This document shows, in pieces, positions 1-64,000 of a DNA stretch of 64,000 nucleotides (positions are counted from its first letter, which is position 1; each line of letters starts with the position of its first letter). The notes under the pieces were generated by a model, which was given only the letters and a program-made list of their open reading frames with translations, made no database searches and was not told where the DNA came from. This stretch comes from a virus (lineage: Duplodnaviria; Heunggongvirae; Uroviricota; Caudoviricetes), in the IMG/VR virus record IMGVR_UViG_3300034072_002212, positions 30,417-94,416 of that record; one strand, 5' to 3'. Made by a program: the position numbers and the translations under genes.

Positions 1-292
1 GGAGACTGGAGCCCTTGGCTCCAAACTTCACTCCTGGAACTTGCGGATGGCTAATGTTTACGGTCCAGGTCTGGTCATCTTCTGCCTTGATCCCAAAGAC
101 GCACCCATGTGACTTGAACTTACTCACAAGCTCATGAGCTGTCTTGGTATCAGTGGAATAAGGCGGAAGTGCGACAAACTTCTTGTTCTTCATGTCGCGA
201 AGTTGATAGGCGTCGGTCTCGGTATCATGGATAACCACAACACCGAGAACCTTACGCGCTATTTCAGCATCCAGATCAGGACCAGGACGCAT
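1..292 (-). CDS. Hypothetical protein, N-terminal ~97 aa only; gene continues past the window start
   Basis: Minus-strand ORF with ATG at 292-290 overlapping the S21 stop (TAATG). Translation MRPGPDLDAEIARKVLGVVVIHDTETDAYQLRDMKNKKFVALPPYST... No recognisable motif. Confidence 0.35.
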   Translation of the reverse strand, partial: MRPGPDLDAEIARKVLGVVVIHDTETDAYQLRDMKNKKFVALPPYSTDTKTAHELVSKFKSHGCVFGIKAEDDQTWTVNISHPQVPGVKFGAKGSSL

Positions 293-555
293 TAGGCCGG
301 CTGACGGCGCAATGCCTTCTTCTGGCGACGAATCGCCTCCTGACGCTTCTTGCGACGAATCTGCCCCTTGGTCTCAACATACTCCTTGCGGCGCATATCG
401 CGGATAAGGCCTTCCTGCACCGCACGACGCTTCAGCGTCCTCATCGCAGAATCCAGATTCTTCAGAGCCTGCTCGGGAGTATGAGCTGGCTTGACTTCGA
501 CCGCAAGACCACGCTTGTGGATGTCGCGACCGTTGCCATTGTAGTGCTGTCCCAC
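292..555 (-). CDS. rpsU: Ribosomal protein S21-like
   Basis: The ORF has no ATG/GTG near the conserved S21 core other than the GTG at 555, and its first codon at 615 is TTG. The segment ...LAVEVKPAHTPEQALKNLDSAMRTLKRRAVQEGLIRDMRRKEYVETKGQIRRKKRQEA... aligns to the bacterial S21 pattern (ALRRFKR..K.G.L.E.RRRE.YEKP..RKR). The likely start is GTG at 555-553, preceded by AGGAGA 7 nt upstream. Confidence 0.6.
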   Translation of the reverse strand: MGQHYNGNGRDIHKRGLAVEVKPAHTPEQALKNLDSAMRTLKRRAVQEGLIRDMRRKEYVETKGQIRRKKRQEAIRRQKKALRRQPA

Positions 556-673
556 TGTGGGATCTCCTGTTGGTGTTAACTTTATTACTCTACTTATATG
601 ACCCCAAGAACTCAATATTCTGGTTGACGTCGTGTGACACTCTCGTTACGGAATTGCCCTGAAAGGAGAACCT

Positions 674-1003
674 ATGAAGCGAATTCTGTTGATTGCCGGA
701 GCGGCACTTGCCCTCTCGGCCTGTGATCGGATCCCCCAGAAGGTGGGCGAAGAGGTCCGCGGTGTCGAAATCGCTGACGGTGGTCGCGTCGACGACATGG
801 CCGGTGAACTGCACGTTACGATCCGCGAGATCGAGTCGGGGCAGAGCTGGGACGTGAATCTCGGCGAAGAGTGCTCGCAGTATCCGCTTCCGATGGGGCA
901 GAAGTTCCTCGCCCGCTTCGACAAGATGGCGGCCAAGGCAACCCCACAGAACGTCTCGGTCGAGCCCAACCAGCAGATGCTCTGGAATTACCTGTGCGGC
1001 TGA
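674..1003 (+). CDS. Small secreted lipoprotein (signal peptide with lipobox LSAC)
   Basis: ATG preceded by AAAGGAGA. N-terminus MKRILLIAGAALALSAC is a classic type-II signal. Mature region has two Cys (EECSQY...NYLCG). Confidence 0.55.
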   Translation: MKRILLIAGAALALSACDRIPQKVGEEVRGVEIADGGRVDDMAGELHVTIREIESGQSWDVNLGEECSQYPLPMGQKFLARFDKMAAKATPQNVSVEPNQQMLWNYLCG

Positions 1004-1326
1004 TCACCGGCACCCTCGCGGCTTTGCTGCTTGCCGGCTGCGGGGGCAATTCCTACAACCTCATCGGTCATGAAGTCCGCCAGGTCGAGGTCGTGAGCCA
1101 CAAGCCGCCCAAGCGGTTCTACGTGACGCTCAAAGATGTCCAGAACGGGCACGTGGAGGAAGTCTACGTTGCCAAGCGTTGCTGGGGCTTCGAGGACAAG
1201 GTCAAGCCCGGTATGCGCTTCATGACTCGCGTGGACATCTATCGCATCTCGAACGAAAAGAACGAGACTGTGGGCGAATCCATGGAGTTCAATTCGAGGC
1301 AGTTGAGCGACTACTTCTGCAGCTGA
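994..1326 (+). CDS. Small secreted lipoprotein, paralog of 674..1003 (lipobox LAGC)
   Basis: ORF 871..1326; plausible GTG start at 994 gives MRLITGTLAALLLAGCGG. The mature part parallels the upstream gene (EVRQVEVV...RFYVTLKDVQNGHVEEVYVAKRCWGFEDKVKPGMRF versus EVRGVEIA...ELHVTIREIESGQSWDVNLGEECSQYPLPMGQKF). It overlaps the upstream stop. Confidence 0.45.
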   Translation: MRLITGTLAALLLAGCGGNSYNLIGHEVRQVEVVSHKPPKRFYVTLKDVQNGHVEEVYVAKRCWGFEDKVKPGMRFMTRVDIYRISNEKNETVGESMEFNSRQLSDYFCS

Positions 1327-1345
1327 TTCTCCGCGAATCTTAGGG

Positions 1346-1381
1346 CCGTTCTCCACGAACTGTGGGGAGCGGTTCTTTGCG
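1346..1381 (+). terminator. Rho-independent terminator after the lipoprotein pair
   Basis: CCGTTCTCCAC-gaact-GTGGGGAGCGG hairpin (9/11 bp paired) followed by TTCTTTGCG. Confidence 0.5.
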
Positions 1382-1893
1382 AATCTTTGAATCAATGGTC
1401 GAAGTGAACGAGCGCAAGCGAGTGAATGCGGACTTGCAGTAGGTAGGAAAGTCACACCTTTATTCCCCCTACGAGTGACACGCTCAATAGTGTCACCCGA
1501 AGAGGGAATTCAGTGCTTGCAGTTAGAGGTTGTCAGCACACCTTGAAACTAGAGCAGAGTGGACTCTGCGCCGGGGTCGCCCTGTCGGCTTTTCATCTAG
1601 GAATTCTGGAGTAGCGGCGGTAACCTGATCACACGTTTCAAGTCGCATGGCCAGGTCTGTGAGTTCGAGGGATATCGAGAGCTCACATCCATTGGCGCCT
1701 GTTGTTTATCCTGGCGGCAACCTACGCTCAAGAGCGCCGGGGAATCGCACCCCAGTCAAAGATAGCCAGTCGCTCCAGCGGCTCATCCATTCCGTCTTCT
1801 TCCGGACAAGGGTTATGGCAAGGCTGGTATGAGGTGCCGTATTTACGGCTCTGATACTTGGGATAACGTACAGGACAACCCAGAGTCAATTGC

Positions 1894-2673
1894 TCAGGTT
1901 GGATTCTCAGGAAAATCTGCTTGGTAGAAGATGTCCTGGAAACGCTCAGCATATTCGTCCCAGCACTCGATTTTGGACGTTGCGAATGTAATCCTCTTAC
2001 CCGCCAAGAGCCAGCGGAACGTGTAGAGGGCAATCTCATCCTCAATGCTCATTAGCCAGTTGAACAGCCGATTGAGACGCTCGAGGTAGAGGACATTGTC
2101 CTTGCCGTATTTCTCATAGAGAACAACAATATTCGCCACGGCTTCCTGTGCGAGCTGGAAGCGTTGGATGGTGTCCATTTCAGGAAGCGGCATGCCTGTG
2201 AGCAGCAAGTCCACGGGTGTCTGCTCGATGCCTTGCTCTTCCGCGAGACTCTCGAGACGTTCTTCGAAGGTCGTCCCGTCCAGATACTCCACGGGCCACG
2301 GCCGGTGATCGATCGACTGGAACGTGTCTGCGCTGTAGCCCTCGCCGCCATATTCGAAATGCGGTTCCATGAAGGCCAGTCGCGCTTCGGTCTTCTCGTC
2401 GGCGTCGAACTCGATCTTTTTGACGTTGAAGAGATATTGGCAGGCGTAAAGCTGAACATCCTTGTTCAGACTGCCGAGCCAGAGGAACAGATTGTTGGCC
2501 CGTTCGTCGATACTCTTGCCTTCTGCCATGCGCTCGGCCAGCTTGTCGCCGGCGGCGTTCACGATCTTGACCTGCTGATCAAGCGAGAAGAGTTTCTTGG
2601 GAAACTCGCCTTTGAGGATCTTGCTGGTCTTGCTCACGTGAACTCCATTGTTAGCTTTCACTCTAGCTAACAC
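1894..2673 (-). CDS. Hypothetical protein (259 aa)
   Basis: Long clean ORF. No recognisable motif. Confidence 0.5.
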   Translation of the reverse strand: MLARVKANNGVHVSKTSKILKGEFPKKLFSLDQQVKIVNAAGDKLAERMAEGKSIDERANNLFLWLGSLNKDVQLYACQYLFNVKKIEFDADEKTEARLAFMEPHFEYGGEGYSADTFQSIDHRPWPVEYLDGTTFEERLESLAEEQGIEQTPVDLLLTGMPLPEMDTIQRFQLAQEAVANIVVLYEKYGKDNVLYLERLNRLFNWLMSIEDEIALYTFRWLLAGKRITFATSKIECWDEYAERFQDIFYQADFPENPT

Positions 2674-2687
2674 AGGTGCTCAGTTTG

Positions 2688-2876
2688 TCAACCAGCAAAG
2701 CCCTCATCAAATCCCATGTTCCAGTAGAGGTATTCCTCTGAATCCCGCTCGTAGGGATTACGGCTCATTGAGCCACAACCTAGCCGCAGGGCAACCCCAG
2801 CAAGCCAACCCTTGTGATGGGCTTCTTTGAGCTTCTGTGGGCTTGTTTCAGCCGAAAGTTGTGAACTCGAGGCCAT
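2688..2876 (-). CDS. rmf: Ribosome modulation factor (RMF)-like small protein
   Basis: ORF 2688..2891, probably starting at the ATG at 2876. KEAHHKGWLAGVALRLGCGSMSRNPYERDSEEYLYWNMGFDEG parallels E. coli RMF ERAHQRGYQAGIAGRSKEMCPYQTLNQRSQWLGGWREA (AH..G..AG.A.R...C..PY......W..G). Confidence 0.5.
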   Translation of the reverse strand: MASSSQLSAETSPQKLKEAHHKGWLAGVALRLGCGSMSRNPYERDSEEYLYWNMGFDEGFAG

Positions 2877-3007
2877 GTCGACTTCCAACAAAGGGCCGAC
2901 GGGTATCGGTCCGGGTGAGATTCAAGACTATATCAGTCCCTCGGAGGGCGACTCGGATTGCCTTGTCGCTCCTCTTCAGGATATCAGCTTCTACGGTTTT
3001 GCCGGTC

Positions 3008-3424
3008 TCAGTCGAGACGACCGAGCAGGTCTCCAAAGAGCTCTTGCGTGTCACCTTTCAGGGGTTCCTCATACTTGAACAAATGCCGGAGGGTATCCAG
3101 CAAATAGCACCGATCTGAGGTCTTGCCCTTCGAGCGATCCAGCATACCCTGGATCAGGAAGGTGACAATCTTGTGGTCGCTGCGGATCTTCTCGTCGGAG
3201 AGGTCCACGCCATGAGCAATCAGAGCCGCTTCAACTTGGCGGAACACGGGGTTCGGCCCCACCCCATGTGCGATCTTGTTGTTGATCGGAAGGCTGAGCA
3301 CTTCAGCTGGGCCAGCAGTTTTGGCCTCTACTCCCCCATTGTCGTTCTGGCTGCTGATTGGCAGCTCAGTCGTCAGAACTCCCTGAGCGGCGACCGGCCG
3401 CTCAAACATACGCACAACACCCAT
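3008..3424 (-). CDS. Hypothetical protein (138 aa)
   Basis: ORF in the same orientation as its neighbours. No motif recognised. Confidence 0.4.
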   Translation of the reverse strand: MGVVRMFERPVAAQGVLTTELPISSQNDNGGVEAKTAGPAEVLSLPINNKIAHGVGPNPVFRQVEAALIAHGVDLSDEKIRSDHKIVTFLIQGMLDRSKGKTSDRCYLLDTLRHLFKYEEPLKGDTQELFGDLLGRLD

Positions 3425-3755
3425 AGAACCTCAGGCTCCATACTTTGATTTGGAACGAGGATTGCGAAGCTTGCGACCTAGCATCCTGCTGCTCGCCACC
3501 CCCTCGTGTCGTGCTGCGATATCAAGCTACGAAAAACACCAACGCCTTACAAGCGAAATTGTTGCTTGGTGTAAGATTTTTTGCGCCTTTATGTCTCCAG
3601 TTTCTGTGGATAACTGGCTTCGACCGCTGAAATCACAGGCTTTTTGACAAAGACAGGTGTTTAGAAATCTTTGAAAACGGTCGTTTCAGGACGCTAAGAA
3701 CGTCAAAGACAGGAGACCCTCACGCAACATTATGTTACATGAGGGTCAGCTTGCT

Positions 3756-4286
3756 TTAGCCTTGAGATGGCTTCTTAGGCGCCGGTGTGATAATCGTGAA
3801 CAACTGGCGTTCACTGCGGGCTACCGGACGCTCGAACTTGAACTCACCCACTTCTCTGAGAAAGTCCTGCATCACGGATGCGCCAACGTCCAAGTGGCTG
3901 ATTTCACGGCCCTTGAACTTGATGATCACCTTGACCTTGTTGCCTTCTTCCAGGAACCCCTGGGCGCGCTTGGCCTTGACTTTCAGGTCATTACTGTCTG
4001 TGGTCGGTCGCAGCTGGATCTCTTTGAGTTCCACGCGGTTTTCGCGATTCTTCTTCGCGTTCTCACGTTCCTTGCGACTCTGATCATACTTGAACTTGCC
4101 ATAGTCCAGGATCTTGCAGATCGGAATACCGTTGCTGATGTTGATCGCGACGAGGTCAAGTCCGGCCTCACGCGCACGGCGCTTGGCTTCGAGAGTTGGA
4201 ATAACACCTAGCTGCTCACCGGTGTCGGCAATGAGACGAACCTCCCTCGCTCGGATTTGGTCGTTCACCGCGTAGTTAGAATTCAC
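3756..4286 (-). CDS. infC: Translation initiation factor IF-3
   Basis: GTG start. IRAREVRLIADTGEQLGVIPTLEAKRRAREAGLDLVAI...ICKILDYGKFKY...VELKEIQLRP matches IF-3 N- and C-domain signatures over the full 176 aa. Confidence 0.85.
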   Translation of the reverse strand: MNSNYAVNDQIRAREVRLIADTGEQLGVIPTLEAKRRAREAGLDLVAINISNGIPICKILDYGKFKYDQSRKERENAKKNRENRVELKEIQLRPTTDSNDLKVKAKRAQGFLEEGNKVKVIIKFKGREISHLDVGASVMQDFLREVGEFKFERPVARSERQLFTIITPAPKKPSQG

Positions 4287-4311
4287 AGACAGTCTTTCCT
4301 TTCAAATATAC

Positions 4312-4338
4312 GAGGGAGCCTATACGTCAGGCTCCCTC
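4312..4338 (-). terminator. Hairpin terminator between clpX and infC
   Basis: GAGGGAGCC-(9 nt)-GGCTCCCTC; on the minus strand it is followed by GUAUAUUUG. Confidence 0.45.
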
Positions 4339-4345
4339 GGGTCAA

Positions 4346-5602
4346 TTACTCATTCACCGCCTTGGGGTCAAAAACGACCAGCGGCTCACTCTTTCCTTCG
4401 ATGACATCCTTGGTCACACGTACGGTAGTCGCTCCCTGCTCCTTGAGGTCAGGAAGTTCATACTGGACCTTGATCAGACGCTTCTCAATCACGCTGCGGA
4501 GACCGCGGGCGCCTGTCTTACGGGTGATGGCATCCTTGGCAACTGCGCGAAGAGCTTCTTCGTCAAACTCCAGTGTGACGTTCTCCATCTGGAACATCTT
4601 CTGGAACTGCTTGACGAGGCTGTTCTTGGGCTCGGTGAGAACCGTAACCAGCTGAGTTTCGTCGAGTTCTTCCAAGTGCGTGATGACCGGGAGACGACCA
4701 ACCAGCTCAGGAATCAGACCGAACTTGGTGAGATCTTCAGGCTCAACAGTGGCAAGAAGCTTGCTGTTGTCCTTCTTCTCAGCTTCGCTCATCACACTGG
4801 CACCAAAGCCCATGCTGCCCTTGCCCTTGTTCTGACGCTTTGCGATGATCTCGTCCAGACCAACGAATGCGCCACCAACAATGAACAGGATGTTCTTGGT
4901 ATTGACCACAGCCATCTCCGCGTTGGGATGCTTGCGGTTACCAGTGACTGGGACGCGGACTTCGCTACCCTCAATGATCTTCAGCAGAGCCTGCTGAACA
5001 CCTTCACCCGAGACGTCACGGGAAATGCTCGCCGAGTCGCCGCGCTTGGCCTTCTTATCTACCTCGTCGAGGTAGATGATACCACGCTCTGCCTTGGCAA
5101 CATCATTGTCGCAGACCTGCAGGAGGCGCGTGATGATGGTCTCCACGTCATCGCCCACATAACCCGCCTCAGTGAGGCTCGTAGCGTCAGCGATGGTGAA
5201 GGGAACGTCCAGCAGCTTTGCGATGCTGCGGGCCATCAGGGTCTTACCGGAGCCCGTAGGGCCCAGCAGGAGGATGTTGGACTTCTCGAGCTCAACATCA
5301 TCGACAACCGGATTGGCGAGACGCTTATAGTGATTGTGGACGGCCACACTCATGACCATCTTGGCTGCGTCCTGACCAATAACATACTGATCCAGGAACT
5401 CACGAATCTGTCGTGGGCTGGGAATACCACCATCCTTGAGAGACATCTTGGTCTCTGCGTTGGTGTCTTCCTTGAGAATGTCCGCGCAAAGCTGGACGCA
5501 ATCGTTACAGATGAAAACATCTGGACCGGCGATCAATTTCTGGACTGCTTCCTGTGGCTTTCCGCAGAAGCTGCAGGTCAGATTTTTCTTCTTGTCACTC
5601 AT
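4346..5602 (-). CDS. clpX: ATP-dependent Clp protease ATP-binding subunit ClpX
   Basis: N-terminal C4 zinc finger (CSFCGK...CNDCV), Walker A GPTGSGKT and 418 aa length are all typical of ClpX. Confidence 0.9.
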
Positions 5603-5635
5603 TTACTCGACCTCAGAGTTCTCGGATACATCCGA

Positions 5636-5642
5636 TATTTAG
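5636..5642 (-). promoter_or_regulatory. T4-like late-promoter-like motif (CTAAATAT on the minus strand) ~30 nt upstream of the clpX start
   Basis: Minus strand reads CACCCACTAAATATCGG...GAGGTCGAGTAAATG. The same CTAAATA core recurs upstream of at least 8 other minus-strand genes. Confidence 0.4.
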
Positions 5643-5715
5643 TGGGTGTCGATCGCTACTCTGAGGCTCGGAGGCCACACCATGATAGTATGACCTCCGG
5701 TTGTGAAATTCACTA

Positions 5716-7167
5716 TTAAAGTCCTGGGCGCGCATTCTGCATTGCGATTGCCACCTGAACGATGTCGTTGACGATATCTGGGTTCATTTCAAGAACTTCA
5801 ATGATCATCTCCTTGGGGGAACGTGGATCGTCATCCTGTGGTTTGGGCTCTGGCTTCCAAGCGTTGATAGCTTCCTGTTGCTGCTTCAACTGCTCTTCCC
5901 ACTGACCAAGAAGTTCGCGTTCGTCGTTCAGTCGGGCTTCCATGGTGAGAAGCTGACTATGGGCCTGTTCAAGAGCCTCACGGTCCTCCGCATTTTGCGT
6001 CCTCTGAGCTTCAACGTCCTGCAGTTCTGCCTCAATCTCACTGGCAATTTCAGCACGGATCGTATCACGGTCTAGCTTGGACTCTTCCTCACCAATGAGG
6101 TTCAGACTCTCCTGGTGGTCTTCAAGCAAGTTGATGCCTTCACCCTCGCCCTCGATGATCGTGACGCCAGTGTCATCACTGATGAAACGAGCAGCGCGAT
6201 CCTCTTCGGGTGCGATACTTGCGCCTTCGCCCTCAATAGGAGTCATCTCGTCCAAGACGGCATCAGCTGGCTTCTCAGAGAATAGGTGCTCAGCGTAGGC
6301 GGCTTCCTTTTCCTTGATATCCTCTTGTTCCATGAGCTTACGCACATGGTCAACCCATTCGGGCTTCATTGTGTCAAAGACGTTCTGAGGGATATTGTCG
6401 CCAGTGACCAGCGGCTCCTCAGCCTTGCGCTTACGAGCCTCCTGGTAATCCTTGAGCGAGATGCTGCCAGCGATGAACAAGCTAAGAGCAAGCGGGTCGA
6501 AGGCGATCATGATGATCACGATGATGATGCGAACTGCGGACTCAGGATCCCAGCCAAACAATTCCGCGACATACTTGACCGGACCCAGCTTGGCCTCGAC
6601 TTCAGCACCCTGCGTCTTCAGCGGCACCAGCTTGGTGTTTAGGTCATTGATCGCCTTATTATTCTCGTCAATACGAGCCTGAATTGCCGCAGCTTCACGC
6701 CTCTGGGAATTAGCTGCGCGGAGGCCCTGACGACCGGAAGTCTCGAGACTCTTGTCCGTGATCCTGCTGATCTGGTCCATGCGCTTCATCAGCTGGTCAT
6801 TCTCGGCTTGCTTCTGCTTTAGCTGGGTCTCCAACTGAGCACTCTGGATCTCAAGACCGGCCTTTGGTGCCGCCTGCTCAAGGTGTCCCTTGCTCAGATA
6901 GCCATAAATGCCAAGACTCGTGATTGTCATGAGGGCTGCGATGAACACGCAGAAGAGCCCGCGGAAATACCACGGTGCGCGAGGATTGCGCCAGTTGCTA
7001 TGAACCCACTTGGTGGCTACGATCTTGCCAACTTCAAGAGTGCCAGCCATGATGACCACACCCCAGAAGGTAGCAGCGAACAACGCACCCATACCAGCCA
7101 AGGAGAACCAAGCGGCAACCGTGCTGATTGCCGCTGCGACAAAGAATATGAAGATGATGAATGCCAT
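5716..7167 (-). CDS. Membrane protein with N-terminal TM helices, long coiled coil and acidic C-terminal region (483 aa)
   Basis: N-terminal hydrophobic segments (MAFIIFIFFVAAAISTVAAWFSLAGMGALFAATFWGVVIMAG), a second TM region mid-protein, Q/E/K-rich heptad-like stretches, then a D/E-rich tail. Confidence 0.5.
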   Translation of the reverse strand: MAFIIFIFFVAAAISTVAAWFSLAGMGALFAATFWGVVIMAGTLEVGKIVATKWVHSNWRNPRAPWYFRGLFCVFIAALMTITSLGIYGYLSKGHLEQAAPKAGLEIQSAQLETQLKQKQAENDQLMKRMDQISRITDKSLETSGRQGLRAANSQRREAAAIQARIDENNKAINDLNTKLVPLKTQGAEVEAKLGPVKYVAELFGWDPESAVRIIIVIIMIAFDPLALSLFIAGSISLKDYQEARKRKAEEPLVTGDNIPQNVFDTMKPEWVDHVRKLMEQEDIKEKEAAYAEHLFSEKPADAVLDEMTPIEGEGASIAPEEDRAARFISDDTGVTIIEGEGEGINLLEDHQESLNLIGEEESKLDRDTIRAEIASEIEAELQDVEAQRTQNAEDREALEQAHSQLLTMEARLNDERELLGQWEEQLKQQQEAINAWKPEPKPQDDDPRSPKEMIIEVLEMNPDIVNDIVQVAIAMQNARPGL

Positions 7168-7245
7168 AGTGTGCCTCTGAGATATCTGGTAGTGATAAAG
7201 ACCGCCTGGACGGACTGTCTACTTATCACTACCAGATTGAGGCAA

Positions 7246-7668
7246 TTAGGCGAAGAGTGCCTTCAGCTTCTGCCAGAAGGTCAGCTTGGGAGCCGGGGTG
7301 AGGTCCGTCAGCCCATTGTAGCGGTCCAGGAACTTGTAGGAGATGTTCTTGGCACCGAAGGCCTTCAGCTTCTCGAATGCCATCTCTGGATCGAGGTCGC
7401 TGCAGGTGTAGATGTCGAATTCGATGAAAGGCTGATCGCACTCATCCCAGGTGTGAAGCACCATGTGGGAGGTGGTGATCAGAACGTCGGCAGTCATACC
7501 GCGGTTGCCCTCTTGCTCGCAATAAGCCGCGCTGGCCTTGCGAAGGACTTCCATACCCATGCCGTGAACGATGTCAGTGAGCCACTGCTCGACAAATCGC
7601 TCATCCTTCTTCAGGGGAGGATTGTCGACAGCGGCGTGAACAATTAGGTGCTTGTGAAGCTTTGCCAT
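7246..7668 (-). CDS. speH: Pyruvoyl-dependent S-adenosylmethionine decarboxylase (SpeH / class 1 AdoMetDC)
   Basis: HLIVHAA...ADVLITTSHMVLHTWDECDQPFIEFDIYTCSD-LDPEMAFEKLKAFGA aligns with the SpeH self-cleavage region (ESHLTIHTWPE...DLFTCGD..DP..AF). Confidence 0.65.
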   Translation of the reverse strand: MAKLHKHLIVHAAVDNPPLKKDERFVEQWLTDIVHGMGMEVLRKASAAYCEQEGNRGMTADVLITTSHMVLHTWDECDQPFIEFDIYTCSDLDPEMAFEKLKAFGAKNISYKFLDRYNGLTDLTPAPKLTFWQKLKALFA

Positions 7669-7754
7669 TGGTTACTCCTAATCAAAAGATCGCGCCTTGC
7701 GATAAGCGTGTCTCGGGAAGATTAGGATAACCGCTTCTTCCTCCGTAGCACTGT

Positions 7755-8306
7755 TTAGAAAAACTTTGCCGTAGCGGTGATATTTATCGGACTTGGGATC
7801 TTCTCATAGCCCTGTTGAGCAATGAGATCATTGGACTTTACGGGCTTGAAACCCGCCTCGCGATCCAACGACCACGTGATGTGGAAGGTCTTACCATCCG
7901 GGCGAACGGTTGTGCCGTCCACCTCGACCACCAATGCCTCGATGCCTGCTTCATCACAAGCGTAGCCCACCACACGTAAAGTGGAAGCTTCGGGCAAAGG
8001 CTGATCACTCGACACACCAAACTTATATGTGATATGGTGTCCGATGAACTCAGGGAACTTGGGTGGGAACACCTCGGCCAGAGCTGAACGCGAAGCCGCA
8101 CTCACCTCGAACGCTTGGTATCCCGCACGGGGCTTTGGGCCCTGCTCCATGAACTCTTTCGCTCGCAATCTGTCCTCCAATTGAGCATCTGATATGCAAC
8201 CAGCTGCGGTGTCTGTCAACCTTTCTGATAAATCATTCTGTATCCAGTGTGAAAATTGACGCTCTGGGTTCCTAAACCATATTGTAACACAAAGAACAAG
8301 GGTCAA
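7755..8306 (-). CDS. Hypothetical protein (183 aa)
   Basis: ORF only. Confidence 0.4.
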   Translation of the reverse strand: MTLVLCVTIWFRNPERQFSHWIQNDLSERLTDTAAGCISDAQLEDRLRAKEFMEQGPKPRAGYQAFEVSAASRSALAEVFPPKFPEFIGHHITYKFGVSSDQPLPEASTLRVVGYACDEAGIEALVVEVDGTTVRPDGKTFHITWSLDREAGFKPVKSNDLIAQQGYEKIPSPINITATAKFF

Positions 8307-8308
8307 CC

Positions 8309-10180
8309 ATGTCCAACAAGATTAAGAAACTCACAGATTATCAGCACGCCAGGCTCCGAACTGAGATGTACCTGGGTAGCCGTGCTCCACACACTCAGAC
8401 GATTCTCCAGATTGTGGATGGAAAGCCACAGCCGGTTGAGATGACATGGGTGCCAGCTCTCTACACGGCCTTTCGTGAGGTGCTCGACAACGCCCTCGAC
8501 GAGGTTATCGGCCATGGACATGGCAGCAAGATTAAGGTAACCTACGACGCAACGACACGCGAAATGAGCGTTGAAGACGACGGTCGTGGTATTCCTATCG
8601 CGTATGACGACGCTCATAAGATGCACCTCGCTACACTCGTTATGACAGAGGCACGAGCTGGTCGTAACTTCGAGGATCGCGGTGAGGTCGCAGGCACTAA
8701 CGGTATCGGTGCGAGCGTTGTGAACTTCTGCTCCGAGTATTTCAAGCTGGACATTCAGAAGGATGGTGAGCGTTTCCAGCAAGAGTTCACGCAGGGCAAC
8801 GCGGTCTTTGGTGATGAGCTACAGTTTGGCAAGGTCAAGCTGACCAAGAAGCAGGGACCCAACGGCACCAAGGTCACGTTCAAGCTTTCCAGCGAAGTCT
8901 TCCCAGATCTCAATCTCCCAGAAGAGTTCATTCGCTCGCGTGTCACTGAGGTGGCAATCTGTAATCCGCTGATCAAGATCTTCTACAACGGTGAGCAGAT
9001 CAAGGTGAAGCCTCGCCCAGAGCAGACTCTCTTCCCCGGTCAGAAGCCAATGGCCCTAGAGATCAAGGACGAGAACTTCCGTAGCCGCTTCTGGATTGTT
9101 CCCAACTGGACCACAGGTGGCGATCACGTCCACACCATTGTGAATAACATTCCTGCTTTCAACGGCGGCGTTCACATCGACACTTTCCGTCGCCTGTTCT
9201 ATGGTAACCTGCTGACTGCGCTGGAGAAGGAGAGCAAGCGTCGCAAGCTCAGCCCGAACCGCTCGGACGTCACTGAGGGTGTTCTGATCTACAACATCAC
9301 GAACATGCACGGTCCTAACTTCGACAGCCAGAGTAAGACTCGACTGATTAACGAAGAAGTGGGCAAGATCCTCAAGAACGATCTCGAGAATCCAGAGCTC
9401 TACAAGGACTTCATCAAGAAGAATCGCGACTGGATTGAGGAAATCTACAAGCGTTGTGCTGAGCGCACGATGAAGAAGGATGCCGCTGACATTGCGAAGG
9501 CGGCCAAGAAGAACCTTCGCAACAAGGTTCCTCGCCTCATGGACGCAACTGGTGGTGATCGCAGCAAGTGCATTCTCTTCCTAGCAGAGGGTGAATCGGC
9601 CATCAGCGGCATGGGTTCGGTTCGTGATCCAGACCTCCACGGTGGTCTTGGCATGAAGGGTAAGGTTCTCAACGTCAACGGCGAAATGCCCAAGAAAGTC
9701 ATTGAGAACAAGGAGCTCGCAGACATCATGAATTGTCTGGGGCTTGTCATTGGTCAGAAGGCCAAGCTTGAGGACCTGCGCTATGGCAAGGTCTATATCG
9801 CGCACGACATGGACCCTGACGGTCTGAACATCGGTGCGCTCTTGATCAACTTCTTCCACACCTACTGGCCAGAGTTGTTCGAGAATCCCACCAAGCCATT
9901 CGTTCACATTTTCCGCACTCCGTTCATCATCGCTGAGCGTGGCAAGTCCAGAAAGTACTGGTATGCCCATAACTATGGTGAATTCAAGCCGGAGGATTAC
10001 AGCGGCTGGACGATTACCCGCGCTAAGGGTCTGGGTACGCTGACTCGTGAAGACTGGGAATATTCGCTTGCGAACCCTGAGGTCTATCCGGTTATCGACG
10101 ATGGTAAGATGGGTGAGACTCTCGACTTGATCTTCAACAGCAAGCGTTCTGATGACCGCAAGGAATGGATTGGTCTATGA
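8309..10180 (+). CDS. DNA topoisomerase II large subunit (T4 gp39/gp60 fused type; GyrB-like ATPase + TOPRIM)
   Basis: GHKL ATPase motifs (EVLDNALDE, TNGIGASVVN), TOPRIM LFLAEGESA, 623 aa. Confidence 0.85.
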   Translation: MSNKIKKLTDYQHARLRTEMYLGSRAPHTQTILQIVDGKPQPVEMTWVPALYTAFREVLDNALDEVIGHGHGSKIKVTYDATTREMSVEDDGRGIPIAYDDAHKMHLATLVMTEARAGRNFEDRGEVAGTNGIGASVVNFCSEYFKLDIQKDGERFQQEFTQGNAVFGDELQFGKVKLTKKQGPNGTKVTFKLSSEVFPDLNLPEEFIRSRVTEVAICNPLIKIFYNGEQIKVKPRPEQTLFPGQKPMALEIKDENFRSRFWIVPNWTTGGDHVHTIVNNIPAFNGGVHIDTFRRLFYGNLLTALEKESKRRKLSPNRSDVTEGVLIYNITNMHGPNFDSQSKTRLINEEVGKILKNDLENPELYKDFIKKNRDWIEEIYKRCAERTMKKDAADIAKAAKKNLRNKVPRLMDATGGDRSKCILFLAEGESAISGMGSVRDPDLHGGLGMKGKVLNVNGEMPKKVIENKELADIMNCLGLVIGQKAKLEDLRYGKVYIAHDMDPDGLNIGALLINFFHTYWPELFENPTKPFVHIFRTPFIIAERGKSRKYWYAHNYGEFKPEDYSGWTITRAKGLGTLTREDWEYSLANPEVYPVIDDGKMGETLDLIFNSKRSDDRKEWIGL

Positions 10181-10422
10181 TGGAAGAAATGTGGTTCTAC
10201 AGTGGACCAATTCATCTGAACTCGTTCAATGGAGACTTTGGAGAGTGGCATGCCACTCTCCAAACTGATGATCCAACTGCGGTAGTCCAATGGGTTACTG
10301 CCAATTCTACTGGACTCTGGTGTGTTCGCCAGTCTCCCAGTGAGGGTAGGTGGCTCATTGAAATCAAGATGAAGGAAGCTTCTGATCTGAACCTGTTCAA
10401 GCAGGTTTACAAGCTCACCTAA
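10177..10422 (+). CDS. FKLTWGG-family small protein, divergent member 1 of the tandem array
   Basis: Starts at ATGATGG overlapping the topoisomerase stop. Has the W-box (VQWVTANS) and a degenerate C-terminus (EASDLNLFKQVYKLT). Confidence 0.4.
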   Translation: MMEEMWFYSGPIHLNSFNGDFGEWHATLQTDDPTAVVQWVTANSTGLWCVRQSPSEGRWLIEIKMKEASDLNLFKQVYKLT

Positions 10423-10658
10423 TGACTGTTCGCATTGTGAACATTGGTTTGAATCGACTACCACCGCACGACCATGTGGTGGTAGTTCGAACCGATGAAC
10501 CCGAAGAGTTTATGGATTGGATCAAGGTTGCTTGTCCCAATTATAGCAATGTTCGCCATCCCGGTGGACGAGACGACCGCTATCCTGATCTCCAAACCTG
10601 CATCTGTCTCGATCTCAACGATCGAGATCTCATGCTTCTCAAGCTGAGGTGGAAGTGA
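10422..10658 (+). CDS. FKLTWGG-family small protein, member 2
   Basis: TAATG overlap with member 1. W-box FMDWIKVAC. C-terminus DRDLMLLKLRWK. Confidence 0.45.
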   Translation: MTVRIVNIGLNRLPPHDHVVVVRTDEPEEFMDWIKVACPNYSNVRHPGGRDDRYPDLQTCICLDLNDRDLMLLKLRWK

Positions 10659-10936
10659 CCTACAGCTGGTTTTCTATCTGGTACACACCAGAGGATGACG
10701 ACACAATCGCCTACATGACTCAGGACCGCATAGCTGAGATTGGCGGCCTAAAGCCTCATACCATCACAAGCGCAACCCTGATCGCACCCTATGTGAATAG
10801 CGGAATCGCTATCTTGAGTCGATGGTGCCGTCAAAATTGCAAATTGCCCGGCACACCAGTTAACGTCCGCGGACGCACTGGTTGGGCCTTCAAAAACTCT
10901 GAGGATGCCCTACTGTTCAAACTGACGTGGGGTTAA
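10649..10936 (+). CDS. FKLTWGG-family small protein, member 3
   Basis: W-box LSRWCRQNC. C-terminus WAFKNSEDALLFKLTWG. GTG start overlaps the previous stop. Confidence 0.6.
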   Translation: MEVTYSWFSIWYTPEDDDTIAYMTQDRIAEIGGLKPHTITSATLIAPYVNSGIAILSRWCRQNCKLPGTPVNVRGRTGWAFKNSEDALLFKLTWG

Positions 10937-10937
10937 G

Positions 10938-11408
10938 ATGTCCTTCAAAGTCACAAAGACAACTGTAAATGCGCCTTCGCGCAAGCTGAACGTCACGTGG
11001 AATCCTAGCGAGCTGAAGCCTCTTGAGATCACTGAAAAGGGTAGCGAATACCTGATCACCAATGCGCTCAAGCGTTGGATGCTTCAGCAGCATGGCACCC
11101 GAGTGGCTGTCTACACTCGTGATTTCGAAGCCATGACCGCTTGGTGCCAGGACAACATCAAGCAGCACTTTGACTGGTGCGAAGATGAGGTCCTAATGAC
11201 TAAGGAACGCCTCCAGAGCGACACTCTTTTCGCCAAGGAAGGCAAGATGTCGCAAGAATACATGGAGACATTATTCGTCAACAGCATCGCACGTCAGGTC
11301 AATCGGGAAGCCGCTGAGAGTGAAGGTCTGCCCTTTGCTCACGCGCACTTCTGGTTCGAAGACGCCAACGAAGCCATGATGTTCAAACTCACGTGGGGTG
11401 GCTGCTAA
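10938..11408 (+). CDS. FKLTWGG-family protein, member 4 (156 aa)
   Basis: W-box MTAWCQDNI. C-terminus HFWFEDANEAMMFKLTWGGC. ATG 2 nt after the previous TAA. Confidence 0.6.
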   Translation: MSFKVTKTTVNAPSRKLNVTWNPSELKPLEITEKGSEYLITNALKRWMLQQHGTRVAVYTRDFEAMTAWCQDNIKQHFDWCEDEVLMTKERLQSDTLFAKEGKMSQEYMETLFVNSIARQVNREAAESEGLPFAHAHFWFEDANEAMMFKLTWGGC

Positions 11409-11416
11409 GTAGGTGA

Positions 11417-11713
11417 ATGAATCTCACCTACACTGAACACAAAGACTGGACCCTCCCTCATTGGATGGACCTGCAGCTAGACCATAAAGACGACAACCTC
11501 ATGGCTATGATGGATGTCAATCAGTGGTGCGCCGATCAGCTGGGAGAGCTAGGCAAGCTCTGGGGTTATGAACGTCAGCAGCTCACTCTCCCGCATCCTC
11601 AGGGCCTCAACCCCGTGAGGATCAAACTCCATTACACCAAAATACAATACTCTTGGCGCTTCAAGAACAAGGAAGATGCCATGATGTTTAAGCTTCGTTG
11701 GGGTGGTGTGTGA
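11417..11713 (+). CDS. FKLTWGG-family small protein, member 5
   Basis: W-box VNQWCADQL. C-terminus SWRFKNKEDAMMFKLRWGGV. Confidence 0.6.
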   Translation: MNLTYTEHKDWTLPHWMDLQLDHKDDNLMAMMDVNQWCADQLGELGKLWGYERQQLTLPHPQGLNPVRIKLHYTKIQYSWRFKNKEDAMMFKLRWGGV

Positions 11714-11988
11714 TTCAATTCCGCTTCAACCGTGATGGCATCGGGCGACTCATGGTCGAGTTTGGTATGAAGTGGATCCTTCTAGACTATGACACCTACA
11801 ATCGTCGAGAGAAGGAGTGGGAGCTCAATCTCACCAGAGTTATTGACGAGCTGAACATTTGGTGTAAGGATCATGGCATAGCCAATTATGCCACTGGCTT
11901 CACTCAGATCGAACTTTGTATCACCTTTGGTGTTCGTGCCGAGGCGATGCTCTTTAAGCTGAGGTGGCATGATGCCTGCACCGCCTGA
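11698..11988 (+). CDS. FKLTWGG-family small protein, member 6
   Basis: W-box LNIWCKDHG. C-terminus FGVRAEAMLFKLRWHD. The start overlaps member 5 (TTG at 11698 or GTG at 11707). Confidence 0.5.
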   Translation: MGWCVIQFRFNRDGIGRLMVEFGMKWILLDYDTYNRREKEWELNLTRVIDELNIWCKDHGIANYATGFTQIELCITFGVRAEAMLFKLRWHDACTA

Positions 11989-12175
11989 AATGGGTCACCT
12001 GAAGTTTGATCCGCCTATCCGTCCCTATACTGAAGAGTATAAGAGGGCATGGTTTCTGCTGAAGGAAATGAACCTCACCAAAGAGGTCGTGTTCAGCTAC
12101 AAGGGCAACATGGATCTTCACGGTCTGACATTCCCTACCAAGGAGCAGGCCATGATGTTTAGATTGAGGTTGTAA
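11969..12175 (+). CDS. FKLTWGG-family small protein, member 7 (short)
   Basis: C-terminus TFPTKEQAMMFRLRL. Overlaps member 6. Confidence 0.4.
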   Translation: MMPAPPEMGHLKFDPPIRPYTEEYKRAWFLLKEMNLTKEVVFSYKGNMDLHGLTFPTKEQAMMFRLRL

Positions 12176-12426
12176 TGGGAACAGTTCACCGCAACGGCAC
12201 GCCGCCAAAGCGTCTACCTTTCAAGAAGGTCATGACGTTCAGCGACATGGACTTCAACGAGGATATCATCGCAAAATGGGCTCGAGAGCACCTCGAGAAC
12301 CACATGCAGTATGACTACATCGTGTTCAACGGCACCAAGGGCAAGCTCAACAGGTCGATTGAATTCACCGCGTGGTTCCAGACTCGTATTGATGCGGAAC
12401 GATTCGAGAGGGCTTGGTTTAAGTGA
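12175..12426 (+). CDS. FKLTWGG-family small protein, member 8 (degenerate C-terminus)
   Basis: TAATG overlap. C-terminus FQTRIDAERFERAWFK keeps the DA..F...W spacing. Confidence 0.45.
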   Translation: MGTVHRNGTPPKRLPFKKVMTFSDMDFNEDIIAKWAREHLENHMQYDYIVFNGTKGKLNRSIEFTAWFQTRIDAERFERAWFK

Positions 12427-12719
12427 ACCTCCGCATTTACATTGTTGATCGGGTGGATCAGGTTCGTTGGTATTTGGATCCAAAGACCTGCACCTCCTTC
12501 TGTCTCCAGCTCAAGGACAATCATCATGAGATTCGTTCCTGGCTAGAGCAGATGACCAAAGATGTCGTTGTGATAAGTGGCCAAGGTATCATGCCTCGCA
12601 TGGGTGTCAATGACCATCCCAACAACGTCTACCAGTCACTTTCGCGCGAACAGTTCAAGCTCTATTTTGCGAGCGAGGACGATGCTATGCTTTTCAAACT
12701 CACATGGGGTGGCCAATGA
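12423..12719 (+). CDS. FKLTWGG-family small protein, member 9
   Basis: W-box IRSWLEQMT. C-terminus LYFASEDDAMLFKLTWGGQ. Confidence 0.6.
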   Translation: MNLRIYIVDRVDQVRWYLDPKTCTSFCLQLKDNHHEIRSWLEQMTKDVVVISGQGIMPRMGVNDHPNNVYQSLSREQFKLYFASEDDAMLFKLTWGGQ

Positions 12720-12901
12720 GCTTTACCTGCAAGCTCTGGAAGATTGTTCTAGGGCACGACATGGCGGACGATAACACCGATCTAACTTTCTGGGGTTACC
12801 ACTTCAGCGAAGGCAAGGCGCGTGACGCTGCTCTCAATTGGGCAGAGGGTCAGAAACCAGGCAGCGTGATCACGATCAAAAGCGTTGACTTGATCAAGTA
12901 A
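12704..12901 (+). CDS. Small ORF at the array position with only weak family resemblance
   Basis: FSEGKARDAALNWAEG weakly echoes the motif but is not C-terminal. Overlaps member 9. May be spurious or a decayed copy. Confidence 0.3.
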   Translation: MGWPMSFTCKLWKIVLGHDMADDNTDLTFWGYHFSEGKARDAALNWAEGQKPGSVITIKSVDLIK

Positions 12902-12983
12902 GCTGCTATTCAGGACACATGACCAACCGTAAGGCCCTTCACAGCGAGCACTAGGAAGCAATCACGCTTCCTGGAGAATCGCT

Positions 12984-13229
12984 ATGTCAAATTGGACGCC
13001 GCCCCGCGGCTACAAGGGCCTTCGCACTGGCTACCGTCAGGCCGTGCGAGTCAAACTTCGGGTTCCTGAAGACTACCACGCTCGTGTGGCATTCTTCGCC
13101 CGTCGTTCCGAAATGGAAGATTGGTGCGAAGAAAATTGCCATCACTCTTGGAGTCACGTTGATGGCTTCTTTTGGTTTGACAAAACCAGCGAGGCTGTGC
13201 TCTTTAAGATGATCTTTGGAGGCCGCTAA
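12984..13229 (+). CDS. FKLTWGG-family small protein, member 11
   Basis: W-box MEDWCEENC. C-terminus WFDKTSEAVLFKMIFGGR. Preceded by a GGAAGC-aatcac-GCTTCC hairpin and a GGAGAA ribosome-binding site. Confidence 0.55.
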   Translation: MSNWTPPRGYKGLRTGYRQAVRVKLRVPEDYHARVAFFARRSEMEDWCEENCHHSWSHVDGFFWFDKTSEAVLFKMIFGGR

Positions 13230-13574
13230 TTGCTAGATCCCAACAATCCTCAGTTCCAAAGCTTCAAGATCACGCAGGGATTCAAAGTCACGATCCCAGC
13301 GCCCAAGCATCCAGGTAATGGACGAGTCAATGGCTTCTACAAGCATGGCTTTCCTCTTGAGGTCAAAGAGTGGCTTGATACCAATGTGGGTGAAACGTGT
13401 GGCAACCACCTTTGGGAACTAGAGGGCCAAGGGGACTGGCTTCACACGGGGGCCAAGCAAGGATCGTTTAAGAACGTCGAAGGTCACAATACCCGACGTT
13501 CCATGTTGGACTTCTATTTCCGAGACAAACGCAAAGCTGCCTTGTTTTTGGTGAGGTGGCACGGCTACCTCTAA
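13230..13574 (+). CDS. FKLTWGG-family protein, member 12
   Basis: Starts 1 nt after the previous stop. C-terminus FRDKRKAALFLVRWHGYL. Confidence 0.5.
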   Translation: MLDPNNPQFQSFKITQGFKVTIPAPKHPGNGRVNGFYKHGFPLEVKEWLDTNVGETCGNHLWELEGQGDWLHTGAKQGSFKNVEGHNTRRSMLDFYFRDKRKAALFLVRWHGYL

Positions 13575-13641
13575 ACAACCAGAAAGTTGACGCGGCTCTG
13601 GTGTGCTAAGTAAACTGCACACATAAACAGAGGCCAACTCA

Positions 13642-14994
13642 ATGACCCAAGAAAATAGCTCAAACTATATCCTAGACACTTCCCGCGAATATTCCATCTA
13701 CGTTTGTGAATCCCGCGCAATTCCCAAGGTCGCAGACGGCCTCAAGGACGCGCAGCGCAAGGCGCTTTGGCTTGTTAAGAGCCGATCGGACAAGATCAAG
13801 ACGGTGTCCCTCGCAGGCGAGATGATCTCCTCGGGACTCTATCTGCACGGTGACCAGTCAGCAGCTGGTGCTATCTCGATGCTGGCCGCTCCCTACGTCA
13901 ACAACGTGCCCTTGCTTGAGGGTATTGGTTCGTTCGGCACGCGCGTTGCGCCAGTCGACGGTATCGGTGCTCCTCGTTACACCTACGTCAAGCGCGGCAA
14001 AGCTGCTCAGGAACTCATGTTCCCCGACATGGACATTGTTCCGGTCAAGGAGAACTATGACGGGTCAACGATTGAGCCTCAGCACTTCCTCCCACTTATC
14101 CCTACGGTGCTCTTAAACGGCGTCTCAGGCATCGCAGTGGGTTGGAGCACCGAGATCCTACCTAGGTCCTTCAAGGCCCTCGTTGATGCCACGCTGAACG
14201 TCCTAGACGGCAAAAAGCTGAAGCGCATTGCTCCCAACTACGAGCTCTACAACGTGGGCGTCAGCCACCTCGAGGACAACTCGTGGGAGTTTCAGGGCAA
14301 GCTGGAAATCGTCGACACGTCGACCATTAAGATCACTGAGCTGCCACCCGAACTGACCCTCGAGAAGTTCAAGGAACGCCTGAACACGTTTGAAGACGAG
14401 AACAAGATCTCGACCTATATCGACCGTTCCACTGATACCATTGACATCACGATCAAGATGGCTCGTGGCTCGGTCAAGGGTTGGAGCGTCACTCGCGCCA
14501 TCGACTACTTCAAGCTCAAGCAGAAGAAGACCGAGCGCATCGTTGTCATCGACTGGAACGGCTCTTCGATCCGCCAGTATGAGAGCGCAGAGAAGCTTAT
14601 TGAGGACTTCGTTGCGTGGCGCTTGGGTTGGTATGAGACCCGCTACCAGAACAAGGTCAACAAGGACGACTACGAGCTAGGCTTCTGGAAGGGCGTCAAG
14701 CTTTGCTTCGACGACAAGCTGCCAGCACGCCTGGGCACAATCAAGAGTCGCACTGAACTGGATGCTGATGTCCAGGCTGTCACTGCCAAGCTCAAGCTGG
14801 ACGACAAGCGCGTTGATCGCATCGTGAACTTGCCGGCTCACCGTTGGACCAAGGATGCCTATGCTGATGTTCTCCAGAAGATCAAGGATCTGGAAGCAAA
14901 CATCAAGGAATACAAGGCCATCCTCAAGGATCCTGAAAGGCGAAAGGCCATCTACCGGGAAGAGGTAGAGGCCTTGAAGAAGGTTAAGTTCTAA
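13642..14994 (+). CDS. DNA topoisomerase II medium subunit (T4 gp52-like, GyrA-like breakage-reunion domain)
   Basis: IPKVADGLKDAQRKALW (compare IPDVRDGLKPVQRRILY), active-site tyrosine context APRYTYV, 450 aa. Confidence 0.85.
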   Translation: MTQENSSNYILDTSREYSIYVCESRAIPKVADGLKDAQRKALWLVKSRSDKIKTVSLAGEMISSGLYLHGDQSAAGAISMLAAPYVNNVPLLEGIGSFGTRVAPVDGIGAPRYTYVKRGKAAQELMFPDMDIVPVKENYDGSTIEPQHFLPLIPTVLLNGVSGIAVGWSTEILPRSFKALVDATLNVLDGKKLKRIAPNYELYNVGVSHLEDNSWEFQGKLEIVDTSTIKITELPPELTLEKFKERLNTFEDENKISTYIDRSTDTIDITIKMARGSVKGWSVTRAIDYFKLKQKKTERIVVIDWNGSSIRQYESAEKLIEDFVAWRLGWYETRYQNKVNKDDYELGFWKGVKLCFDDKLPARLGTIKSRTELDADVQAVTAKLKLDDKRVDRIVNLPAHRWTKDAYADVLQKIKDLEANIKEYKAILKDPERRKAIYREEVEALKKVKF

Positions 14995-15000
14995 GACAAT

Positions 15001-15022
15001 GGGGAGGGTCTAGACCCTCCCC
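15001..15022. terminator. Bidirectional terminator hairpin between convergent genes
   Basis: Perfect palindrome GGGGAGGGTC-TA-GACCCTCCCC, then ATTTCCTTT on the plus side. It sits between the gp52-like stop (14994) and the minus-strand stop (15030). Confidence 0.6.
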
Positions 15023-15029
15023 ATTTCCT

Positions 15030-16274
15030 TTACTCGTCGCCGTTGATCGGCACCTCACAATACTTGGTCTTGAGGGTCAGCAGGTATTGCGTGACCTTCT
15101 CGGGCATGTCCGTGTGGCTCTGCCGGTCAGGACCCGTGTTGTTGGACCCATAGTAGTAACCACGGCTCTGGGGCTGGGTGCTCACAAACTCCTTGTCGTT
15201 CTCGATTTTATCCTTGTCGTAGGAGTGAATCCAGACCTTATCGAAGCCGTTGCGGTTGTGCCGCACCGTGTCGTGATACTGCTTCATCGAGAACGCGCAC
15301 CAGCGACCATTCTGCCCCGGCATCTCACCGAAGAAGACACCCTCAGGACGCTTGCTTGCGACCGCGAAGTCTTCCTCGGTGATGGTGAGGATCAGGTCAC
15401 TTTTTTTTAGAGCCTCCGAGGAAACCGCGACCACGTAGCCGTCGGAATAGGCGTTCTCGTTCACGCACGAGCCATAGTTGCGGCCCTTGCGATACTTGAT
15501 GATCGCCTCATTGATCTCCTTCTCCGCAGCTTCCTGCGTGAGGGTACCGTCGCCCTGTTCGACTTCGGCAATCTTCGGGGTCGCGATCGAGCGCCACTCG
15601 CCCGCGCCATGGCCGCTGGTCACCTTGAACAGGAACCGCTTCTTGTCGCCGAAGTTCTGATTGATGCCGTTGTGGCCGTAGCGCGCATGGGCGAGGAAGA
15701 AGTAGCCGTAGAAGATGCCCTCGTCACCATTCTGCATGATGATCTTGTCGCCCAGCTTGACCTCGCTGGGCTTGACCTTCTTGGCGGCGCGCTCGGTGTT
15801 GGCCTGTGCCGCTCGGTAGGCGTCGCTGTCCACTGGGACCAGCACGTTCTCAGAGCCGAGCCGGCCCCAGATAAGCTGTTCCTGGATCTCGCCCTTCTCC
15901 ATGGTGCAGAGCATCAGGATCTGTGCGAAGTTGGAACTGCTGATCTCGAGCTCGAACCCACGCGGGTCCTCGATGCGCCACTTGACGTTGCCGTTGCCGA
16001 AGCTCGCATAGCGGCGAACTTCGCGCGACAGCTTGAAGCCGACCATGGGCTTGTTCTCATAGGTCACCGCAGGCGGCACGTCCTTGGTCTTGCCGTAGCC
16101 ATAACCCTGTGCCCACTGGTCCACCGTTGCCTTGCGCTTGACTGCCGCGGCATCGGTGCCATCCGGGGTCATGAAGCCCAGCGGCGTATTGTCCTGCGTG
16201 GGACGGCTCTGGAAACCCACGTAGTGGTGGGACGGGAACTTGATAGCCTTGTTGTCTGCTTCGATTTTGCTCAT
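15030..16274 (-). CDS. Hypothetical protein (414 aa)
   Basis: Long clean ORF. No motif recognised. Confidence 0.5.
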   Translation of the reverse strand: MSKIEADNKAIKFPSHHYVGFQSRPTQDNTPLGFMTPDGTDAAAVKRKATVDQWAQGYGYGKTKDVPPAVTYENKPMVGFKLSREVRRYASFGNGNVKWRIEDPRGFELEISSSNFAQILMLCTMEKGEIQEQLIWGRLGSENVLVPVDSDAYRAAQANTERAAKKVKPSEVKLGDKIIMQNGDEGIFYGYFFLAHARYGHNGINQNFGDKKRFLFKVTSGHGAGEWRSIATPKIAEVEQGDGTLTQEAAEKEINEAIIKYRKGRNYGSCVNENAYSDGYVVAVSSEALKKSDLILTITEEDFAVASKRPEGVFFGEMPGQNGRWCAFSMKQYHDTVRHNRNGFDKVWIHSYDKDKIENDKEFVSTQPQSRGYYYGSNNTGPDRQSHTDMPEKVTQYLLTLKTKYCEVPINGDE

Positions 16275-16286
16275 TCGATCGCCCCT

Positions 16287-16523
16287 TTATCGGCTTTGGA
16301 GTTTCAGATACATGGCATAGCGGCGCTCGATCTTTTCGATCGCCTCGAGGTAGGGCTTTGCCGCTTCCTCCGCCGCAGCCTTTTTGGCGGCGTTCATTTC
16401 CAGCTTGAGTGTCTGGATTTGATCCCACATGGCCGTGATGGCCGAACCCTCGCTCAGAATCTCCTGTTCGGTGGACTCTGTGCTCTTCATCAGTTGCTTG
16501 CGGATATCCGCCAGAATGCTCAT
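16287..16523 (-). CDS. Small coiled-coil protein (78 aa)
   Basis: Ala/Glu/Lys-rich helical sequence. Translationally coupled to its upstream gene. Confidence 0.4.
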   Translation of the reverse strand: MSILADIRKQLMKSTESTEQEILSEGSAITAMWDQIQTLKLEMNAAKKAAAEEAAKPYLEAIEKIERRYAMYLKLQSR

Positions 16524-16975
16524 GCGTAGTTGACCTCAAAGCCACACTGGCGCAAGAGATCGATGCCCTGCATCATCTTGCGTTCCCAGACCATGGGCTG
16601 TTCGTTGCGTTCAAATTGGGTGAGCTCGACCACTTGGGTCAAGAGTTCTGCGTCCTCGACCACCTTCTTGGCCTGCGCTAGGCCGAAACCGGTCATAGCA
16701 CGGACCTCCTTGATCGCTTTGATCTTGAAGGAGACGTCATTGGAGCCTGCGCGATAACGCTCGGGATCAACGAGGCGGAAGGAGATCTTGTTGGTGGTCT
16801 GGTAGGTGCCCGAGAGCTTGTGGAGGATTACTCTATCCTTCCACGCTTTGCCCATAGGGCCCTCGAGAGCAGCCATGACCTCGGCGGACTTGTCAGCACC
16901 CATGGATAGCTTGACGGCCCGCAGAAACTGCTGGCTGATCTCGTCAAGCAACTGGGTATCTGGTTCGCCGTTCAC
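16520..16975 (-). CDS. Protein with a ribosomal L7/L12 C-terminal-domain-like region
   Basis: KIKAIKEVRAMTGFGLAQAKKVVEDAELLTQVV...GFEVNYA matches the L7/L12 CTD ([35 protein letters not shown]...GAEVEVK). The N-terminal ~80 aa are unrelated. Confidence 0.5.
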   Translation of the reverse strand: MNGEPDTQLLDEISQQFLRAVKLSMGADKSAEVMAALEGPMGKAWKDRVILHKLSGTYQTTNKISFRLVDPERYRAGSNDVSFKIKAIKEVRAMTGFGLAQAKKVVEDAELLTQVVELTQFERNEQPMVWERKMMQGIDLLRQCGFEVNYA

Positions 16976-17075
16976 GCTGCCTCCTGTTACCCTGTCACAT
17001 CTATACTCTAGGTGTCACCTGTCAACCGTCCAGATAAGTATTGTATTGAAAAGGAGACTTTGCTAGACAGAACGA

Positions 17076-17672
17076 ATGCCTTGGACTTTTGAACAGAGGA
17101 TCCAAAGGGCGTGTAATGCGCTGGTAGATCGTAGCTTGCTAGAGGAGTCGCAGATCGAGACCCTCCGCAGACCGCTCTACTTTGGGCATTTTGCCTATGG
17201 CGTTGGCTTGTCGCTGAACCTGGCACATTGGGGTGATTGGATTCATGTAAAGGACATGATTCTCAAGGGCCTCGAGCGCATGGATGCGACCCTTCAGAGC
17301 AATCAACGCACCTATCAGTTCAATGCCTTTAGTAGTGATCCGGCGATGCTTCGCTGGTTTATTCAGCATCAGTCCATGTTCGCATTCAACCATGTCCGCA
17401 TCGTCGATCGATCGTGCTGGCACCTTGCCCTCCCTAAACCTCGCCCCAAGGCGAAGTTCTATGGAGAGTATGGCTGGCGCTTTGAGTTTAAGAATCCCAA
17501 GTGGGGTTTGGAAGCGGACAATGTTGCCGAGTTGGAGAAGCTATCTGGCCCAACCAAGTTGGTAACCTATCCTCGAACCTTTCTCTACTTGGATAAGCTC
17601 TCAGACGTCCTGATGTTCAAACTCATCGTGGGCGAGCAACTGTTGAGCTTGGATGACCGACACGAACTTTAG
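17076..17672 (+). CDS. FKLTWGG-family protein, long solo member (198 aa)
   Basis: C-terminal region YGWRFEFKNPKWG...YLDKLSDVLMFKLIVGEQ carries the family signature. AAAAGGAGA lies upstream of the ATG. Confidence 0.5.
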   Translation: MPWTFEQRIQRACNALVDRSLLEESQIETLRRPLYFGHFAYGVGLSLNLAHWGDWIHVKDMILKGLERMDATLQSNQRTYQFNAFSSDPAMLRWFIQHQSMFAFNHVRIVDRSCWHLALPKPRPKAKFYGEYGWRFEFKNPKWGLEADNVAELEKLSGPTKLVTYPRTFLYLDKLSDVLMFKLIVGEQLLSLDDRHEL

Positions 17673-17678
17673 GTTCGG

Positions 17679-17708
17679 TTGACATCTCACCTCTCTCCGA
17701 GGTATAAA
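17679..17708 (+). promoter_or_regulatory. Sigma70-like promoter TTGACA-N18-TATAAA(GG) upstream of the SleB-like hydrolase gene
   Basis: Hexamers read directly. The same TTGACA...TATAAAGG arrangement lies upstream of the tmRNA gene. Confidence 0.4.
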
Positions 17709-17741
17709 GGGAGATCGGATTAACAACTTATGAGGTGATGG

Positions 17742-18287
17742 TTGAAATTATTTGGAGCAGTAGTGCTCCTCTTGTCGCTCTTGCTAACGCCAGACCAAGC
17801 CGCAGCGGCGACACCTACGAGATACCAAAATCTGCATACTGCGGTTCGAAATCTGGGCACACTCATCCCTGAGGTCCAGAATGCCAATCGAACCGATCAA
17901 GACGAGATGTTGTGCTTGGCACTAAACATCTATCATGAGATTCGCGGGGGGAGTACGCGACACCAGTGGGCAGTGGCTTTTGTCACTATGAACAGGACGA
18001 AAAGGGCAGTCTTCAATGCCAAGACGATCTGCCAAGTAGTCTGGGCAAGGGGGCAATTTTCATGGACCGTATGGAATTTGAGGGCACAGTTACCGCGTGA
18101 ACGAGGCGCATGGGCAGAATCACAGAGAAAAGCTGCCTTGCTCGTTTCCGGTGAGAAGATGAATGACCCTACGAATGGCTCAACGCATTTCTACCAGGCA
18201 CGGTTGAATCCTGGTTGGGCCCGACGCCTCGTTTCGAGGATTCGTATTGAGAACCACACGTTCGCAAGGTTGCCTGGCAGCAACTAG
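17742..18287 (+). CDS. Secreted cell-wall hydrolase, SleB/CwlJ (Hydrolase_2) family; candidate lysin
   Basis: Signal peptide MKLFGAVVLLLSLLLTPDQAAA. MLCLALNIYHEIRGG...QWAVAFVTMNR...ICQVVWARGQFSW matches the SleB-family core. Confidence 0.7.
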   Translation: MKLFGAVVLLLSLLLTPDQAAAATPTRYQNLHTAVRNLGTLIPEVQNANRTDQDEMLCLALNIYHEIRGGSTRHQWAVAFVTMNRTKRAVFNAKTICQVVWARGQFSWTVWNLRAQLPRERGAWAESQRKAALLVSGEKMNDPTNGSTHFYQARLNPGWARRLVSRIRIENHTFARLPGSN

Positions 18288-18324
18288 GGTTTGCCCATTA
18301 ACTCAAGATAACCAAAGAAAGGAC

Positions 18325-18356
18325 GACCCCCGGCTTTGCCGGGGGTCTTTGTTTCT
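18325..18356. terminator. Bidirectional rho-independent terminator between the SleB-like gene and queD
   Basis: GACCCCCGGC-tttg-CCGGGGGTC followed by TTTGTTTCT on plus; T-rich on minus as well. Confidence 0.7.
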
Positions 18357-18372
18357 GCGCTACAGTGGAAGC

Positions 18373-18912
18373 TTAGCCGTAATAAACAGCCGAGTTCGCA
18401 CCATGCTCAAAGCACTCAACAGACACGAGGCGCACGTCTGGGTTCACATTGTAGCGACCCAGCTTGCCGGCCTTCATCTCTTCCAGCATCTCGACGCTCT
18501 TCTCGTAAACGAGCTTCGCGGTCAGCTCACAGCCAACGCCGGGAACGATGCGGAGATTACAGACGCGGCCTTCCTCATAGAGACCAACTTCCTTCTCAGT
18601 GGGCACGCCATTGAGTTCTGGGTTCAGCGAGAACGCTGCTAGGGTCTTGAAGGTTTCGAGTGCGGGATCATCCTCGGCCACCAGGATCGTGTGGTCGAAC
18701 ATATGGTCGAGGAAGTTCTTGATGGGCTTCATACCACCAAAGTCAAAGCACCAGTTCTTCTCGTCCAGAGTCTCAGACTCCCAGACAAACTTGAAACCCA
18801 GGCTATAGCCGTGGAGCGTTGAACAGTGCGAGTGATTGGCCTTCCACTGACGGAAGCAGCAAGAGAGACCACGGTCGGTGCCGTAGGTCTTGGTCGATTG
18901 GAATTTAGGCAT
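18373..18912 (-). CDS. queD: 6-pyruvoyl-tetrahydropterin synthase / QueD-family protein
   Basis: FRQWKANHSHCSTLHGYSLGF and DFGGMKPIKNFLDHMFDHTIL parallel the QueD zinc and catalytic motifs (AAHRL..C..LHGHS; DFAELK...LDHHYL). Confidence 0.6.
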   Translation of the reverse strand: MPKFQSTKTYGTDRGLSCCFRQWKANHSHCSTLHGYSLGFKFVWESETLDEKNWCFDFGGMKPIKNFLDHMFDHTILVAEDDPALETFKTLAAFSLNPELNGVPTEKEVGLYEEGRVCNLRIVPGVGCELTAKLVYEKSVEMLEEMKAGKLGRYNVNPDVRLVSVECFEHGANSAVYYG

Positions 18913-18969
18913 TTTCTGCTCTCATTCTTGCGACGCAGAATCTTTAGAGAGGGTTGAGTCGTTGTCCTC

Positions 18970-19419
18970 TTGCTATTTATCTACGATATTCTGGTTATTG
19001 CCCGCAATATAGACATCACCAGAATGTCACTCTATATGGATCACATGACCCGAGGACTCACTAAGGAGGATAGCGAGCTATGGACTCGCGTAACCAAGGA
19101 CGTTAGGCCCCTTGGCAAAGCCCCTGTGAGCTCCTCTGAGGGTCAGAGCTACCCGAGAGCACCCGAACCCCGTAGCGCACCCTATAACCCACGAGTGGAC
19201 CTCCACGGGGTAACAATCCATGAAGCATGGGGTGTGGTCAACGACCACATCTATCATGGGGTACAGAACGGCTATAAGAAGCTGCTCATTATCACTGGCC
19301 GCTCAGGCCAGATCAACCAAGAACTTCCGCGCTGGCTTGAGCGCAACCCGCACGTCAGATCGGTTACACAGATGCCAAACGGTGGTTCATGGGAAATAGC
19401 AATCAAGCCCGTTACGTAG
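18970..19419 (+). CDS. Smr (small MutS-related) domain protein
   Basis: VDLHGVTIHEAWGVVNDHIY...LLIITGRSGQ...LPRWLERNPHVRSV matches the Smr core. The true start may be an internal Met (about 19024). Confidence 0.55.
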   Translation: MLFIYDILVIARNIDITRMSLYMDHMTRGLTKEDSELWTRVTKDVRPLGKAPVSSSEGQSYPRAPEPRSAPYNPRVDLHGVTIHEAWGVVNDHIYHGVQNGYKKLLIITGRSGQINQELPRWLERNPHVRSVTQMPNGGSWEIAIKPVT

Positions 19420-19653
19420 ACGCTGACAAACTCAAGATGGCGCTTTATTCGCTCCATCCCGCAGTTGGAGCATCATATTCTAGCGGGCTGTTGGACCAGC
19501 AGGTCAATCAGCTGATTCTCAACGCTCTCACGAACTCCTTTGAGTCGTTCAAGCATCAGCTCATAAATGCCATTGATCAGGCGTCAGTGCCCTACGACAA
19601 GTGTATGCTTTGCGTCCAGCGAGACTCCTGCATCCCGCCTGATCCCCGACTGC

Positions 19654-20013
19654 CTAGTTGAGCCGGATCTCGATGTCACCACCCTCGGTCTTGAGATATT
19701 TCATAACCTCGAGGCCATAATCAGTGAACGTGTAGAGCTCACGCTTACCCGTGATGGTCGTTGAATCCCAGACATAATCCCAAGAGTATTCGATCAGACC
19801 CACGTCCTGAAGACGCTTGAGGTCTTTGACCTGGAAGCCCTTGCACAACTTCGCCACTTCACTGACAGTCAGAACCGTCTTCTCGCCCGGTTCAGCGGCC
19901 AGCTTCTTCATCACAAGCTTGGAGTTCATAGCCTTGAGGAAGGTGTGAGCCGGCGACCCTTCGCAGATCACCGCATAGTTGTGGCCGTCGATAACTTCGA
20001 TGTCGTACATCAC
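19654..20013 (-). CDS. Hypothetical protein (119 aa), last gene of the cca–family operon
   Basis: ORF only. No family motif. Confidence 0.4.
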   Translation of the reverse strand: MMYDIEVIDGHNYAVICEGSPAHTFLKAMNSKLVMKKLAAEPGEKTVLTVSEVAKLCKGFQVKDLKRLQDVGLIEYSWDYVWDSTTITGKRELYTFTDYGLEVMKYLKTEGGDIEIRLN

Positions 20014-20018
20014 CTACC

Positions 20019-20321
20019 TCAGAACTTCTGGTGCGCCTTACAAGCAAGTTCGCCACCGAAAGTCAACTTGAAACGCACCGCATCTGAACGGTTTTCAAAA
20101 GACAGGTTGTGTGGTGCCATGGTATAATCCACCGAATAGCAACCTGTGGTGTGGTTGTTCAGCCAGTCATAGTCAGCATCCGTGAGTGGACGCGTCAGTC
20201 CAACACGGTGGGTATAATACTTGAGGGACTGGCGATGCGGATGGCGAATGCTCTCGAGACGGGCCTTGTTCTTGCCCGTGAATTGGAGGATCTTGGCCTC
20301 GATCTGCTTGAGCTTCTTCAT
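20019..20321 (-). CDS. FKLTWGG-family small protein
   Basis: W-box DYDWLNNH. C-terminus FENRSDAVRFKLTFGGE. Confidence 0.55.
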   Translation of the reverse strand: MKKLKQIEAKILQFTGKNKARLESIRHPHRQSLKYYTHRVGLTRPLTDADYDWLNNHTTGCYSVDYTMAPHNLSFENRSDAVRFKLTFGGELACKAHQKF

Positions 20322-20581
20322 AGGAAAGACAGTTTGAACATTGCCGCATGGGCGGGATTGGAAAAGAAGATGCGTGTTCCTCTGTCCCTATTTACGCTAT
20401 GCCAGTTGTTGGCAATGATGTAATGGTCCTTGTCACCACTGTAGGGTTCGCTGTCGGGGTGGCGGAACTGCTGGATTCCCACAAAGGTCTCCAACCAACG
20501 CTCAGCTTCCTCGGTTAGCTTGACACTACCGCTCTGCTCCCAAACGCGATCGTTGAGTTGAGGAACCTCAATCGGTGTCAC
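20318..20581 (-). CDS. FKLTWGG-family small protein
   Basis: C-terminus FFSNPAHAAMFKLSFL. Overlapping start/stop with both neighbours. Confidence 0.5.
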   Translation of the reverse strand: MTPIEVPQLNDRVWEQSGSVKLTEEAERWLETFVGIQQFRHPDSEPYSGDKDHYIIANNWHSVNRDRGTRIFFSNPAHAAMFKLSFL

Positions 20582-20865
20582 GCAAAGGTCAGCTTGAACA
20601 GAGCCGCAAGGTCTGCGCGATCCTTGGGAAAGAAGAACGTTGTGATGTCCGGCTCGTCTGAACTGTTGCTCGACAACACAGTGAGACCGTGGCGCTTGTA
20701 GAAGTCCTCAATCTCGGGACCTGCGACCCACTGGAAAGTGTCCTCCCCAGTGGATCGCTTCGTGAAGTGCGCCTTGCCCTTGATGTCTACACCCATGGAC
20801 TCAGCTTGCTTCTGTTTGATGCTCTCCCAGAGAGCTTCATAGGCCGAATGGCGAGGATCGGTCAT
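20578..20865 (-). CDS. FKLTWGG-family small protein
   Basis: W-box DTFQWVAGP. C-terminus FFPKDRADLAALFKLTFA. ATG overlaps the cca stop (TAATG). Confidence 0.5.
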   Translation of the reverse strand: MTDPRHSAYEALWESIKQKQAESMGVDIKGKAHFTKRSTGEDTFQWVAGPEIEDFYKRHGLTVLSSNSSDEPDITTFFFPKDRADLAALFKLTFA

Positions 20866-21998
20866 TACTCGATCTCCAGCAGTTCTTCCTTGGTCTTCGT
20901 GAAGCGCGAGAACACCCAGGCATTCTCCAGCTTACGCAGACGCTGCCCCATAGCCGGCCCCGGCTTCATCCCCGAAGCCAGCAGGTCCTTCCCCGTTACC
21001 GGGAACGTCGGGACCACAAAGTTGCGGGCGTATTCAGCCAGCATCGGTTCCCCGGCGATCTCCAGCATGGACACGACATGATCCAGAGGGAACTTGTCGC
21101 GGGTCAGGTAGATCTCGACCTTCTCCTCGGTCCAGTTCACGCACCGGTTGCGGATCAGGTTGCGGACCTTGGCCTCTTCGGCCGAGCTCAGCTTCCAGAA
21201 CTGGAAGAACTTTTCCTCGTCGGTACTGGCCACCAGCGTCGACAGTGCCGCGACCGCATCATCCGAACGCGCCAGCTCAACAGGGTTGAACCGGAAGACT
21301 CCCAGCGAACGGTTGACGCGCGTCTTGAACATCGCGTCGACCACCCGAACCCGAGCCGGCATCGAGGGATCCAGCAGCTTTGACATTTCCAGCCAGAACC
21401 GCTCGACCGACACGACGTTCAGCTTGTCCAGGGTCTCGCCCACGCTGAACAGGTCCAGCGTGTCGTCGTCCATGGTCGCATCGAAGCGCGCCGCAAAGCG
21501 GAAGTAGCGCAGGATACGCAGGTAGTCCTCCTGGATTCGCAGCTCTGCGATCCCGACGAAACGGACGACCTTGTTCTTCAGGTCATCGCGTCCGCCAAAG
21601 TAATCGTAGACGTTGCCCTCGAAGTCCATCGACATTGCGTTGATGGTCAGGTCGCGCCGCTCTGCGTCCAGCTCGAAGGAGCGGGTGAACTCCACGGTCG
21701 CATGACGCCCGTCGGTCTCTGCGTCGATCCGCAGCGTGGTGACCTCGAACGGCTCCTTGTTGACCACGATGGTCGCCGTGCCGTGTGCGATGCCGGTTTC
21801 GATGAAGCCGAACTTGTTGGCCGTTGCGATCTCGCGCATCTCTTCCGGCGTTGCGTCGGTGCAGAAGTCCACGTCCTTGGGGACCACGCCCAGGATCGCG
21901 TCACGGACACAGCCACCCACGAAGCGGATCTCGAAGCCGGCGGCCTTGAAGGCATCGCCCAGCTTGCGCGTTTCCGTGGTCATCAGCTTGTCCAGCAC
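20865..21998 (-). CDS. cca: tRNA nucleotidyltransferase (CCA-adding enzyme) / poly(A) polymerase family
   Basis: Head-domain motifs GGCVRDAILG...DVDF and 377 aa length. Confidence 0.8.
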   Translation of the reverse strand: MLDKLMTTETRKLGDAFKAAGFEIRFVGGCVRDAILGVVPKDVDFCTDATPEEMREIATANKFGFIETGIAHGTATIVVNKEPFEVTTLRIDAETDGRHATVEFTRSFELDAERRDLTINAMSMDFEGNVYDYFGGRDDLKNKVVRFVGIAELRIQEDYLRILRYFRFAARFDATMDDDTLDLFSVGETLDKLNVVSVERFWLEMSKLLDPSMPARVRVVDAMFKTRVNRSLGVFRFNPVELARSDDAVAALSTLVASTDEEKFFQFWKLSSAEEAKVRNLIRNRCVNWTEEKVEIYLTRDKFPLDHVVSMLEIAGEPMLAEYARNFVVPTFPVTGKDLLASGMKPGPAMGQRLRKLENAWVFSRFTKTKEELLEIE

Positions 21999-22057
21999 GT
22001 CGATCTCCTCTTTGTTACAAGGCGAGATCTAACACCAATTTGGTGAGTGTCAACCAG

Positions 22058-22633
22058 TCAGGATAGATCTTCTGGGTCTATGGATGAGTTGGCCACCTTT
22101 TTGGCAAACCGCTCATCCTTTTTGCGTTGGATCTCAGCAAAATGCTCTCTGATCTCATTGACCACGACATTCCATTCAGGCTTCACATAGAGCAAAATGG
22201 CGATCTTCCAGATAAAGGCCGCACGAGCATCTGCTCGCTTCTCTTTGACTTTGACCTTGCGCTGCTGGAGTGAAGCCGCCTTCATCTTCACGTAGACCCG
22301 CCATGCCTCGGGATCACGCCGCAGCTTGAGGAACTTGTTGAACTTCATGTCCCCACGCAGGTTATTACACCCTGAGCAGCTCATGACGAGATTGCTCAGG
22401 TGGTCAGTGCCACCTTTGCCCTGACACAGAACATGCTCCAACGTGGCGCGACGATTGTTGGAAATTGGTGTGTCGCCGGGTAACCAAGTCTGCTTGCCAC
22501 AGAAATAGCAGAGACCGCCTTGCTTGTGGAACAGCTGAGTGGTCTTCTTGCGCCGGGCCAACGTGAACTTGGTGTACCACCACTCCTTGTCCTCAGGAGT
22601 GTGCCACTTCTTACGAACCGCGCGGCCTACCAC
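22058..22633 (-). CDS. HNH endonuclease
   Basis: CYFCGK...LEHVLCQGKGGTDHLSNLVMSCSGCNNLRG is an HNH motif with zinc-binding cysteines. The 277-aa ORF has a Ser-rich low-complexity N-terminus that looks non-coding. A GTG start at 22633 is proposed. Confidence 0.5.
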   Translation of the reverse strand: MVGRAVRKKWHTPEDKEWWYTKFTLARRKKTTQLFHKQGGLCYFCGKQTWLPGDTPISNNRRATLEHVLCQGKGGTDHLSNLVMSCSGCNNLRGDMKFNKFLKLRRDPEAWRVYVKMKAASLQQRKVKVKEKRADARAAFIWKIAILLYVKPEWNVVVNEIREHFAEIQRKKDERFAKKVANSSIDPEDLS

Positions 22634-22847
22634 CTTTGTGTAGCTGGTCCCATCCGAGGAACGACCAGGCCTTGCGCTTGGCACTGTGGCAAAGTCGAAG
22701 GGGAATGACAAAGATGAGAGCGAGGAGGAAACCGATGGTAGCGAGGATGCGACCAATGAAGCCACCGGTGCCCTTGACACTGAATATGACGATGAGCAGG
22801 ATGAAGAGGAGCAGATCCCCTCGCTTGCTTCGGTTACTTGACCACAT
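22611..22847 (-). CDS. Small two-TM membrane protein (78 aa)
   Basis: MWSSNRSKRGDLLLFILLIVIFSVKGTGGFIGRILATIGFLLALIFVIPL has two strongly hydrophobic helices. It lies in the frame overlapping the HNH ORF's Ser-rich extension. Confidence 0.4.
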   Translation of the reverse strand: MWSSNRSKRGDLLLFILLIVIFSVKGTGGFIGRILATIGFLLALIFVIPLRLCHSAKRKAWSFLGWDQLHKGGRPRGS

Positions 22848-22877
22848 TGCGGCGCCTCCATAATTTCGCGCAATAGG

Positions 22878-23096
22878 TTACTCGCCACCAAATGTCAACT
22901 TGAACAATAGGGCGTGCTGCTTTTCCCGGAAGGCGAATGGGATTTTGTCCTGGGTCTGCCCACCGAAGCGGAAGTCCAAACCAATCTTCAGCTTGTGGTC
23001 AGCCATCCATGTAAAGATGGCGTTGATCGAGTTGCGTGAGGAAACGTGGACCTCATGCCAGTTCAGGAGACTAACGATAGCCATCGAACAATCCAT
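22878..23096 (-). CDS. FKLTWGG-family small protein, solo copy
   Basis: W-box IFTWMADHK. C-terminus FAFREKQHALLFKLTFGGE. Confidence 0.5.
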   Translation of the reverse strand: MDCSMAIVSLLNWHEVHVSSRNSINAIFTWMADHKLKIGLDFRFGGQTQDKIPFAFREKQHALLFKLTFGGE

Positions 23097-23811
23097 CTAT
23101 CTCGTCGTCGCTGTAGCCCTCTTCGAACCACCGCGCTCTGGACTCTTCCTCACTGATGAGATCCTCAAGATCTTCATCATCCTCAGGATCATCATCTAAT
23201 GCCGGGTTATAAGCCCAGCGAGCGTCAGCAGCGTCAGTGAACTTGAAGTCACGCTCCAAGGCACTACAGGTCAAACGGTAGCATGTCTGACCCTGAGAAT
23301 CACTGTCATAGACCTGCTCAGTTGCGTAGATCCCATAGGACGCAAGGCCTAGAAGCAGGCAGTTGATGTTGAACCGGCCTTTGTTGGGATAGACCAGCAG
23401 TTCAAAGGTCCACCCATCCCCATCAACGTCCTCTTCCGTGTAGTCATCATGACGAAACTTGGTTGAGATGTTGGCTTCTGCGACCCGGTCGATTGTGACC
23501 TTTTCATAGGCCGTGGGAGTGCGGGTGTCTATGAGGATATTGAGAGGACAGGCATAGACCTCGAATTGCTCACTGTTGATCCACGTCATCAACTGCTCAA
23601 TGGACGTGAATGCCTGGACCTTGTCCCGATAGACTTGATATTGGGTAATCGCATGGCGGAGAACTCGATAGGCTCGGGCGCTCTTTCCCCACGAACCTAG
23701 GTTACGCATCTCCCAAAAGAGATTGCGATAGTATTCCCAGACAGGAGACTTCCCGACCTCTCCGGGCTGGAGAGGCGGGATTCTTTCATTGTTGATGAGG
23801 CTCCGGATCAA
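23071..23811 (-). CDS. Hypothetical protein with acidic C-terminus (246 aa)
   Basis: ORF with a D/E-rich tail. Confidence 0.45.
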   Translation of the reverse strand: MIRSLINNERIPPLQPGEVGKSPVWEYYRNLFWEMRNLGSWGKSARAYRVLRHAITQYQVYRDKVQAFTSIEQLMTWINSEQFEVYACPLNILIDTRTPTAYEKVTIDRVAEANISTKFRHDDYTEEDVDGDGWTFELLVYPNKGRFNINCLLLGLASYGIYATEQVYDSDSQGQTCYRLTCSALERDFKFTDAADARWAYNPALDDDPEDDEDLEDLISEEESRARWFEEGYSDDEIDGLFDGYR

Positions 23812-24953
23812 AGCACCTTGACCCGAGTGAGGGTGGTGGACTTCATGCCCTTGAACTCATTGTGGTCCTTGACCGTGCCACGGATCTTGACCGACTTGCC
23901 GAGGAAGGGACGGAGGACAGCCTTGCTGGCGAACCACGTGTAGCGGTTGCCATGCGCGTCGCGCATCTTGCACAAGTAGTTGAACTCGCGGTCCCTGACC
24001 TCATCAACGGTCACCTCGATCTCTAGCTTCTGCCCCTTGACGCCCTGGAACGTGCTGTTGGCGCTTCGCGGCTGATTCTTGGCATAATAGCTGCCCACGA
24101 TCGAAGCCGCAATGCCAATGCTGCGGGGCTCAATGGCCTCGCTCATCGCGATCACGTGGATGTTGTGCTCATAGTCGTTGAGCTCACCCTCGAGGCCCTG
24201 TGCCCAGTCGAGAGCAGCCGCAGCGAGGTTCTTTGCGTTGTCGCTGACCAACGGAAGCCGATCATGCATCCGCGACCACACGTCATCGGCCGTGCTATTC
24301 AGGCCAGTCTCGTTGGACTTCTTGCGCGAGGTCCAGCCGCGCTCCAGAATGCTCTCCGCACAAAGCTGGAGGAACATCTCCGTGCCGATCCAGCGATGAT
24401 CGATCAGTGCTGACCCGTCCTCGCCCTTGTTCCATGCGATGCGACGCAGTTCACCCAGGCTGGCGACCATCTCTGCCAGCTTGGCCCACTTGTCAGCATC
24501 ACCATGGCCCAGGAAGTCCTTGAGGCACGAGCTACCGACCTGCTTGAACTCGTTGAGTTCCTCGTTGAAGACCACGAACGTGTCGCGCCGACGACGCTTG
24601 TGACCGCAATGGTCACAAACAGGATCGCTGGTCCGATATGCTTCGGGAAGGTCGCGGGTATCCGTGGTGCGAACAATGTTCCCGGCTTCGTTAGCGTGGT
24701 CGATGCGAGCCACGAACTCCCACCCGGCCAGCTTGGGCTCGGGATAGGCCACGAAGACCTCCATGATCTTCTGGTTGAAGAACTTGCTGTCCTTGGACTC
24801 TTCGAAGTGGAAGCCGACCACGGTCATGAAGAGACGCTCACCGGTGAGCTTCTTGGCGCGCTTGCCCAGCCGCTCCATCTGAGCCTTGAACCAATCAAAG
24901 CCAGCTGCCGGAATGTCGAGCGTCTTACCTTCGGCCATTGTCGATCTCCTCAT
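23808..24953 (-). CDS. Hypothetical protein (381 aa) with an internal CxxC...basic patch
   Basis: CDHCGHKRRRRD lies mid-protein. Otherwise unrecognised. Confidence 0.45.
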   Translation of the reverse strand: MRRSTMAEGKTLDIPAAGFDWFKAQMERLGKRAKKLTGERLFMTVVGFHFEESKDSKFFNQKIMEVFVAYPEPKLAGWEFVARIDHANEAGNIVRTTDTRDLPEAYRTSDPVCDHCGHKRRRRDTFVVFNEELNEFKQVGSSCLKDFLGHGDADKWAKLAEMVASLGELRRIAWNKGEDGSALIDHRWIGTEMFLQLCAESILERGWTSRKKSNETGLNSTADDVWSRMHDRLPLVSDNAKNLAAAALDWAQGLEGELNDYEHNIHVIAMSEAIEPRSIGIAASIVGSYYAKNQPRSANSTFQGVKGQKLEIEVTVDEVRDREFNYLCKMRDAHGNRYTWFASKAVLRPFLGKSVKIRGTVKDHNEFKGMKSTTLTRVKVL

Positions 24954-25026
24954 CTGTTATCCTGTTTCTATAACCAGGTGAGAGGATGTCAACCAGAAAA
25001 GTGGCGCCGGTCTCCCAGCGCCACTT

Positions 25027-25371
25027 TTAGTCTACGATGCGGACCTTTGATCCCTTGAGCTTGACCAGCTTGTCATAGACCTCTGGGCTTACATTTACGC
25101 ACCCGTTGGTAATGAACTTGCGGTCTTCTGCGTTGGGGCTCTGAAGCCTTTCCCGCCTGCGCTCTCTGGGTCTCAGCGTCCAGACCCGGTGTATGGCATA
25201 GACATACTTGTCATCCTCGTGGAACTGAAGCACATCGCCGCCATACCCTTGGGCCAGGACCATCCTCTGCTGGATCGTGAACTCTCCCTTGGGAGTGTTC
25301 CCTCCAACAAGTGCCGGGTGACACTGTTGGAGGAAACAGATCAGAGCCAGCTTGAGGTGGACCGTGATCAC
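25027..25371 (-). CDS. L,D-transpeptidase (YkuD-like) catalytic domain protein
   Basis: YAIHRVW...ITNGCVNVSPEVYDKL resembles the YkuD (H/S)xGC(I/V)R catalytic region. Start overlaps the upstream stop. Confidence 0.5.
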   Translation of the reverse strand: MITVHLKLALICFLQQCHPALVGGNTPKGEFTIQQRMVLAQGYGGDVLQFHEDDKYVYAIHRVWTLRPRERRRERLQSPNAEDRKFITNGCVNVSPEVYDKLVKLKGSKVRIVD

Positions 25372-27017
25372 TGGCGGATCGGCTTGGCCGGGACCTCCAC
25401 GATAGTGGGCTGGGGAACCAGCGTTCCGACCTGGCAGCTCACCAGCTGGATGTTGGTCACCAGGCGGGTGTTGGACGAGCTGTTGCCGAAGCCGCCCTGA
25501 CCCCAGTCACCGTTGCCCGAACCGCCACCGATTGCGATGTTGCCACCGCCCGAGATGCCGACCACAGTCGTGAACATCACGACCTGGTGCCCGAAGAGCT
25601 GGATCGAACCATCCGGGAGAACGACCCGACGGTAGTCCAGGATATTGCCCGACGCGTCGAGGAACGGAGCCAGGTCATACGTGAAGCCCTGATCGACCTT
25701 GCTGCGGGTGAAGATGCCCGAGCGGGTGCCGATGATCGGGGTGCGGATCACGCTCTGGAGTGGACCGCAAGCCAGGGTCTCCTTGATGATGTTGCCGATA
25801 GCAACATGCGAGGGCGGAGTTGCAGGCACGACCGGCGGGATGAAGATCACGCGCGAATTGTCCGTGTAGGACGACGAGCTGCGGTCGCTTGCATCGACCA
25901 TCGTGGTGTTGCCCTGGGCCGCATTGGTGCTGTTGTTGCCAGCATTGCTCTGCGTCGAACGGCTGTTGTTGCCGGCATTGCTCTGCGAGGTGTTGCCGGT
26001 GGTCAGAGCCGTGTTCTGCGAGTTGCGGTTGTCGGAGTTGCCCGAACCATTGTTGCTCGCCGAATTGCGGTTCTGATTGGCGCTCGAAGCGTCGACATTG
26101 TTGCGCTGGTCCGCGCTGTTGCGCTGATCGGCCGTGGTGTTGTTGGACACGTTGGTCCGCTGATCACCACCGGTCATGGACTGGTTGCCGCCGGTCAGCG
26201 TCTGGTCGCCACCGGTCACGCGGGTATCACCGCCGTAGATCGACGAGTCCACGCTCAGCTTGTTGCCCGAGCCATTGCCGTTGCCGACGTCACCGATTGC
26301 CTGGCCCATGGTGTTGCCACCCGAATTGGAGCCGCTGATCGACTTGGAATCGTTGTTGAAGTCGTTGCCCGAACCGTTGCCGTTGCCGCTGTTCGCACCA
26401 GCGCCGGCACCTGCGAGAAGACCCGCACCAGCACCTGCTCCGGCGCCCGCATACTGACCCGCATTCGCACCAGCGCCTGCGCCAGCATACTGGCCTGCGT
26501 TCTGGCCCGCATGGGTGCCCACGTTGCCGACGGTCGAGGACGAAGCCGAATTGCCCGAATGGCCGACCGAACCACCAGCTGCATTGCCGCCCTGACCGTA
26601 GCCTACGCCGAGGCCCAGACCGGTGCCGCCCGTAGCATGTCCGCCGGAAGCGTTCGAGTTGGCGCCTGCGTTCGAGTTGGAGTTGGCCGTGCCGCCGCCG
26701 CCACCCTGACCTCCGTGACCGGTTCCACCGGAACCACCATAGCCGGTCCCGCCGTTGCCACCGTAGCCAGTGCCACCGTGACCACCTGCTCCGCCCTGGC
26801 CGCCGTTACCACCATTGCCACCATTGTTGCCGGTGGAAGGAGTCGGCGTGGGCGTCGGCGAAGGGGTCGGTGTGCCGCAGCCGTTGGTCTGTTGGCCTAC
26901 GCCACAACCACCGTTGCCGCCACCATTGTTGCCGTTATTGCTACCCTTGTTCGTCGCAAGGGCTGGCGACGCGATCACGCTGAGCGCAACGGCCGCCAAA
27001 AGAAGACTGCGATTCAT
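25368..27017 (-). CDS. Secreted Gly/Asn/Ser/Ala-rich low-complexity protein with a structured C-terminal domain (549 aa)
   Basis: Signal peptide MNRSLLLAAVALSVIASPALA, a TPTPSPTPTPTPS linker, GGxGGxGY and AGQYAGAGAG repeats, and a ~150-aa non-repetitive C-terminus. Confidence 0.55.
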   Translation of the reverse strand: MNRSLLLAAVALSVIASPALATNKGSNNGNNGGGNGGCGVGQQTNGCGTPTPSPTPTPTPSTGNNGGNGGNGGQGGAGGHGGTGYGGNGGTGYGGSGGTGHGGQGGGGGTANSNSNAGANSNASGGHATGGTGLGLGVGYGQGGNAAGGSVGHSGNSASSSTVGNVGTHAGQNAGQYAGAGAGANAGQYAGAGAGAGAGLLAGAGAGANSGNGNGSGNDFNNDSKSISGSNSGGNTMGQAIGDVGNGNGSGNKLSVDSSIYGGDTRVTGGDQTLTGGNQSMTGGDQRTNVSNNTTADQRNSADQRNNVDASSANQNRNSASNNGSGNSDNRNSQNTALTTGNTSQSNAGNNSRSTQSNAGNNSTNAAQGNTTMVDASDRSSSSYTDNSRVIFIPPVVPATPPSHVAIGNIIKETLACGPLQSVIRTPIIGTRSGIFTRSKVDQGFTYDLAPFLDASGNILDYRRVVLPDGSIQLFGHQVVMFTTVVGISGGGNIAIGGGSGNGDWGQGGFGNSSSNTRLVTNIQLVSCQVGTLVPQPTIVEVPAKPIRQ

Positions 27018-27150
27018 AAACGATCCTTATCCTGTGTTCTGGACAGGAACGTCTATGGCTAATCCTAAACAGGATGTCAATGCCAGAGTGTCAGAATATT
27101 TGACACAAGAATGGGGAGAGGTTGCCCTCTCCCCATTCTCATTAGAAAGC

Positions 27151-27555
27151 TTAGACGCCAGCGTCTGGATCGACTGGTGGCTCTTCCTCTTCCTCTTCGG
27201 TGACTTCTGCGTCAACGATCTGGACAGTGCCAGTGGTCGCTGGAGCAAACTTCCAAGCAACGCGCGAGTCGTCTGCGAGGACCGCGGTGTGGCCCTTGAT
27301 GACCTTGACGTTCTGCTTGTCGCCGTCTACGTCAACGCTCTGAATGACCATTTCGCCTGCGAGCAGGTCCGCGTCAGCCTTGTCGACCAGGTAGCAAACG
27401 CCAGTTTCCGAACCAGCCTTGACGATGAAACGCTTGGTGCCAGTCTGCTTCACGATCTCCGCGGTAGCAACTGCGCCGGAACCGATCTTAGCGAGAACGA
27501 CGAAATGGTCGCCTGCACCGGTGCCGAAGAACTTCTTGTTTAGTGGACGTCCCAT
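27151..27555 (-). CDS. Hypothetical protein (134 aa) with acidic tail
   Basis: ATG preceded by TAGGAGAA and a CTAAATAGG late-promoter-like motif. Confidence 0.45.
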   Translation of the reverse strand: MGRPLNKKFFGTGAGDHFVVLAKIGSGAVATAEIVKQTGTKRFIVKAGSETGVCYLVDKADADLLAGEMVIQSVDVDGDKQNVKVIKGHTAVLADDSRVAWKFAPATTGTVQIVDAEVTEEEEEEPPVDPDAGV

Positions 27556-27582
27556 GGATGTTCTCCTAACTAGGGGTTTAGC

Positions 27583-27590
27583 CTATTTAG
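27583..27590 (-). promoter_or_regulatory. Late-promoter-like CTAAATAG motif
   Basis: 22 nt upstream of the ribosome-binding site of gene 27151..27555. Confidence 0.4.
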
Positions 27591-27613
27591 CGGATCTTGG
27601 GAAGAATTAACTG

Positions 27614-28057
27614 TTAGGGGATCGCCAGACGCAGAAACATCGCCCGTTTGGGCGCCTTGGAAAGCGGTTCGTCAATCATAGTGCCAATCTGCTCCAGCAG
27701 ACCAGGAATGCCTTCCATGAGACTAGGTTGCTTGCTCAGAAGATCCATAGCGTTTTGGCGAAGATCAAACCAGTAGTTGGCACCTGGCTTGCTATATTCA
27801 CCTGGGCCGACTTTCAGGGCATCAACATACGCCACGAAGTAGAACACCATCTTCTCTTGCTTGTGAAGCAAGCAAAGGTCTTTGAGCGTCTGGCCCAAGC
27901 GAGTGCAGCTACGGGTTAGTCTTCCCCGTTCATAGGGAGTGACCTGATTACAGTCCACGAATTCATTTTGCGTGGCATCTTTATGACTGCGGGAGACGTT
28001 GCGGACCACCCGTAGATGCTTGATCACATCCTTGTAGAGGTCCGCTACATCGCTCAC
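27614..28057 (-). CDS. Hypothetical protein (147 aa)
   Basis: ORF only. Confidence 0.45.
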   Translation of the reverse strand: MSDVADLYKDVIKHLRVVRNVSRSHKDATQNEFVDCNQVTPYERGRLTRSCTRLGQTLKDLCLLHKQEKMVFYFVAYVDALKVGPGEYSKPGANYWFDLRQNAMDLLSKQPSLMEGIPGLLEQIGTMIDEPLSKAPKRAMFLRLAIP

Positions 28058-28620
28058 GCGGTGGGCAACCCGTCCGGGCCGATGCCGATGATCTCACCGC
28101 CCACAAACTTGACCCGGCCTAGCTTGTCCGTGCCAGCTTGTGCCCAGCGCATCCACCAGATGTCCTCACGAACTTGCGTGACAATTTCACCTAGCCAGTT
28201 GGTGCCCTGCCAGGTGTTGCGGTCCTGGGCCAGGGGATCGTTGGACGCGAGGCCAATACCCCAGATCTTGTCCCACGGGCTTGCTTCGACCAGCGTGGTG
28301 CCTCGGGTACCCATCAGCCATTTCATCGCCTCGTGGTTCTGCGTGAACTTGGCAAAGTTGGCGCGGTAGACATACACCTTGGCATTGGCTTCCCAGATCG
28401 CCTTGTCGAAGTTCTGAACCGTGCGACCGGCGGCTTTCTGAATCTTGGGATTGTCGGTCCCCATGATGATTGCCAGCGCGGCCTGGTCGTCGAACAGGAT
28501 AGCCTTCTGAGCCATCATATACTGCTCGGCGCAGTTATACTTCACCCCGTCGAGAATGAACTCGCTGGGAGCCCACTGGCTTGCCCAGCCGCCATAGAAG
28601 AACGTGAACTGCTCAGCCAT
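28054..28620 (-). CDS. NADAR domain protein (YbiA-like, DUF1768)
   Basis: FFYGGWASQW...AEQYMMAQKA...FAKFTQNHEAMKWLMGTRGTTLVEASPWDKIWGIG aligns along the length of E. coli YbiA (FYS...SEHYFQAQKF...LVEHTENDAYWGDG). Confidence 0.7.
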   Translation of the reverse strand: MAEQFTFFYGGWASQWAPSEFILDGVKYNCAEQYMMAQKAILFDDQAALAIIMGTDNPKIQKAAGRTVQNFDKAIWEANAKVYVYRANFAKFTQNHEAMKWLMGTRGTTLVEASPWDKIWGIGLASNDPLAQDRNTWQGTNWLGEIVTQVREDIWWMRWAQAGTDKLGRVKFVGGEIIGIGPDGLPTA

Positions 28621-29095
28621 TGGGGCACCATCCCTTGCGCGCGCCGCCCACGTAGGGTCGTGCGTAGCTTTGCATGATCAGGTCCTGCGCGAGGTTCCGA
28701 CCGTTGACGTAGACGTCTGCGTCCACGCGCCCGCCATACTTGTCCCATTTGAGATTGGTCAGGGTGACCTTGTTACCAGCCAGCCTGATCATGCGGGTTG
28801 TGTAGAGCTTGGCACCGGCAGCGTTGCGCTTCTCGAACTCGCACTTGCCGCGCATCTCAGGGGTGTCCACTCCACGCACCCGAACGCCAATGCGGCTCAA
28901 CTCGGGCGGCAGGCCATCCATGCGGATGTAGAAGGTGTCTCCATCATAGATATCCACTACATCGTAGGTATAGGAACGAGAAGTCTGGGCTTGTGCCTCA
29001 TAGTGGCAAGCCCCGAGGCTTAGGGCCGCTGCGGCCAGGAGAGTGGATAGAATCTTCATGTCCATATCGCTATAGGATAGGTGACCGGTTGTCAA
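28613..29095 (-). CDS. Secreted staphylococcal-nuclease (thermonuclease) family lipoprotein
   Basis: Lipobox LSLGAC. DGDTFYI...VRVRGVDTPE...DKYGGRVDADVYVNGRNLAQDL matches SNase catalytic motifs. Confidence 0.7.
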   Translation of the reverse strand: MTTGHLSYSDMDMKILSTLLAAAALSLGACHYEAQAQTSRSYTYDVVDIYDGDTFYIRMDGLPPELSRIGVRVRGVDTPEMRGKCEFEKRNAAGAKLYTTRMIRLAGNKVTLTNLKWDKYGGRVDADVYVNGRNLAQDLIMQSYARPYVGGARKGWCPNG

Positions 29096-29137
29096 CCAGT
29101 CATGGAAAAGGCCCCGGTTTCCCGAGGCCTTTCCAGT

Positions 29138-30343
29138 TTAGCGAGCTGCCAGCTGAGCCTGCCGGTTGGCTGCGCTGAGCAGCGTTTCCTTGAGCTTCTG
29201 CTCGGCGCCCTGGAGCGCCACTTCGGCCGCAGCGCGCTTGGCCTTGCCCTGCTCCGCGAGGTCGATGCTCTCGTTGATCGTCGAGATCAGGTATTCGTTG
29301 GCCTCGACCGCCGCCTCGACGTCGAAGATACCACGCTCCATTTCCGTCCGGGTGATCCGGTTGGTCTCGTTGATCTGCTTCGCGCTGGCGACCAGCAGTT
29401 CGTTGGTGAAGTCGGTCGCGGCCTTGCTGGCCTTGCCGGCTTCCGCCGCGCGCCATGCGGCGATCTGAACCGCCATCGTGCGCTTCCAGAGGGGAACGGC
29501 CGTCAGGATCTGCGTCTGGATCTTCTCGGCCATGCCCTTGTCGTTGGCCTGGACGATGCGGATGCTGGGCAGCGCCTGGATGGTCACGTTGCGGGTCAGC
29601 AGCAGGTCAGCGCGCTTGCGCTCCAGCGAATCGCGCGCTTCGATCATGTCGCGCACTTCCTGGGTGTCGGCCATGTCCTGCGTCTCGTTGGCCTTTGCCT
29701 GGAGCCGCGGGATCTCGACGGTGTTGACCTCGTTGAGCAGCCACTCGACCGCCGCGATCTGCTCGTCGAGCGAATCCAGCAGGCCCAGCGTGGCCTCGTA
29801 TTGCTTGTCCAGCGCAACGATGTCCTTGAGCATCTGAACGCGATGACCCTCGAGCACGTTGGTCGACTTGATGATCTGCGCTTCGACCGTCTGATACTTG
29901 TCCAGGAACTTCTGGAGAACCGACGCGCCGCCGAACAGCTTCTTCAGGAAGCCAGGCTTCTTGCCCGCTGCCAGCTCACCAAAGTCCAGACCCTTCATGT
30001 CGCGCACCATCAGATTCAGCGCATCGCCGGCCGGACCCGTGTCCTTGGTGCGGACTCCCTGAAGCATCTGCTCCGAGACCTGAGTGGTCGCCTTCTGAGC
30101 TTCGACGCCGAAGGTGATGATCGACTGGCTGTCCTTGAGGTTGATCTTGCTGGCGAGCTCCTTGGCGCGCTCCGGCGAGATCTTGCGCGGCGCGCGTCCG
30201 GCGGCATTGTTGAGCGAGACGATTTCCTGCGAGCCGATCTCCGGCACGATCAGGGCATTGTCCGCCTGTGGGGTCGGGAGGAGTTCGCCGGTCAGAGACG
30301 GGGTTGCCGTCGCCGTGCCGACCTTGGTAGGATCAGTCGCCAT
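29138..30343 (-). CDS. TelA-like (toxic anion resistance / KlaB family) protein
   Basis: 401 aa, helical throughout, with a TelA-like organisation. An XpaC-like gene is adjacent, as in the Bacillus yaaN–xpaC operon. Confidence 0.55.
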   Translation of the reverse strand: MATDPTKVGTATATPSLTGELLPTPQADNALIVPEIGSQEIVSLNNAAGRAPRKISPERAKELASKINLKDSQSIITFGVEAQKATTQVSEQMLQGVRTKDTGPAGDALNLMVRDMKGLDFGELAAGKKPGFLKKLFGGASVLQKFLDKYQTVEAQIIKSTNVLEGHRVQMLKDIVALDKQYEATLGLLDSLDEQIAAVEWLLNEVNTVEIPRLQAKANETQDMADTQEVRDMIEARDSLERKRADLLLTRNVTIQALPSIRIVQANDKGMAEKIQTQILTAVPLWKRTMAVQIAAWRAAEAGKASKAATDFTNELLVASAKQINETNRITRTEMERGIFDVEAAVEANEYLISTINESIDLAEQGKAKRAAAEVALQGAEQKLKETLLSAANRQAQLAAR

Positions 30344-30348
30344 AGTGT

Positions 30349-31008
30349 TCAGATTCCCTCGTTCTGGAGACGGTTGTTCATGACCGTCATGTTCACGTCA
30401 AAATCCATGACGTCGTTGGACAGAAGCTTGTCGAGCAGCTTCTGAAAGTTGATCTCGATGGTGTCGAGCATTTCGTCGAACTTGGCCATCTGCTTCTGCG
30501 CCTCGAGGCTGCGCGAACCAGTGCGGCTCAAATGCGCGTAACCCTTGACCAGCGTGATAGTCTCGTCCAGGTAGCTGTTGAGCCAGCTCTGTGCAAGGAC
30601 CACGTCCTTGGGGTCGACGTGGAAGTCTTCGATGATCTTGCGACCGATGGCATCAATGTGCTTGATGCGCCGAACCGTGTTGGGGCTCTTGATCTGGGCG
30701 GCTTCCATGAGGATGCGGTCCAGCTTGTCGCTGCCCATCTTGATTGCTTCGACGACCAGCTTGGTGTCAACACCCGAGGTGCCGGCCGCGATGTCGTCGA
30801 TATGCTTGTGAAGAGCGCGGATGTCGTCAGCCGTTACGGGCTTGCGACCAGGCCAGAAATACCAGATGCCCGATCCTGTGAGTAGCGCCAGCGGCGCGCT
30901 GATCAGGATATCACCGATGAAGCCCGTGGGCAGAGCGGCCATGCCGCCGATGAAAACACAAGCGGCTCCTCCCAGCGCAGCCGCCTTACTCACTAGACTA
31001 TTTGCCAT
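30349..31008 (-). CDS. XpaC-like membrane protein (tentative)
   Basis: N-terminal TM segments followed by a helical cytoplasmic domain. Positioned next to TelA as in the Bacillus yaaN–xpaC pair. Confidence 0.35.
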   Translation of the reverse strand: MANSLVSKAAALGGAACVFIGGMAALPTGFIGDILISAPLALLTGSGIWYFWPGRKPVTADDIRALHKHIDDIAAGTSGVDTKLVVEAIKMGSDKLDRILMEAAQIKSPNTVRRIKHIDAIGRKIIEDFHVDPKDVVLAQSWLNSYLDETITLVKGYAHLSRTGSRSLEAQKQMAKFDEMLDTIEINFQKLLDKLLSNDVMDFDVNMTVMNNRLQNEGI

Positions 31009-31129
31009 TGCTACCTCGTTGTTACAGAGCTCTGTATAGTCCTAATTGGACATCTGTCTACCACTCATTTGTTCAGAAAGGAAGGGCCACGGTTTCCCGC
31101 AGCCCTTCCCCTACGAAGCCCAGTGAGGG

Positions 31130-32869
31130 TTATTCAGCGTCGGGATGAATCCCTGCCAGCCGCTGAAGTTCCTCACGCTCGTCGGCCGGGAGAGGCTCGT
31201 CGCGCACCCGGCGGGGCTTGGGGGCCGGAACCGCCTTGGCCACCGGCGCATCACCGTTGCCGGTGATCGGAGCCGAAAGACCATCGACCACACCCGACAT
31301 GCCCTTGCTCAGGTCAATGCCAAGTTCCTTGGCCAGCTCGTCCACGAAGGGAGCCTGGAGCCGGTAGCCCAGCAGAGCGTCAGTCATCTGGCCGGGCAGA
31401 CCGTTACCGCCGTTTCCCGAGGTCTCGCCCTCCTCACCGCCGAAGGTGCGACCGCCACCGATGCCGCCGTTCATGTGAACAACGCGGAAGCTGTCAATCT
31501 TCTCGATGGGCTTGCCCATCTGCTCGAGGATCTCAGGCAGCTTGTCGATGAGCTTGAGGCGGATCTGCAGCGCAGCCTGCTCAGGGCTCATGAGGTTCGC
31601 AGCTTCGTTCAGCGCCCGCTGACCCTCGGCCTCAACCTCGTAACGACGTGCGTCTGCCTCGACTAGGCGCTCCTTGGCCTTGGCGCTGGCGTCAGCTGCC
31701 GCGAGCTCAGCTTCCGCACGGATGCGGATACCAGCGGCCTCTTCCTGTGCCTTGGTCTCGGCCGCGATGACCGCAACCTTCTGGTCACGCTGGGCGCGCG
31801 CTTCGGCCTCAACGGTCTTCACCGCTTCAGCAGCCGCGACCGCAGTCGCGCGGGCTTCGTCAGCCTTGGCACGAGCAGTCGACTCTTCCTCGGACTTCTG
31901 GGCGACCGCAATGCGCGATGCCTGTGCCGCAATCTCGAGAGCCTGTGCGGCCTCGGTCTCTGCGACCTGAATCCGGCGCTTCTGCTCGACACGCGCTGCC
32001 TCGGTGGCCTGGTTGGCCTCGATTTCAGCGATGTCAGCTTCGCGAGTGCGCTCAGCGCGGATCTTCGCAAGACTAGCAGCCTGCTCGGCGCGCTGGGTCT
32101 CGACCTGACGCTCCTGCTCCAGGGTTGCGAATTCGTCCTGCTGCTTGATTTCGAGCGAACGCTTGTTCGCCTCGAAGTTCTTCTGCTCGATGGCGACGCG
32201 GTTGTCGGCCTCGATTTCGTTGCGCTCCTTGCGGCGGGTCTCGGTCACGCTCGTGAGCTTAGCCAGACCTTCAGCGTCGAACGCATTGTTGGGGTTGAAG
32301 TGCTCGACCGACGTCTGGTCCAGACCGGTCAGCGAGACCGATTCCAGTTCCAGACCGTTCTTCTTCAGGTCTTCAGCCGCTGTGGTCTGGACCTGCTTCA
32401 CGAAGTCGGCCCGCTTCTCATGAAGGTCCTGCATGTCCATGCCCGCCGCAACAGCGCGCAGAACGTCGACGAACTTGCCTTCAATCAGCTCAGCGAGCTG
32501 CTGGGGGTTGGTCGTCCGCTTACCCAGGGTCTGCGCCGCTGCCGCGATGCTTTCCAGATCCGGCGACACACGAACGTAGAACTCAGCCTTCACGTCAACG
32601 CGCAGGCGGTCCTTGGTGATCAGCGAGTCCTTGGCCTTGCGATCGACGGTGAGGCGCAGGGTCTGCATATTGATGTCCACAGTCTCGTGGAACACCGGCA
32701 GAATCAGAGCACCGCCGTCCTTGACGACCTTCTGACCGCCCATACCCGTGCGGACGAATGCCATTTCCTTGGACGCTCGCTTATAAAGCTGCGTCATGAA
32801 GAAGACAATCACACCAAGGACGACAACCGCCCCCAGGATGATCGCCCCAATAAAGGTGAGATTATCCAA
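31130..32869 (-). CDS. Flotillin / band-7 (SPFH) protein, YqiK-like
   Basis: N-terminal TM, SPFH core (ILPVFHETVDINMQTLRLTVD...) and a very long A/E/K/R coiled coil. 579 aa. Confidence 0.75.
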   Translation of the reverse strand: MDNLTFIGAIILGAVVVLGVIVFFMTQLYKRASKEMAFVRTGMGGQKVVKDGGALILPVFHETVDINMQTLRLTVDRKAKDSLITKDRLRVDVKAEFYVRVSPDLESIAAAAQTLGKRTTNPQQLAELIEGKFVDVLRAVAAGMDMQDLHEKRADFVKQVQTTAAEDLKKNGLELESVSLTGLDQTSVEHFNPNNAFDAEGLAKLTSVTETRRKERNEIEADNRVAIEQKNFEANKRSLEIKQQDEFATLEQERQVETQRAEQAASLAKIRAERTREADIAEIEANQATEAARVEQKRRIQVAETEAAQALEIAAQASRIAVAQKSEEESTARAKADEARATAVAAAEAVKTVEAEARAQRDQKVAVIAAETKAQEEAAGIRIRAEAELAAADASAKAKERLVEADARRYEVEAEGQRALNEAANLMSPEQAALQIRLKLIDKLPEILEQMGKPIEKIDSFRVVHMNGGIGGGRTFGGEEGETSGNGGNGLPGQMTDALLGYRLQAPFVDELAKELGIDLSKGMSGVVDGLSAPITGNGDAPVAKAVPAPKPRRVRDEPLPADEREELQRLAGIHPDAE

Positions 32870-32891
32870 CTACTTTCTCCTGGTGATCTGT

Positions 32892-33551
32892 TTAGATCTT
32901 GCGAACGATGAATGCGTAAGCGCGTTCTCGGTGTGGACCGATTAGCACCACCTGTGAACCATTTGCAATACTTTCTTCTCCCTCCCCACAAACCATTACT
33001 GTGTGATCGGTTCCATGCGCGTCAGTAAAGCGCGCCATGCCAAAGTCCTCGCGGGCAATTGGACCAACAGTCACAACGCCGGCAGAACCCGTGAGACTCT
33101 CGAGGCTAACGGCATTCGACTCATCCTTGGGAAGGACGGGAGCGAGCCCCAGAGAACACAAACGAACGGTTGGAAGGGTGAGAGCGAGCACGATGGGCGC
33201 ACCAAAGAGCGCAGGCGCTAGGGAGCCCGTCAGTCCATCATAGATCCACTGAGCACTGTAGCCCAGGAGAGCAAAGCTGCCGCAGAATAGCGTGAGGAAG
33301 ATTGTGCTGGGCACATGGCCGGGATTGGCCCAACCGATGATACCAGCATGGCCGATTTCCAGATGATCTGGAATGCCGTTGCCGTTGAGGTCTAGGCTAA
33401 AATCAGCATGGCCATGGAGGGCATCAAAGCCAGCGCCCAGCGCCATTCCAATGATGCCGAAGAGGAGAAGGGCGAGAACCACACATCCTGAAATTAGGTA
33501 TGGGAGGTTGGGCCCGGCTGTAAGGAAATCCATGAGGCTCATAAGCCCCAC
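32892..33551 (-). CDS. NfeD/YqiJ-like membrane protein, partner of the flotillin gene
   Basis: Multiple TM helices plus a C-terminal OB-fold-like segment (GSAGVVTVGPIAR...ARFTDAHGTDHTVMV...GSQVVLIG). Lies immediately upstream of the flotillin gene. Confidence 0.55.
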   Translation of the reverse strand: MGLMSLMDFLTAGPNLPYLISGCVVLALLLFGIIGMALGAGFDALHGHADFSLDLNGNGIPDHLEIGHAGIIGWANPGHVPSTIFLTLFCGSFALLGYSAQWIYDGLTGSLAPALFGAPIVLALTLPTVRLCSLGLAPVLPKDESNAVSLESLTGSAGVVTVGPIAREDFGMARFTDAHGTDHTVMVCGEGEESIANGSQVVLIGPHRERAYAFIVRKI

Positions 33552-33588
33552 ATACAGGACTAGGAAGCCCTATGTCAAATGTATTGGA

Positions 33589-33891
33589 TCACTTTTCCTT
33601 GGGCTTTGATGCGTCTGCCAAACGAGCAAGGACCTGACCGTGGCAAGGAGCAGGGTGGCACCAGCAACCGAGGCGCTTTCCCTTGAGTTCGTGTAATGCT
33701 TCCATAAGGTGCTTTTGGTCCACGATCCATTCGGCAAATTGCTGAATGCATTCCTCGCGGGTGCCATCTTTACCAACTACGAAAGGATTGCCCCACTTGG
33801 TCTTGCGGTCAATACGAACGTCGTAGTGATCCTCTTTGAGGTTCACCACAGTGGTTCCAGGTGGGGGCCAGTGGAATAGATCGTCTGCCAT
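33589..33891 (-). CDS. Small Cys-rich protein (DUF4326-like, tentative)
   Basis: GNPF...LGCWCHPAPCHGQVL motif. The longer track ORF (to 34023) runs into the tRNA; an internal ATG at 33891 is proposed. Confidence 0.35.
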   Translation of the reverse strand: MADDLFHWPPPGTTVVNLKEDHYDVRIDRKTKWGNPFVVGKDGTREECIQQFAEWIVDQKHLMEALHELKGKRLGCWCHPAPCHGQVLARLADASKPKEK

Positions 33892-34103
33892 CGATCTACT
33901 TATCGGGCAGAACTTGCGGATGGGGGCTAGGCAGCTTGCGACCAATCCTAGCCCCCTACGTCCTGCAAAGAGGGGTAAGCACGACGCCTTCCACCGTTGT
34001 AAAGAACAATACGACGAAAGCAAGAGCTTTTGCGATGAGTTGTACTTTCACGTAGCCCCAGAACTCATGGAAACGGGTGGCAATCGGCCACCCGTTCGTC
34101 CTA

Positions 34104-34178
34104 TGGTGCTGTTGGGGAGGATTGAACTCCCGACTTCCTCATTACCAATGAGGTACTCTACCACTGAGTTACAACAGC
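34104..34178 (-). tRNA. tRNA-Thr (anticodon GGU), 75 nt with encoded CCA
   Basis: Folded by hand: acceptor GCTGTTG/CAACAGC, D-arm ACTC-AGTGGTA-GAGT, anticodon arm CCTCA-TTGGTAA-TGAGG, T-arm GGGAG-TTCAATC-CTCCC, discriminator A, CCA. Confidence 0.75.
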
Positions 34179-34194
34179 ATTGTGTTGTGCTCTC

Positions 34195-34222
34195 TGTATA
34201 GCACCAACACGCCTATTTATCA
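34195..34222 (-). promoter_or_regulatory. Sigma70-like promoter TTGATA-N16-TATACA upstream of tRNA-Thr
   Basis: -10 at 34200-34195 and -35 at 34222-34217 on the minus strand. Predicted start about 10 nt before the tRNA 5' end. Confidence 0.4.
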
Positions 34223-34582
34223 AAATAGATATACCATCTTTTTCAAATGGTCCTGCGCTTCCTGAGGGCGGTAGGGCTTCATGAGAACCTCCCAACCCGC
34301 ATAGCAATCATGAAGGGCATTGGAATCACTGCCTGAGCAAACGACTACATGGATGCCCATACCACGAAGCTTTTCAGCTACCGGCTGGCTAGTCCCGTCG
34401 TGAAGGTTCACGTCGAGGATCACCCCGGTGAGATTGGAACCATGCTTGTCGATAATCTCCAGGGCCTCACCGCTTGTCATTGCTATCCCTGCTATCTCGA
34501 TGTCAGCGAGGGCGCAAATGTCTTCCCATAGGAAGTGAAGCATCGGCTCGTCTTCTACGAGCAGGATTAGACCTTTGGTCAT
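34220..34582 (-). CDS. Single-domain response regulator (CheY-like receiver)
   Basis: LILLVEDEP...GVILDVNLHDG...KPY: the acidic pocket, phospho-acceptor Asp and conserved Lys are in their expected positions. Confidence 0.7.
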   Translation of the reverse strand: MTKGLILLVEDEPMLHFLWEDICALADIEIAGIAMTSGEALEIIDKHGSNLTGVILDVNLHDGTSQPVAEKLRGMGIHVVVCSGSDSNALHDCYAGWEVLMKPYRPQEAQDHLKKMVYLF

Positions 34583-34596
34583 ACTGGCCTCCGTGC

Positions 34597-35127
34597 TTAG
34601 AACGCGGCCAGTTTTGCAAGCATCACCTGATCGACAGTCCCCTTGTCGAGGATCATCGCGCTGGAGGGCTTACCAACACGAACCATTGCGTTCTTGATTT
34701 CATGGTTGCCCAAACCGCTCTTGAACAGTCGAGCGTAAATGGTGCCCTTGTCCGAGATCTTGCGAACAGTGCCCATGACCATGTCCACACGGGCGCCGTC
34801 AGTGCCACGGGGGAACAAAATCGTATGGCCGACCTCAATCGTGCGACCCATCAGGTCGTGATAGGCCGGAGTGGTCTTGTCCTCTGCGAAATGAGTACCG
34901 CCATGCCAGTCCACAAGATGCTCCAAATTCGAGCCCTTGACCCAAAAAGGACGTTTGCCCTTGACTGCGAGCTGGTATTCGTGGGCGCTGAAATACTTGG
35001 AGTTAACCTGCATTACGCGACCCACCGTGCCAGCACGGGGTCCAGTCGTTACGCGAACAAACTGTGGACCTTCTTCCATGGACTTCAGAAGACTCATAGC
35101 AGCATAATGGTTATTCAGGCTCATCAA
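34597..35127 (-). CDS. Hypothetical protein (176 aa)
   Basis: ORF only. Confidence 0.45.
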   Translation of the reverse strand: MMSLNNHYAAMSLLKSMEEGPQFVRVTTGPRAGTVGRVMQVNSKYFSAHEYQLAVKGKRPFWVKGSNLEHLVDWHGGTHFAEDKTTPAYHDLMGRTIEVGHTILFPRGTDGARVDMVMGTVRKISDKGTIYARLFKSGLGNHEIKNAMVRVGKPSSAMILDKGTVDQVMLAKLAAF

Positions 35128-35418
35128 ACGCTAACCCTTACAACTTTGGTTCGATCTTGCTGCTACGAGGCTCAGGAGGTCCTTAGTTCCCACCCCACAA
35201 AAATTAAGCACATTGTGCAACTAAACAGCGCGCTAGTGCGTTGTTTGCTGCCCATACAAGCTATGATAAAGCGCGCTGCCAGTCTAGCGGATAGTCAGGT
35301 GTCACCTGTAAAAATTACTGACATACGCACTTTTGAGACTTGACGTCCTCGCAAGTCACAGAAAAGCGCGGGCCTCGACACATAAGACCCGCGCTTACTC
35401 TGTGGATAACTCTGTGAA

Positions 35419-35607
35419 TTATCCTACGAGTTCTTCGTCAAATTGGAGACGGAAACGAAAGGCATCGTCAATGCTCAGAAAGTCAACCTGCACGGCATCA
35501 TTCGTGGGAATCAACACATAACCCTTGGTCGCTTCCTCGTCGAGCCAAGCTTCGACCTTTTCCTTCGACTCGGGTGCGACACGCAGAATCCAAGAACTTG
35601 CGACCAT
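35419..35607 (-). CDS. Possible short FKLTWGG-family member (62 aa)
   Basis: C-terminus LSIDDAFRFRLQFDEE resembles the family signature. Short, so low confidence. Confidence 0.3.
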   Translation of the reverse strand: MVASSWILRVAPESKEKVEAWLDEEATKGYVLIPTNDAVQVDFLSIDDAFRFRLQFDEELVG

Positions 35608-35676
35608 TACTCTTACCTCAACTGTCTTGCTAGGACCTGATTATTAACTGTTTAACCAGCTAGGAATCAATATGTT

Positions 35677-37428
35677 CTAGCCATTCTTGGATGCGAGTTC
35701 GTTCACAACCATGTGATTGAGGTCAGAGATCCTGTAGGGCTTGCCTAGCACCTTGATCTTATGACTGCGGTCTCGCTTGAGCTCCCTAAGGGCCACTTCA
35801 GCATGACCTGTGGTGAAGATCACGGGTAAATCCGGACGGATATTGCTGGCAGCTTTGGCAAGCTGGAAACCATCAATGCCATTGGGCATCACAACGTCGG
35901 TGAACAATAGGTCAATGGGAATGTCGAGATTCTGAATGATCTCCAGTGCGCTTTTGCCATCTTGTGCGCTCAGGACATTGTAGCCCATTTCCATCAAAGC
36001 CTGCGCTGCGAGCTCTCTGACGCCGGGCTCGTCATCTACCACAAGAATGCTGGCCTTGGTAGCGTCGTAGTTGAAGTCTTCCTCGTCCCGCGTTTCTTCG
36101 ACCGTTTCTCCGGCTGTGTAGGGGAAGAGCATCTCTACGGTTGTTCCCTTGCCCAACACGCTGTCAATGAAGACCTTGCCGTTGCTCTGCTGACAGAAGC
36201 CATAGACCATGGAGAGACCAAGCCCACTACCCTTGCCCACGTCCTTGGTCGTGTAGAATGGTTCAAAGGCCCGTTCTTTGGTTTCCTGAGTCATGCCTTC
36301 GCCAGTATCACTGACGCTGACACTCACAAAGCGCGTGTCGTCAATGGAACGGTTTTGTGTCTTAATACAGATCCGACCACCATTGGGCATTGCGTCTCTG
36401 GCGTTGATGCCAAGGTTGAGAATAGCACTCTCGAGCTGTGATTTGTCGCTCAAGCAAAGCCAGACGTCTTCCTGGAGATCAATCTCAACAGGAATACTAA
36501 CACCGACCGCCCGCTGGACCATTTCCTGGACGCCAACGACGACCTCGTTGACGTTCAGTCGCTCGGGATGGAGTCGCGATTTACGAGAGAACGCAAGCAA
36601 TTGGCTCGTGAGCTTTTCTGCCTTGAGGGCGGCCTCGATCGCCATGGAAGTCTGACGTTCAATACGCTTTGCCACGGAGTTGTCTGGCAAGTTGGCCAGA
36701 CTCATCTTCGAGAGCTCGAGGTTCCCGATGATCACTGTGAGCATGTTGTTGAAATCGTGCGCGATACCACCGGTCAACTGCCCAACGCTCTCCATCTTTT
36801 GTGCCTGGCGGAGAGCATCCTGTGTTTTCTGCCGCTCTTCAATCTCTTGAAGGAGGCGCTCATTTGCTTCCTCGAGCTCTTGAGTGCGTTCGCGGACTTT
36901 GGTCTCTAGCAGTTCGTGAGCGTGGATAGATTCTTCCTGAGCCATTTTGAGCTCATGAATTATTGAAGCAACACCCAGCCATTTTACGAGGTTTTCGTTA
37001 TCATCCTTGATGGCTCGAGTGGTTGCACGGAACCAGCGATATTCTCCGTCATGTCGACGAATGCGAAACTCGGCTTCGTATGCTAACCCCTTGACATAAT
37101 GCTCTTCCATTGCCAGACGAATTACTGCTATATCGTCGGGATGAATGCATGTCTTCCAAAGATAATCATCATCAAGGGAGTATTTTACTCCCGTGAATTC
37201 AAACCAAAAATTATTGAGATAGGTGAGATTTCCCTGATCGTCTCGGGTCCAGATAATTGTCGGCGCAAGATCTGTGAGCATCTTGATATTGATGTCAGAT
37301 TTGATCGCCTTATCCACAAAACCCTCATCGCCCACTCCGCAGACAAGAAGACCTTGGGGTAATGGCCTACCTCCGGTCTGTCGCTTTGGCATCGAGAACC
37401 CCTTTAGAAGCGTAACGAATAGAACCAA
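35677..37428 (-). CDS. Hybrid sensor histidine kinase (PAS – HisKA – HATPase – receiver)
   Basis: H-box IAHDFNNMLTVI; ATPase DTGEGM...GSGLGLSMV; C-terminal receiver ILVVDDEP...DLLFTDVVMP. Uses a TAG stop. Confidence 0.8.
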   Translation of the reverse strand: MVLFVTLLKGFSMPKRQTGGRPLPQGLLVCGVGDEGFVDKAIKSDINIKMLTDLAPTIIWTRDDQGNLTYLNNFWFEFTGVKYSLDDDYLWKTCIHPDDIAVIRLAMEEHYVKGLAYEAEFRIRRHDGEYRWFRATTRAIKDDNENLVKWLGVASIIHELKMAQEESIHAHELLETKVRERTQELEEANERLLQEIEERQKTQDALRQAQKMESVGQLTGGIAHDFNNMLTVIIGNLELSKMSLANLPDNSVAKRIERQTSMAIEAALKAEKLTSQLLAFSRKSRLHPERLNVNEVVVGVQEMVQRAVGVSIPVEIDLQEDVWLCLSDKSQLESAILNLGINARDAMPNGGRICIKTQNRSIDDTRFVSVSVSDTGEGMTQETKERAFEPFYTTKDVGKGSGLGLSMVYGFCQQSNGKVFIDSVLGKGTTVEMLFPYTAGETVEETRDEEDFNYDATKASILVVDDEPGVRELAAQALMEMGYNVLSAQDGKSALEIIQNLDIPIDLLFTDVVMPNGIDGFQLAKAASNIRPDLPVIFTTGHAEVALRELKRDRSHKIKVLGKPYRISDLNHMVVNELASKNG

Positions 37429-37564
37429 ACTGATCCTGTGTCACGCACAAAGTAGGCTTTCTCGAGATATCTATCGCGGGATTGGCGCTTCCCTATTAAT
37501 CCATCATTATCGCACTATACGACACGAGACCTTAACCGCGTATTGCGGTAAGGTTTTGATTCTG

Positions 37565-37768
37565 TAAAGAAAGCTAAAAGGCCCGTCCTGTTCCGCGGTG
37601 GAGCCCATACCGGTTTGGCAAACCCTAAGGGTTAAGCCGCAACTGCCATTGCTGGCTCGTTGTCGTTGACATTTCTGTCGTTGGCCTTTTCGGATCCGAA
37701 GATCCCAGGGAACCACCCCTCGTTGTCTCTCGCAGCCGTTCGCGCACACGTCGATCCTGGTTCGGCCC
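37565..37768 (-). ncRNA. ssrA: tmRNA coding piece (5' acceptor strand, tag reading frame, post-stop helix)
   Basis: 5' end GGGGCCGAACCAGGAUCGACG at 37768. Resume codon GCC at 37684-37682. Tag stop UAA at 37633-37631, followed by the AACCC-UUA-GGGUU hairpin. Confidence 0.6.
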
Positions 37769-37815
37769 CTTGCTTCAGGATTGCTCCCGATAAGGTTTCC
37801 AGTATTGCCACCTGG

Positions 37816-37880
37816 TTGGTGGAGCCGGCGGGTACTGCCCCCGCGTCCGCTGATTGCTATTGAGCTTTGGTCATCAACAA
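37816..37880 (-). ncRNA. ssrA: tmRNA acceptor piece (T-arm + 3' acceptor strand + CCA)
   Basis: The 3' end ...GCGGG-GGCAGUA-CCCGC-CGGCUCC-A-CCA lies at 37816. The last 12 nt (CCGGCUCCACCA) match the E. coli tmRNA 3' terminus. Confidence 0.6.
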
Positions 37881-37887
37881 CCCCGCC

Positions 37888-37916
37888 TTTATAGCGCGCT
37901 CGTAACCAAATGTCAA
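37888..37916 (-). promoter_or_regulatory. Sigma70-like promoter TTGACA-N17-TATAAA(GG) driving the tmRNA locus
   Basis: -35 at 37916-37911 and -10 at 37893-37888 on the minus strand, immediately after the PAAR stop codon. Confidence 0.5.
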
Positions 37917-37919
37917 CAG

Positions 37920-38195
37920 CTATCCTACAAAAACGTCGCTGCTGCCTTGTGCAACCTTGCTACCACAGGCCACGGGGTCAGATAACCTGCCCTGTCCGCG
38001 TCCATTGACGAAGACTGTGGATGATCCCCTAGCCAAAACACTTGGATGACCACTATGTGGTGCCCATTTATCGCCTTGCCTGTGAGCCGGCTTGCCGTTG
38101 ATAAAGACGTCAGGGCTTCCCTGAACGTTTGGACGTGGAGGAGCGCCGGGATGGCCCGTGCATTTGTCTCCCATACGGGCCGCTGGCTTACCCAC
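37920..38195 (-). CDS. PAAR-repeat protein (spike-tip, T4 gp5.4-like)
   Basis: N-terminus (M)GKPAARMGDKC...HPG...VFINGKPAHRQGD...VFVNG are PAAR repeats. GTG start overlaps the upstream stop. Confidence 0.75.
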   Translation of the reverse strand: MGKPAARMGDKCTGHPGAPPRPNVQGSPDVFINGKPAHRQGDKWAPHSGHPSVLARGSSTVFVNGRGQGRLSDPVACGSKVAQGSSDVFVG

Positions 38196-39042
38196 CTAGC
38201 ACCGCCGCCGCAGCACCAGTTGCCACGCTACCTAGGAGACCACGCAGGCAAGGATCCTGTGGCAGATTAGCCATTAGGTCAGCCAAACCCTGACGGATCT
38301 GTGCCAGCATTGCCTTGGCAAACTTCATGACTTCTTCTTTGGCCTTTGCGATCATCTGTGCGATCGCAGCTTTTGCCTGAGCAATGCCCGCCTTGATCTG
38401 GTCGATGATAGGGCCAATGGCTTCGTTGACCGCATTCTTAACCTGCGAGATCATATCAGAAATCTTGGCCCTGATCTGATTTAGCAAAGCTTTTCCAGAA
38501 TCCATGATGCTGCCAAGGAAGCCATCCAGACCAAGGCAGGGATTGCTGAGCAAGTTCATCACCGTAGCGAGCGCCATTGCTCCCTGGGCGATACCTGCTA
38601 GGCTTGGTAGGTTGTTGGTCAGGCGATCCGTGTGATCTTCAATCTGATCCAGATCTTCGTTGATGTCCTGACAGTCAGCATCGAACTCAGGCTTATAGGC
38701 CGCCCAAGTGCCATTGTCGCTGAAACGACCAATGAGGTAGATGCTGAAGTCCTGAAGATCTGTGCGAATCGGAGAGATCAAACATTCAGTGGGATTGACA
38801 ATCACTCCCTGGTAAGGATTGAACAGGGAGAGATTATTGAAAGAGTCAACGTGGGCCTGAAGGCTGACGTCAACTTCCCCTGGAGTCACAAGCGGAGGAC
38901 GACGCGGAGTGGTCCTCGTGTCCACAATGGGCGTGCTCTCCATAATCTCCTGGAGCATCAAGACCTTGGGATCCAGAGGTGGATTGTAGAGGCTGCTCTC
39001 TAGCGCCTCGGTGTTCACCAGCTTCGACATGGATTGCATCAC
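38188..39042 (-). CDS. Hypothetical virion-associated protein (284 aa)
   Basis: ORF directly upstream of PAAR. Helical A/I/Q-rich C-terminal half. Confidence 0.45.
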   Translation of the reverse strand: MMQSMSKLVNTEALESSLYNPPLDPKVLMLQEIMESTPIVDTRTTPRRPPLVTPGEVDVSLQAHVDSFNNLSLFNPYQGVIVNPTECLISPIRTDLQDFSIYLIGRFSDNGTWAAYKPEFDADCQDINEDLDQIEDHTDRLTNNLPSLAGIAQGAMALATVMNLLSNPCLGLDGFLGSIMDSGKALLNQIRAKISDMISQVKNAVNEAIGPIIDQIKAGIAQAKAAIAQMIAKAKEEVMKFAKAMLAQIRQGLADLMANLPQDPCLRGLLGSVATGAAAAVLGG

Positions 39043-39343
39043 TATCCTCCAAATCGGGATTCAAATGGATCCCGTGAGTATATTGGTCACCGTCGTTGCC
39101 GCTACGGACAACCACGTGCTGATCGGAGGTCAGGTAGAGGTTGCCTGATGCGCGAATCTCGAAATCGCCTTCTATGACCAAACGACGGTTGACCGGGTCA
39201 TAGGAAATCAGCTGGCCCGAATGTGCTGCCACGACGTGGCTTGGAGCCACAAGCACATTACAGGCCAGCTTGACTCTCTGGAACAAGTCCAGAAACACTT
39301 TAGCCAGCGATGGCGTGCTCATACTGATCCGCAGCGTCATCAC
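38870..39343 (-). CDS. Small beta-rich protein, possible spike/baseplate component; 3' boundary uncertain
   Basis: First ~100 aa look protein-like (LVIEGDFEIRASGNLYLTSDQHVVVRSGNDGD). The last ~55 codons overlap 38188..39042 in another frame and look non-coding. Confidence 0.3.
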   Translation of the reverse strand: MMTLRISMSTPSLAKVFLDLFQRVKLACNVLVAPSHVVAAHSGQLISYDPVNRRLVIEGDFEIRASGNLYLTSDQHVVVRSGNDGDQYTHGIHLNPDLEDSDAIHVEAGEHRGAREQPLQSTSGSQGLDAPGDYGEHAHCGHEDHSASSSACDSRGS

Positions 39344-39596
39344 GAGCAGGAGTCACAGCAACCACGTGGGCGTTCTTGATCGTCACAACTTCCTTGCCCG
39401 AAGCCACCATCCAAGGCGTGAACATCACACGAGTCTGGGTTGGGTTATCGGGATTCTCAGCCATGACCATAGCCAGTGGACGGCTAACAATGATGTGCTG
39501 ATCGTCATCGCTGATCTTACGAGCAATAACTTCCTCACCAGTTACCAACTTGATGGCAACCACGACGGAATCTTGGGTTTTCTTTTCAACTAGCAT
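39300..39596 (-). CDS. Hypothetical small protein (98 aa)
   Basis: ORF only. Confidence 0.4.
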   Translation of the reverse strand: MLVEKKTQDSVVVAIKLVTGEEVIARKISDDDQHIIVSRPLAMVMAENPDNPTQTRVMFTPWMVASGKEVVTIKNAHVVAVTPARDDAADQYEHAIAG

Positions 39597-39617
39597 GTTG
39601 GTATTTATCCATGTAGT

Positions 39618-40136
39618 TTATACAATTGGGTGCTTTTTGTTCAAAAGCGCGCGATGAAAGCCTTTGTAGTTCTCTAGCGTCATATAACCCACAAGCCTGC
39701 TACTCTGCATGAGAGGATAACGGTCAAAGGCTCCAATGGCCACCACACTATCCCCAAAGCGCACAAACTCATCATCAACAATCATGAAGCTGTCCTGATA
39801 GTCGATTTGAATCTGCCAATCCCTATCACCTTTGTTGGTGCCTAGGAAAGTCTCCCCACCATCCCAGAGGCGAACCTCATAAGTGGGCTTGGGCATTGCT
39901 CGGGCCTTAGCATCAGCTTCATCTGCTGCTCTGACGATGTCCTGAAGTCTTTCCTTTTGGCCTTTGCCGCCGGAGAGTTTCAGGATTTTTAGTGCCTCTC
40001 TTACCCAGAGAGCTTCACTGAGGGCATCTATGTCCGCTTCAGTCATCTGGGCTACACTGTCGATTAGAGCCTGCAGGCGGGGCTTTTTCTTGGCCGCCGC
40101 CAGCAGCATCTCATCCTTGGTATAGGACGAACGCAT
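39618..40136 (-). CDS. Hypothetical protein (172 aa)
   Basis: ATG overlaps the glutaredoxin stop (TAACATG). Confidence 0.45.
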   Translation of the reverse strand: MRSSYTKDEMLLAAAKKKPRLQALIDSVAQMTEADIDALSEALWVREALKILKLSGGKGQKERLQDIVRAADEADAKARAMPKPTYEVRLWDGGETFLGTNKGDRDWQIQIDYQDSFMIVDDEFVRFGDSVVAIGAFDRYPLMQSSRLVGYMTLENYKGFHRALLNKKHPIV

Positions 40137-40137
40137 G

Positions 40138-40494
40138 TTAGCCCTTGAAGTGGGCTTCCAGCTCAGTGTAGCCGCCGACGTACTTGCCGTCGAGCCAGAT
40201 CTGAGGGACAGTCCTTGGTGCCGCGCCGGTCTCCTTGGTCACTTCCTCGATGAGCTGGTCACGATGATCAACTGCGCTGATCTCAGTGATCTCGACACCC
40301 TTGCTCTGGAGGAGCATCTTGGCGCGAACGCAGAATGGGCAGTTGGGCTTGCTGTAAATCGTTGCCTGCATTGTATTTCTCCTAGTGTTTTCTTCAAGCC
40401 AAGGAATGGTCTTGCGACCGGCCGCGGTGCTGGGCTCTTCATTCAAAAGAGCTTCTTTGACCGCGGCCCAATTGGCTTCAAATAGGTTGCTCAT
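40138..40494 (-). CDS. Glutaredoxin (NrdH/Grx-like) for RNR
   Basis: CPFC active site in TIYSKPNCPFCVRAKMLL. Its start overlaps the nrdB stop by 1 nt. Confidence 0.75.
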   Translation of the reverse strand: MSNLFEANWAAVKEALLNEEPSTAAGRKTIPWLEENTRRNTMQATIYSKPNCPFCVRAKMLLQSKGVEITEISAVDHRDQLIEEVTKETGAAPRTVPQIWLDGKYVGGYTELEAHFKG

Positions 40495-41624
40495 TAGAGC
40501 TTGAAGGTGTTGAAATCGTCTGCGCTTGCGTCCTGCTTAACGCCGCCCACGACGTAGCTGGAGATCTCAGTCTCCTGTGGGGCGACCTGAACCGACTTCG
40601 AGGCAATCCACGAAGAAGTCCATGGGAGCGGGTTGCGAGCTGGAACGGGGAACGGTGGCTTGAGACCAACGCCGCGCATACGGGTGCCGGCAATGTAGTC
40701 CACGTATTCGTTCAGCAGAGCCTCATTGAGACCGATGATCGAACCGTCCTTGAACAGGTAACGTGCCCACTGCTTCTCCTGGCGGATAGCCGACAGATAC
40801 ATCTCGATGGCCAGATCCTCAGTTTCTTCAGCAATCTTGATGAAGTCTGGGTCGTCCATCTTGAGGATGTTGCGGATCAGGTTCTGCGTGCCTGCGAGAT
40901 GAAGGTTCTCGTCGCGAGCAATGAACTTGATGATCTTCGCGTTGCCTTCCATGCGCTTGTTCTCGGCAAACGCCCAGGAGCAAGCGAACGAAACGTAGAA
41001 ACGAACACCCTCAAGGATGTTCACTGACATCAAGCAGAGCCACAGCTTCTTCTTGAGATCATAGAGATCAACAGTGATCTTCTTGCCGTTGACAGTGTGG
41101 GTGCCTTCGCCCAAGAGCTCATACCACTTGGAAGCCTCGATTAGTTCGTCGTAGTTGGCGCTGATATCCTTAGCGCAATCGACGATTTCCTGGATCTCCT
41201 TCATGGTATCGAAAACCTCGCCTGGGTTTGGATACACATTACGGATGATGTGTGTGTAGGAACGGCTATGGATCGTCTCAATGAACGCCCAAGTCTGTGC
41301 CCACGTCTCCATCTCTGGCAGCGACGTGATGTTGCCGAACGCCTGTGTGGGCGAACGACCCTGCACCGAGTCCAGCAGGATCTGACGCTTCAGATTGCTG
41401 GTGAAGATGTGCTTTTCATGATCGGTCAGCTTCATGAAGTCGCCACGATCGGTGTTGAGATCGACCTCTTCAGGACGCCAGAAAAAGCCCAGCTGTTGAT
41501 TGGTTAGGTGTTCTAGTTCAGGATACTTGACCTGGTCAAAACGCTGGATGTCAACGGGTCCCGAGGGATCGAAGAACATCTTAGCGGTCAGATGGTCAAC
41601 CTTGTTCAGGTTAAAAACGGACAT
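40494..41624 (-). CDS. nrdB: Ribonucleotide reductase small (beta) subunit
   Basis: Ferritin-like di-iron motifs (FACSWAFAENKRMEGNAKIIKFIARDENLH), 376 aa. Confidence 0.85.
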   Translation of the reverse strand: MSVFNLNKVDHLTAKMFFDPSGPVDIQRFDQVKYPELEHLTNQQLGFFWRPEEVDLNTDRGDFMKLTDHEKHIFTSNLKRQILLDSVQGRSPTQAFGNITSLPEMETWAQTWAFIETIHSRSYTHIIRNVYPNPGEVFDTMKEIQEIVDCAKDISANYDELIEASKWYELLGEGTHTVNGKKITVDLYDLKKKLWLCLMSVNILEGVRFYVSFACSWAFAENKRMEGNAKIIKFIARDENLHLAGTQNLIRNILKMDDPDFIKIAEETEDLAIEMYLSAIRQEKQWARYLFKDGSIIGLNEALLNEYVDYIAGTRMRGVGLKPPFPVPARNPLPWTSSWIASKSVQVAPQETEISSYVVGGVKQDASADDFNTFKL

Positions 41625-41728
41625 GATCTGCCTCTTGTTCTATTTGTGTAAGAATACTGGATCCTCACCAGTTTTGTCTATTTGTGACAGGTGGGGCCAT
41701 GGGAGATAAACCCATGGCCCTGAACACC

Positions 41729-44056
41729 TTAGAGCTTGCAGGAGTCGCAGTCGTCTTCTGGTAGCTCTTCCATTGCTTCTTCAGCCTGGGCGTTCAGATC
41801 AGCCTTGTCAGCGGCCAAGGTAGCAATCGCTGCGGCGTCTTCCTGACCGTCATAGGTGTTGAAGTAATAGAGGTTCTTGCCGCCATACTTGTAGAACGTC
41901 AGCAGGTCCGTGATCATTTCCTTCATCGAGATCTCACGATCAGGATAGTGGTCAGGGTTGTAGCTGGTGTTCACCGATGCGCTCTGATCCAGATACTTCA
42001 AGAGCACGCAAGCAATCTTGAGGTAACCACGTGGGCTCTTCTGGTCCCACAGGAGCTCATACTTGTTCTTGAGCTTCTGAATCTCAGGCACAACCTGCTT
42101 GAGCACGCCGTGCTTAGACACCTTCTCCGACACGAGCGCGCGAACTGGCTCGATACCGTTGGTCGAGTTCGAGAGCTGCGCCGAGGTCTCTGCTGGCATG
42201 AGAGCCGTCAGGGTCGAGTTGCGGATACCAACCTTGAGCATCTTCTCACGGAGTTCACCCCATGGCATACGCTCCTGATGTGGAACCAGCTCATCCAGAT
42301 CACGCTTGTAGGTGTCGATGGGCAGGATACCGCGGCTATACTTGGTCTTGCTGACCTCTAGGCAAGCGCCCTTTTCTTCAGCGAGATCAACCGAAGCCTT
42401 GGTCAGGTAGTAGGAGAACGCTTCCGCGTATTCGTCCACCAGAGCCAGAGCAGAGTCATCATACTTGAGTCCATTCTTGGCCAGGAAGTAGGCCAGGTTG
42501 ATGATGCCAACACCAAGAGGACGGAACTCCTTGGTAGCGATTTCAGCGGCCTTCACAGGATAGTTCTGGTAGGTCAGGATTTCATCGAGGAAACGCACAA
42601 CCAGCTTGGCTGGCTTCTCGAAATCATGAGGCGTCTTAACGCGACCCCAGTTGAGTGCGCTGAGCGTGCAGAGCGAAATGCGACCCTCTGGATCGTCATA
42701 ATACTGCATTGGCACCGTTGGCAGCGTGATCTCCTGGCAGAGGTTGCTCTGAGTGATTGGAGCATATTCTGGGAGGTAGGAGCCGTGGGTGTTCGCGTGG
42801 TCGATGTTCATCAAGTAGATGCGACCAGTTTCCTTGCGCTCGGTCATAAAGGCGACGAAAACGTCGAGTGCCTTCATGGAGTGCTTACGGATTGAAGGAT
42901 CGTTCTCATACTTGACGTAGAGCTCGTCAAACTTGTCCTGGTCAGCGTAGAAAGCATCGAGGAGACCTGGAACGTCCTTGGGCGAGAAGAACGTGATGTC
43001 GCCACCGGTGACAAGACGCTGATACATCATGCGGTTAAACAGGAAGCTGTAGTCCAACTGACGAATGCGGTTGAACTCAGTGCCCTTGTTGTTCTTGAGC
43101 ACGATCAGCTCAGGGAACTCATAGTGCCACAGTGGGAAGTGGACGGTAGCAGCACCACCACGAACACCGCCCTGCGAGCAGCTCTTGACCGCAGTCTGGA
43201 ACCAACGAATGAATGGCAGAAGACCAGTGTGTTCTGCGTCACCCTTGCGAATCTTGGAACCAAGCGCACGGATGCGCCCCATGTCGATACCGAGACCAGC
43301 TTTCTGGCTGATATACTTGACGATCGCACCGTTGGTGGCGACAAGCGAATCCAAGGAGTCATCAGTGGAAATGGTAACGCACGAGCTGAACTGCTTCTGT
43401 GGCGTCCTCAGACCTGCCATGATGGGCGTGGGCAGGCTGATGTCGAACTGGCTGACCGCATCATAGAAATCCTTGATGTAGTCCATGCGCGTTTCCTTGG
43501 GATACGCCATGAAGCCAATCGCGCTGATCAGAACCAGAGCAATCTGTGGGGTCTCGAAGAACTGGTTGGTGACACGGTCCTTGACGAGGTACTTGCCGCG
43601 CCACTGTTCCATACCTGCGTAGGCAATTAGGTCGTCGCGCGAATGCTTGACGATCTTCTCAATCTTCTTCCAGTCTTCATCGTCGAAGTTGTCGAGCAAC
43701 TCCTGGGTGTAGTGACCAAGAGCAACGTTCTTCTCAACAACCTGCTTGACGGTCCAAGGCTCATAACGGCCATAGACTTCCTTGCGAAGCTGATAGCTTG
43801 CAAGACGCGAAGCAACGAACTGGTAATTGGGAGTGTCTTCGCTGATCAGTTCAGCGGCACTCTTGACCAGCAGTTCGTGGATCTTGGTAGAAAGGGTGCC
43901 GTCTTCAAGCTGAAGCTGAGCACGCAATTCGATTTCCGAGGGCGACACACCAGTGAGGTCTTCGCACGCCCAGAACACAACCTTATGGATTTTCTCGAGG
44001 TCCAAAGCCTCCTTGCGGCCGTCACGCTTGACGACCATAATCGGTGTGTTGCCCAT
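41729..44056 (-). CDS. nrdA: Ribonucleotide reductase large (alpha) subunit, class Ia with ATP cone
   Basis: ATP-cone VVKRDGRKEALDLEKIHKVV plus the catalytic core. The track ORF extends to 44104, but the ATG at 44056 has an AAGGA ribosome-binding site and follows a CTAAATAT motif. Confidence 0.9.
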   Translation of the reverse strand: MGNTPIMVVKRDGRKEALDLEKIHKVVFWACEDLTGVSPSEIELRAQLQLEDGTLSTKIHELLVKSAAELISEDTPNYQFVASRLASYQLRKEVYGRYEPWTVKQVVEKNVALGHYTQELLDNFDDEDWKKIEKIVKHSRDDLIAYAGMEQWRGKYLVKDRVTNQFFETPQIALVLISAIGFMAYPKETRMDYIKDFYDAVSQFDISLPTPIMAGLRTPQKQFSSCVTISTDDSLDSLVATNGAIVKYISQKAGLGIDMGRIRALGSKIRKGDAEHTGLLPFIRWFQTAVKSCSQGGVRGGAATVHFPLWHYEFPELIVLKNNKGTEFNRIRQLDYSFLFNRMMYQRLVTGGDITFFSPKDVPGLLDAFYADQDKFDELYVKYENDPSIRKHSMKALDVFVAFMTERKETGRIYLMNIDHANTHGSYLPEYAPITQSNLCQEITLPTVPMQYYDDPEGRISLCTLSALNWGRVKTPHDFEKPAKLVVRFLDEILTYQNYPVKAAEIATKEFRPLGVGIINLAYFLAKNGLKYDDSALALVDEYAEAFSYYLTKASVDLAEEKGACLEVSKTKYSRGILPIDTYKRDLDELVPHQERMPWGELREKMLKVGIRNSTLTALMPAETSAQLSNSTNGIEPVRALVSEKVSKHGVLKQVVPEIQKLKNKYELLWDQKSPRGYLKIACVLLKYLDQSASVNTSYNPDHYPDREISMKEMITDLLTFYKYGGKNLYYFNTYDGQEDAAAIATLAADKADLNAQAEEAMEELPEDDCDSCKL

Positions 44057-44087
44057 GTTTTTCCTTGTTCTCTTTATCGTAGGGCAG

Positions 44088-44095
44088 ATATTTAG
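44088..44095 (-). promoter_or_regulatory. Late-promoter-like CTAAATAT motif upstream of nrdA
   Basis: Minus strand reads GGACTCACTAAATATCTGCC...AAGGAAAAACATG. Confidence 0.4.
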
Positions 44096-44147
44096 TGAGT
44101 CCAATTTGGCATTCTCCAGGGCGTTAGAAGGCCCTGGTAGGTGCTAA

Positions 44148-44600
44148 TTAGACTTCCACGTGTCCCTGTTCGGGATCTACCTGGTAGCTAACCAAATATG
44201 CACAATCTGCCCGCTCAATGTCAAAATTCAGGACCTCTGCGTGAAGATAATTCAGGGCCCATTTGTTATCCACGAGCAACACCATGGTTTCCATGCTGGC
44301 ACTCTGGTTCCTCACATAGTGGAGGCGGAAACGCTGAGGAGCCCAACCCGCCATGATCAGGGTCTGCTCCATCAAGTAAGCCTTGGCGGTGTCATCAAAG
44401 TCACCCACGTTGAGCAACTCCCATGGACCAGGCCAGGAGGCGGTGTCATTATAATCCAAAACGTAGTTTGATGTTGGAGCCTGAGCGACCCAACGAGCTA
44501 CCATCTTGAGCTGTTCCATCTCCTCAAAAGCAGGCAGAGCGAGTCGGAACGTCCTCCACTCAGCGAGACGCTCGCTGGGAGGGAGTAGGAATGGATTCAT
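44148..44600 (-). CDS. Hypothetical protein (150 aa)
   Basis: ORF only. Confidence 0.45.
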   Translation of the reverse strand: MNPFLLPPSERLAEWRTFRLALPAFEEMEQLKMVARWVAQAPTSNYVLDYNDTASWPGPWELLNVGDFDDTAKAYLMEQTLIMAGWAPQRFRLHYVRNQSASMETMVLLVDNKWALNYLHAEVLNFDIERADCAYLVSYQVDPEQGHVEV

Positions 44601-44623
44601 GGAATTCTCCTAAGAGAAGATTA

Positions 44624-45262
44624 TCAGACTGAGGGGTTGGACCATTCACGTCCAGAGACGCTGAGGATAAACTCAGAACCGGCTGGGACGTCATTGAGGA
44701 ATGACAACCACGTTACACCGCTATCCAAGCCTTCATTGTCGAAACGAGTTAGCTTGAACTTGCCTGGACGAGAAGCATCACCGACGATGGTATCGAGGTA
44801 ATCCCTAGTCTCAGACCAACCCATAACGCTATGAGTCTTAACGGTTACAATACTCTGATCGGGATCAGTGGGATGAACACAAACCGACAGAGTACCAACA
44901 ACCTTAGTGGAACGGTTGTTCGCTGATAGCGCGAAATCATAAGTAGCAAAATCGCGCGAACTATGAGCGAAGAGAGGCACCACAGAAGACCACACACCAT
45001 TGCGTGGACAGCGTGCGCCCACAAGTGCACCATGGTAATAGACGTCACCCTTAATACCGCGCTGAACATCTAGTTCAGTGAGAATCTTGATGTTCTGATA
45101 GGGATAGGACTTACGGCCTGAAACCGCTGGATGATCCGATGCGCCGATGAAGACCTCACCGGTATCAGTCGTCATACCAATCTCGCCGTCAGCGAGTGCG
45201 TCAGGAAGCTCACCGCTAGTGCCCCTGCGATGCTGAATCCTGGAGATTTGATATACCGCCAT
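44624..45262 (-). CDS. Hypothetical protein (~212 aa)
   Basis: Track ORF begins with TTG at 45274. The ATG at 45262 follows GGAGGGCAGA and a CTAAATATAGG motif (45282-45290). Confidence 0.45.
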   Translation of the reverse strand: MAVYQISRIQHRRGTSGELPDALADGEIGMTTDTGEVFIGASDHPAVSGRKSYPYQNIKILTELDVQRGIKGDVYYHGALVGARCPRNGVWSSVVPLFAHSSRDFATYDFALSANNRSTKVVGTLSVCVHPTDPDQSIVTVKTHSVMGWSETRDYLDTIVGDASRPGKFKLTRFDNEGLDSGVTWLSFLNDVPAGSEFILSVSGREWSNPSV

Positions 45263-45281
45263 TCTGCCCTCCAAATTACCC

Positions 45282-45290
45282 TATATTTAG
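45282..45290 (-). promoter_or_regulatory. Late-promoter-like CTAAATATAG motif
   Basis: About 22 nt upstream of the ribosome-binding site of gene 44624..45262. Confidence 0.4.
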
Positions 45291-45334
45291 TGCTCAACTG
45301 TTGACTTTGGCGACAGACTTGCTACGTTAGTCCT

Positions 45335-45754
45335 ATGAGCGAGATCGAAGTTCCTCCGCGCGGCACGCGGGTAGAAGTCCTGACCCGTTATTCCCTCGAG
45401 TGGATGAACCAGTATCGGCGTCCAACCGTTGGTATTGTGGCCCACAGCAACCCCTGGGACAAACCAGGCACGTTCCGCCTAATTGGCGTCGACAACTGCT
45501 TGGGCGAGAGCGTCATCAACCTTGAGAACGTTGAATACCTCAAGGTTCTTGGCACTTCCAATGAGCCCAACAACCCAGAAGCCGCCAATATCCCAGATCC
45601 CAAGAAGGCCGAAACCTTCGAGATCAAGGGCAGCAAGGACAACGTCTATATCGTCACACTCGACGGAGATAAGTCGTCCTGTACCTGCCCCGCCGGCACC
45701 CATGGGCGCCAGTGTAAGCACGTCAAAGCTGCTCGGGAGATGCAGGCTTCGTGA
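45335..45754 (+). CDS. SWIM zinc-finger protein
   Basis: C-terminal CTCPAGTHGRQCKHV fits the SWIM CxC...CxH pattern. Confidence 0.45.
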   Translation: MSEIEVPPRGTRVEVLTRYSLEWMNQYRRPTVGIVAHSNPWDKPGTFRLIGVDNCLGESVINLENVEYLKVLGTSNEPNNPEAANIPDPKKAETFEIKGSKDNVYIVTLDGDKSSCTCPAGTHGRQCKHVKAAREMQAS

Positions 45755-46418
45755 AGAACTGATCCAGTCGGTCCATCCATTCTTGGACCGCCTTTTCAAA
45801 CTCTTCACCCTCGAATACATACTCCTGGAAGCTCAAGTCACGAGCAACCATAAAGATCACGCCCTTCTTGATGTTGGTGCCGAAGAGCTCGTTGTGAGCG
45901 AGCGCATAAGCGGCCAACTGACAAGCATAGTTGTTGATCTTGTCCTTGCTCTTCATCTTGTTTGTGGTCTTATAGTCCATGATCGCCGGCTCGCCCTTAT
46001 GGAGGCCAATCAAGTCGGCGGTGCCAGCATATAGACCTGGGAAGTAGAGCATCTCTTCCATGGCCCAGACTTCACTGACATTCACGAGACCGCGCTCGAT
46101 GATCGTGTCAGCCATGTTGCGCGCCATCTGACGAACAACATTGTTGCCACCAGGACGGTCGATGCCTTCCATCCAGTTTTCCAGATGAGTGTGCATCAGT
46201 GAGCCAAGACCAGTGGCTTCGTCGCGAATCTGATCCGCTTTCTTATCACCAACCCAAGCTCGCCACTCCAAGAGGCCAGTCTTGTCCTCTGTGGCTGAAA
46301 GAATCGTGGTTACGCTGGCATGAGGGATCTGCTGATCGCAGATATAGTGACGGGTTCCGTCCTCTTGCGTCACGCGCTCGAGGGTCGGATAGGTGAATTG
46401 TTTGTTGATTGGGATCAT
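45723..46418 (-). CDS. PD-(D/E)xK nuclease (RecB/YqaJ-like exonuclease fold)
   Basis: GTADLIGLH...EPAIMDYKTT (D...D/ExK) plus QLAAYALAH (QhxxY) motifs. Confidence 0.55.
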   Translation of the reverse strand: MIPINKQFTYPTLERVTQEDGTRHYICDQQIPHASVTTILSATEDKTGLLEWRAWVGDKKADQIRDEATGLGSLMHTHLENWMEGIDRPGGNNVVRQMARNMADTIIERGLVNVSEVWAMEEMLYFPGLYAGTADLIGLHKGEPAIMDYKTTNKMKSKDKINNYACQLAAYALAHNELFGTNIKKGVIFMVARDLSFQEYVFEGEEFEKAVQEWMDRLDQFFTKPASPEQL

Positions 46419-46487
46419 GTCTTTTTCTTTCAGCTATACGGATTCTGGGTACGTTTTGTCTATATCCGATCTAGCCCTGACATGGCT

Positions 46488-46512
46488 GGAGCGGGGATTA
46501 CCTCCCCGCTCC
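46488..46512 (-). terminator. Stable hairpin just downstream of the 546-aa gene (no U-tract)
   Basis: GGAGCGGGGA-ttacc-TCCCCGCTCC, 10-bp perfect stem. Lies 10 nt after the stop at 46522. Confidence 0.4.
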
Positions 46513-46521
46513 ATATTTACC

Positions 46522-48162
46522 TCAATTCATGTACTTGGTCTTGACGATCGTTTTTGGACGAGCAACCCTTTCACCACGAGCATCAGCGTTGAACTCATCA
46601 AGCGAGCCATACTCGAACTCGGCCTGTGCTTCCACTTCCTCGCTCAGGCTAACATCACCGTGAAGCTTGTGGCAAACTGCCTTGATAGCCTGGCGAACCG
46701 AAGCTTGTGGGTTCTGCTTGAGGGTCTCCTTGACTACGCGGAGAGTGTGAGCCAGCTGGCCCTGCGAAAGACGGGTTTCGGTAATCGTCTGTGCTTCTTC
46801 CTCAACTGCTTCCATGTAGGACTGAGTTAGGGCTTCTAGGCGGGCGCGGGTCTCATGAACGCTTGGGGTGCCCTTGTTCTCGTAGGTACCATGCCTTATG
46901 CCTGCGAGCTTGTCCATTTCCATGACCTGCTGCTGGAAGAATACCTCCTCAGTGGTTTCCTCTTCAACTACGTCTTCTTCCTCGACAGCTTCATAGAACT
47001 GACGATACTCACCAGTTGGCATGACATCGATACCCAGGACGTATGCGCCCTCAGCGATCTCAACTTCATGCTCACCAGCCGCGACCTTAGCTGCCAGAGC
47101 GCGTGCCTCACCATAGTTGGTGAAACCTTCTTGAACCAGCTGAACCTTGGTGCCAGCCGTTGCCCAGCTGGGGTTTTCAGCCGAGCCAATGTTTTCCATC
47201 ATCTGGGTGTGAACCACCACAGCAAAGTTGTTGGCCTCCATCACGGGCTCCTCTTCTAGTTCTTCTTGTTCAACAAAGGCGTGATCGTCAGATGCCACAT
47301 CACAAACATCAGACAAACCACCATCAAGTCCAAGCTCTTCCTCAAGATCTTCACAGAAGTTATCCTCCACATCGGTGAGGAGAGCGTCAGTCTCCATGAT
47401 ATAGTTTAGCGCACGGCTGCGGAACTCATCCTCATCCAGCTTACCCAGAGTGTGCATGTAGCTGGTGTTCAGATAGTGACCATATGCGCGGTTGAGAACG
47501 GTCTCAATGGGGAAACCCTCGTCCATTCCGCCCCACTCGAGGCACTCTAGGAGGTCACCCTTATCCAGGCTACCGGCAATATCGGAAAGGCCCTCAGACA
47601 AGCTCTCTGACACTCTACGAGCAACCATGAGGGGCGACTTAATACCCTGGGTGATCAAACCCTTCTTCTTGAATTCCTGATAGGTCTTCTCGTCGGTGAG
47701 CATCGCGTGACTCTTGCTGGCACTGTAAGCCGCGAGCTGGAAATGCTCCATGTCAAACTCAGTGCAGCCACCATACATCAGGTTAGGCTTGAAGGTGTAT
47801 TTCTTGAACGCCTTGATGGCTTCATGCTTGCTGGAATAGCCAAGCATAACCTTGTCCTCGTCAAAACGAGAACCATCAACGGTCAGCTGGTGCATGACGT
47901 AAACTTTGGCGTTGTGCTTGGGAGCCTTCCTCAGATAGCAATCGAGGTGCTCACCGTCTGGGCTATGCGTGCCCCTGATGTAGCCATAGTTGTCATCAAT
48001 CTTGTGAGACCACTCCTCGCCGGTCTTCTTGTTCTTGCCACGACGGTAACCGCCGGCAGGAACCTCGACACTGATGTCGAGACCTTCGAAGTGCATGCGA
48101 GAGTGGAGTTTGGCTTCGTTTAGCATCTTGAGGAAGTCCATTGTCACCAGAGAATCTCCCAA
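46522..48162 (-). CDS. Hypothetical protein (546 aa), acidic central region
   Basis: Long ORF. E/D-rich middle segment. No recognised domain. Confidence 0.5.
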   Translation of the reverse strand: MGDSLVTMDFLKMLNEAKLHSRMHFEGLDISVEVPAGGYRRGKNKKTGEEWSHKIDDNYGYIRGTHSPDGEHLDCYLRKAPKHNAKVYVMHQLTVDGSRFDEDKVMLGYSSKHEAIKAFKKYTFKPNLMYGGCTEFDMEHFQLAAYSASKSHAMLTDEKTYQEFKKKGLITQGIKSPLMVARRVSESLSEGLSDIAGSLDKGDLLECLEWGGMDEGFPIETVLNRAYGHYLNTSYMHTLGKLDEDEFRSRALNYIMETDALLTDVEDNFCEDLEEELGLDGGLSDVCDVASDDHAFVEQEELEEEPVMEANNFAVVVHTQMMENIGSAENPSWATAGTKVQLVQEGFTNYGEARALAAKVAAGEHEVEIAEGAYVLGIDVMPTGEYRQFYEAVEEEDVVEEETTEEVFFQQQVMEMDKLAGIRHGTYENKGTPSVHETRARLEALTQSYMEAVEEEAQTITETRLSQGQLAHTLRVVKETLKQNPQASVRQAIKAVCHKLHGDVSLSEEVEAQAEFEYGSLDEFNADARGERVARPKTIVKTKYMN

Positions 48163-48473
48163 AGGAAGGTGTTGCCCGTGCTGGTATTCTTCAGTGGCGT
48201 GACCTGATAGCCAAGATCCACGAAGTTCTTCTGCACGATATCGATCTGTTCCTTGAGAGAACGGTCATTGAAGTCCTCAAAGAGAACTTTGTAATAAGCA
48301 TGACTGCCCATGGCTAGAGGATTGGTCATCGGGCTGTTGGTAATGCGAACACTCAGGGCACCATCAGCGATCGCCGTGTAGATGGATTGCTCAATGGAGC
48401 GAATCTCGGCATGAATCGTTAGATTGTTACGTGAGCCGGCGCGGGCTTCTGCTGCGGTGGGGAAGGTGCTCAT
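48144..48473 (-). CDS. Hypothetical protein (109 aa)
   Basis: ORF only. Confidence 0.4.
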   Translation of the reverse strand: MSTFPTAAEARAGSRNNLTIHAEIRSIEQSIYTAIADGALSVRITNSPMTNPLAMGSHAYYKVLFEDFNDRSLKEQIDIVQKNFVDLGYQVTPLKNTSTGNTFLWEILW

Positions 48474-48835
48474 TCGGCGTTGTTCCTCTCTACGGAACGC
48501 AGGGCTGCGCTACGGATCGCCTTGTCATCCTTCTCAGCCTGCTTCTGGTCAACCTGACGTCCAGCCGTTGGATTATCCCAGAACACCGTCATCTGGCCAG
48601 TCTCAGGATCGGGCTCAATCTTTATGCCCTTGACGCCCTGTAGAGCCTGGTTAACAAGATCCCCCTCAACATTGGTGCCGTCGAAGTCTGGGCTCTTGGA
48701 GATCTGATCAACAATCTGCTGAACTGTGATGCTGTCCATACCCTGAGCTTTGAGGGGAGCAATGATGTCCATAGCATAGCTCTTGGCTAGTTGGACAACG
48801 CTAATTTCCTCAGTGACGATTTCGTTCCAGCGCAT
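48470..48835 (-). CDS. Hypothetical protein (~121 aa)
   Basis: Track ORF 48470..49063. The first 76 codons lie in the alternate frame of the upstream gene's acidic tail; an ATG at 48835 is proposed. Confidence 0.4.
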   Translation of the reverse strand: MRWNEIVTEEISVVQLAKSYAMDIIAPLKAQGMDSITVQQIVDQISKSPDFDGTNVEGDLVNQALQGVKGIKIEPDPETGQMTVFWDNPTAGRQVDQKQAEKDDKAIRSAALRSVERNNAE

Positions 48836-48917
48836 GGGCGGCCTCCTAATTTCAGTGTATTTACCGCTTTCGCTCAGAGACGGCGATGCCCGGAGTTTCC
48901 TCCGGGCACCTTCGTTC

Positions 48918-51032
48918 TTACTTCTCGGAGTCGTCGCTGTCGGACTCTTCCTTGGGCTCTTCAGCCTTTGGCTCTTCCGACTTCTTCTCCCAGGGCTTAC
49001 CACCCTCTGGAGCCTTAGAACCAGCAACCTCGTCGGCCTTTGGCTCAGCAGCCTTCTCACCACCTTCGGTCTTTGCGGCCTTTGGTGCGGTCAGTGGCTT
49101 CAGCTTCTGGTAATCGGTCTGGAAAGGCTCACCCTTATACTGGCCCGCGGAATCAATTGGCCAGTGGGCAGCATTGATGTTCTCGTCTAGGCTTTCATCG
49201 ACATTATCACGAGTTCCGTGGACTTCGACATTGCCTTCATTACGTTCCAACCAAGCCATGAAAGAACGACCATCCTTGAAAGTCTTACGCCAAGGGCGGC
49301 TCTTTAGACCAGCCACACCATAAGCCTCAACTTTGCCAGTCCAGCCACCGTTTGGATCTTCCTCTCCAAAGGATTCATTGGTTTCATCACCAACCATTGC
49401 TGCCGCCTTCTGTGCGAACTCACCTGCGTTCTTTGGGTTCTCACCGTCCTGCTTCATCTTGTTCAGCATCTTGTTTGCTGCGCTACGCTCTGCGCCGTCC
49501 ATGCCGGCCATTGCGCTCTGAACACTCTTGGTACCTGCGTTCTTGTCAGCACCCATAACGCCGCTCATCTTGGCTAGAGCAGCATTACCGTTCTTCTTGT
49601 CCTGGCTGTTGAGCTCCAGGAACTCACGTAGCTTGCGGACTGAGAAAGCAGCTGGCTTCATGCCATACTCTGCGTGGAATGCTTCGAGAACCAGAGCCTC
49701 AACGTCAGTGTCACCTTCAACGAGGTTCTGACCAGCGAGGTAAGCAACCGCTTCCTTGACCGCCTTAGCAGCATTACCCTTGCCTTCGCGTGCGATCGAA
49801 GCTTCGATCAGCTGGGCAACGGCACGAGCAGCGAGAACGGTCTCATCAACCTTCTCTTCGCCCTTGCGCTTGCGTGCGTCCTTGCGAGCAATGTCCTTGC
49901 CCTTCTTGGACCAGTTGTCATCGTCTTCGTCGTTGGCCTTGTAGGACTTGCCTTCGTCAACCTTTTCGTCGTGCTTGCGCTTGCGAGCATCCTTGCGAGC
50001 GACGTCCTTGGACTTCTTATCTTCATATTCGTCGGCGTCATCGCCACGACGGAAAGTCTTGCCTTCGTCAACCTTCTCTTCCTTTTCACGGCGAGCAGAC
50101 TTACGAGCGATGTCCTTGCCCTTCTTCTCTTCATAGTCCTCGTCGCCCTTACGGAAGGTCTTACCCTCCTCGAGGTCAACAACCGAGAGATCAGGAGTTG
50201 CGGTATAGGTTGGTTCAGCGAGCTGAGCCATTGCTGCCATACCGTGCTTCTTCTTACCAATCCAGCCAGCGAGCTTCACTGGATCCTTTGCTGCCTTCTG
50301 AGCAACGCTGGTAGCAAAAGTGCGGAAGTGCTCTTCTGGCATACCTGCGGCTGCTTCTGCGAGCACCCAGGAGATCAGCGAATCAAGACCTTCGGTCTCA
50401 ATCAACTTCTGACCAGCTGCTTCGAGGATGATGGACTCGTTAAGAGCCTTACCGCCTTCACGCGATTCCTTACGTGCGCGACCCAGTGGTTCTGCGTCAG
50501 GTCCAGCGGCGGCATCAGCACCACCGAAGTCATCCATAGCAGCATCTAGATCAGCGCCGGCATCAGCTGACATCTCAGGAGCAGCGGCGGCCATATCAGT
50601 TGGCTCCGGAGCAGGAGAAGCACCAGCTGCCATATCATTGGCTGGCATCTTGCCTTCGAGGCGCAGGATGGCGTTGCCCATCTCGTCCTTGGCATGACGA
50701 ACAGTGTTCATTGCCTGGGTGATAACTTCCTGTGCGGAAGCCTCAAATGCGTGAGCGCCTTCCTGGCCGAACGAAGCCTTCATCTTGTCGACGAGTGGGA
50801 AGAGGTCCTGAGCGTTCATCTTGGCGAGATCTTCCGCCATGTTCTGAAGCTTATGCATCATGTCCTGGGCAGCGAGGATCAGCTCAGCCTGGTCCAGGTC
50901 GTTTTCGAGAAGGGTTGCCATGCCAGCTGGCTGGGCGGACTCTTCAAGCTTACGGACTTCCGCGAGACGAGCCTGCGTGCGAGCAAACTCCTCCTTGATA
51001 GCCTTAAGCCTTTCAATCTTGGTCTGTGTCAT
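48918..51032 (-). CDS. Large coiled-coil protein with three tandem 36-aa basic/acidic repeats and acidic C-terminus (704 aa)
   Basis: Repeats GKTFRKGDEDYEEKKGKDIARKSARREKEEKVDE / GKTFRRGDDADEYEDKKSKDVARKDARKRKHDEKVDE / GKSYKANDEDDDNWSKKGKDIARKDARKRKGEEKVDE. Tail EEPKAEEPKEESDSDDSEK. Confidence 0.55.
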   Translation of the reverse strand: MTQTKIERLKAIKEEFARTQARLAEVRKLEESAQPAGMATLLENDLDQAELILAAQDMMHKLQNMAEDLAKMNAQDLFPLVDKMKASFGQEGAHAFEASAQEVITQAMNTVRHAKDEMGNAILRLEGKMPANDMAAGASPAPEPTDMAAAAPEMSADAGADLDAAMDDFGGADAAAGPDAEPLGRARKESREGGKALNESIILEAAGQKLIETEGLDSLISWVLAEAAAGMPEEHFRTFATSVAQKAAKDPVKLAGWIGKKKHGMAAMAQLAEPTYTATPDLSVVDLEEGKTFRKGDEDYEEKKGKDIARKSARREKEEKVDEGKTFRRGDDADEYEDKKSKDVARKDARKRKHDEKVDEGKSYKANDEDDDNWSKKGKDIARKDARKRKGEEKVDETVLAARAVAQLIEASIAREGKGNAAKAVKEAVAYLAGQNLVEGDTDVEALVLEAFHAEYGMKPAAFSVRKLREFLELNSQDKKNGNAALAKMSGVMGADKNAGTKSVQSAMAGMDGAERSAANKMLNKMKQDGENPKNAGEFAQKAAAMVGDETNESFGEEDPNGGWTGKVEAYGVAGLKSRPWRKTFKDGRSFMAWLERNEGNVEVHGTRDNVDESLDENINAAHWPIDSAGQYKGEPFQTDYQKLKPLTAPKAAKTEGGEKAAEPKADEVAGSKAPEGGKPWEKKSEEPKAEEPKEESDSDDSEK
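49830..50180. repeat. Three ~108-bp direct tandem repeats (coding)
   Basis: Repeated DNA blocks (gccttcgtcaacctt... cgcttgcg...gcgatgtccttg...) correspond to the 36-aa protein repeats. Bounds are approximate. Confidence 0.5.
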
Positions 51033-51044
51033 GTGGTTTGCTCC

Positions 51045-51344
51045 TTAAGCGGAAGTCTTCTTGGTTCGCTTGATACGCTTGGGCGCAACTTCGCTGAGGA
51101 AGATATGGATAGCTTCCTGGATCAGGACAGCCTTGGTGTAAGCAGGATCATTGTTATAGGAGTTGTGTGACGACTCCTTGATAATCTTGCTGCGCTCAAG
51201 TCCATACATCTCATAGATGCTCTGGAGTTGAGCCAGGCTCTCGGCAGCATCAAAGTCAATCGTCAATCCGTAGAGTGACTCGAGAAGATTCAGAACCTTC
51301 GAAAGACGATAGCTTGCGCTGGTGTTGAGTTCACTAATGACCAT
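51045..51344 (-). CDS. Hypothetical protein (99 aa)
   Basis: ATG preceded by GGAAGGA and a CTAAATATG motif (51381-51387). Confidence 0.4.
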   Translation of the reverse strand: MVISELNTSASYRLSKVLNLLESLYGLTIDFDAAESLAQLQSIYEMYGLERSKIIKESSHNSYNNDPAYTKAVLIQEAIHIFLSEVAPKRIKRTKKTSA

Positions 51345-51380
51345 GGCATCCTTCCAGAATCATGCGCTGCGATAGTCTCA

Positions 51381-51387
51381 TATTTAG
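51381..51387 (-). promoter_or_regulatory. Late-promoter-like CTAAATA motif
   Basis: 37 nt upstream of the start of gene 51045..51344. Confidence 0.4.
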
Positions 51388-51449
51388 CGCGGACGTCATT
51401 CACTCAGCAGATAACGACTGGTAGTTAATTCTACCAGTCGTTTATCCTT

Positions 51450-52184
51450 TTAGCGGATGGATTCGAGGATGCTCTTAATCTGGTCCTGAGCGGCCAGAGC
51501 GTTTGCCTTGGCTACATTGAAGCGAGTCTTGAACACTTCAGCAGCCGCAGTTTCACCAAGTTCCATGGAACGCTGGTAGCGCGACTTGTGGCTAACGGTT
51601 TCCTTGCGGTAACGGCTGAACTCTTCCTCGAGCTCAACAACTTCCTGAACACGCGAGCTCTCAAAGGCCAGACCCTTGTTCATGAGCTTCATGATCGCCT
51701 GTGCCGACTCCTGTAGCTTGAGATCGCTGACAAGATCACGACGCTGATTGTCGACCACGTTGTAGGAACGAAATTCCTTGCCATTGCTCTCACGGAGCGA
51801 GATCAGAACCTCATATGGTGCGCCACCGGCAATTGGAACGTTCTGGTGGAAGTGGTTGCTCTCAACGAGAGCCTGAGGCTGACGCTGTGGCGCAGACGAT
51901 TCGCCGCCGTCCAGTGCGTTCAGCTTATTGAGAATGTTCTTCATTGCGTCCACTTCTTCGCGGCTAGTGCCGAAAGAAGGCATGTAGGCAGGAGCAGCTG
52001 GTGCGCGGCTCTCATGAAGAGGACGCTGGGTGCCTGCGTAACCGCCTGAGTAGTGGGCCTGCTGTGGCTGCTGAACTGCGGGAACAGAACCACCGCCTTC
52101 GCCACCGTTCATGATCTTGAGCAGACGAGCCATTTCAGCCTTGTCCGCGTTGCTTGGGCCCATAGGGATGAGAGAGTTCGACAT
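51450..52184 (-). CDS. Hypothetical protein (244 aa)
   Basis: ORF only. Confidence 0.45.
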   Translation of the reverse strand: MSNSLIPMGPSNADKAEMARLLKIMNGGEGGGSVPAVQQPQQAHYSGGYAGTQRPLHESRAPAAPAYMPSFGTSREEVDAMKNILNKLNALDGGESSAPQRQPQALVESNHFHQNVPIAGGAPYEVLISLRESNGKEFRSYNVVDNQRRDLVSDLKLQESAQAIMKLMNKGLAFESSRVQEVVELEEEFSRYRKETVSHKSRYQRSMELGETAAAEVFKTRFNVAKANALAAQDQIKSILESIR

Positions 52185-52185
52185 A

Positions 52186-52416
52186 TTATCTCCAAAGGTC
52201 GTCTAGCTTGCTTACCACATAGTAGAGAGATCCATCACGCTGGGTCCTTTCCAGGACACCTCGGCTGACCATCTTGCGGGCAACTTCACGCTGACGTTCA
52301 TCAAGTTCACTGCGCTTGATGAAGTTTCCCTCCTGAGATTCAATCAAGTCGATCAGACCCTGTTCCTCATTGGAAACAGGGATCTGAATACCACCTCGAA
52401 TCTCACGAAAGCGCAT
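52186..52416 (-). CDS. Hypothetical small protein (76 aa)
   Basis: Translationally coupled ORF. Confidence 0.4.
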   Translation of the reverse strand: MRFREIRGGIQIPVSNEEQGLIDLIESQEGNFIKRSELDERQREVARKMVSRGVLERTQRDGSLYYVVSKLDDLWR

Positions 52417-52417
52417 C

Positions 52418-53809
52418 TTACTTCTTCAGACGACGCTGTTCGCCAAGGTAATCACGGCCCATCATCTGGGCCTGGTTGGTGAGATCCTGAAGTTTCTGGA
52501 TCAGACTCTTGTATTCCGAGAGACGAATGTCTGCCAGCATGGACTGAATGCCATTAAGGCTGTCTTCAATCTGCGCCATTGCTTCGCTCTGGGTTGGCGC
52601 AGCCGGAGCCATGCCAGGAACTGGTTCAACTGGGTCAGTGCCAAGAGCACCAGGAACACCAGCATCAGCAGGAATGTCCATAGCGTCATCACCTGGGAGA
52701 GCCATGTCGTCTGCTGGGGCGTCCATACCGCCGTCCATGTCAGCCATTGGCTCTTCGACAGGATCAGCACCCATGCCATCAATGTCCATGTCAGCGGGGA
52801 CTTCTTCACCGCCAACTGGACCAGCAGCTAGGACACCCTCTGGGTCAATCTCTGGAGCATCAGCAACTTCGATACCTTCGAAGTCATCTTCTGCCATATT
52901 GCGTGGAAGACCTGCGAGTTCGCGCAGGCGGAAAAGTGGATTCACTGGCTGCATGCCCATCACTCCCTCGTTCAAGTGGCTAACTTCGGTTTCGCTGACC
53001 ATTTCCAGCTGACCGTTCATGATGACACCAATGGTGCCGTTTGGACCGCGAGGGATCTTGACCTGGCCTGCAATATCGCCGACCATGACGTCCTCGCCAA
53101 TTGCGAAATCGATCTCCTCGTCGAAACGAGGCTTGTGCTTGGCGCCACGGCCAAACTTGTCCTGCTTGCGGGGATCCTTGCCGTTATCATGATAACCAGC
53201 ACCGCTGCGAACCTTTACGGCAGCAACCATTGGATTACGGGGTTTCATGTCGGCAATTTTTTCACGAGCTTCACGCTCGCGCTTCTTGGAATTCTTGCTC
53301 ATCTTTTCCTCAATTTCAACGGAGTCACGCACCGTTGGCTTCCTGAGGATCTCAGACAGAGCACGGCCGGTGCGATAAGCCACATCACGGTCACCACATT
53401 CGATGCGGTAAGCCATTGGGCTGGTAGCCTGATACTCTACCTGATTTTCATCCAGCCAGTCAAGAACTCGGTCACGAGTCTGCTCAGAGACTTCAACGGC
53501 GTAGCTGAAGCCTTCATTGAGCTTGGTCATGACACCAAAGGTTTCATCAAGAGCCTGACCAGAGCGGACGCTCTCATACTTGGCACCTAGATAGTTGTCA
53601 CCCATGTTGTTTCTCCCTAGCTTGATACCATATTTACCAAGGATTTTCTCGGCTTCGATCTGACCACGAGCGGGCCTATCATTCCTATTGAGTGCGTTGA
53701 CGAGGTTCATGAGATCGTTACCGTCGATCTCACCCTTGAGGCGGTCAGCGGCTTCCTGGCTAACGCCACGACGCACGAGCTCAGCAGAGATGTCCATCTG
53801 ATCAACCAT
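52418..53809 (-). CDS. Hypothetical protein with acidic Met/Asp/Pro/Ala-rich segment (463 aa)
   Basis: Long ORF. Its start overlaps the upstream small ORF by 8 nt. Confidence 0.5.
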   Translation of the reverse strand: MVDQMDISAELVRRGVSQEAADRLKGEIDGNDLMNLVNALNRNDRPARGQIEAEKILGKYGIKLGRNNMGDNYLGAKYESVRSGQALDETFGVMTKLNEGFSYAVEVSEQTRDRVLDWLDENQVEYQATSPMAYRIECGDRDVAYRTGRALSEILRKPTVRDSVEIEEKMSKNSKKREREAREKIADMKPRNPMVAAVKVRSGAGYHDNGKDPRKQDKFGRGAKHKPRFDEEIDFAIGEDVMVGDIAGQVKIPRGPNGTIGVIMNGQLEMVSETEVSHLNEGVMGMQPVNPLFRLRELAGLPRNMAEDDFEGIEVADAPEIDPEGVLAAGPVGGEEVPADMDIDGMGADPVEEPMADMDGGMDAPADDMALPGDDAMDIPADAGVPGALGTDPVEPVPGMAPAAPTQSEAMAQIEDSLNGIQSMLADIRLSEYKSLIQKLQDLTNQAQMMGRDYLGEQRRLKK

Positions 53810-53978
53810 TCTTCTTAGCCTTCTTTACCACAATACGGGTCTTGACCTTTGGCCCACGATTCTCGCGAATGATTTGATCGAACTGACGCGCCCACAGATT
53901 CTTGGCATGTTCCAAGAACTTGCGTTCTTCGGCAGTCATTGACAGGGGTTCATCACCCAAGAGCTCAGAAAGAGTCAT
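53802..53978 (-). CDS. Small basic protein (58 aa), not in the supplied track
   Basis: MTLSELLGDEPLSMTAEERKFLEHAKNLWARQFDQIIRENRGPKVKTRIVVKKAKKNG. Its stop overlaps the next start (ATGGTTGA). Preceded by CTAAATACC. Confidence 0.3.
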   Translation of the reverse strand: MTLSELLGDEPLSMTAEERKFLEHAKNLWARQFDQIIRENRGPKVKTRIVVKKAKKNG

Positions 53979-54007
53979 CACTTACTCACTATTAGGATAT
54001 CCGCAGG

Positions 54008-54014
54008 TATTTAG
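54008..54014 (-). promoter_or_regulatory. Late-promoter-like CTAAATA motif, minus-strand member of a divergent pair
   Basis: 30 nt upstream of the small ORF start at 53978. Confidence 0.4.
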
Positions 54015-54080
54015 CGTATCACCAATGTTGCGAGCCCAATATGGGTAGTTAAAGCGGGACAACCCAGACAGCACTTTGCG

Positions 54081-54089
54081 GTAAATACC
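54081..54089 (+). promoter_or_regulatory. Late-promoter-like GTAAATACC motif, plus-strand member of the divergent pair
   Basis: About 34 nt upstream of the ATG at 54123, with an AGGAGA ribosome-binding site at 54106. Confidence 0.35.
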
Positions 54090-54122
54090 ATAGCAATTCC
54101 GCGAGCTAGGAGACGGCTGTTC

Positions 54123-54368
54123 ATGGGTGACATCTTTAAGAGCCTGGTCGAAATGCTCGCTAAGGGCGACGGCGGTGCCTTGACGGCACTACTGCTTGGT
54201 ATCATCGGTATTCTGGGCTGGTATGTCTGGCGCCTGACTAAGCAGTTGGAAAAGAAAGACGAAAAGATCTACAAGATCATCGACGACTATTCCAAGAACA
54301 ACATCACCATCACCGAAGCAATGAACGGTTTGAAGATGGTGCTCATCGAGATCAAGGCGAAACTGTAA
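54123..54368 (+). CDS. Small single-TM membrane protein (81 aa)
   Basis: GGALTALLLGIIGILGWYVW transmembrane helix followed by a charged tail. Confidence 0.4.
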   Translation: MGDIFKSLVEMLAKGDGGALTALLLGIIGILGWYVWRLTKQLEKKDEKIYKIIDDYSKNNITITEAMNGLKMVLIEIKAKL

Positions 54369-54369
54369 A

Positions 54370-56040
54370 ATGTTGAAGTGGATCTTTGAGAACAAAGCCG
54401 CAGCCGAAAAGAAGAAGCAACGCGAGGATGTTCTCAAGGCTGCTCTTGAATCTGGTGAGGCACTGGAGCGGGCCGCTAAGGGCACAATGAACCTGGCTCA
54501 GGATGTTACTGAGACTCTCCAGGCGAAGATTGATGACTACGCCGCGCAGATCGACCAAACCTCCCGCCTCCTAAGTGACGCACTCATGCTGGTCAGCGTC
54601 GATGGTGAGATTCAGAGCTTTAACCCAGCTGCTGAAACCATGTTTGGTTGGAAAAAGCGCGAGGTCATTGGCAAGAAGATCTCCACCATCTTCCAGTTCT
54701 CCCAAGAAACTGTTGTGAACAGTGAGTTCATGGAAAATCTCGTTGGCAAGGTCAACGACGATGATGAGTTCACGTCAGTCCACCATGAAGAGTTCATGGG
54801 CCTCTGCAAGGATGGTACCACGATCTACATTGACGTAGGCGCCAGCAAGTTCGTTCGCAGTGACAAGAAGATCTATTACATCATGCTTGTCCGCAACGTC
54901 ACACAACGCGTCAACAATAGCAAGATGATCCGAGAACTTGCTGAACGCAACCAGGAACTCCTGACTACTATTGATGCGTCCTCAACTGGTTTCATGATCC
55001 TGACCCCCGATGGTTCAGATTTCAACATCAGCTTCGTCAATGAGGGTTTTGCCAAGCTCACTGGTATGAAGCGTGCTCAGATCCGCAAAATGAGTATCAG
55101 GGATCTCTTTGGAGTTGAGTCCACATTCTGGGCTATCCGTCGAACCCTCATCGAGGGCACTGAAGGCCGTCACGAGGTTCAGTTTGAAATCGGTATGAGC
55201 CAGACCACTTGGTTTGAAGTCCACATCACCCCAGTGAAGAAGGGCATGCAACCAGTTCAGTGGATTTTGGTCTTCTATGATACGACTGAGCTCAAGAAAG
55301 CCTATCATGCGCTCAGCAAGAGTGAAGCGCACTTCCGAGCATTCTCGGATGCCAGCTCTGAAAGCATGATCATTCACGATTACAAGACCCTCATGGATTG
55401 GAACGATCGCGTAGCTCTGCTGACTGGCTACAATGACGCAGAGATCGAGAAGATGAACTTCTTCGACTTCCTACATCCTCTTCAGAGGGAAGAGGCCATG
55501 TCGAAGCAAGACCTCAGTATCGATGGCAGCTACGAAACCTTGTTCATGACCAAGACTGGTGATGTCAAGGAAGTCGCAGTGAACAGTCGTGCGATTGAGT
55601 GGGACAACGCTGAGGCACAGATCGCTATCGTGCGCGACATCACCGAGTTCAAGGACATCGAGACTCAGCTGAAGAACTCGAGGGAGCGTTACAAGACGGT
55701 CATCGAGAACACTATTGACATGGTGATCTGCTTCAACAGCAACTTTGAGATCACGTTCAGCAATCAGACGTTCCGAGACTACTTTGATGTGGAACTCGAG
55801 GATATCAATGGCTTCTCGCTCCTGGAAATCATCCCAGAGAGTGACCACAAGAAGTTCAAGGAGTATATGCTGAGTATCACTCCTGAACAGGATATTCGTC
55901 GCGGCGTTCACCGCGTTCAGCGTCATGATGAGACCCGTTGGCAGGATTGGATCGATCGTGGCATCTTTGATGAAGAGGGTAATCTGATCGAGATCCAGAG
56001 TGTGGCCCGAGACATTCAGCACCTGATGCCCAGCCAATAA
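54370..56040 (+). CDS. Multi-PAS domain protein (four PAS/PAC modules, no output domain)
   Basis: Four repeats of the PAS core pattern (for example VSVDGEIQSFNPAAETMFGWKKREVIGKKI and ILTPDGSDFNISFVNEGFAKLTGMKRAQIRKMSI). Confidence 0.65.
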   Translation: MLKWIFENKAAAEKKKQREDVLKAALESGEALERAAKGTMNLAQDVTETLQAKIDDYAAQIDQTSRLLSDALMLVSVDGEIQSFNPAAETMFGWKKREVIGKKISTIFQFSQETVVNSEFMENLVGKVNDDDEFTSVHHEEFMGLCKDGTTIYIDVGASKFVRSDKKIYYIMLVRNVTQRVNNSKMIRELAERNQELLTTIDASSTGFMILTPDGSDFNISFVNEGFAKLTGMKRAQIRKMSIRDLFGVESTFWAIRRTLIEGTEGRHEVQFEIGMSQTTWFEVHITPVKKGMQPVQWILVFYDTTELKKAYHALSKSEAHFRAFSDASSESMIIHDYKTLMDWNDRVALLTGYNDAEIEKMNFFDFLHPLQREEAMSKQDLSIDGSYETLFMTKTGDVKEVAVNSRAIEWDNAEAQIAIVRDITEFKDIETQLKNSRERYKTVIENTIDMVICFNSNFEITFSNQTFRDYFDVELEDINGFSLLEIIPESDHKKFKEYMLSITPEQDIRRGVHRVQRHDETRWQDWIDRGIFDEEGNLIEIQSVARDIQHLMPSQ

Positions 56041-56099
56041 GCGGTTGACGTTCTGATTTGTGGTGTTAGCCTCCAAACATCAAAAGGAGGTTACACCAA

Positions 56100-56357
56100 A
56101 TGCTCAACGGCAATTTCCGACTCAATATGTATCGTGGTACCGCTCGGTTCGGTGACGACACCGCCCGCAAGCGCATCTACGACTACCTGACCAAGCTTCC
56201 GGGCAGCGTCTTCGCCTATGACAACAAGGAAGTCACCGGATCGATCGTCGCCGACTTCGCAACCCGCGAAGAGCGTGATGAATTCCTCGCCCGCTTCGGC
56301 CGCGGCACCATCGTCCAGACCGCCAAGACCGCCGGCCATCTCGCCGTCGCGGCCTAA
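56100..56357 (+). CDS. Hypothetical small protein (85 aa)
   Basis: ORF followed by a strong terminator. Confidence 0.4.
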   Translation: MLNGNFRLNMYRGTARFGDDTARKRIYDYLTKLPGSVFAYDNKEVTGSIVADFATREERDEFLARFGRGTIVQTAKTAGHLAVAA

Positions 56358-56369
56358 GCCAGACACGGA

Positions 56370-56408
56370 GAAGCCCCGGACGTTGCCGTCCGGGGCTTCT
56401 TTGTCTCT
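56370..56408 (+). terminator. Rho-independent terminator
   Basis: GAAGCCCCGGACG-ttgc-CGTCCGGGGCTTC followed by TTTGTCTCT. Confidence 0.7.
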
Positions 56409-56423
56409 AGTTCTAATCTAGGA

Positions 56424-56786
56424 TTAGAACTCGAAAGCTGCGATAGCAACAGTCACCGTGTTATCGTTCAGCGCAGCGCGGAGGCCAGCCTGAACCTTAG
56501 CAGCGAAGCCCGAGAGAGTCTCGTTGTCGCCAGCTGCGTCGGTGCCGAAGATGTCGTTGTGCTCAACAGCGAAACGGAAGCCGGTTGCCGAAACCTTACC
56601 GATAACAACTGGCTGTGCGCGAACCGAGATGAGCTCGATCAGCTTGTCGAGAGCAACCGAGTGTGCCTCTTCAGTGCCAGTGGTTGCAGTCAGGTCGACG
56701 TTAGCAACAGTGACGGTGAACATTGGAAGACCGCCCGACAGGAACTGATCGGGAGCCTTTGCGAAGCCGTGAACCTTCTGAGTCAT
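56424..56786 (-). CDS. Hypothetical protein (120 aa)
   Basis: ORF only. Confidence 0.45.
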   Translation of the reverse strand: MTQKVHGFAKAPDQFLSGGLPMFTVTVANVDLTATTGTEEAHSVALDKLIELISVRAQPVVIGKVSATGFRFAVEHNDIFGTDAAGDNETLSGFAAKVQAGLRAALNDNTVTVAIAAFEF

Positions 56787-56861
56787 TGTGAATTCTCCTA
56801 AAAGAGAGTTTCTGTTCGTTTATTTATCAACCAGCTTGAAAACTGGTGTTATAAGCGTAGC

Positions 56862-57302
56862 ATGTCAATCACCAAGATCTACAAGTCTGAATACGGCGCT
56901 TGGGTCAACATGCGTCATCGCTGCTAGAACTCTAAGCATCCACAATACAAAGATTATGGAGGCAGGGGTATATCAATCTGTCCCTCCTGGGGCACATTTG
57001 ATCAGTTCTTTCAAGACGTTGGACCAAAACCTAGTCCTGAGCTAACCCTTGAGCGTCTTGACAACAATGGCAACTATGAGCCAGGAAATGTAGCTTGGCG
57101 ATCTCGATCAGAACAGCAAAAGAATCGGAGAAAACATAGCAAGTCCACTGATCGTCTAATCACGTTCAACAACCGGACTCAAACCCTAGAAGATTGGGCA
57201 AAGGAAACCGGAATCAAACGCTCAACTCTACAGATGAGGCTTGACTCCGGTTGGTCTGTTTCTGATGCTCTGACGAAGCCGGTCAGAAGCTATGGCTTTT
57301 AG
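56862..57302 (+). pseudogene. HNH-like homing-endonuclease gene interrupted by a single in-frame TAG (56925-56927)
   Basis: MSITKIYKSEYGAWVNMRHRC * NSKHPQYKDYGGRGISICPSWGTFDQFFQDVGPKP...LERLDNNGNYEPGNVAWRSRSEQQKNRR...TLEDWAKETGIKRSTLQMRLDSGWSVSDAL is continuous apart from one amber codon. The pattern matches what I recall of a phage HNH-type homing-endonuclease family (WxNMxxRC, YGGRGI, LDRIDNNGNYEPGN). Confidence 0.5.
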
Positions 57303-57523
57303 CGGCGGATTACAGGCGCAGCCTCGCTGGTCTTCTTGCGCTTCTTCTTGCGTTCAGCAGCATCATAGATGCCCTTGTGACCGTTGGGATCAAAGCCAGC
57401 ACCAATAGCGCCGCCTCCGGCTTTGCCACCATTACCAACCACAGTCGCAATGTTGCCCGATGCTGTGGCACCCGAAGATGCCGTTTCGTTTACCTTCTGT
57501 CCAACAATCTCGCTCCAGCGCAT
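57299..57523 (-). CDS. Hypothetical small protein (74 aa), Gly/Ala-rich
   Basis: ORF only. Low confidence. Confidence 0.3.
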   Translation of the reverse strand: MRWSEIVGQKVNETASSGATASGNIATVVGNGGKAGGGAIGAGFDPNGHKGIYDAAERKKKRKKTSEAAPVIRR

Positions 57524-58431
57524 TACTTCACCTTGATACCATAGCTCTTGAATATGTCGGTCGGAATATCCGCCTTCAGGCTATTTAAGCGTTCAAGATA
57601 GATATCGCAGATCTTCTTCCAATCGGCCGCATTGTAGTTATAGCGGGTAGTCACGGCAATCTGCTCAAAGGTGTTCAAACCTTCGGGATGATGATGTTCA
57701 CCCATGATCATCTCAGTGACGACCTTTGGGTCCTTGACCACGCTGGCACGCGCCTTGACTGCGCTGGGAAATTCCTTGAGGAACTCTTCCTCAGTGACTT
57801 CCTTGAGCTCCTTAACACGAGCCTTGCCATCCTTTCGCATGGGCCGATAGCGGTAGCGCCACACGCAACCCTTATCGTGGAAGAACGTGGGACCCACGCG
57901 GGCAATCATCTCACCGTTTTCTTCCAAGACCCAATCACTGTTGAAAGCAACCAGAGCCTTGATGAACTCAGTGCGGTAGAGACCCTTGAGGGCCGAGGTG
58001 TCAGCCTGCTGTCGCCAATAGCATCGTGAATACTGGACATTTTGGTCAATCTTGGCCGAATAGTAGCTGAACTTCTGCCACTCGTAGTCACCAAACATGA
58101 AGTCAACCTGAACATAGCCAAGTGCCGGATCACCCTTGATAGGCACGGCCGTGAAGATCTGATTGTTGCCGAGGCGTGGCTTCACATGGTCTTCGCCCAG
58201 CAGCTCAATCAGCGCCTTCGCTACTTCTTCCTGATTGTAGAGTTCAATGTTCAGGTTGAGATCAAGATCGCCAGAGTCGGGATTCTTACCCGCCGATCCA
58301 AGGAGGTGCTCCATATAGTTTCCACCCTGGATCTTGGATCCAGACCAGTTACTGGTGAGCCAGTTCAGAGTAGGCTCAATCTCCTCAAGCCGAATCCTGC
58401 GAGTGATTCCCTCGAATGCTTTACCGCCCAT
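57523..58431 (-). CDS. Pol-beta-superfamily nucleotidyltransferase fold protein (function unknown), adjacent to RNA ligase
   Basis: LLGSAGKNPDSGDLDLNL fits the hG[GS]x(9-13)DhD nucleotidyltransferase signature. 302 aa. Confidence 0.4.
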   Translation of the reverse strand: MGGKAFEGITRRIRLEEIEPTLNWLTSNWSGSKIQGGNYMEHLLGSAGKNPDSGDLDLNLNIELYNQEEVAKALIELLGEDHVKPRLGNNQIFTAVPIKGDPALGYVQVDFMFGDYEWQKFSYYSAKIDQNVQYSRCYWRQQADTSALKGLYRTEFIKALVAFNSDWVLEENGEMIARVGPTFFHDKGCVWRYRYRPMRKDGKARVKELKEVTEEEFLKEFPSAVKARASVVKDPKVVTEMIMGEHHHPEGLNTFEQIAVTTRYNYNAADWKKICDIYLERLNSLKADIPTDIFKSYGIKVK

Positions 58432-59590
58432 CTTCGATTCTCTTTCTTGTGTCTCGGAACATATTCAGGGTGCGCTGAGCCAGCTGTCCTGAGTAACTGT
58501 AGAGGTGGGACTTGTCACCATACGACATCAGGTAGTGGAGGGGATGACGTCCGCTCTCGAACCGGTCCAGAAGCTGCCGTAGACGAGCTAGTCTCTTATC
58601 AATCGGCCAATCCTTGGTCCTACTGAGGAAGCTGGGACGTGCCGGACGACGTCCACCCACAATCATATATTTGATCCGGTGAGTAAACTGGTTTGCCACA
58701 CTGAATTGCTGGCGATCCACAATCTTGAATACACCATTATCAGTGGCGACCACTACACCTTCCTTGAAGGATCCAGCACCAATAACACTAGGCGTCTCAT
58801 GGATAAGAACCCTCTGCGCGATGTCCTTGAACAAGAGCACAATAGAGGAGAACACTTCTCGGAGTTCCTCCCGCTCCTTCATGAGTTCCTTCTTCAGTTC
58901 GTTCCAGTTGCGATCGCCACAGTTGGGATGCTTCTTTGACAAGCTGATATCAAGGACCTCGAGGATCGTGAAACCCTTGACATTGGACTCAGTAGGGAAC
59001 CAGCGATCCAGGACCTTCTTGAGTTTCTGAGCGTGTGGTCCAAGTCGTGACTGAACCCATGGCATAGAATGCGGCGGGTTGATCTTCACAAGCCAGTTCT
59101 GATTCTGGACCTTGCGCTCAATGTCCCAACCGTTATTGCTCAATAGGGTTTCGTGCTGGAAAGAGCACTGAAACTTCTCCATAACCTTGAAGAAGCTGTC
59201 ATTGACATCATAGTCGATGGTGGTGATTACCAGCATACCATTGAGGTGTATAGGCATCTGGTAAGGGACAGTGTTGGGGAGGCATCCCTGTAGGATCTCT
59301 GCTCCCATACCTTGACCTGGACCAATGAGACCTTCCTTGCGGAGACCTTCAACTACCATACCAGCAACCGTGTGGCCAATCTTGTAGGTATCGGCCCAGC
59401 ACTCTTCAGGAAACTCCTCGAGGGTGTAGGTCTTGGAACCGCCTTTGCGCTGGGTGTAGAAGAAGCCTTCATCATCAAGGCCAAACTTGAGGTAGGATCC
59501 ATCAAGCTTTTCGCTCACCCACCACTGGAGGTCCAACGAATCATAGATCCGCTGGGCACTCAAATCTTCGAAGTGTGGAATACTGACCAT
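58421..59590 (-). CDS. ATP-dependent RNA ligase, T4 Rnl1-like
   Basis: Motif I SEKLDGSY (compare T4 Rnl1 KEDGSL), a later EGVVVATDNGVFKIVD block, 389 aa. Confidence 0.6.
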   Translation of the reverse strand: MVSIPHFEDLSAQRIYDSLDLQWWVSEKLDGSYLKFGLDDEGFFYTQRKGGSKTYTLEEFPEECWADTYKIGHTVAGMVVEGLRKEGLIGPGQGMGAEILQGCLPNTVPYQMPIHLNGMLVITTIDYDVNDSFFKVMEKFQCSFQHETLLSNNGWDIERKVQNQNWLVKINPPHSMPWVQSRLGPHAQKLKKVLDRWFPTESNVKGFTILEVLDISLSKKHPNCGDRNWNELKKELMKEREELREVFSSIVLLFKDIAQRVLIHETPSVIGAGSFKEGVVVATDNGVFKIVDRQQFSVANQFTHRIKYMIVGGRRPARPSFLSRTKDWPIDKRLARLRQLLDRFESGRHPLHYLMSYGDKSHLYSYSGQLAQRTLNMFRDTRKRIEDGR

Positions 59591-59621
59591 GCCCTGCGTT
59601 TAGCACGCTAGGGGCATGGTC
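59585..59621 (-). promoter_or_regulatory. 10-bp inverted repeat sequestering the RNA-ligase start codon
   Basis: GACCATGCCC-(17 nt)-GGGCATGGTC. The ATG at 59590-59588 lies inside the stem. A CTAAATAA late motif sits at 59627-59633. Confidence 0.45.
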
Positions 59622-59629
59622 CGCATTAT

Positions 59630-60643
59630 TTAGGTGCGTGCGCGGAGGAATGCGAACGCAATGAGGCCAAGATCCTGCATATCAGAATCGGTCATCTTGC
59701 TGATGCTGTCAACGTTCTTGACCTTGCGAGTCAAGCTCTCCAGCCATGGCTTGGTCTTTTGGAAATCGTTACGCAGAATTGCCCACATCTCTTCGGCATC
59801 ATACTGACCAGAAGGCTTGCTACCACCGGTGTTTGGGCTCAAGCGTCCGGTCTTACCACCCATCTGCTGGGCAGCGTCAGCGGTTGCTGCGGCCTGGTCA
59901 TTTCTTGGGCCATTGAGCAGGTATTCGTCGTTGATGCGAGCCGCGCTGCGATCCATGATCGCGCTAATGGTCTCACGATCTAGGATATCAGTTTCCTCGG
60001 CCTCGTTAATGGACTCAACGGCTTCTGGTTTCTCCACGTCACCCTTACTACGGTAGAAGGTCGAAGTGCCAAGAGTCAGCTTGTCACCAAATGGCATCTT
60101 ATCCAGCTTGGCCGTGATCTTCTTGCGATCCCATTCGCCGTTGGACTGACGATACTTCCTTGGGTCGTCACGGACCTCACCAGGTTCATTCTTCTTGTCA
60201 TCAACCTCAACAGCAACGCCAAGCTTTGCGAAGTCAGAGAGCTTGGTATTTAGATCCTTGGGGATAGGAACGCCTTCTTCTGGATCCCACTCATCACCCT
60301 TGGTCTCATTGCCAGTCTTGATCTTCTTCTCGACCTCTGGTTCTGTTCCATCTTCGTCATTGGCGTTATCCTCGTATGGGATGACTTCATCCAAGACTAC
60401 GTTGATGTCTTCGGGCGTGAAACCAATGCGAACAGCCATGAAGCGTTCTAGGTCTTCAATGGTGCCCTGACGGCCCGCTTGACCCAGCCACTTATAGTAT
60501 TCCTTCTTGAGGCGATCTGCCATTTCGGCACGTTCCTGGTTGCCCAGGCGCTGAGCCTTCTTGGCACCAAGCTTGTCACGCAGGTTCTGAACCCAGCCTT
60601 CGTTGAGGATCTGAGGCTTGGAGTTACCCTCGAGAAGATCCAT
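59630..60643 (-). CDS. Hypothetical protein (~338 aa); 5' end uncertain
   Basis: Track ORF runs to 60805, but its first 54 codons overlap the next gene and look non-native. The ATG at 60643 is proposed. Confidence 0.4.
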   Translation of the reverse strand: MDLLEGNSKPQILNEGWVQNLRDKLGAKKAQRLGNQERAEMADRLKKEYYKWLGQAGRQGTIEDLERFMAVRIGFTPEDINVVLDEVIPYEDNANDEDGTEPEVEKKIKTGNETKGDEWDPEEGVPIPKDLNTKLSDFAKLGVAVEVDDKKNEPGEVRDDPRKYRQSNGEWDRKKITAKLDKMPFGDKLTLGTSTFYRSKGDVEKPEAVESINEAEETDILDRETISAIMDRSAARINDEYLLNGPRNDQAAATADAAQQMGGKTGRLSPNTGGSKPSGQYDAEEMWAILRNDFQKTKPWLESLTRKVKNVDSISKMTDSDMQDLGLIAFAFLRART

Positions 60644-60665
60644 CAGTTGACGGATTCGTTCGCTT

Positions 60666-60935
60666 TCACTTGCCACGCTTGCTCTCCTCAATCTTGCGAT
60701 ATTCACGGATCTTGCGGTTGAACTTGTCAGGATCGCGATTCTTGATCGCACCCAAGAGGCGACGCTGAAGTTCATCAGCTTCATCCTCAGTAAAGCTCTC
60801 GGCAATGAGATTCATAAGGTTCACAGCACTAGCGATGACGTTAGTGGCACGAGCCTCAACAATTTGATGCTTGTCCCTCTGTGGGACAAAAAGATCGAGT
60901 TCCTCGATCAAACTTTTGACGCGACCGTCTTTCAT
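60666..60935 (-). CDS. Hypothetical small protein (~89 aa)
   Basis: Internal ATG of track ORF 60666..61034 (MKDGRVKSLIEELD...). Confidence 0.35.
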   Translation of the reverse strand: MKDGRVKSLIEELDLFVPQRDKHQIVEARATNVIASAVNLMNLIAESFTEDEADELQRRLLGAIKNRDPDKFNRKIREYRKIEESKRGK

Positions 60936-60945
60936 CTCTGACCCC

Positions 60946-61227
60946 TTACTTGCTGGAGTTACCAGAATGGCGTTCCAACAGCCTTTCGAGCATGTTGGCG
61001 GCAAGTGCCAATCCTTCTTCGACGCCGCGTGCATAGTCCAGGTTGTCGTCAGACTCGCTGTAACTGCGAAGCTTGAAAATCATATCATTGACATCTTCAA
61101 GAAGTAGGAAAGAGACATCCAGGTCAGGGACCCGGATGCTCTCTAGAATCATGTCCTCGTCATCCGACGAGGCGGTATTTTCAGTTAGCCTGATATACCT
61201 CCTAATGTCGTCGGGTTGACGGTCCAT
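60946..61227 (-). CDS. Hypothetical acidic small protein (93 aa)
   Basis: ATG preceded by AAGGAGAG and CTAAATAG (61257-61264). Confidence 0.4.
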   Translation of the reverse strand: MDRQPDDIRRYIRLTENTASSDDEDMILESIRVPDLDVSFLLLEDVNDMIFKLRSYSESDDNLDYARGVEEGLALAANMLERLLERHSGNSSK

Positions 61228-61256
61228 TCATGACTCTCCTTACTGGCGCGCTTCCA

Positions 61257-61264
61257 CTATTTAG
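61257..61264 (-). promoter_or_regulatory. Late-promoter-like CTAAATAG motif
   Basis: About 20 nt upstream of the ribosome-binding site of gene 60946..61227. Confidence 0.4.
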
Positions 61265-61274
61265 TAAAAGGAGA

Positions 61275-62777
61275 TTAGTCCTTAAACCTATTCGCTAGAG
61301 CGCGTAGTTGGGACCCGCTGGCTTGCGCCTTAGAGGCTTCTCCCGGCGTCGGGCGTGCCAGTATAGGATTCTGTGCTGCGGGCCCTGTAGGCCCCTTGTC
61401 GGGCGAAAATGACGTGCCAATGCTCTTGGGCACGACTGTCTGAACTTTGTTCAGCAAGCCTGCCTGCATTGCGCCGACACCTGAGCCTCGGCCCTCAATC
61501 ATCTCCTGCGGAGCATCTTCAATCCTCAGTGTGTTGGGATCAATCTTCAAGAAGATCTTCTGACCAACACCAGACGAAGAACGCGTCTTGAGGAACTGGA
61601 TCTGATATTCACCACGATCCTTCATGGCCGCAGTGGTCAGAATGGCCAGCACGTTATCTGCCGTGTTGATCTTCGAGATACCACCTGCGATGTGGCTTGC
61701 GTCGAAGTCCTGCTCCTGGATCGATGCTCGGTTGAGCTGCGATGCCGTAGCGCAGAGGATGTTCCATTCCACCGCAAGCGCGCGAAGTTCTTCCGACGTG
61801 AACTTGTCCTTGATGAACTGGTCACTGACGTTGATCTTGCCCGAGTTTGGATGCATAAGGTCGAGGTAGTCGACCACGATGGCGTCAGGACGCGCACCGG
61901 TCTGGATCTCAAACTCCTGAAGATAAGCACGAATATCGTTGGCCGTGGTGCCTGCCATTGGCAGCTTCTTGATCTGAAGCTTGCCCCACTTGTGAGCCTT
62001 ACCACCAGACTTCCTCATCATACCCAGTCGCATTGCGACGTCGTTGATGTCCTTGAAGATCATCTTAGTTGGCGTTTCAGTGATCATGGCGTCAAAGCGC
62101 AGACCAACGAGTTCCTCACTGAGCTCCATTGTGATGTAGATCACGCTGAGACCCATCTGGACCCAATTGAGAGCCAGGTTCTGAAGGAACAGTGACTTAC
62201 CAGTACCTGGACCACCGCAGAAGAAGGTGATTTCGCCGCGGTTTAGACCACCATAAAGCTTGCTGTCGATATCACGCCAGCCGGTCGATGTGGTGTCAGT
62301 CTTGTCCCTCATACGCTCAAGGCGTTCCTGAGGATTCGCGAAGTAATCGGTGCCCAATTCAGTCTGAAGACTGATGAGCATGTTCTCCTTGGAGCGACGC
62401 TCTAGTTCCGCGTAGTCACCCTTGGCAATGAGAGTCGGACCCTCATAGACCAGAGCTTCCATGGCCTTGTGGCGACAGAAGCCAGCAATCTCATCCAGGA
62501 ACCAATCAATGTGCTGGCTCTGAATGTTTGGGATCAGAGGAGTATCAATCCCCGTTTCCGCACGCACCTGCTCAGGAGTGGGCAGGGCACGATATTCTTC
62601 AGTGAACTTCTTGATATAGCGAACCGCAGGGCGGAGCCGCTCATTCCAATACTCTGGCTTAACGATGTTCTGACAACGCACATAGGCGCTGTTGTCGGTA
62701 AGCATGAACTGAATGAGGACCTTCTGTACGTCCTCGCTGTATTCCTTGAGCTCTTGTTGTTCTTTTTTCTGGCTCAC
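61275..62777 (-). CDS. Replicative DNA helicase (DnaB family, T4 gp41-like)
   Basis: Walker A GGPGTGKSLF and a RecA-like core. 500 aa. Confidence 0.85.
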   Translation of the reverse strand: MSQKKEQQELKEYSEDVQKVLIQFMLTDNSAYVRCQNIVKPEYWNERLRPAVRYIKKFTEEYRALPTPEQVRAETGIDTPLIPNIQSQHIDWFLDEIAGFCRHKAMEALVYEGPTLIAKGDYAELERRSKENMLISLQTELGTDYFANPQERLERMRDKTDTTSTGWRDIDSKLYGGLNRGEITFFCGGPGTGKSLFLQNLALNWVQMGLSVIYITMELSEELVGLRFDAMITETPTKMIFKDINDVAMRLGMMRKSGGKAHKWGKLQIKKLPMAGTTANDIRAYLQEFEIQTGARPDAIVVDYLDLMHPNSGKINVSDQFIKDKFTSEELRALAVEWNILCATASQLNRASIQEQDFDASHIAGGISKINTADNVLAILTTAAMKDRGEYQIQFLKTRSSSGVGQKIFLKIDPNTLRIEDAPQEMIEGRGSGVGAMQAGLLNKVQTVVPKSIGTSFSPDKGPTGPAAQNPILARPTPGEASKAQASGSQLRALANRFKD

Positions 62778-62793
62778 AGGACCTCCTGGTCTC

Positions 62794-63831
62794 TTATCTT
62801 AGGCGTTGCCGCTTTACACCTATTTCTAGCCTATTCTTGGTTCTGGCGTCAATAATGGACCAAATCGTGTAGAGTTTACCGTAGGCTCGCACGGCATCTG
62901 CGGCATCCTTGATGCCATCGTCCCAGCGGGGAAACGAAACATGCCAGCCTTCAGTGAGGGCGGTATCAACCAGCTTTCCGCCCTGGTTTACGCGGTCAGG
63001 CACCACAATGGGTGTCTTGCCCGATCTGTTGATCCAGGCAATCTGTTCCGCAGTTGATTTATCACCGAGCATACCAGCGCCATTGATTGAAATGGCGTCA
63101 AAGGGTCCTTCAGTGATGAACAGGTATTGCCAGTCTTCTTTGATCTTCTCAGTGTTGAAGATGTAGTGGGGCTGGGTGTCGCTCATATAGCGCCGTCCTG
63201 CTCCACCATTCACCAGACGACCCGTATAGCCCACGATGTCACCGTTCCAGTAGAATGGAATGATGATCCGATGGTTCCATCCCATCGTAGTGTCAGGCGT
63301 CCAATAGTATTCATTGCCCAACAGGATGTCGTCGCCGCGACTAGCCAAATAACTGATGGCTTCCACGAATGCTGGGTCTTCACAACCCTCATCCAACCAC
63401 ATGCTTACCGGCATTACCCCCTTGGGAAGCGGACGCTCTTCAAAGGTAGGCATGGGGTTGGTCTGAGGAATAGCGGCTTCGATATTGAGCGTACCGTTGT
63501 TGAGCATCTCCTTTCGCAGTTCAGCAACTGTGAAATGGAGACGCATCAACTTCTCGGCAGGCATACCTAGCCACTTGAAGTAGTCTTCCCACTTGCGTGA
63601 GAATGGAGAGCCAGGGGACCAGCTTAGACGCAAGCCACAGTTGAAGCACGATACCGAGGTTCGACCGTCATGGTCAAACAGGATACCACTGCGCTTCTTT
63701 GTGTCAGGCCTCATCTGTCCGCGATGTAGGCAACATGGCCCATTGTATGTGGTCCATCGACTGGGGGTCATTTTGCCCCCAGGGATGTTCCGCATTAGCG
63801 CGTCATAGATGAGAGTGCGTCCGTCAATCAT
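62794..63831 (-). CDS. DNA primase (T4 gp61-like: zinc ribbon + TOPRIM)
   Basis: CCLHRGQ...CFNCG zinc ribbon and ITEGPFDAISI TOPRIM. Lies immediately upstream of the helicase gene. Confidence 0.8.
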   Translation of the reverse strand: MIDGRTLIYDALMRNIPGGKMTPSRWTTYNGPCCLHRGQMRPDTKKRSGILFDHDGRTSVSCFNCGLRLSWSPGSPFSRKWEDYFKWLGMPAEKLMRLHFTVAELRKEMLNNGTLNIEAAIPQTNPMPTFEERPLPKGVMPVSMWLDEGCEDPAFVEAISYLASRGDDILLGNEYYWTPDTTMGWNHRIIIPFYWNGDIVGYTGRLVNGGAGRRYMSDTQPHYIFNTEKIKEDWQYLFITEGPFDAISINGAGMLGDKSTAEQIAWINRSGKTPIVVPDRVNQGGKLVDTALTEGWHVSFPRWDDGIKDAADAVRAYGKLYTIWSIIDARTKNRLEIGVKRQRLR

Positions 63832-63837
63832 AGTCCG

Positions 63838-64000
63838 TCAAACAGGCTCTTGTCAGCTACTTCCAGTTCTGGCTTTGCTTCTGCGAGGATCTCCTTGTCG
63901 AGGTTCCTCTTCTGCTTAACCAGATTGTTGTGGACCTTGATGTCAGGCATCTCGAAATCCACAAGGACCTGCGTGCCGCGCGACGCATTGTCGCTGGCCA
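63838..64000 (-). CDS. C-terminal fragment of a gene that starts beyond the window end
   Basis: Open minus-strand frame running to the window edge, stop near 63838. Too short to identify. Confidence 0.25.

What the first reader, a model, noticed from the sequence alone, without database searches (positions are those of the whole stretch)
37565..37916. Candidate two-piece (permuted) tmRNA hidden in an intergenic gap
The 490-bp gap between the PAAR gene and the hybrid histidine kinase has no credible ORF. On the minus strand it reads as a permuted ssrA. The acceptor piece ends ...GCGGG-GGCAGUA-CCCGC-CGGCUCC-A-CCA, and its last 12 nt match the E. coli tmRNA 3' end. After a 47-nt spacer the coding piece starts GGGGCCGAACCAGGAUCGACG, matching the conserved tmRNA 5' end. 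The acceptor stem GGGGCCG/CGGCUCC pairs perfectly and includes the G3·U70 wobble pair needed for charging with alanine. A resume codon GCC opens the frame AAC GAC AGA AAU GUC AAC GAC AAC GAG CCA GCA AUG GCA GUU GCG GCU UAA. That encodes (A)ANDRNVNDNEPAMAVAA, which ends like alphaproteobacterial SsrA tags (...AVAA). The stop is followed by an AACCC-UUA-GGGUU hairpin. A near-consensus TTGACA-N17-TATAAA promoter sits directly upstream. A permuted phage tmRNA would be unusual, and clpX is on the same genome. Two-piece tmRNAs occur in alphaproteobacteria, some betaproteobacteria and cyanobacteria, so this also points to the host clade.
Basis: partly seen in the sequence, partly recalled or inferred. 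Interest (0 to 1): 0.92.

Follow-up and report, generated by a model that had tools for sequence, protein, structure and literature searches.

The report
Two-piece tmRNA gene in jumbo phage
The gap really does hold a complete, circularly permuted (two-piece) ribosome-rescue RNA gene carried by a large phage, but phages are already known to carry such genes, so it is a solid new example with some unusual details and not a new kind of thing.

Summary
**Confirmed.** On the minus strand, 37920-37577 matches both Rfam permuted-tmRNA models above their gathering scores:
- RF04321: 84.7 bits (cut-off 47).
- RF01849: 84.3 bits (cut-off 50).

All expected parts are present:
- a promoter-like element;
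- a 65-nt acceptor piece ending in ACCA;
- a 47-nt spacer;
- a ~193-nt coding piece;
- a 7-bp acceptor stem with G3·U70;
- the T-arm, P2, PK1, a tag frame, P5 and PK2.

The window is a jumbo-phage fragment related to Sinorhizobium phage Phosso and Agrobacterium phage Atu_ph07. Six related phage loci carry a permuted tmRNA in the same genomic neighbourhood, with compensatory changes in the helices.

- Phage two-piece tmRNAs are not rare. There is published work on them, and at least 113 IMG/VR contigs carry the alpha-type arrangement.
- The resume codon is probably GUC (37670-37668), not GCC. GCC lies inside PK1 stem 2. The tag is then (A)VNDNEPAMAVAA.

**New details**
- The tRNA-like domain is 100% identical to Sphingomonas/Sphingobium ssrA, while the rest follows the phage lineage. 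This predicts a Sphingomonad host or donor.
- PK1 loop 3 carries an inserted UUCG hairpin.
- ARAGORN misses the gene at default settings.

**Verdict:** a new member of a known kind, of moderate to low interest.

The parts
37911..37916 (-). -35 hexamer TTGACA of the tmRNA promoter
   Evidence: Read directly from the sequence. (G)TTGACA/TTGACT is conserved at the same position in L147, L138, L145, Phosso (L002), L140 and L141. It aligns with the promoter portion of the RF01849 model.
37888..37893 (-). -10 hexamer TATAAA, 17 nt after the -35 hexamer
   Evidence: Read directly. It lacks the conserved final T, so the consensus scanner does not report it. Relatives have TATAAG, TATACA or TAAATA here.
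37817..37881 (-). Acceptor piece, 65 nt. Contains the 5' strands of P2 (37881-37876, 37866-37863, 37850-37848), the T-arm (stems 37844-37840 and 37832-37828, loop GGCAGUA 37839-37833), the acceptor 3' strand CGGCUCC (37827-37821), discriminator A (37820) and an encoded CCA (37819-37817).
   Evidence: Rfam alignments and helix checks. The 36 nt CAGCGGAC...ACCA are identical to Sphingomonas/Sphingobium ssrA.
37770..37816 (-). Intervening segment, 47 nt. Expected to be removed when the precursor is processed.
   Evidence: The length is ordinary for the family (range 4-410 nt across 115 genes). The sequence resembles no other spacer among the 148 fetched loci.
37577..37769 (-). Coding piece, about 193 nt. 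Contains the acceptor 5' strand GGGGCCG (37769-37763), the D-loop-like AACCAGGAUCGAC, the P2 3' strands (37750-37748, 37737-37734, 37727-22), PK1, the tag frame, P5 and PK2.
   Evidence: Rfam RF01849 match 37920-37577 and helix checks. The first 25 nt are identical to Sphingobium ssrA.
37682..37719 (-). Pseudoknot PK1. Stem 1 is GGGG (37719-16) with CCCU (37710-07). Stem 2 is UGGUU (37715-11) with GGCCA (37686-82). Loop 3 holds an inserted hairpin GGAUC-UUCG-GAUCC (37705-37692).
   Evidence: Stem 2 matches the family's UGACC/GGUCA. L145 has UGGCU/GGCCA with a canonical short loop 3. In L147 the inserted hairpin covaries (GAUCC/GGAUU). The distance from the 5' end to the resume codon is 99 nt, second-longest of 108 (median 82).
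37683..37685 (-). It lies inside PK1 stem 2 and heads the upstream copy of a 15-nt in-frame duplication.
37632..37670 (-). Tag reading frame from the probable resume codon GUC (37670-37668) to the UAA stop (37634-37632). It encodes VNDNEPAMAVAA.
   Evidence: GUC aligns with the family's GCN resume codon (102 of 108 sequences have GCN). ARAGORN at a relaxed threshold gives this tag and gives VNDN... tags for L138, L145 and L147 at default settings.
37621..37633 (-). P5 hairpin AACCC-UUA-GGGUU, overlapping the stop codon
   Evidence: L147 has the same stem. L138 and L145 have different stems (GCCGC/GCGGC and CGCUGCC/GGUAGCG) at the same place.
37579..37612 (-). 3' pseudoknot PK2. Stem 1 is CGGU (37612-09) with ACCG (37599-96). 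Stem 2 is GGGCUC (37606-01) with GGGCCU (37584-79). A U run follows.
   Evidence: Across 108 viral tmRNAs, 80% of stem-2 cells pair, with many pair types, against 43-50% for slid partners.
4346..5602 (-). Phage ClpX homologue (zinc finger plus AAA+ domain). A possible unfoldase for proteins tagged ...AVAA; this link is inferred, not shown.
   Evidence: Pfam zf-C4_ClpX E = 1e-18 and AAA_2 E = 2e-31. No ClpP or SmpB was detected in the window with E. coli queries.
20865..21998 (-). CCA-adding enzyme (tRNA nucleotidyltransferase). It could repair the CCA ends of tRNAs and of the acceptor piece; this is inferred.
   Evidence: Pfam PolyA_pol E = 5e-35 and tRNA_NucTran2_2.

Best explanation
This is an intact, expressed-looking ssrA gene of the alphaproteobacterial circularly permuted (two-piece) type. 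It is carried by a jumbo phage related to Phosso, AP-J-162 and Atu_ph07.

**Proposed mechanism**
1. *Transcription.* It starts at a sigma-70-like promoter (TTGACA-N17-TATAAA) and begins near G37881.
2. *Processing.* Host tRNA-processing enzymes act on the ~305-nt precursor. RNase P cuts 5' of G37769, and 3' trimming stops at the encoded CCA at 37817. The 47-nt spacer is removed.
3. *Assembly.* The 65-nt acceptor RNA and the ~193-nt coding RNA stay together through the acceptor stem (7 bp, G3·U70) and P2 (about 13 bp).
4. *Charging and delivery.* Host AlaRS charges the RNA with alanine. Host SmpB and EF-Tu deliver it to stalled ribosomes.
5. *Tagging.* Translation resumes 11 nt after PK1, most likely at GUC. 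The nascent chain receives A-VNDNEPAMAVAA. Its ...AVAA end should send it to ClpXP-type proteases, possibly including the phage's own ClpX.

**Evolution**
- The tRNA-like domain is identical to that of Sphingomonas/Sphingobium, while the body of the RNA is of phage lineage.
- This suggests that the part contacting host AlaRS, SmpB and RNase P has been matched to a Sphingomonad host, probably by recombination.
- The likely benefit to the phage is extra ribosome-rescue capacity during infection.

**What is shown and what is inferred**
- Shown: family membership, all structural parts, conservation and covariation in related phages, and identity of the tRNA-like domain to Sphingomonad ssrA.
- Inferred: expression, processing, charging, tagging, the ClpX link and the benefit to the phage.
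For: - **Family match:** Rfam hits above gathering score for RF04321 and RF01849, both full-length.
- **Gene order:** acceptor piece, 47-nt spacer, coding piece.
- **Acceptor stem:** 7 bp with G3·U70, kept through four different stem sequences in seven phage-clade RNAs. The T-arm is kept through three variants.
- **Other helices:** P2, PK1, P5 and PK2 all form in the window and are kept by compensatory changes in L147, L138 and L145. PK2 stem 2 pairs in 80% of cells across 108 viral tmRNAs, against 43-50% for slid controls.
- **Tag:** an open tag frame ending in AVAA, as in 5 of 108 family members; most of the rest end in ALAA.
- **Phage context:**
  - PAAR, DUF7217, ribonucleotide reductase, T4-type topoisomerase II, ClpX and a DnaB-like helicase.
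  - DUF7217 homologues in the phage collection occur only in jumbo phages.
- **Conserved position:**
  - A permuted tmRNA lies in the same genomic neighbourhood in Phosso, L138, L140, L141 (a 480-kb contig), L145 and L147.
  - In five of these it follows DUF7217-PAAR; L147 lacks that gene pair.
  - The flanking genes (histidine kinase, DUF7217-PAAR) come and go.
- **Promoter:** the -35 hexamer is conserved in all seven.
- **tRNA-like domain:**
  - The exact 32-mer occurs in 15 genome representatives. All that are classified below phylum are Sphingomonadales.
  - Identity by segment is 32/32 and 20/20 to Sphingomonads, against 27/32 and 18/20 to the nearest phage relative.
  - All other segments are closer to the phage relative.
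- **Precedent:** PMC9004378, PMC11915505, PMC11242549 and PMC7162821.
Against: - There are no expression or processing data.
- ARAGORN does not call the gene at default settings.
- The -10 hexamer lacks the conserved final T.
- No intrinsic terminator follows the gene, so read-through into the kinase gene is possible.
- The codon at the canonical resume position is GUC, whereas 102 of 108 family members have GCN.
- PK1 loop 3 carries an unusual ~17-20-nt insertion.
- One short P2 segment (AAU/GUG) has a non-standard pair.
- No SmpB or ClpP was found in these 64 kb, so function depends on host factors.
- The host is not known independently. Other signals say only 'Alphaproteobacteria', and phage Melnitz shows that a phage tmRNA type need not match its host (PMC9004378).
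Confidence: 0.86

Rival explanations
1. The gene is real, but translation resumes at GCC (37685-37683). The tag would then be the longer (A)ANDRNVNDNEPAMAVAA. The region is a 15-nt in-frame tandem duplication of the resume segment. On this reading the upstream copy keeps the canonical alanine codon and is the active one.
For: - GCC AAC GAC is the canonical A-N-D start.
- It is 100% conserved in the window, L138, L145 and L147, whereas the 6 nt that follow vary.
- It is in frame with no intervening stop in all four.
- The two 15-nt units are 11/15 identical (read).
- An unrelated viral tmRNA, L020, with GUC at the resume position also has an in-frame GCA AAC 12 nt upstream.
- 102 of 108 family members use GCN.
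Against: - GCC lies inside GGCCA, which pairs with UGGUU as PK1 stem 2 and aligns with the family's GGUCA.
- L145 has a canonical PK1 with a short loop 3 ending in this GGCCA. A resume codon there would sit inside the pseudoknot with no linker.
- GUC lies 11 nt after PK1, which is the family spacing.
- In three of the four relatives GUC follows the family's UAAC(G/U) motif.
- ARAGORN starts the tag at GUC.
Confidence: 0.25
2. The RNA is a decoy or a decaying relic. It mimics the host tRNA-like domain and soaks up host SmpB and AlaRS, or it is simply no longer functional. Either way it would not carry out productive trans-translation. A CDS-less mycobacteriophage DS6A form has been reported to inhibit endogenous tmRNA.
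For: - The tRNA-like domain is a perfect copy of the host type, while the mRNA-like part is atypical: a GUC resume codon and an insertion in PK1 loop 3.
- ARAGORN scores it below its default threshold.
- There is precedent for an inhibitory phage tmRNA-like RNA (mentioned in PMC11915505).
Against: - The tag frame is intact and ends in a canonical ...AVAA followed by a stop codon.
- PK1, P5 and PK2 are kept by compensatory changes in four relatives whose tags differ but all stay open and end in (L/V)AA.
- A relic would not keep these features, and a decoy would not need them.
Confidence: 0.07
3. The gene is not phage-borne. On this reading the window would be bacterial chromosome, or the host ssrA at a prophage or island boundary. 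Alternatively, the blocks identical to the host would act as an attachment site for integration into the host ssrA.
For: - tmRNA genes are frequent integration sites for islands and prophages (PMC4383910).
- 36 nt and 25 nt are identical to Sphingomonad ssrA.
- The window contains bacterial-looking genes: histidine kinase, TelA, flotillin, ClpX.
Against: - The gene is complete and is not a fragment.
- Outside the tRNA-like domain it is far from Sphingomonad ssrA and close to the RNAs of phage contigs.
- Gene order matches Phosso (469 kb), a 480-kb metagenomic contig and IMG/VR viral contigs.
- DUF7217 and PAAR relatives in the phage collection occur only in jumbo phages.
- None of the ~30 larger ORFs I scanned against Pfam or PHROGs is an integrase.
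- The window's G+C is about 52-54%. From general knowledge, this is well below typical Sphingomonad chromosomes.
Confidence: 0.03

Closest known systems
Alphaproteobacterial two-piece tmRNA (Rfam RF01849 alpha_tmRNA; general permuted model RF04321). The type example is Caulobacter ssrA (Keiler, Shapiro and Williams 2000, as cited in PMC9004378).
   Same: - Same permuted gene order (acceptor piece, intervening segment, coding piece).
- Alpha-type T-loop GGCNGUA, acceptor stem with G3·U70 and an encoded CCA.
- P2 holds the two pieces together.
- PK1 precedes an NDN... tag that ends in (L/V)AA.
- The 3' pseudoknot has the AACAG(A/G)A loop.
- The promoter is in the same position as in the model.
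   Different: - It is carried by a phage.
- Distal P2 is shorter than the model consensus.
- There is one 3' pseudoknot, where Sphingomonad ssrA has two tandem copies.
- The codon at the resume position is GUC.
- PK1 loop 3 holds an inserted UUCG hairpin.
Chromosomal ssrA of Sphingomonas and Sphingobium
   Same: The tRNA-like domain is identical: 36 nt on the acceptor side and the first 25 nt of the coding piece.
   Different: - Distal P2, PK1, tag (hosts: ANDNEALAIAA or ANDNEALALAA), spacer and 3' domain are all diverged. Local-alignment identities are 13-23 of 29-33 nt for the P2 strands and 15-20 of 39 nt for PK1.
- The host genes are called by ARAGORN at default settings.
tmRNAs of related jumbo phages: Sinorhizobium phage AP-J-162 (annotated, PMC11242549), Sinorhizobium phage Phosso (present but unannotated), and metagenomic contigs L138, L140, L141, L145 and L147
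   Same: - Same genomic neighbourhood; in five of the six sequenced loci the gene follows DUF7217-PAAR (L147 lacks that pair).
- Same -35 TTGACA.
- Shared acceptor-piece motif UGUUGAUNAC...CUCAAUAG.
- Same overall architecture.
   Different: - The tRNA-like domain sequence differs among them (four acceptor-stem variants).
- Spacer length ranges from 47 to 410 nt.
- Only the window's sub-clade (window, L147, L138, L145) has GUC at the resume position and the duplicated resume segment.
- Only the window and L147 have the stable UUCG hairpin in PK1 loop 3.
Two-piece tmRNAs of marine phages (Melnitz, pelagimyophages, roseophages; Buchholz et al. 2022, PMC9004378)
   Same: They are phage-encoded, alpha-type permuted ssrA genes that sit behind an early-type promoter. 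The same proposed roles apply: maintaining translation, or tagging proteins for degradation.
   Different: - No glutamine riboswitch or other Rfam element is attached here.
- The phage lineage is different (Atu_ph07-like jumbo phage).
- The tRNA-like domain matches Sphingomonads and not SAR11-like lineages.

Membership tests
Permuted (two-piece) tmRNA, alphaproteobacterial type | Covariance-model score at or above the curated gathering score | tested here: met
   RF04321 scores 84.7 bits (cut-off 47) and RF01849 scores 84.3 bits (cut-off 50). Both matches are full-length.
Permuted (two-piece) tmRNA, alphaproteobacterial type | Circularly permuted gene order: the 3' half of the tRNA-like domain ending in CCA, then an intervening segment, then the 5' half followed by the mRNA-like part | tested here: met
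   Acceptor piece 37881-37817, spacer 37816-37770, coding piece from 37769.
Permuted (two-piece) tmRNA, alphaproteobacterial type | A 7-bp acceptor stem with the G3·U70 alanine identity pair, discriminator A and 3' CCA | tested here: met
   GGGGCCG/CGGCUCC pairs as ||:||||, followed by ACCA. The G·U pair is kept in all seven phage-clade RNAs despite four different stem sequences.
Permuted (two-piece) tmRNA, alphaproteobacterial type | T-arm with the alpha-type T-loop and a D-loop-like GGAUCGAC motif | tested here: met
   GCGGG-GGCAGUA-CCCGC and AACCAGGAUCGAC.
Permuted (two-piece) tmRNA, alphaproteobacterial type | P2 helix joining the two pieces | tested here: met
   GUUGUU/GACAAC, AGCU/GGCU and GCG/CGU all pair. 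Relatives show compensatory variants (GUUAU/AUGAC, GCUAU/AUAGC, AACU/GGUU). One extra 3-bp segment has a non-standard pair.
Permuted (two-piece) tmRNA, alphaproteobacterial type | Pseudoknot PK1 a fixed short distance upstream of the resume codon | tested here: met
   Stem 1 GGGG/CCCU and stem 2 UGGUU/GGCCA, 11 nt before GUC. Loop 3 is unusually long and holds an inserted hairpin.
Permuted (two-piece) tmRNA, alphaproteobacterial type | Tag frame that starts at a GCN resume codon and ends in a hydrophobic ...(L/V)AA followed by a stop | tested here: inconclusive
   The frame, the stop and the ...AVAA end are present. The canonical resume position holds GUC and not GCN, with an in-frame GCC 15 nt upstream. 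Which codon is used cannot be settled from sequence alone.
Permuted (two-piece) tmRNA, alphaproteobacterial type | Detection by ARAGORN, the heuristic tmRNA finder | tested here: not met
   No call at default settings. It is called at 80% threshold with tag VNDNEPAMAVAA. This is a feature of the detection tool and does not define the family. Close relatives L138, L145 and L147 are called at default.
Permuted (two-piece) tmRNA, alphaproteobacterial type | Precursor processed into two base-paired RNAs; charged with alanine; binds SmpB; tags nascent chains | not testable with these tools
   This needs RNA-seq or Northern blots, in-vitro charging and proteomics.
Phage-encoded tmRNA | The gene lies in a phage genome and not in host DNA or at a prophage junction | tested here: met
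   - Phage gene content.
- DUF7217 relatives in the phage collection occur only in jumbo phages.
- Synteny with Phosso, a 480-kb contig and IMG/VR contigs.
- The body of the RNA follows the phage lineage.

The most novel reading that the evidence does not exclude
**tRNA-like domain as a swappable host-compatibility cassette.** In the window's lineage, the ancestral phage-type block seen in L147, L138 and L145 was replaced by a Sphingomonad-type block. That block comprises the acceptor stem, T-arm, D-loop and perhaps the spacer. The phage-specific mRNA-like body was kept. If this is general, the tRNA-like domain of a phage tmRNA could serve as a precise host predictor.

**Phage-specific tag.** The sub-clade's Val-initiated tag (A-VNDN...AVAA), together with the remodelled PK1, would mark rescued proteins differently from the host tag (ANDNEALA(I/L)AA). 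Such proteins might then be routed to the phage's own ClpX.
Probability: 0.25. Interest if true: 0.55.

Novelty: new member of a known kind. Interest (0 to 1): 0.3.

Why it matters
- **Annotation.** This is a real RNA gene that default ARAGORN-based phage annotation would miss. The homologous gene in the GenBank record of phage Phosso is also unannotated. Covariance-model scans should therefore be part of jumbo-phage annotation.
- **Host prediction.** The tRNA-like domain is identical only to Sphingomonas/Sphingobium ssrA. This gives a concrete, testable host prediction for an otherwise unplaced phage.
- **Biology.**
  - The gene adds to the evidence that large phages carry their own ribosome-rescue RNA, here alongside ClpX, a CCA-adding enzyme and a tRNA.
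  - It offers a small natural experiment on tmRNA rules: a GUC resume codon, and a hairpin inserted into PK1 loop 3.
- **Limits.** None of this changes the current understanding of tmRNA or of phage biology.

Tried and rejected
- **blastn against the phage collection** (701-nt region): no match. The conserved blocks are too short for BLAST.
- **megablast of 24 kb of the window:** found only a short ribonucleotide reductase segment in cyanophages.
- **Single-sequence DUF7217 search of viral contigs:** found nothing. The alignment-based search found only Atu_ph07 itself.
- **Unconstrained minimum-free-energy folding** of the two pieces together and of the precursor: it reproduced the T-arm and the acceptor stem (cofold only), but not P2 or the pseudoknots. 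I dropped it in favour of comparative analysis.
- **Column-based pair counts on a sequence-only MAFFT alignment:** informative only for PK2 stem 2. They were uninformative for the short PK1, P5 and PK2 stem-1 helices, and I mis-indexed PK2 stem 1. I replaced this with explicit per-sequence helix checks.
- **Promoter scanner:** found no promoter, because the -10 hexamer ends in A.
- **Pattern GGCCAACGACNNNNNNGTCAACGA:** returned three chance matches in GC-rich coding DNA (L144, L146, L148), which I discarded.
- **Independent host signal:** the plasmid collection gave only a general alphaproteobacterial signal.
- **Spacer donor:** a search for the donor of the 47-nt spacer found nothing.
- **Limited by the scan cap:** I could not test whether the tRNA-like domains of Phosso, L138, L145 and L147 match their own hosts.
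- **Not scanned:** the rest of the Atu_ph07 genome. Only 16.7 kb was scanned and held no tmRNA. The literature reports none in that phage (PMC11242549).
Full report
**1.

- TTGACA (37916-37911), 17 nt, then TATAAA (37893-37888).
- An acceptor piece ending GCGGG-GGCAGUA-CCCGC-CGGCUCC-A-CCA at 37817.
- A 47-nt spacer.
- A coding piece starting GGGGCCGAACCAGGAUCGACG at 37769.
- The open frame ending GCA GUU GCG GCU UAA (stop at 37634-37632).
- The AACCC-UUA-GGGUU hairpin.

Rfam's general permuted-tmRNA model (RF04321) matches 37881-37632 at 84.7 bits against a gathering score of 47. The alphaproteobacterial model (RF01849) matches 37920-37577 at 84.3 bits against 50. Both matches are end to end, with E-values of 9e-15 and 2e-21.

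ARAGORN at default settings reports only tRNA-Thr(GGT) at 34104-34178. When its threshold is lowered to 80%, it calls a permuted tmRNA with the tag VNDNEPAMAVAA. The same ARAGORN set-up finds permuted tmRNAs in many other loci. The miss is therefore a false negative for this sequence and does not count against it.

**2. The window is a jumbo-phage fragment**

- The neighbours of the gap are a PAAR protein (37920-38195), a DUF7217 protein (38188-39042) and a hybrid histidine kinase (35677-37428).
- Further out lie glutaredoxin, both ribonucleotide reductase subunits, an Mtd_N-domain protein, ClpX (4346-5602), T4-type topoisomerase II subunits and a CCA-adding enzyme (20865-21998).
- The window also holds an HNH endonuclease, a TelA/flotillin/YqiJ cluster and a DnaB-like helicase.
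- In the phage collection, the DUF7217 protein finds only Agrobacterium phage Atu_ph07 (490 kb) and Sinorhizobium phage Phosso (469 kb).
- Metagenomic relatives include a 480-kb contig.
- L138 has the same gene order as the window: reductase large subunit, small subunit, glutaredoxin, a 171-aa ORF, DUF7217, PAAR, tmRNA.
- No SmpB or ClpP was found in these 64 kb with E. coli queries.

**3. Anatomy**

*Pieces*
- The acceptor piece (37881-37817, 65 nt) starts about 7 nt after the -10 hexamer, so its 5' end may be the transcription start.
- The coding piece runs from 37769 to about 37577.

*Helices that form*

| Helix | Pairing in the window |
|---|---|
| Acceptor stem | GGGGCCG/CGGCUCC (7 bp, G3·U70) |
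| T-arm | GCGGG/CCCGC |
| P2 | GUUGUU/GACAAC, AGCU/GGCU, GCG/CGU |
| PK1 stem 1 | GGGG/CCCU |
| PK1 stem 2 | UGGUU/GGCCA |
| P5 | AACCC/GGGUU |
| PK2 stem 1 | CGGU/ACCG |
| PK2 stem 2 | GGGCUC/GGGCCU |

*Support from compensatory change in related phage RNAs*
- Four different acceptor stems all keep G3·U70.
- There are three T-stem variants.
- P2 outer helix: GUUGU/ACAAC, GUUAU/AUGAC and GCUAU/AUAGC.
- P2 middle helix: AGCU/GGCU and AACU/GGUU.
- PK1 stem 1: GGGG/CCCU and GGGA/UCCC.
- Across 108 unique viral alpha-type tmRNAs, PK2 stem 2 pairs in 80% of cells with many pair types, against 43-50% when the partner is slid by 1-3 columns.

*The atypical feature*
- PK1 loop 3 carries an inserted hairpin, GGAUC-UUCG-GAUCC (37705-37692).
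- The distance from the 5' end to the resume codon is 99 nt, the second-longest of 108 (median 82).
- The hairpin is kept in L147 through compensatory changes (GAUCC-UUCG-GGAUU). It is weak in L138 and absent in L145, where loop 3 has the usual short form.

**4. The tag: GUC is more likely than GCC**

In the alignment of 108 viral tmRNAs, the family resume codon is GCN in 102 sequences, usually after UAAAU. It lines up with GUC at 37670-37668.

That segment aligns with the family's GGUCA and pairs with UGGUU as PK1 stem 2. L145 has a canonical short loop 3, which shows that GGCCA is the pseudoknot strand.

GUC lies 11 nt after PK1, the usual spacing. In three of the four sub-clade members it follows the family's UAAC(G/U) motif. 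ARAGORN starts the tags of L138, L145 and L147 at GUC.

The tags from GUC are:

| RNA | Tag from GUC |
|---|---|
| window | VNDNEPAMAVAA |
| L147 | VNDNSPAMAVAA |
| L138 | VNDNTVVEARLAA |
| L145 | VNDNDVVEALAA |

There is a real complication. The region looks like a 15-nt in-frame tandem duplication (GAAAAGGCCAACGAC then AGAAAUGUCAACGAC, 11/15 identical). GCCAACGAC is perfectly conserved in all four relatives, whereas the next 6 nt vary. An unrelated viral tmRNA with GUC at this position (L020) also has an in-frame GCA AAC upstream.

I put GUC at about 70-75% and GCC at about 25%. The C-terminal degron ...PAMAVAA is the same in either case.

From my own knowledge (not checked here), work on E. 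coli tmRNA indicates that the reading frame is set by upstream sequence and spacing, not by the identity of the resume codon. The same literature indicates that PK1 tolerates replacement by a stable hairpin. Neither oddity therefore argues against function.

**5. Conservation in the phage lineage**

- A permuted tmRNA sits in the same genomic neighbourhood in Phosso (unannotated in PV764938.1), L138, L140, L141, L145 and L147. In all but L147 it lies downstream of DUF7217-PAAR.
- The -35 hexamer is conserved: TTGACA in the window and five relatives, TTGACT in Phosso. All share the acceptor-piece motif UGUUGAUNAC...CUCAAUAG.
- The flanking genes vary. The histidine kinase is present in the window and L138 but absent in L145 and L147, and L147 also lacks DUF7217-PAAR. 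Retention of the RNA gene while its neighbours turn over points to selection on it.
- No tmRNA was found in the 16.7 kb of Atu_ph07 that I scanned. The literature lists none for that phage and one for its relative AP-J-162 (PMC11242549, Table 1).

**6. A chimeric RNA and a host prediction**

The window's exact 32-nt T-arm plus acceptor strand occurs in 15 species representatives out of 185,579. All that are named below phylum are Sphingomonas, Sphingobium or Sphingomonadales. The first 25 nt of the coding piece are also identical to Sphingobium ssrA.

Identity by segment:

| Segment | Sphingomonad ssrA | L147 (nearest phage relative) |
|---|---|---|
| tRNA-like domain, 3' half | 32/32 | 27/32 |
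| tRNA-like domain, 5' half | 19-20/20 | 18/20 |
| P2 5' strand | 18-23/33 | 30/33 |
| PK1 | 15-20/39 | 34/39 |
| Linker and tag | 30-35/50 | 41/50 |
| P5 and PK2 | 29-36/52 | 43/52 |

L147 and L138 share a different tRNA-like domain (GGGCCUG/CAGGUCC; T stem CCGGG/CCCGG). L145 has the same domain apart from one T-loop base. The Sphingomonad-type domain is therefore derived in the window's lineage.

The spacer resembles neither group. The simplest reading is that the tRNA-like block was replaced by recombination with a Sphingomonad-type ssrA. Repeated selection for compatibility with host AlaRS, SmpB and RNase P is the alternative. This is an inference.

Independent host signals say only 'Alphaproteobacteria'. 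Phage Melnitz shows that a phage tmRNA type need not match the current host (PMC9004378).

**7. How it most likely works**

By analogy with bacterial two-piece tmRNA, I expect the following steps:
1. Transcription starts from the sigma-70-like promoter.
2. RNase P cleaves 5' of G37769.
3. The 3' end is trimmed to the encoded CCA at 37817, and the 47-nt spacer is lost.
4. The two RNAs stay paired through the acceptor stem and P2.
5. Host AlaRS charges the RNA through G3·U70.
6. Host SmpB and EF-Tu deliver it to stalled ribosomes.
7. Translation resumes on the tag frame.
8. The ...AVAA end targets the product to ClpXP-type proteases.

The phage's own ClpX and CCA-adding enzyme are plausible partners. 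The likely benefit is more ribosome-rescue capacity while host mRNAs are being degraded, as others have proposed for phage tmRNAs (PMC9004378, PMC7162821). All of these steps are inferred. Sequence, structure and conservation are what has been shown.

**8. Comparison with what is known, and novelty**

- Phage-encoded tmRNAs, including two-piece ones, are established:
  - 402 of 18,146 phage genomes carry a tmRNA, and 53 of the 133 unique sequences are two-piece (PMC9004378).
  - The tmRNA database holds 79 unique phage sequences (PMC11915505).
  - Huge phages carry tmRNA and SmpB (PMC7162821).
  - AP-J-162, a relative of this phage, has an annotated tmRNA (PMC11242549).
At least 113 of them have the complete permuted arrangement, with spacers of 4-410 nt.
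- Cultured phages of Mesorhizobium, Erythrobacter, Ruegeria, Rhodobacter, Caulobacter and Brevundimonas carry the motif, and it is often unannotated.
- The finding is therefore a new member of a known kind. Its distinguishing details are the host-identical tRNA-like domain on a phage-lineage body, GUC at the resume position conserved in a small sub-clade, and a hairpin inserted in PK1 loop 3.

**9. Verdict**

The claimed rarity and the start of the tag need correction.

- Interest: 0.3.
- Most novel reading still open: that the tRNA-like domain is a swappable host-compatibility cassette, and that the tag is tuned for the phage. I give this a probability of about 0.25, and it would be of moderate interest if true.

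Noticed in passing
L002 (Sinorhizobium phage Phosso, PV764938.1) 9532-10221: Phosso carries a permuted tmRNA (113 bits) that is not annotated in its GenBank record. Its 410-nt intervening segment is the longest of 115 alpha-type viral genes examined. L140 has a 268-nt segment. I did not examine what these long segments contain. ARAGORN misses both genes.
   Followed up: partly
window 24000-32000: G+C rises to 0.59-0.62 here, against about 0.52 elsewhere. The block includes TelA (29138-30343) and an SPFH/flotillin protein (31130-32869), and YqiJ follows at 32892-33551. The same TelA-SPFH pair is found in Phosso. At DNA level the block shows only weak similarity to alphaproteobacterial replicons (Paracoccus, Bosea, Shinella).
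   Followed up: partly
window 35677-37428; L138 7438-7689; L145; L147: The hybrid histidine kinase/response regulator just downstream of the tmRNA is present in the window and L138 but absent in L145 and L147. L147 also lacks the DUF7217-PAAR pair. A second multi-PAS protein lies at 54370-56040. Signal-transduction genes in this phage clade appear to be gained and lost readily.
   Followed up: partly
window 4346-5602, 20865-21998, 34104-34178: ClpX, a CCA-adding enzyme and tRNA-Thr(GGT) are encoded in the same 64 kb as the tmRNA. L147 also has tRNA-Thr(GGT) downstream of its tmRNA. Together they look like a small translation and proteolysis toolkit. No SmpB or ClpP was seen in the window.
   Followed up: partly
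window 37555-37529 (minus strand): A strong hairpin (ACCUUACCGC ... GCGGUUAAGGU, about 10 bp with one bulge) lies between the tmRNA 3' end and the kinase start codon. No U run follows it, and nothing similar occurs in the fetched relatives. It might be a processing or stability element, or an unconventional terminator.
   Followed up: no
L020 (IMGVR_UViG_3300021519_000168), PK1 region of its tmRNA: This unrelated viral alpha-type tmRNA has about three tandem copies of a 21-nt unit (TCGATCGGATTGGGAATTTTC) where PK1 should be. It has the longest distance from 5' end to resume codon (148 nt). It also has GUC at the resume position, with an in-frame GCA AAC 12 nt upstream.
   Followed up: no
L138 5813-6832: In the closest fully syntenic relative, the PAAR domain sits in a 339-aa ORF. 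Its C-terminal part weakly matches a cell-wall hydrolase domain (Hydrolase_2, E = 6e-4). The window's PAAR protein is only 91 aa.
   Followed up: no
L123-L137 (Sphingomonas/Sphingobium ssrA): The bacterial genes have two tandem copies of the 3' pseudoknot module (…ACCGGGCAACAGAA… twice). The phage RNAs of the window/L147 type have one copy, so the phage version is streamlined.
   Followed up: no

Follow-up and report, generated by a model that had tools for sequence, protein, structure and literature searches.

How might a large phage use an RNA-ligase-like enzyme encoded next to a Pol-beta-type nucleotidyltransferase, and why does the start codon of the ligase gene lie inside a hairpin? These questions are raised by a locus in the 64,000-nt stretch of tailed-phage DNA analysed here (the window). 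Pairs of a ligase and a nucleotidyltransferase are thought to let large phages reverse RNA damage caused by host defences; to our knowledge, only pairs of the RlaP type have been studied, and these recently. Both open reading frames delimited in the first-pass annotation are present, on the minus strand, but the transferase gene, which had been placed upstream of the ligase gene, is downstream of it when read along the transcript, with 11 nt shared between the two. The features of the locus are the following:

59630..60676, minus strand: co-directional gene of unknown function 5' of the ligase gene, ~348 aa, start placed from homologues
59579..59627, minus strand: hairpin on the sense-strand RNA, from the inverted repeat, folding and conservation in relatives
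59597..59605, minus strand: candidate -10 element TGCTAAACG, from the nearly invariant TGCTA, its fixed spacing and a published consensus
59588..59590, minus strand: ligase start codon and putative transcription start (A at 59590)
58421..59590, minus strand (ORF 59590..58421): ligase-like gene, 389 aa
58421..58431, minus strand: dual-coding overlap of 11 nt, ATGGGCGGTAA, read in the window and seven loci
57523..58431, minus strand (ORF 58431..57523): Pol-beta-superfamily nucleotidyltransferase gene, 302 aa

The ligase-like protein is a member of the lysine-nucleotidyl (covalent nucleotidyltransferase) ligase superfamily and is predicted to undergo adenylylation and to join strands. Within its motif I (EKLDGSY, residues 27-33), E27-K28-x-D30-G31 is invariant both in the alignment of the family (A1, 40 sequences) and in a broader one (A4, 35 sequences, ~23% identity), as are motifs III (E98), IV (E277-G278-x-V280) and V (K289). 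The stretch KEGVVV...FKIVDR occupies residues 276-293, motif V reading FKxVDR with one conserved lysine only. The N-termini of the family all start with MxSIPHFEDL, and an in-frame stop lies four codons upstream of the ligase ATG in the window. In the confident model (pLDDT 94.9), the nucleotidyltransferase-domain fold is present and the protein folds like ATP-dependent RNA ligases, with Naegleria Rnl and REL1 the nearest and DNA ligases ranking under six RNA-ligase entries; about 170-190 of the 389 residues can be aligned with solved RNA ligases. An OB domain after the nucleotidyltransferase domain is absent. The protein has a helical insert of ~90 aa (residues 176-264) and a conserved, Arg-rich C-terminal domain (residues ~300-389).

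The RNA-ligase motif I and the EGVVV/K-rich motifs recognised in the first-pass annotation are thus borne out by the invariant motifs and the nearest solved folds. Its label of an Rnl1-like RNA ligase holds for the RNA-ligase-type fold and fails for Rnl1: PF09511 (Rnl1) matches one of 40 family members (E = 0.03) and not the window protein, and Rnl1 is not the nearest structural relative. Nor does the protein look like a gp30-like DNA ligase, the opposing class considered there, since the OB domain is absent and RNA ligases score higher. No Pfam model reaches its cut-off in a search of the family, the weak matches falling on PF09414 RNA_ligase, and the same holds across ~560 cluster representatives (0 reaching a Pfam cut-off). 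Sequence searches of the PDB (both proteins singly, the ligase also as a profile) returned noise only, and PHROGs has no family for either protein. We infer a divergent, unclassified enzyme of the ATP-dependent type. In DraRnl, an N-terminal module of ~126 aa is reported to stand ahead of the adenylyltransferase domain. In contrast to such Rnl5 ligases (Naegleria NgrRnl, Deinococcus DraRnl), the catalytic lysine here is residue 28, which leaves no room for an N-terminal OB-like module; compared with nick-sealing RNA ligases (Rnl5, Rnl2/REL1), the protein differs by its helical insert and by a unique Arg-rich C-terminal domain.

The partner protein is a true Pol-beta-superfamily enzyme, predicted to be catalytic, and is not an RlaP. 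It carries LLGSAGKNPDSGDLDLNL at residues 43-60, with G45-S46, G54-D55-x-D57 and Q108-x-D110 invariant; these provide the hG[GS], the DxD and the third carboxylate on a later strand that mark the superfamily. The Pol-beta-type signature first noticed is therefore genuine, and the fold agrees with it: the confident model (pLDDT 95.4) comes closest, among solved structures, to the catalytic core of family X DNA polymerases, and its C-terminal part (residues ~214-296) is mostly helical by DSSP. The adjective "minimal" does not suit a protein of 302 aa, which exceeds a bare catalytic core and is nearest to family X polymerases. At the sequence level, none of 42 family members matches the Pfam family X models, and 8-kDa, lyase or HhH modules were not detected by Pfam. 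PF10127 (RlaP) matches none of the 42 at E <= 1, the positive control T4 NrdC.11 matching it at 4.6e-12, and hhalign against T4 NrdC.11 gave a probability of 0.1%.

Across the related loci, the transferase gene directly follows the ligase gene with the same 11-nt junction (25 of 25), and these loci include the cultured phages Phosso (on Sinorhizobium) and Atu_ph07 (on Agrobacterium), whose ligase homologues are XYS97603.1 and AUZ94878.1, respectively. All eight sequences read (seven loci and the window) have the same 11 nucleotides, which encode the ligase C-terminus ...D-G-R-stop and the transferase N-terminus M-G-G-K; this overlap implies translational coupling. Moreover, at least 10 metagenomic cluster representatives are single polypeptides with the ligase N-terminal and the transferase C-terminal. 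Because the two are paired in every related locus and fused in these proteins, the notion that they would function together as one unit is supported, and there is good support for a shared extend-and-seal role, the enzyme activities and the substrate being predicted. A nucleotide search of phage genomes gave only a 7% match, to Phosso.

Pairs of an RNA ligase and RlaP (a Pol-beta transferase, PF10127) are known from jumbo phages, where they are common. RlaP (PfRlaP, PaRlaP) adds one or two NMPs to damaged RNA 3'-OH ends, and it has been proposed to restore nucleotides lost to RloC-type nucleases. Such pairs (T4 NrdC.11; Pseudomonas RtcB-RlaP-RtcA) resemble the present one in the linkage of a ligase gene to a Pol-beta transferase and in the proposed logic of rebuilding the 3' end and then sealing. 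They differ in that the transferase here is not RlaP, that the genes here are either fused or joined through an invariant 11-nt overlap, and that two peptide-pattern scans covering 185,579 cellular genomes found neither family (the broad ligase alignment A4 being too divergent for a genome scan).

The first-pass annotation took the pair, together with cca and a tRNA gene, for a tRNA-repair toolkit. T4 Rnl1 (gp63) with Pnkp is the classic countermeasure to anticodon nucleases, and it shares with the present enzyme the ligase superfamily, a phage origin and possibly an RNA substrate. Both additional genes exist, namely a cca gene (20865-21998, minus strand; PF01743, 5e-35) and one tRNA-Thr gene (34104-34178), but their distances from the pair are 37 kb and 24 kb, and they do not cluster with it. 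As at first sight, no polynucleotide kinase appeared among the 36 ORFs scanned against Pfam, nor any end-healing phosphoesterase. That the pair would act with cca and phage tRNAs as a T4-style kit, an Rnl1-like ligase resealing healed halves of anticodon-nuclease-cut tRNAs and the transferase restoring lost nucleotides, seems to us quite unlikely given the unfound kinase and the distances of 24-37 kb, even though the nearest solved folds of the ligase-like protein are RNA ligases, a CCA-adding enzyme and a tRNA are both phage-encoded, the RlaP-Rnl pairs and the proposal on RloC-type nucleases offer a precedent, and tRNA-processing genes have been reported in related Sinorhizobium and Agrobacterium jumbo phages.

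The neighbourhood of the pair, which adjoins a primase and a helicase in a conserved arrangement, together with the DNA polymerases that are the best matches of the transferase, might instead point to DNA. In that case a PolX-like gap filler and a nick-sealing ligase would serve replication forks, break repair or base-excision repair, and might place ribonucleotides at a 3' end and seal the patch, as in ASFV PolX with the ASFV ligase or in bacterial LigD. We regard this as unlikely. The ligase has no OB domain and ranks DNA ligases below six RNA-ligase entries, its weak Pfam matches go to an RNA-ligase model, the transferase shows none of the family X modules in Pfam, and a gene order shared by related phages says little about function. 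The LigD polymerase is of the primase type and not of the Pol-beta type, and the present pair differs from both systems by its RNA-ligase-like enzyme and by a transferase without sequence-level membership of family X. We favour a mechanism in which the transferase would extend a 3'-OH end or fill in nucleotides there, after which the ligase would seal the break, the substrate most likely being RNA or a strand with a ribonucleotide end.

The second question concerns the start of the ligase gene. The perfect inverted repeat around the ATG is indeed there, reading GACCATGCCC at 59585-59594 and GGGCATGGTC at 59612-59621 on the plus strand. On the sense-strand RNA it forms a core with 10-bp arms (5' arm 59612-59621; 3' arm 59585-59594, containing the AUG) around a 17-nt loop with an inner 4-bp stem, and the stem reaches 59579-59627 imperfectly through an outer AAUGC/GUAUU extension. 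The 91-nt region has an MFE of -30.5 kcal/mol, compared with -20.0 +/- 2.9 in dinucleotide-preserving shuffles (z = -3.7; 0 of 200 as stable). Since perfect 10-bp inverted repeats are common in the window (15 against 1.4 expected, most of them terminator-like), the significance of this hairpin rests on its position and conservation. The mean MFE is -24.9 at ligase starts versus -9.8 +/- 4.0 at other starts, and the probability that the AUG is paired is 0.99 versus 0.42. This probability is ~1.0 in 15 of 21 loci, where the 3' arm runs into the ORF. AUG burial is not universal: 4 of 21 loci have no hairpin or one that ends before the AUG, the initiation region is not covered in L009, L021 and L025, and Phosso has its AUG in the hairpin loop. 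Atu_ph07 shows an equivalent layout.

Fixed-register covariation is modest (59% paired versus 53% shuffled) because hairpin registers vary among clades; per-sequence folding and a chimera test were used in its place. Native 5' and 3' halves average -22.7 kcal/mol, as against -12.1 +/- 4.5 for inter-locus chimeras. The hairpin is real and is conserved through lineage-specific complementary changes, so that the objection anticipated earlier, a lack of conservation in relatives, does not apply. On RNA having both arms the AUG is occluded. Folding energies of sense and antisense strands show no clear preference for RNA-level over DNA-level structure, and Rfam has no match for the hairpin. Two other readings of this region were rejected. 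UGCUAAA as a protein-binding loop (of the MS2/gp43 operator type) fails because the motif lies in the stem in several lineages and keeps a constant distance from the ATG while the hairpin centre shifts from -14 to -3.5. A small ORF within the hairpin (AUG CGG ACC AUG CCC CUA GCG UGC UAA) has a frame that is unconserved outside the window clade, and it arises automatically from the CATG palindrome.

The upstream 348-aa gene ends with a TAA stop at 59630-59632, 39 nt ahead of the ligase ATG, and is the source of any read-through RNA reaching the ligase start. The hairpin might be mainly a terminator, or a structure that stabilises or processes the 3' end of the upstream message, pressed onto the promoter and first codons of the following gene by the 39-nt gap; burial of the AUG would in that case be incidental. 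The abundance of perfect hairpins of at least 10 bp in the window, most like intergenic bidirectional terminators, would fit this, as would the variable register relative to the AUG and the situation in PA5oct, where the promoter of the homologous gene has its -35 box enclosed in a canonical terminator hairpin that carries a T-run. (The upstream protein has no similarity to the PA5oct virion protein at the equivalent position.) Neither the window nor most relatives, however, have a U-tract after the stem, which in the window is followed by AGUAUUCCACAC; the terminator scan does not call the hairpin, and its 3' arm covers the AUG in 15 of 21 loci although the gap could hold shorter stems. A main role of this kind is thus on the improbable side, while retaining some weight.

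A second conserved element overlaps the hairpin. The ligase gene never has a Shine-Dalgarno site before it, whereas AGGAG-like sites are general at 50 neighbouring gene starts; instead, the loci share the layout TTGAC, 17-18 nt, TGCTAnA, 6-7 nt, ATG, which is kept although the hairpin centre moves. This motif fits the published Caulobacter RpoD consensus (TTGaCgS/GCtANAWC). In the window, the -10 candidate is of the GCtANAWC type with an upstream TG, lies in the hairpin loop and ends 6 nt ahead of the ATG; in the window clade the -35 match is absent (AATGCG stands there) and only the -10 part is kept. TGCTA occurs at offset -15 of three ORF starts in the window, versus ~0.1 at other offsets, the other two being at divergent intergenic regions without a strong hairpin. 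The -10 hexamers seldom end in T, the candidate promoter would be weak by E. coli rules, and a simple sigma-70 scan did not call it in the window. A T4 MotA box was also considered for TGCTT/TGCTA and rejected, as its position would place the start site inside the ORF. A gene that lacks a Shine-Dalgarno site and whose -10 element ends 6-7 nt ahead of its start codon bears the sequence marks of a leaderless gene, and from these the ligase mRNA is likely to be leaderless, with a putative start at the A of the ATG.

The presence of promoter-like motifs inside the hairpin suggests that relief is set by where transcription begins and not by an opening factor. The occlusion proposed in the first-pass annotation is upheld as regards the buried AUG on two-arm RNA. 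Translational coupling, or regulated occlusion as first proposed, could instead work as a switch on one long mRNA: the 5' arm would be melted and the AUG freed either by a trans-acting factor or by ribosomes as they terminate at the stop codon of the upstream gene, 2 nt ahead of the outer stem. This could account for the constant distance from stop to ATG (36-40 nt), for the stop codon abutting the stem and for the paired AUG in 15 of 21 loci. There is, however, no Shine-Dalgarno site to capture the 30S subunit once the stem opens, the AUG lies outside the hairpin in L009-L011, and the spacing of TTGAC and GCTAnA, independent of hairpin register, would be left unexplained; such a switch appears distinctly doubtful. 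A parallel is offered by the T4 genes e, soc, 49 and I-TevI, where read-through RNA folds a hairpin over the initiation region, while transcription from a promoter in the DNA of the 5' arm gives RNA without this arm, which is translated. The present locus is alike in its hairpin over the initiation region, and the promoter-like motifs of suitable spacing inside it, the -35 box missing in the window's clade, mark a candidate for a promoter whose transcripts would lack the 5' arm. It differs in that the candidate promoter is host sigma-70-like and not T4 late, and in that the mRNA would probably start at the AUG.

Taken as a whole, our explanation, which we consider slightly better than evenly supported, is that a huge phage encodes the ligase and the PolX-like transferase in one operon of two genes, with its own promoter in the hairpin and a leaderless mRNA. 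The operon would be transcribed from an alphaproteobacterial-type promoter of the host sigma-70 kind (TTGAC, 17-18 nt, (T)GCTAnA) that fills the 39-nt intergenic gap, +1 being the A of the ATG. Because the spacer of the promoter and the first codons make up the two sides of the stem, the hairpin would form only on read-through RNA from the upstream gene; there it would bury the AUG, and the upstream message may be terminated or stabilised by it as well. Ligase and transferase would then be made from their own promoter only. More tentatively, and with rather less than even confidence, the pair might be an undescribed, apparently phage-restricted repair unit, made of a new ligase clade (without the N-terminal/OB module and with its own Arg-rich C-terminal domain) and a new family-X-like transferase family, obligately coupled or fused. 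It would perform templated fill-and-seal on RNA or ribonucleotide-tipped strands, distinct from Rnl-RlaP, Pnkp/Hen1, RtcB and LigD, with a hairpin-nested promoter and a leaderless mRNA such that only promoter-proximal transcripts are translated.

The locus defines two unclassified families that are always linked and sometimes fused, and its transferase is similar to templated polymerases. If fill-and-seal is true, the ligase would represent a new clade with possible use as a reagent, and the pair would illustrate how RNA or replication intermediates are protected in some of the largest phages known. There is also a consequence for annotation. Starts of this kind escape gene callers because the Shine-Dalgarno site is absent; as an example, the Atu_ph07 ligase homologue seems to lack its first 16 codons in its annotation.

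The ligase-like gene and the nucleotidyltransferase gene under study form an overlapping pair:

59590 to 58421, minus strand: ligase-like gene, 389 aa
58431 to 57523, minus strand: nucleotidyltransferase gene, 302 aa

Since both ORFs lie on the minus strand, these coordinates place the transferase gene downstream of the ligase gene with an 11-nt overlap, and not upstream of it as the first-pass annotation had it; the peptide motifs quoted there were found in both ORFs. Identical copies of both proteins are encoded on a 468-kb metagenomic contig. Relatives available in culture include Sinorhizobium phage Phosso (469 kb), Agrobacterium phage Atu_ph07 (490 kb) and, at a greater distance, Pseudomonas phage PA5oct. 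The genes follow the order primase, DnaB helicase, two small genes, a gene of ~350 aa, ligase, nucleotidyltransferase, small genes and an opposed PAS-domain gene, which is kept in all long loci and in Phosso, and in part in Atu_ph07 and PA5oct. The opposed gene (window 54370-56040, plus strand), which all relatives keep in this place facing the ligase operon, encodes a 556-aa protein made up of four PAS domains, and a hybrid PAS-histidine kinase-receiver protein is encoded at 35677-37428 (minus).

Sequence searches of Pfam, PHROG and PDB gave no significant match for the ligase-like protein. Its membership of the ligase superfamily is borne out by motifs I, III, IV and V, the residues of which (K28, D30, G31, E98, N106, E277, G278, V280 and K289) are invariant in 40 homologues and also in a broader homologue set of ~23% identity. 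AlphaFold gave a confident model (pLDDT 94.9), and the fold comparison, with alignments spanning only ~170-190 residues, ranked the Naegleria RNA ligase first (9.7), followed by REL1 (8.6), Trl1 (8.5), archaeal Rnl3 (8.1), Rnl2 (7.9), T4 Rnl1 (7.5), DNA ligases (at most 7.4) and capping enzymes (at most 6.4). There is no N-terminal module, as the catalytic lysine is already at residue 28; residues 176-264 form a helical insert, and the Arg-rich, highly conserved C-terminal 90 residues adopt helices and one beta-hairpin rather than an OB fold. Scanned singly, 25 of the 40 homologues touched PF09414 (best E = 7e-5), 22 touched DUF6267 and one touched the Rnl1 family PF09511. The protein is not the Rnl1 proposed earlier, with T4 Rnl1 scoring below the Naegleria enzyme and only a single PF09511 hit, nor is it a gp30-type DNA ligase, in view of the DNA ligase figures and the missing OB fold. 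It is best judged a divergent, unclassified enzyme of the ATP-ligase type, with RNA ligases nearest.

The partner is of Pol-beta type, as had been suggested: 42 homologues all share its signature residues G45-S46, G54-D55-x-D57 and D110. The description as "minimal" does not suit a protein of 302 aa. Its model has a pLDDT of 95.4, and the sole annotated matches in the viral structure library were giant-virus family X polymerases. RlaP (PF10127), a known phage RNA-repair transferase, was ruled out as its identity: none of the 42 members matched PF10127, and profile comparison with the T4 member NrdC.11 gave 0.1% probability, NrdC.11 itself matching PF10127 at 4.6e-12 as positive control. The PA5oct homologue EST35_0231 (MK797984.1, 7064-7777; E = 7e-22 to the family profile) sits 1.3 kb from the ligase homologue, with no overlap. 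It is annotated as a virion "structural protein" detected by mass spectrometry, and may be packaged in the virion.

The functional linkage of the two genes is supported by a constant junction and by gene fusions. Indeed, in 25/25 loci with enough sequence the transferase gene starts at one constant point, 8 nt short of the end of the ligase match. The 11-nt overlap, ATGGGCGGTAA, was identical in the eight sequences read; its two reading frames give ...D-G-R-stop and M-G-G-K, which accounts for the invariant termini of both proteins. Moreover, when 1.84 billion cluster representatives were searched with a profile, 563 ligase relatives emerged, at least 10 of which carry the transferase fused C-terminal to the ligase. 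In P0201, a metagenomic protein of 1394 aa distantly related in its ligase domain, a NUDIX hydrolase domain is fused in place of the nucleotidyltransferase and could be related to 5'-end processing ahead of ligation. Neither protein was found in 185,579 cellular genomes with two conserved peptide patterns per protein, a search in which distant relatives could have been missed, since the ligase patterns were drawn from the C-terminal domain.

Jumbo phages are already known to link a ligase gene with a Pol-beta-type transferase gene. In those pairs the transferase is RlaP, an enzyme that extends damaged RNA 3' ends by one or two nucleotides, whereas the transferase described here is not RlaP. 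Given the linkage, the fusions and this precedent, the best-supported function would be repair in two steps: extension or filling by the transferase, then sealing by the ligase. RNA is favoured as substrate by the predicted ligase fold and by analogy with RlaP, whereas the family-X-like fold and the replication-gene neighbours suggest that DNA or a mixed substrate might be used. A role in tRNA repair, as first proposed, is unproven. The genes that had prompted it are distant from the pair:

20865-21998, minus strand: cca gene, 37 kb from the pair
34104-34178: single tRNA-Thr gene, 24 kb from the pair

Among the 36 window ORFs scanned against Pfam there was no polynucleotide kinase, end-healing phosphoesterase or RtcB. 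An HNH endonuclease gene (22058-22891) comes directly before the gene of the CCA-adding enzyme (together 20865-22891, minus). Beside the tRNA-Thr gene, 29138-33551 (minus) encodes TelA, a "Halogen_Hydrol" family protein, an SPFH/flotillin protein and a YqiJ-like protein, a block of membrane-stress type; a scaffold role in RNA repair has been suggested for SPFH/Band-7 modules. The window also encodes, on the minus strand, a NADAR domain protein adjoining a staphylococcal-nuclease-like protein (28054-29095), a protein of 546 aa that begins with an inorganic pyrophosphatase domain (46522-48162) and a ClpX-like ATPase (4346-5602).

The perfect inverted repeat reported at the ligase start is present over 10 bp, and similar repeats occur elsewhere in the window:

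59585-59594 and 59612-59621, plus-strand numbering: arms of the perfect 10-bp repeat, 17-nt loop
14998-15025, 27108-27139 and 56369-56400: examples of further perfect repeats
41694-41720: repeat also holding CCATGG, between the two ribonucleotide reductase genes

The stem extends imperfectly to 59579-59627, the AUG lies in the 3' arm on the sense RNA, and the 91-nt region folds at -30.5 kcal/mol (shuffles -20.0 +/- 2.9; z = -3.7). The window holds 15 perfect inverted repeats of at least 10 bp against 1.4 expected, a roughly tenfold excess, so that the repeat is unremarkable by itself; its position and conservation are what is notable. Across 21 distinct upstream regions, ligase starts had a mean MFE of -24.9 kcal/mol, against -9.8 +/- 4.0 at 50 other starts of the same loci, and a probability of AUG pairing of 0.99 against 0.42 (~1.0 in 15/21 loci). 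Arm sequences vary by lineage while complementarity is kept within each, and chimeras joining 5' and 3' halves from different loci fold less stably (-12.1 +/- 4.5) than native regions (-22.7); the hairpin is thus conserved in relatives. Pairing counted in a fixed register is only modest (59% against 53% shuffled), since the centre of the hairpin lies anywhere between -14 and -3.5, counted from the ATG. In four loci the hairpin is absent or ends before the AUG, and in Phosso the AUG is in the loop.

AGGAG-like ribosome sites are general at neighbouring genes and never occur at the ligase gene. The motifs in the 36-40-nt intergenic gap, which leaves just enough room for a promoter, point most likely to the ligase operon having its own promoter and a leaderless mRNA. 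TTGAC and (T)GCTAnA are kept independently of hairpin register, 17-18 nt apart, the latter ending 6-7 nt before the ATG, a spacing with sigma-70 promoter geometry that would put +1 at the A of the start codon. These blocks match the published Caulobacter RpoD consensus (TTGaCgS/GCtANAWC), in keeping with the fact that the cultured relatives infect Alphaproteobacteria. A final T is rare in the -10 hexamers, and a -35 match is missing from the window's own clade, where AATGCG extends the stem. Within the window, TGCTA stands at -15 of three ORF starts (59590, 45335 and 17076), against ~0.1 expected from other offsets; the latter two lie at divergent intergenic regions and have neither a ribosome site nor a strong hairpin. 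They are candidate leaderless genes (45275-45337 and 17030-17078, plus), with TTGACT a further 16 nt upstream in the case of 45335.

As the 5' arm would form part of the promoter spacer, the hairpin would be possible only on RNA entering from the upstream gene. On such read-through RNA it would bury the AUG; termination or stabilisation of the upstream message may be a further effect. The hairpin may instead be purely a terminator or stabiliser, most of the window's 15 repeats being bidirectional-terminator-like (GC-rich stems with A/T-rich flanks, between genes), although no U-tract lies 3' of this stem. Alternatively, translation of the ligase may be coupled to that of the upstream gene, a co-directional gene ending just before the hairpin. 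A precedent for the reading with an internal promoter is documented at T4 genes e, soc, 49 and I-TevI, from which it differs in the host-type promoter and leaderless start deduced here from sequence. Two known themes, ligase-nucleotidyltransferase repair pairs and promoter-in-hairpin control, would be joined at this locus.

In PA5oct, TTGACG is followed after 18 nt by TGCTATTAT and a normal leader, and a canonical terminator hairpin wraps the -35 box. If its ORF is extended by 16 codons, Atu_ph07 shows TTGAAA, 17 nt, TATAAC, 7 nt and ATG, and a hairpin covers the AUG. Indeed, the annotated start of the ligase homologue AUZ94878.1 (MNTVTLLEKLDGS...; MF403008.1, 4501-4549) seems 16 codons too short, perhaps because a Shine-Dalgarno site is lacking, and extension to MKHIYDL... 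regains the family N-terminus, the promoter-like motif and the AUG-covering hairpin. In the relatives' loci L017-L024, T4-late-promoter-like (G/C)(A/T)TAAATA sites, e.g. TGCTAAATA and GATAAATA, recur at ~30 nt from several start codons, on the 5' side both of the gene that follows DnaB and of a gene of 105-142 aa located downstream of the pair. The window's clade has the stop codon of the upstream gene within CTAAATAA (59626-59633), just before the hairpin, and a transcript starting there would carry the whole core hairpin.
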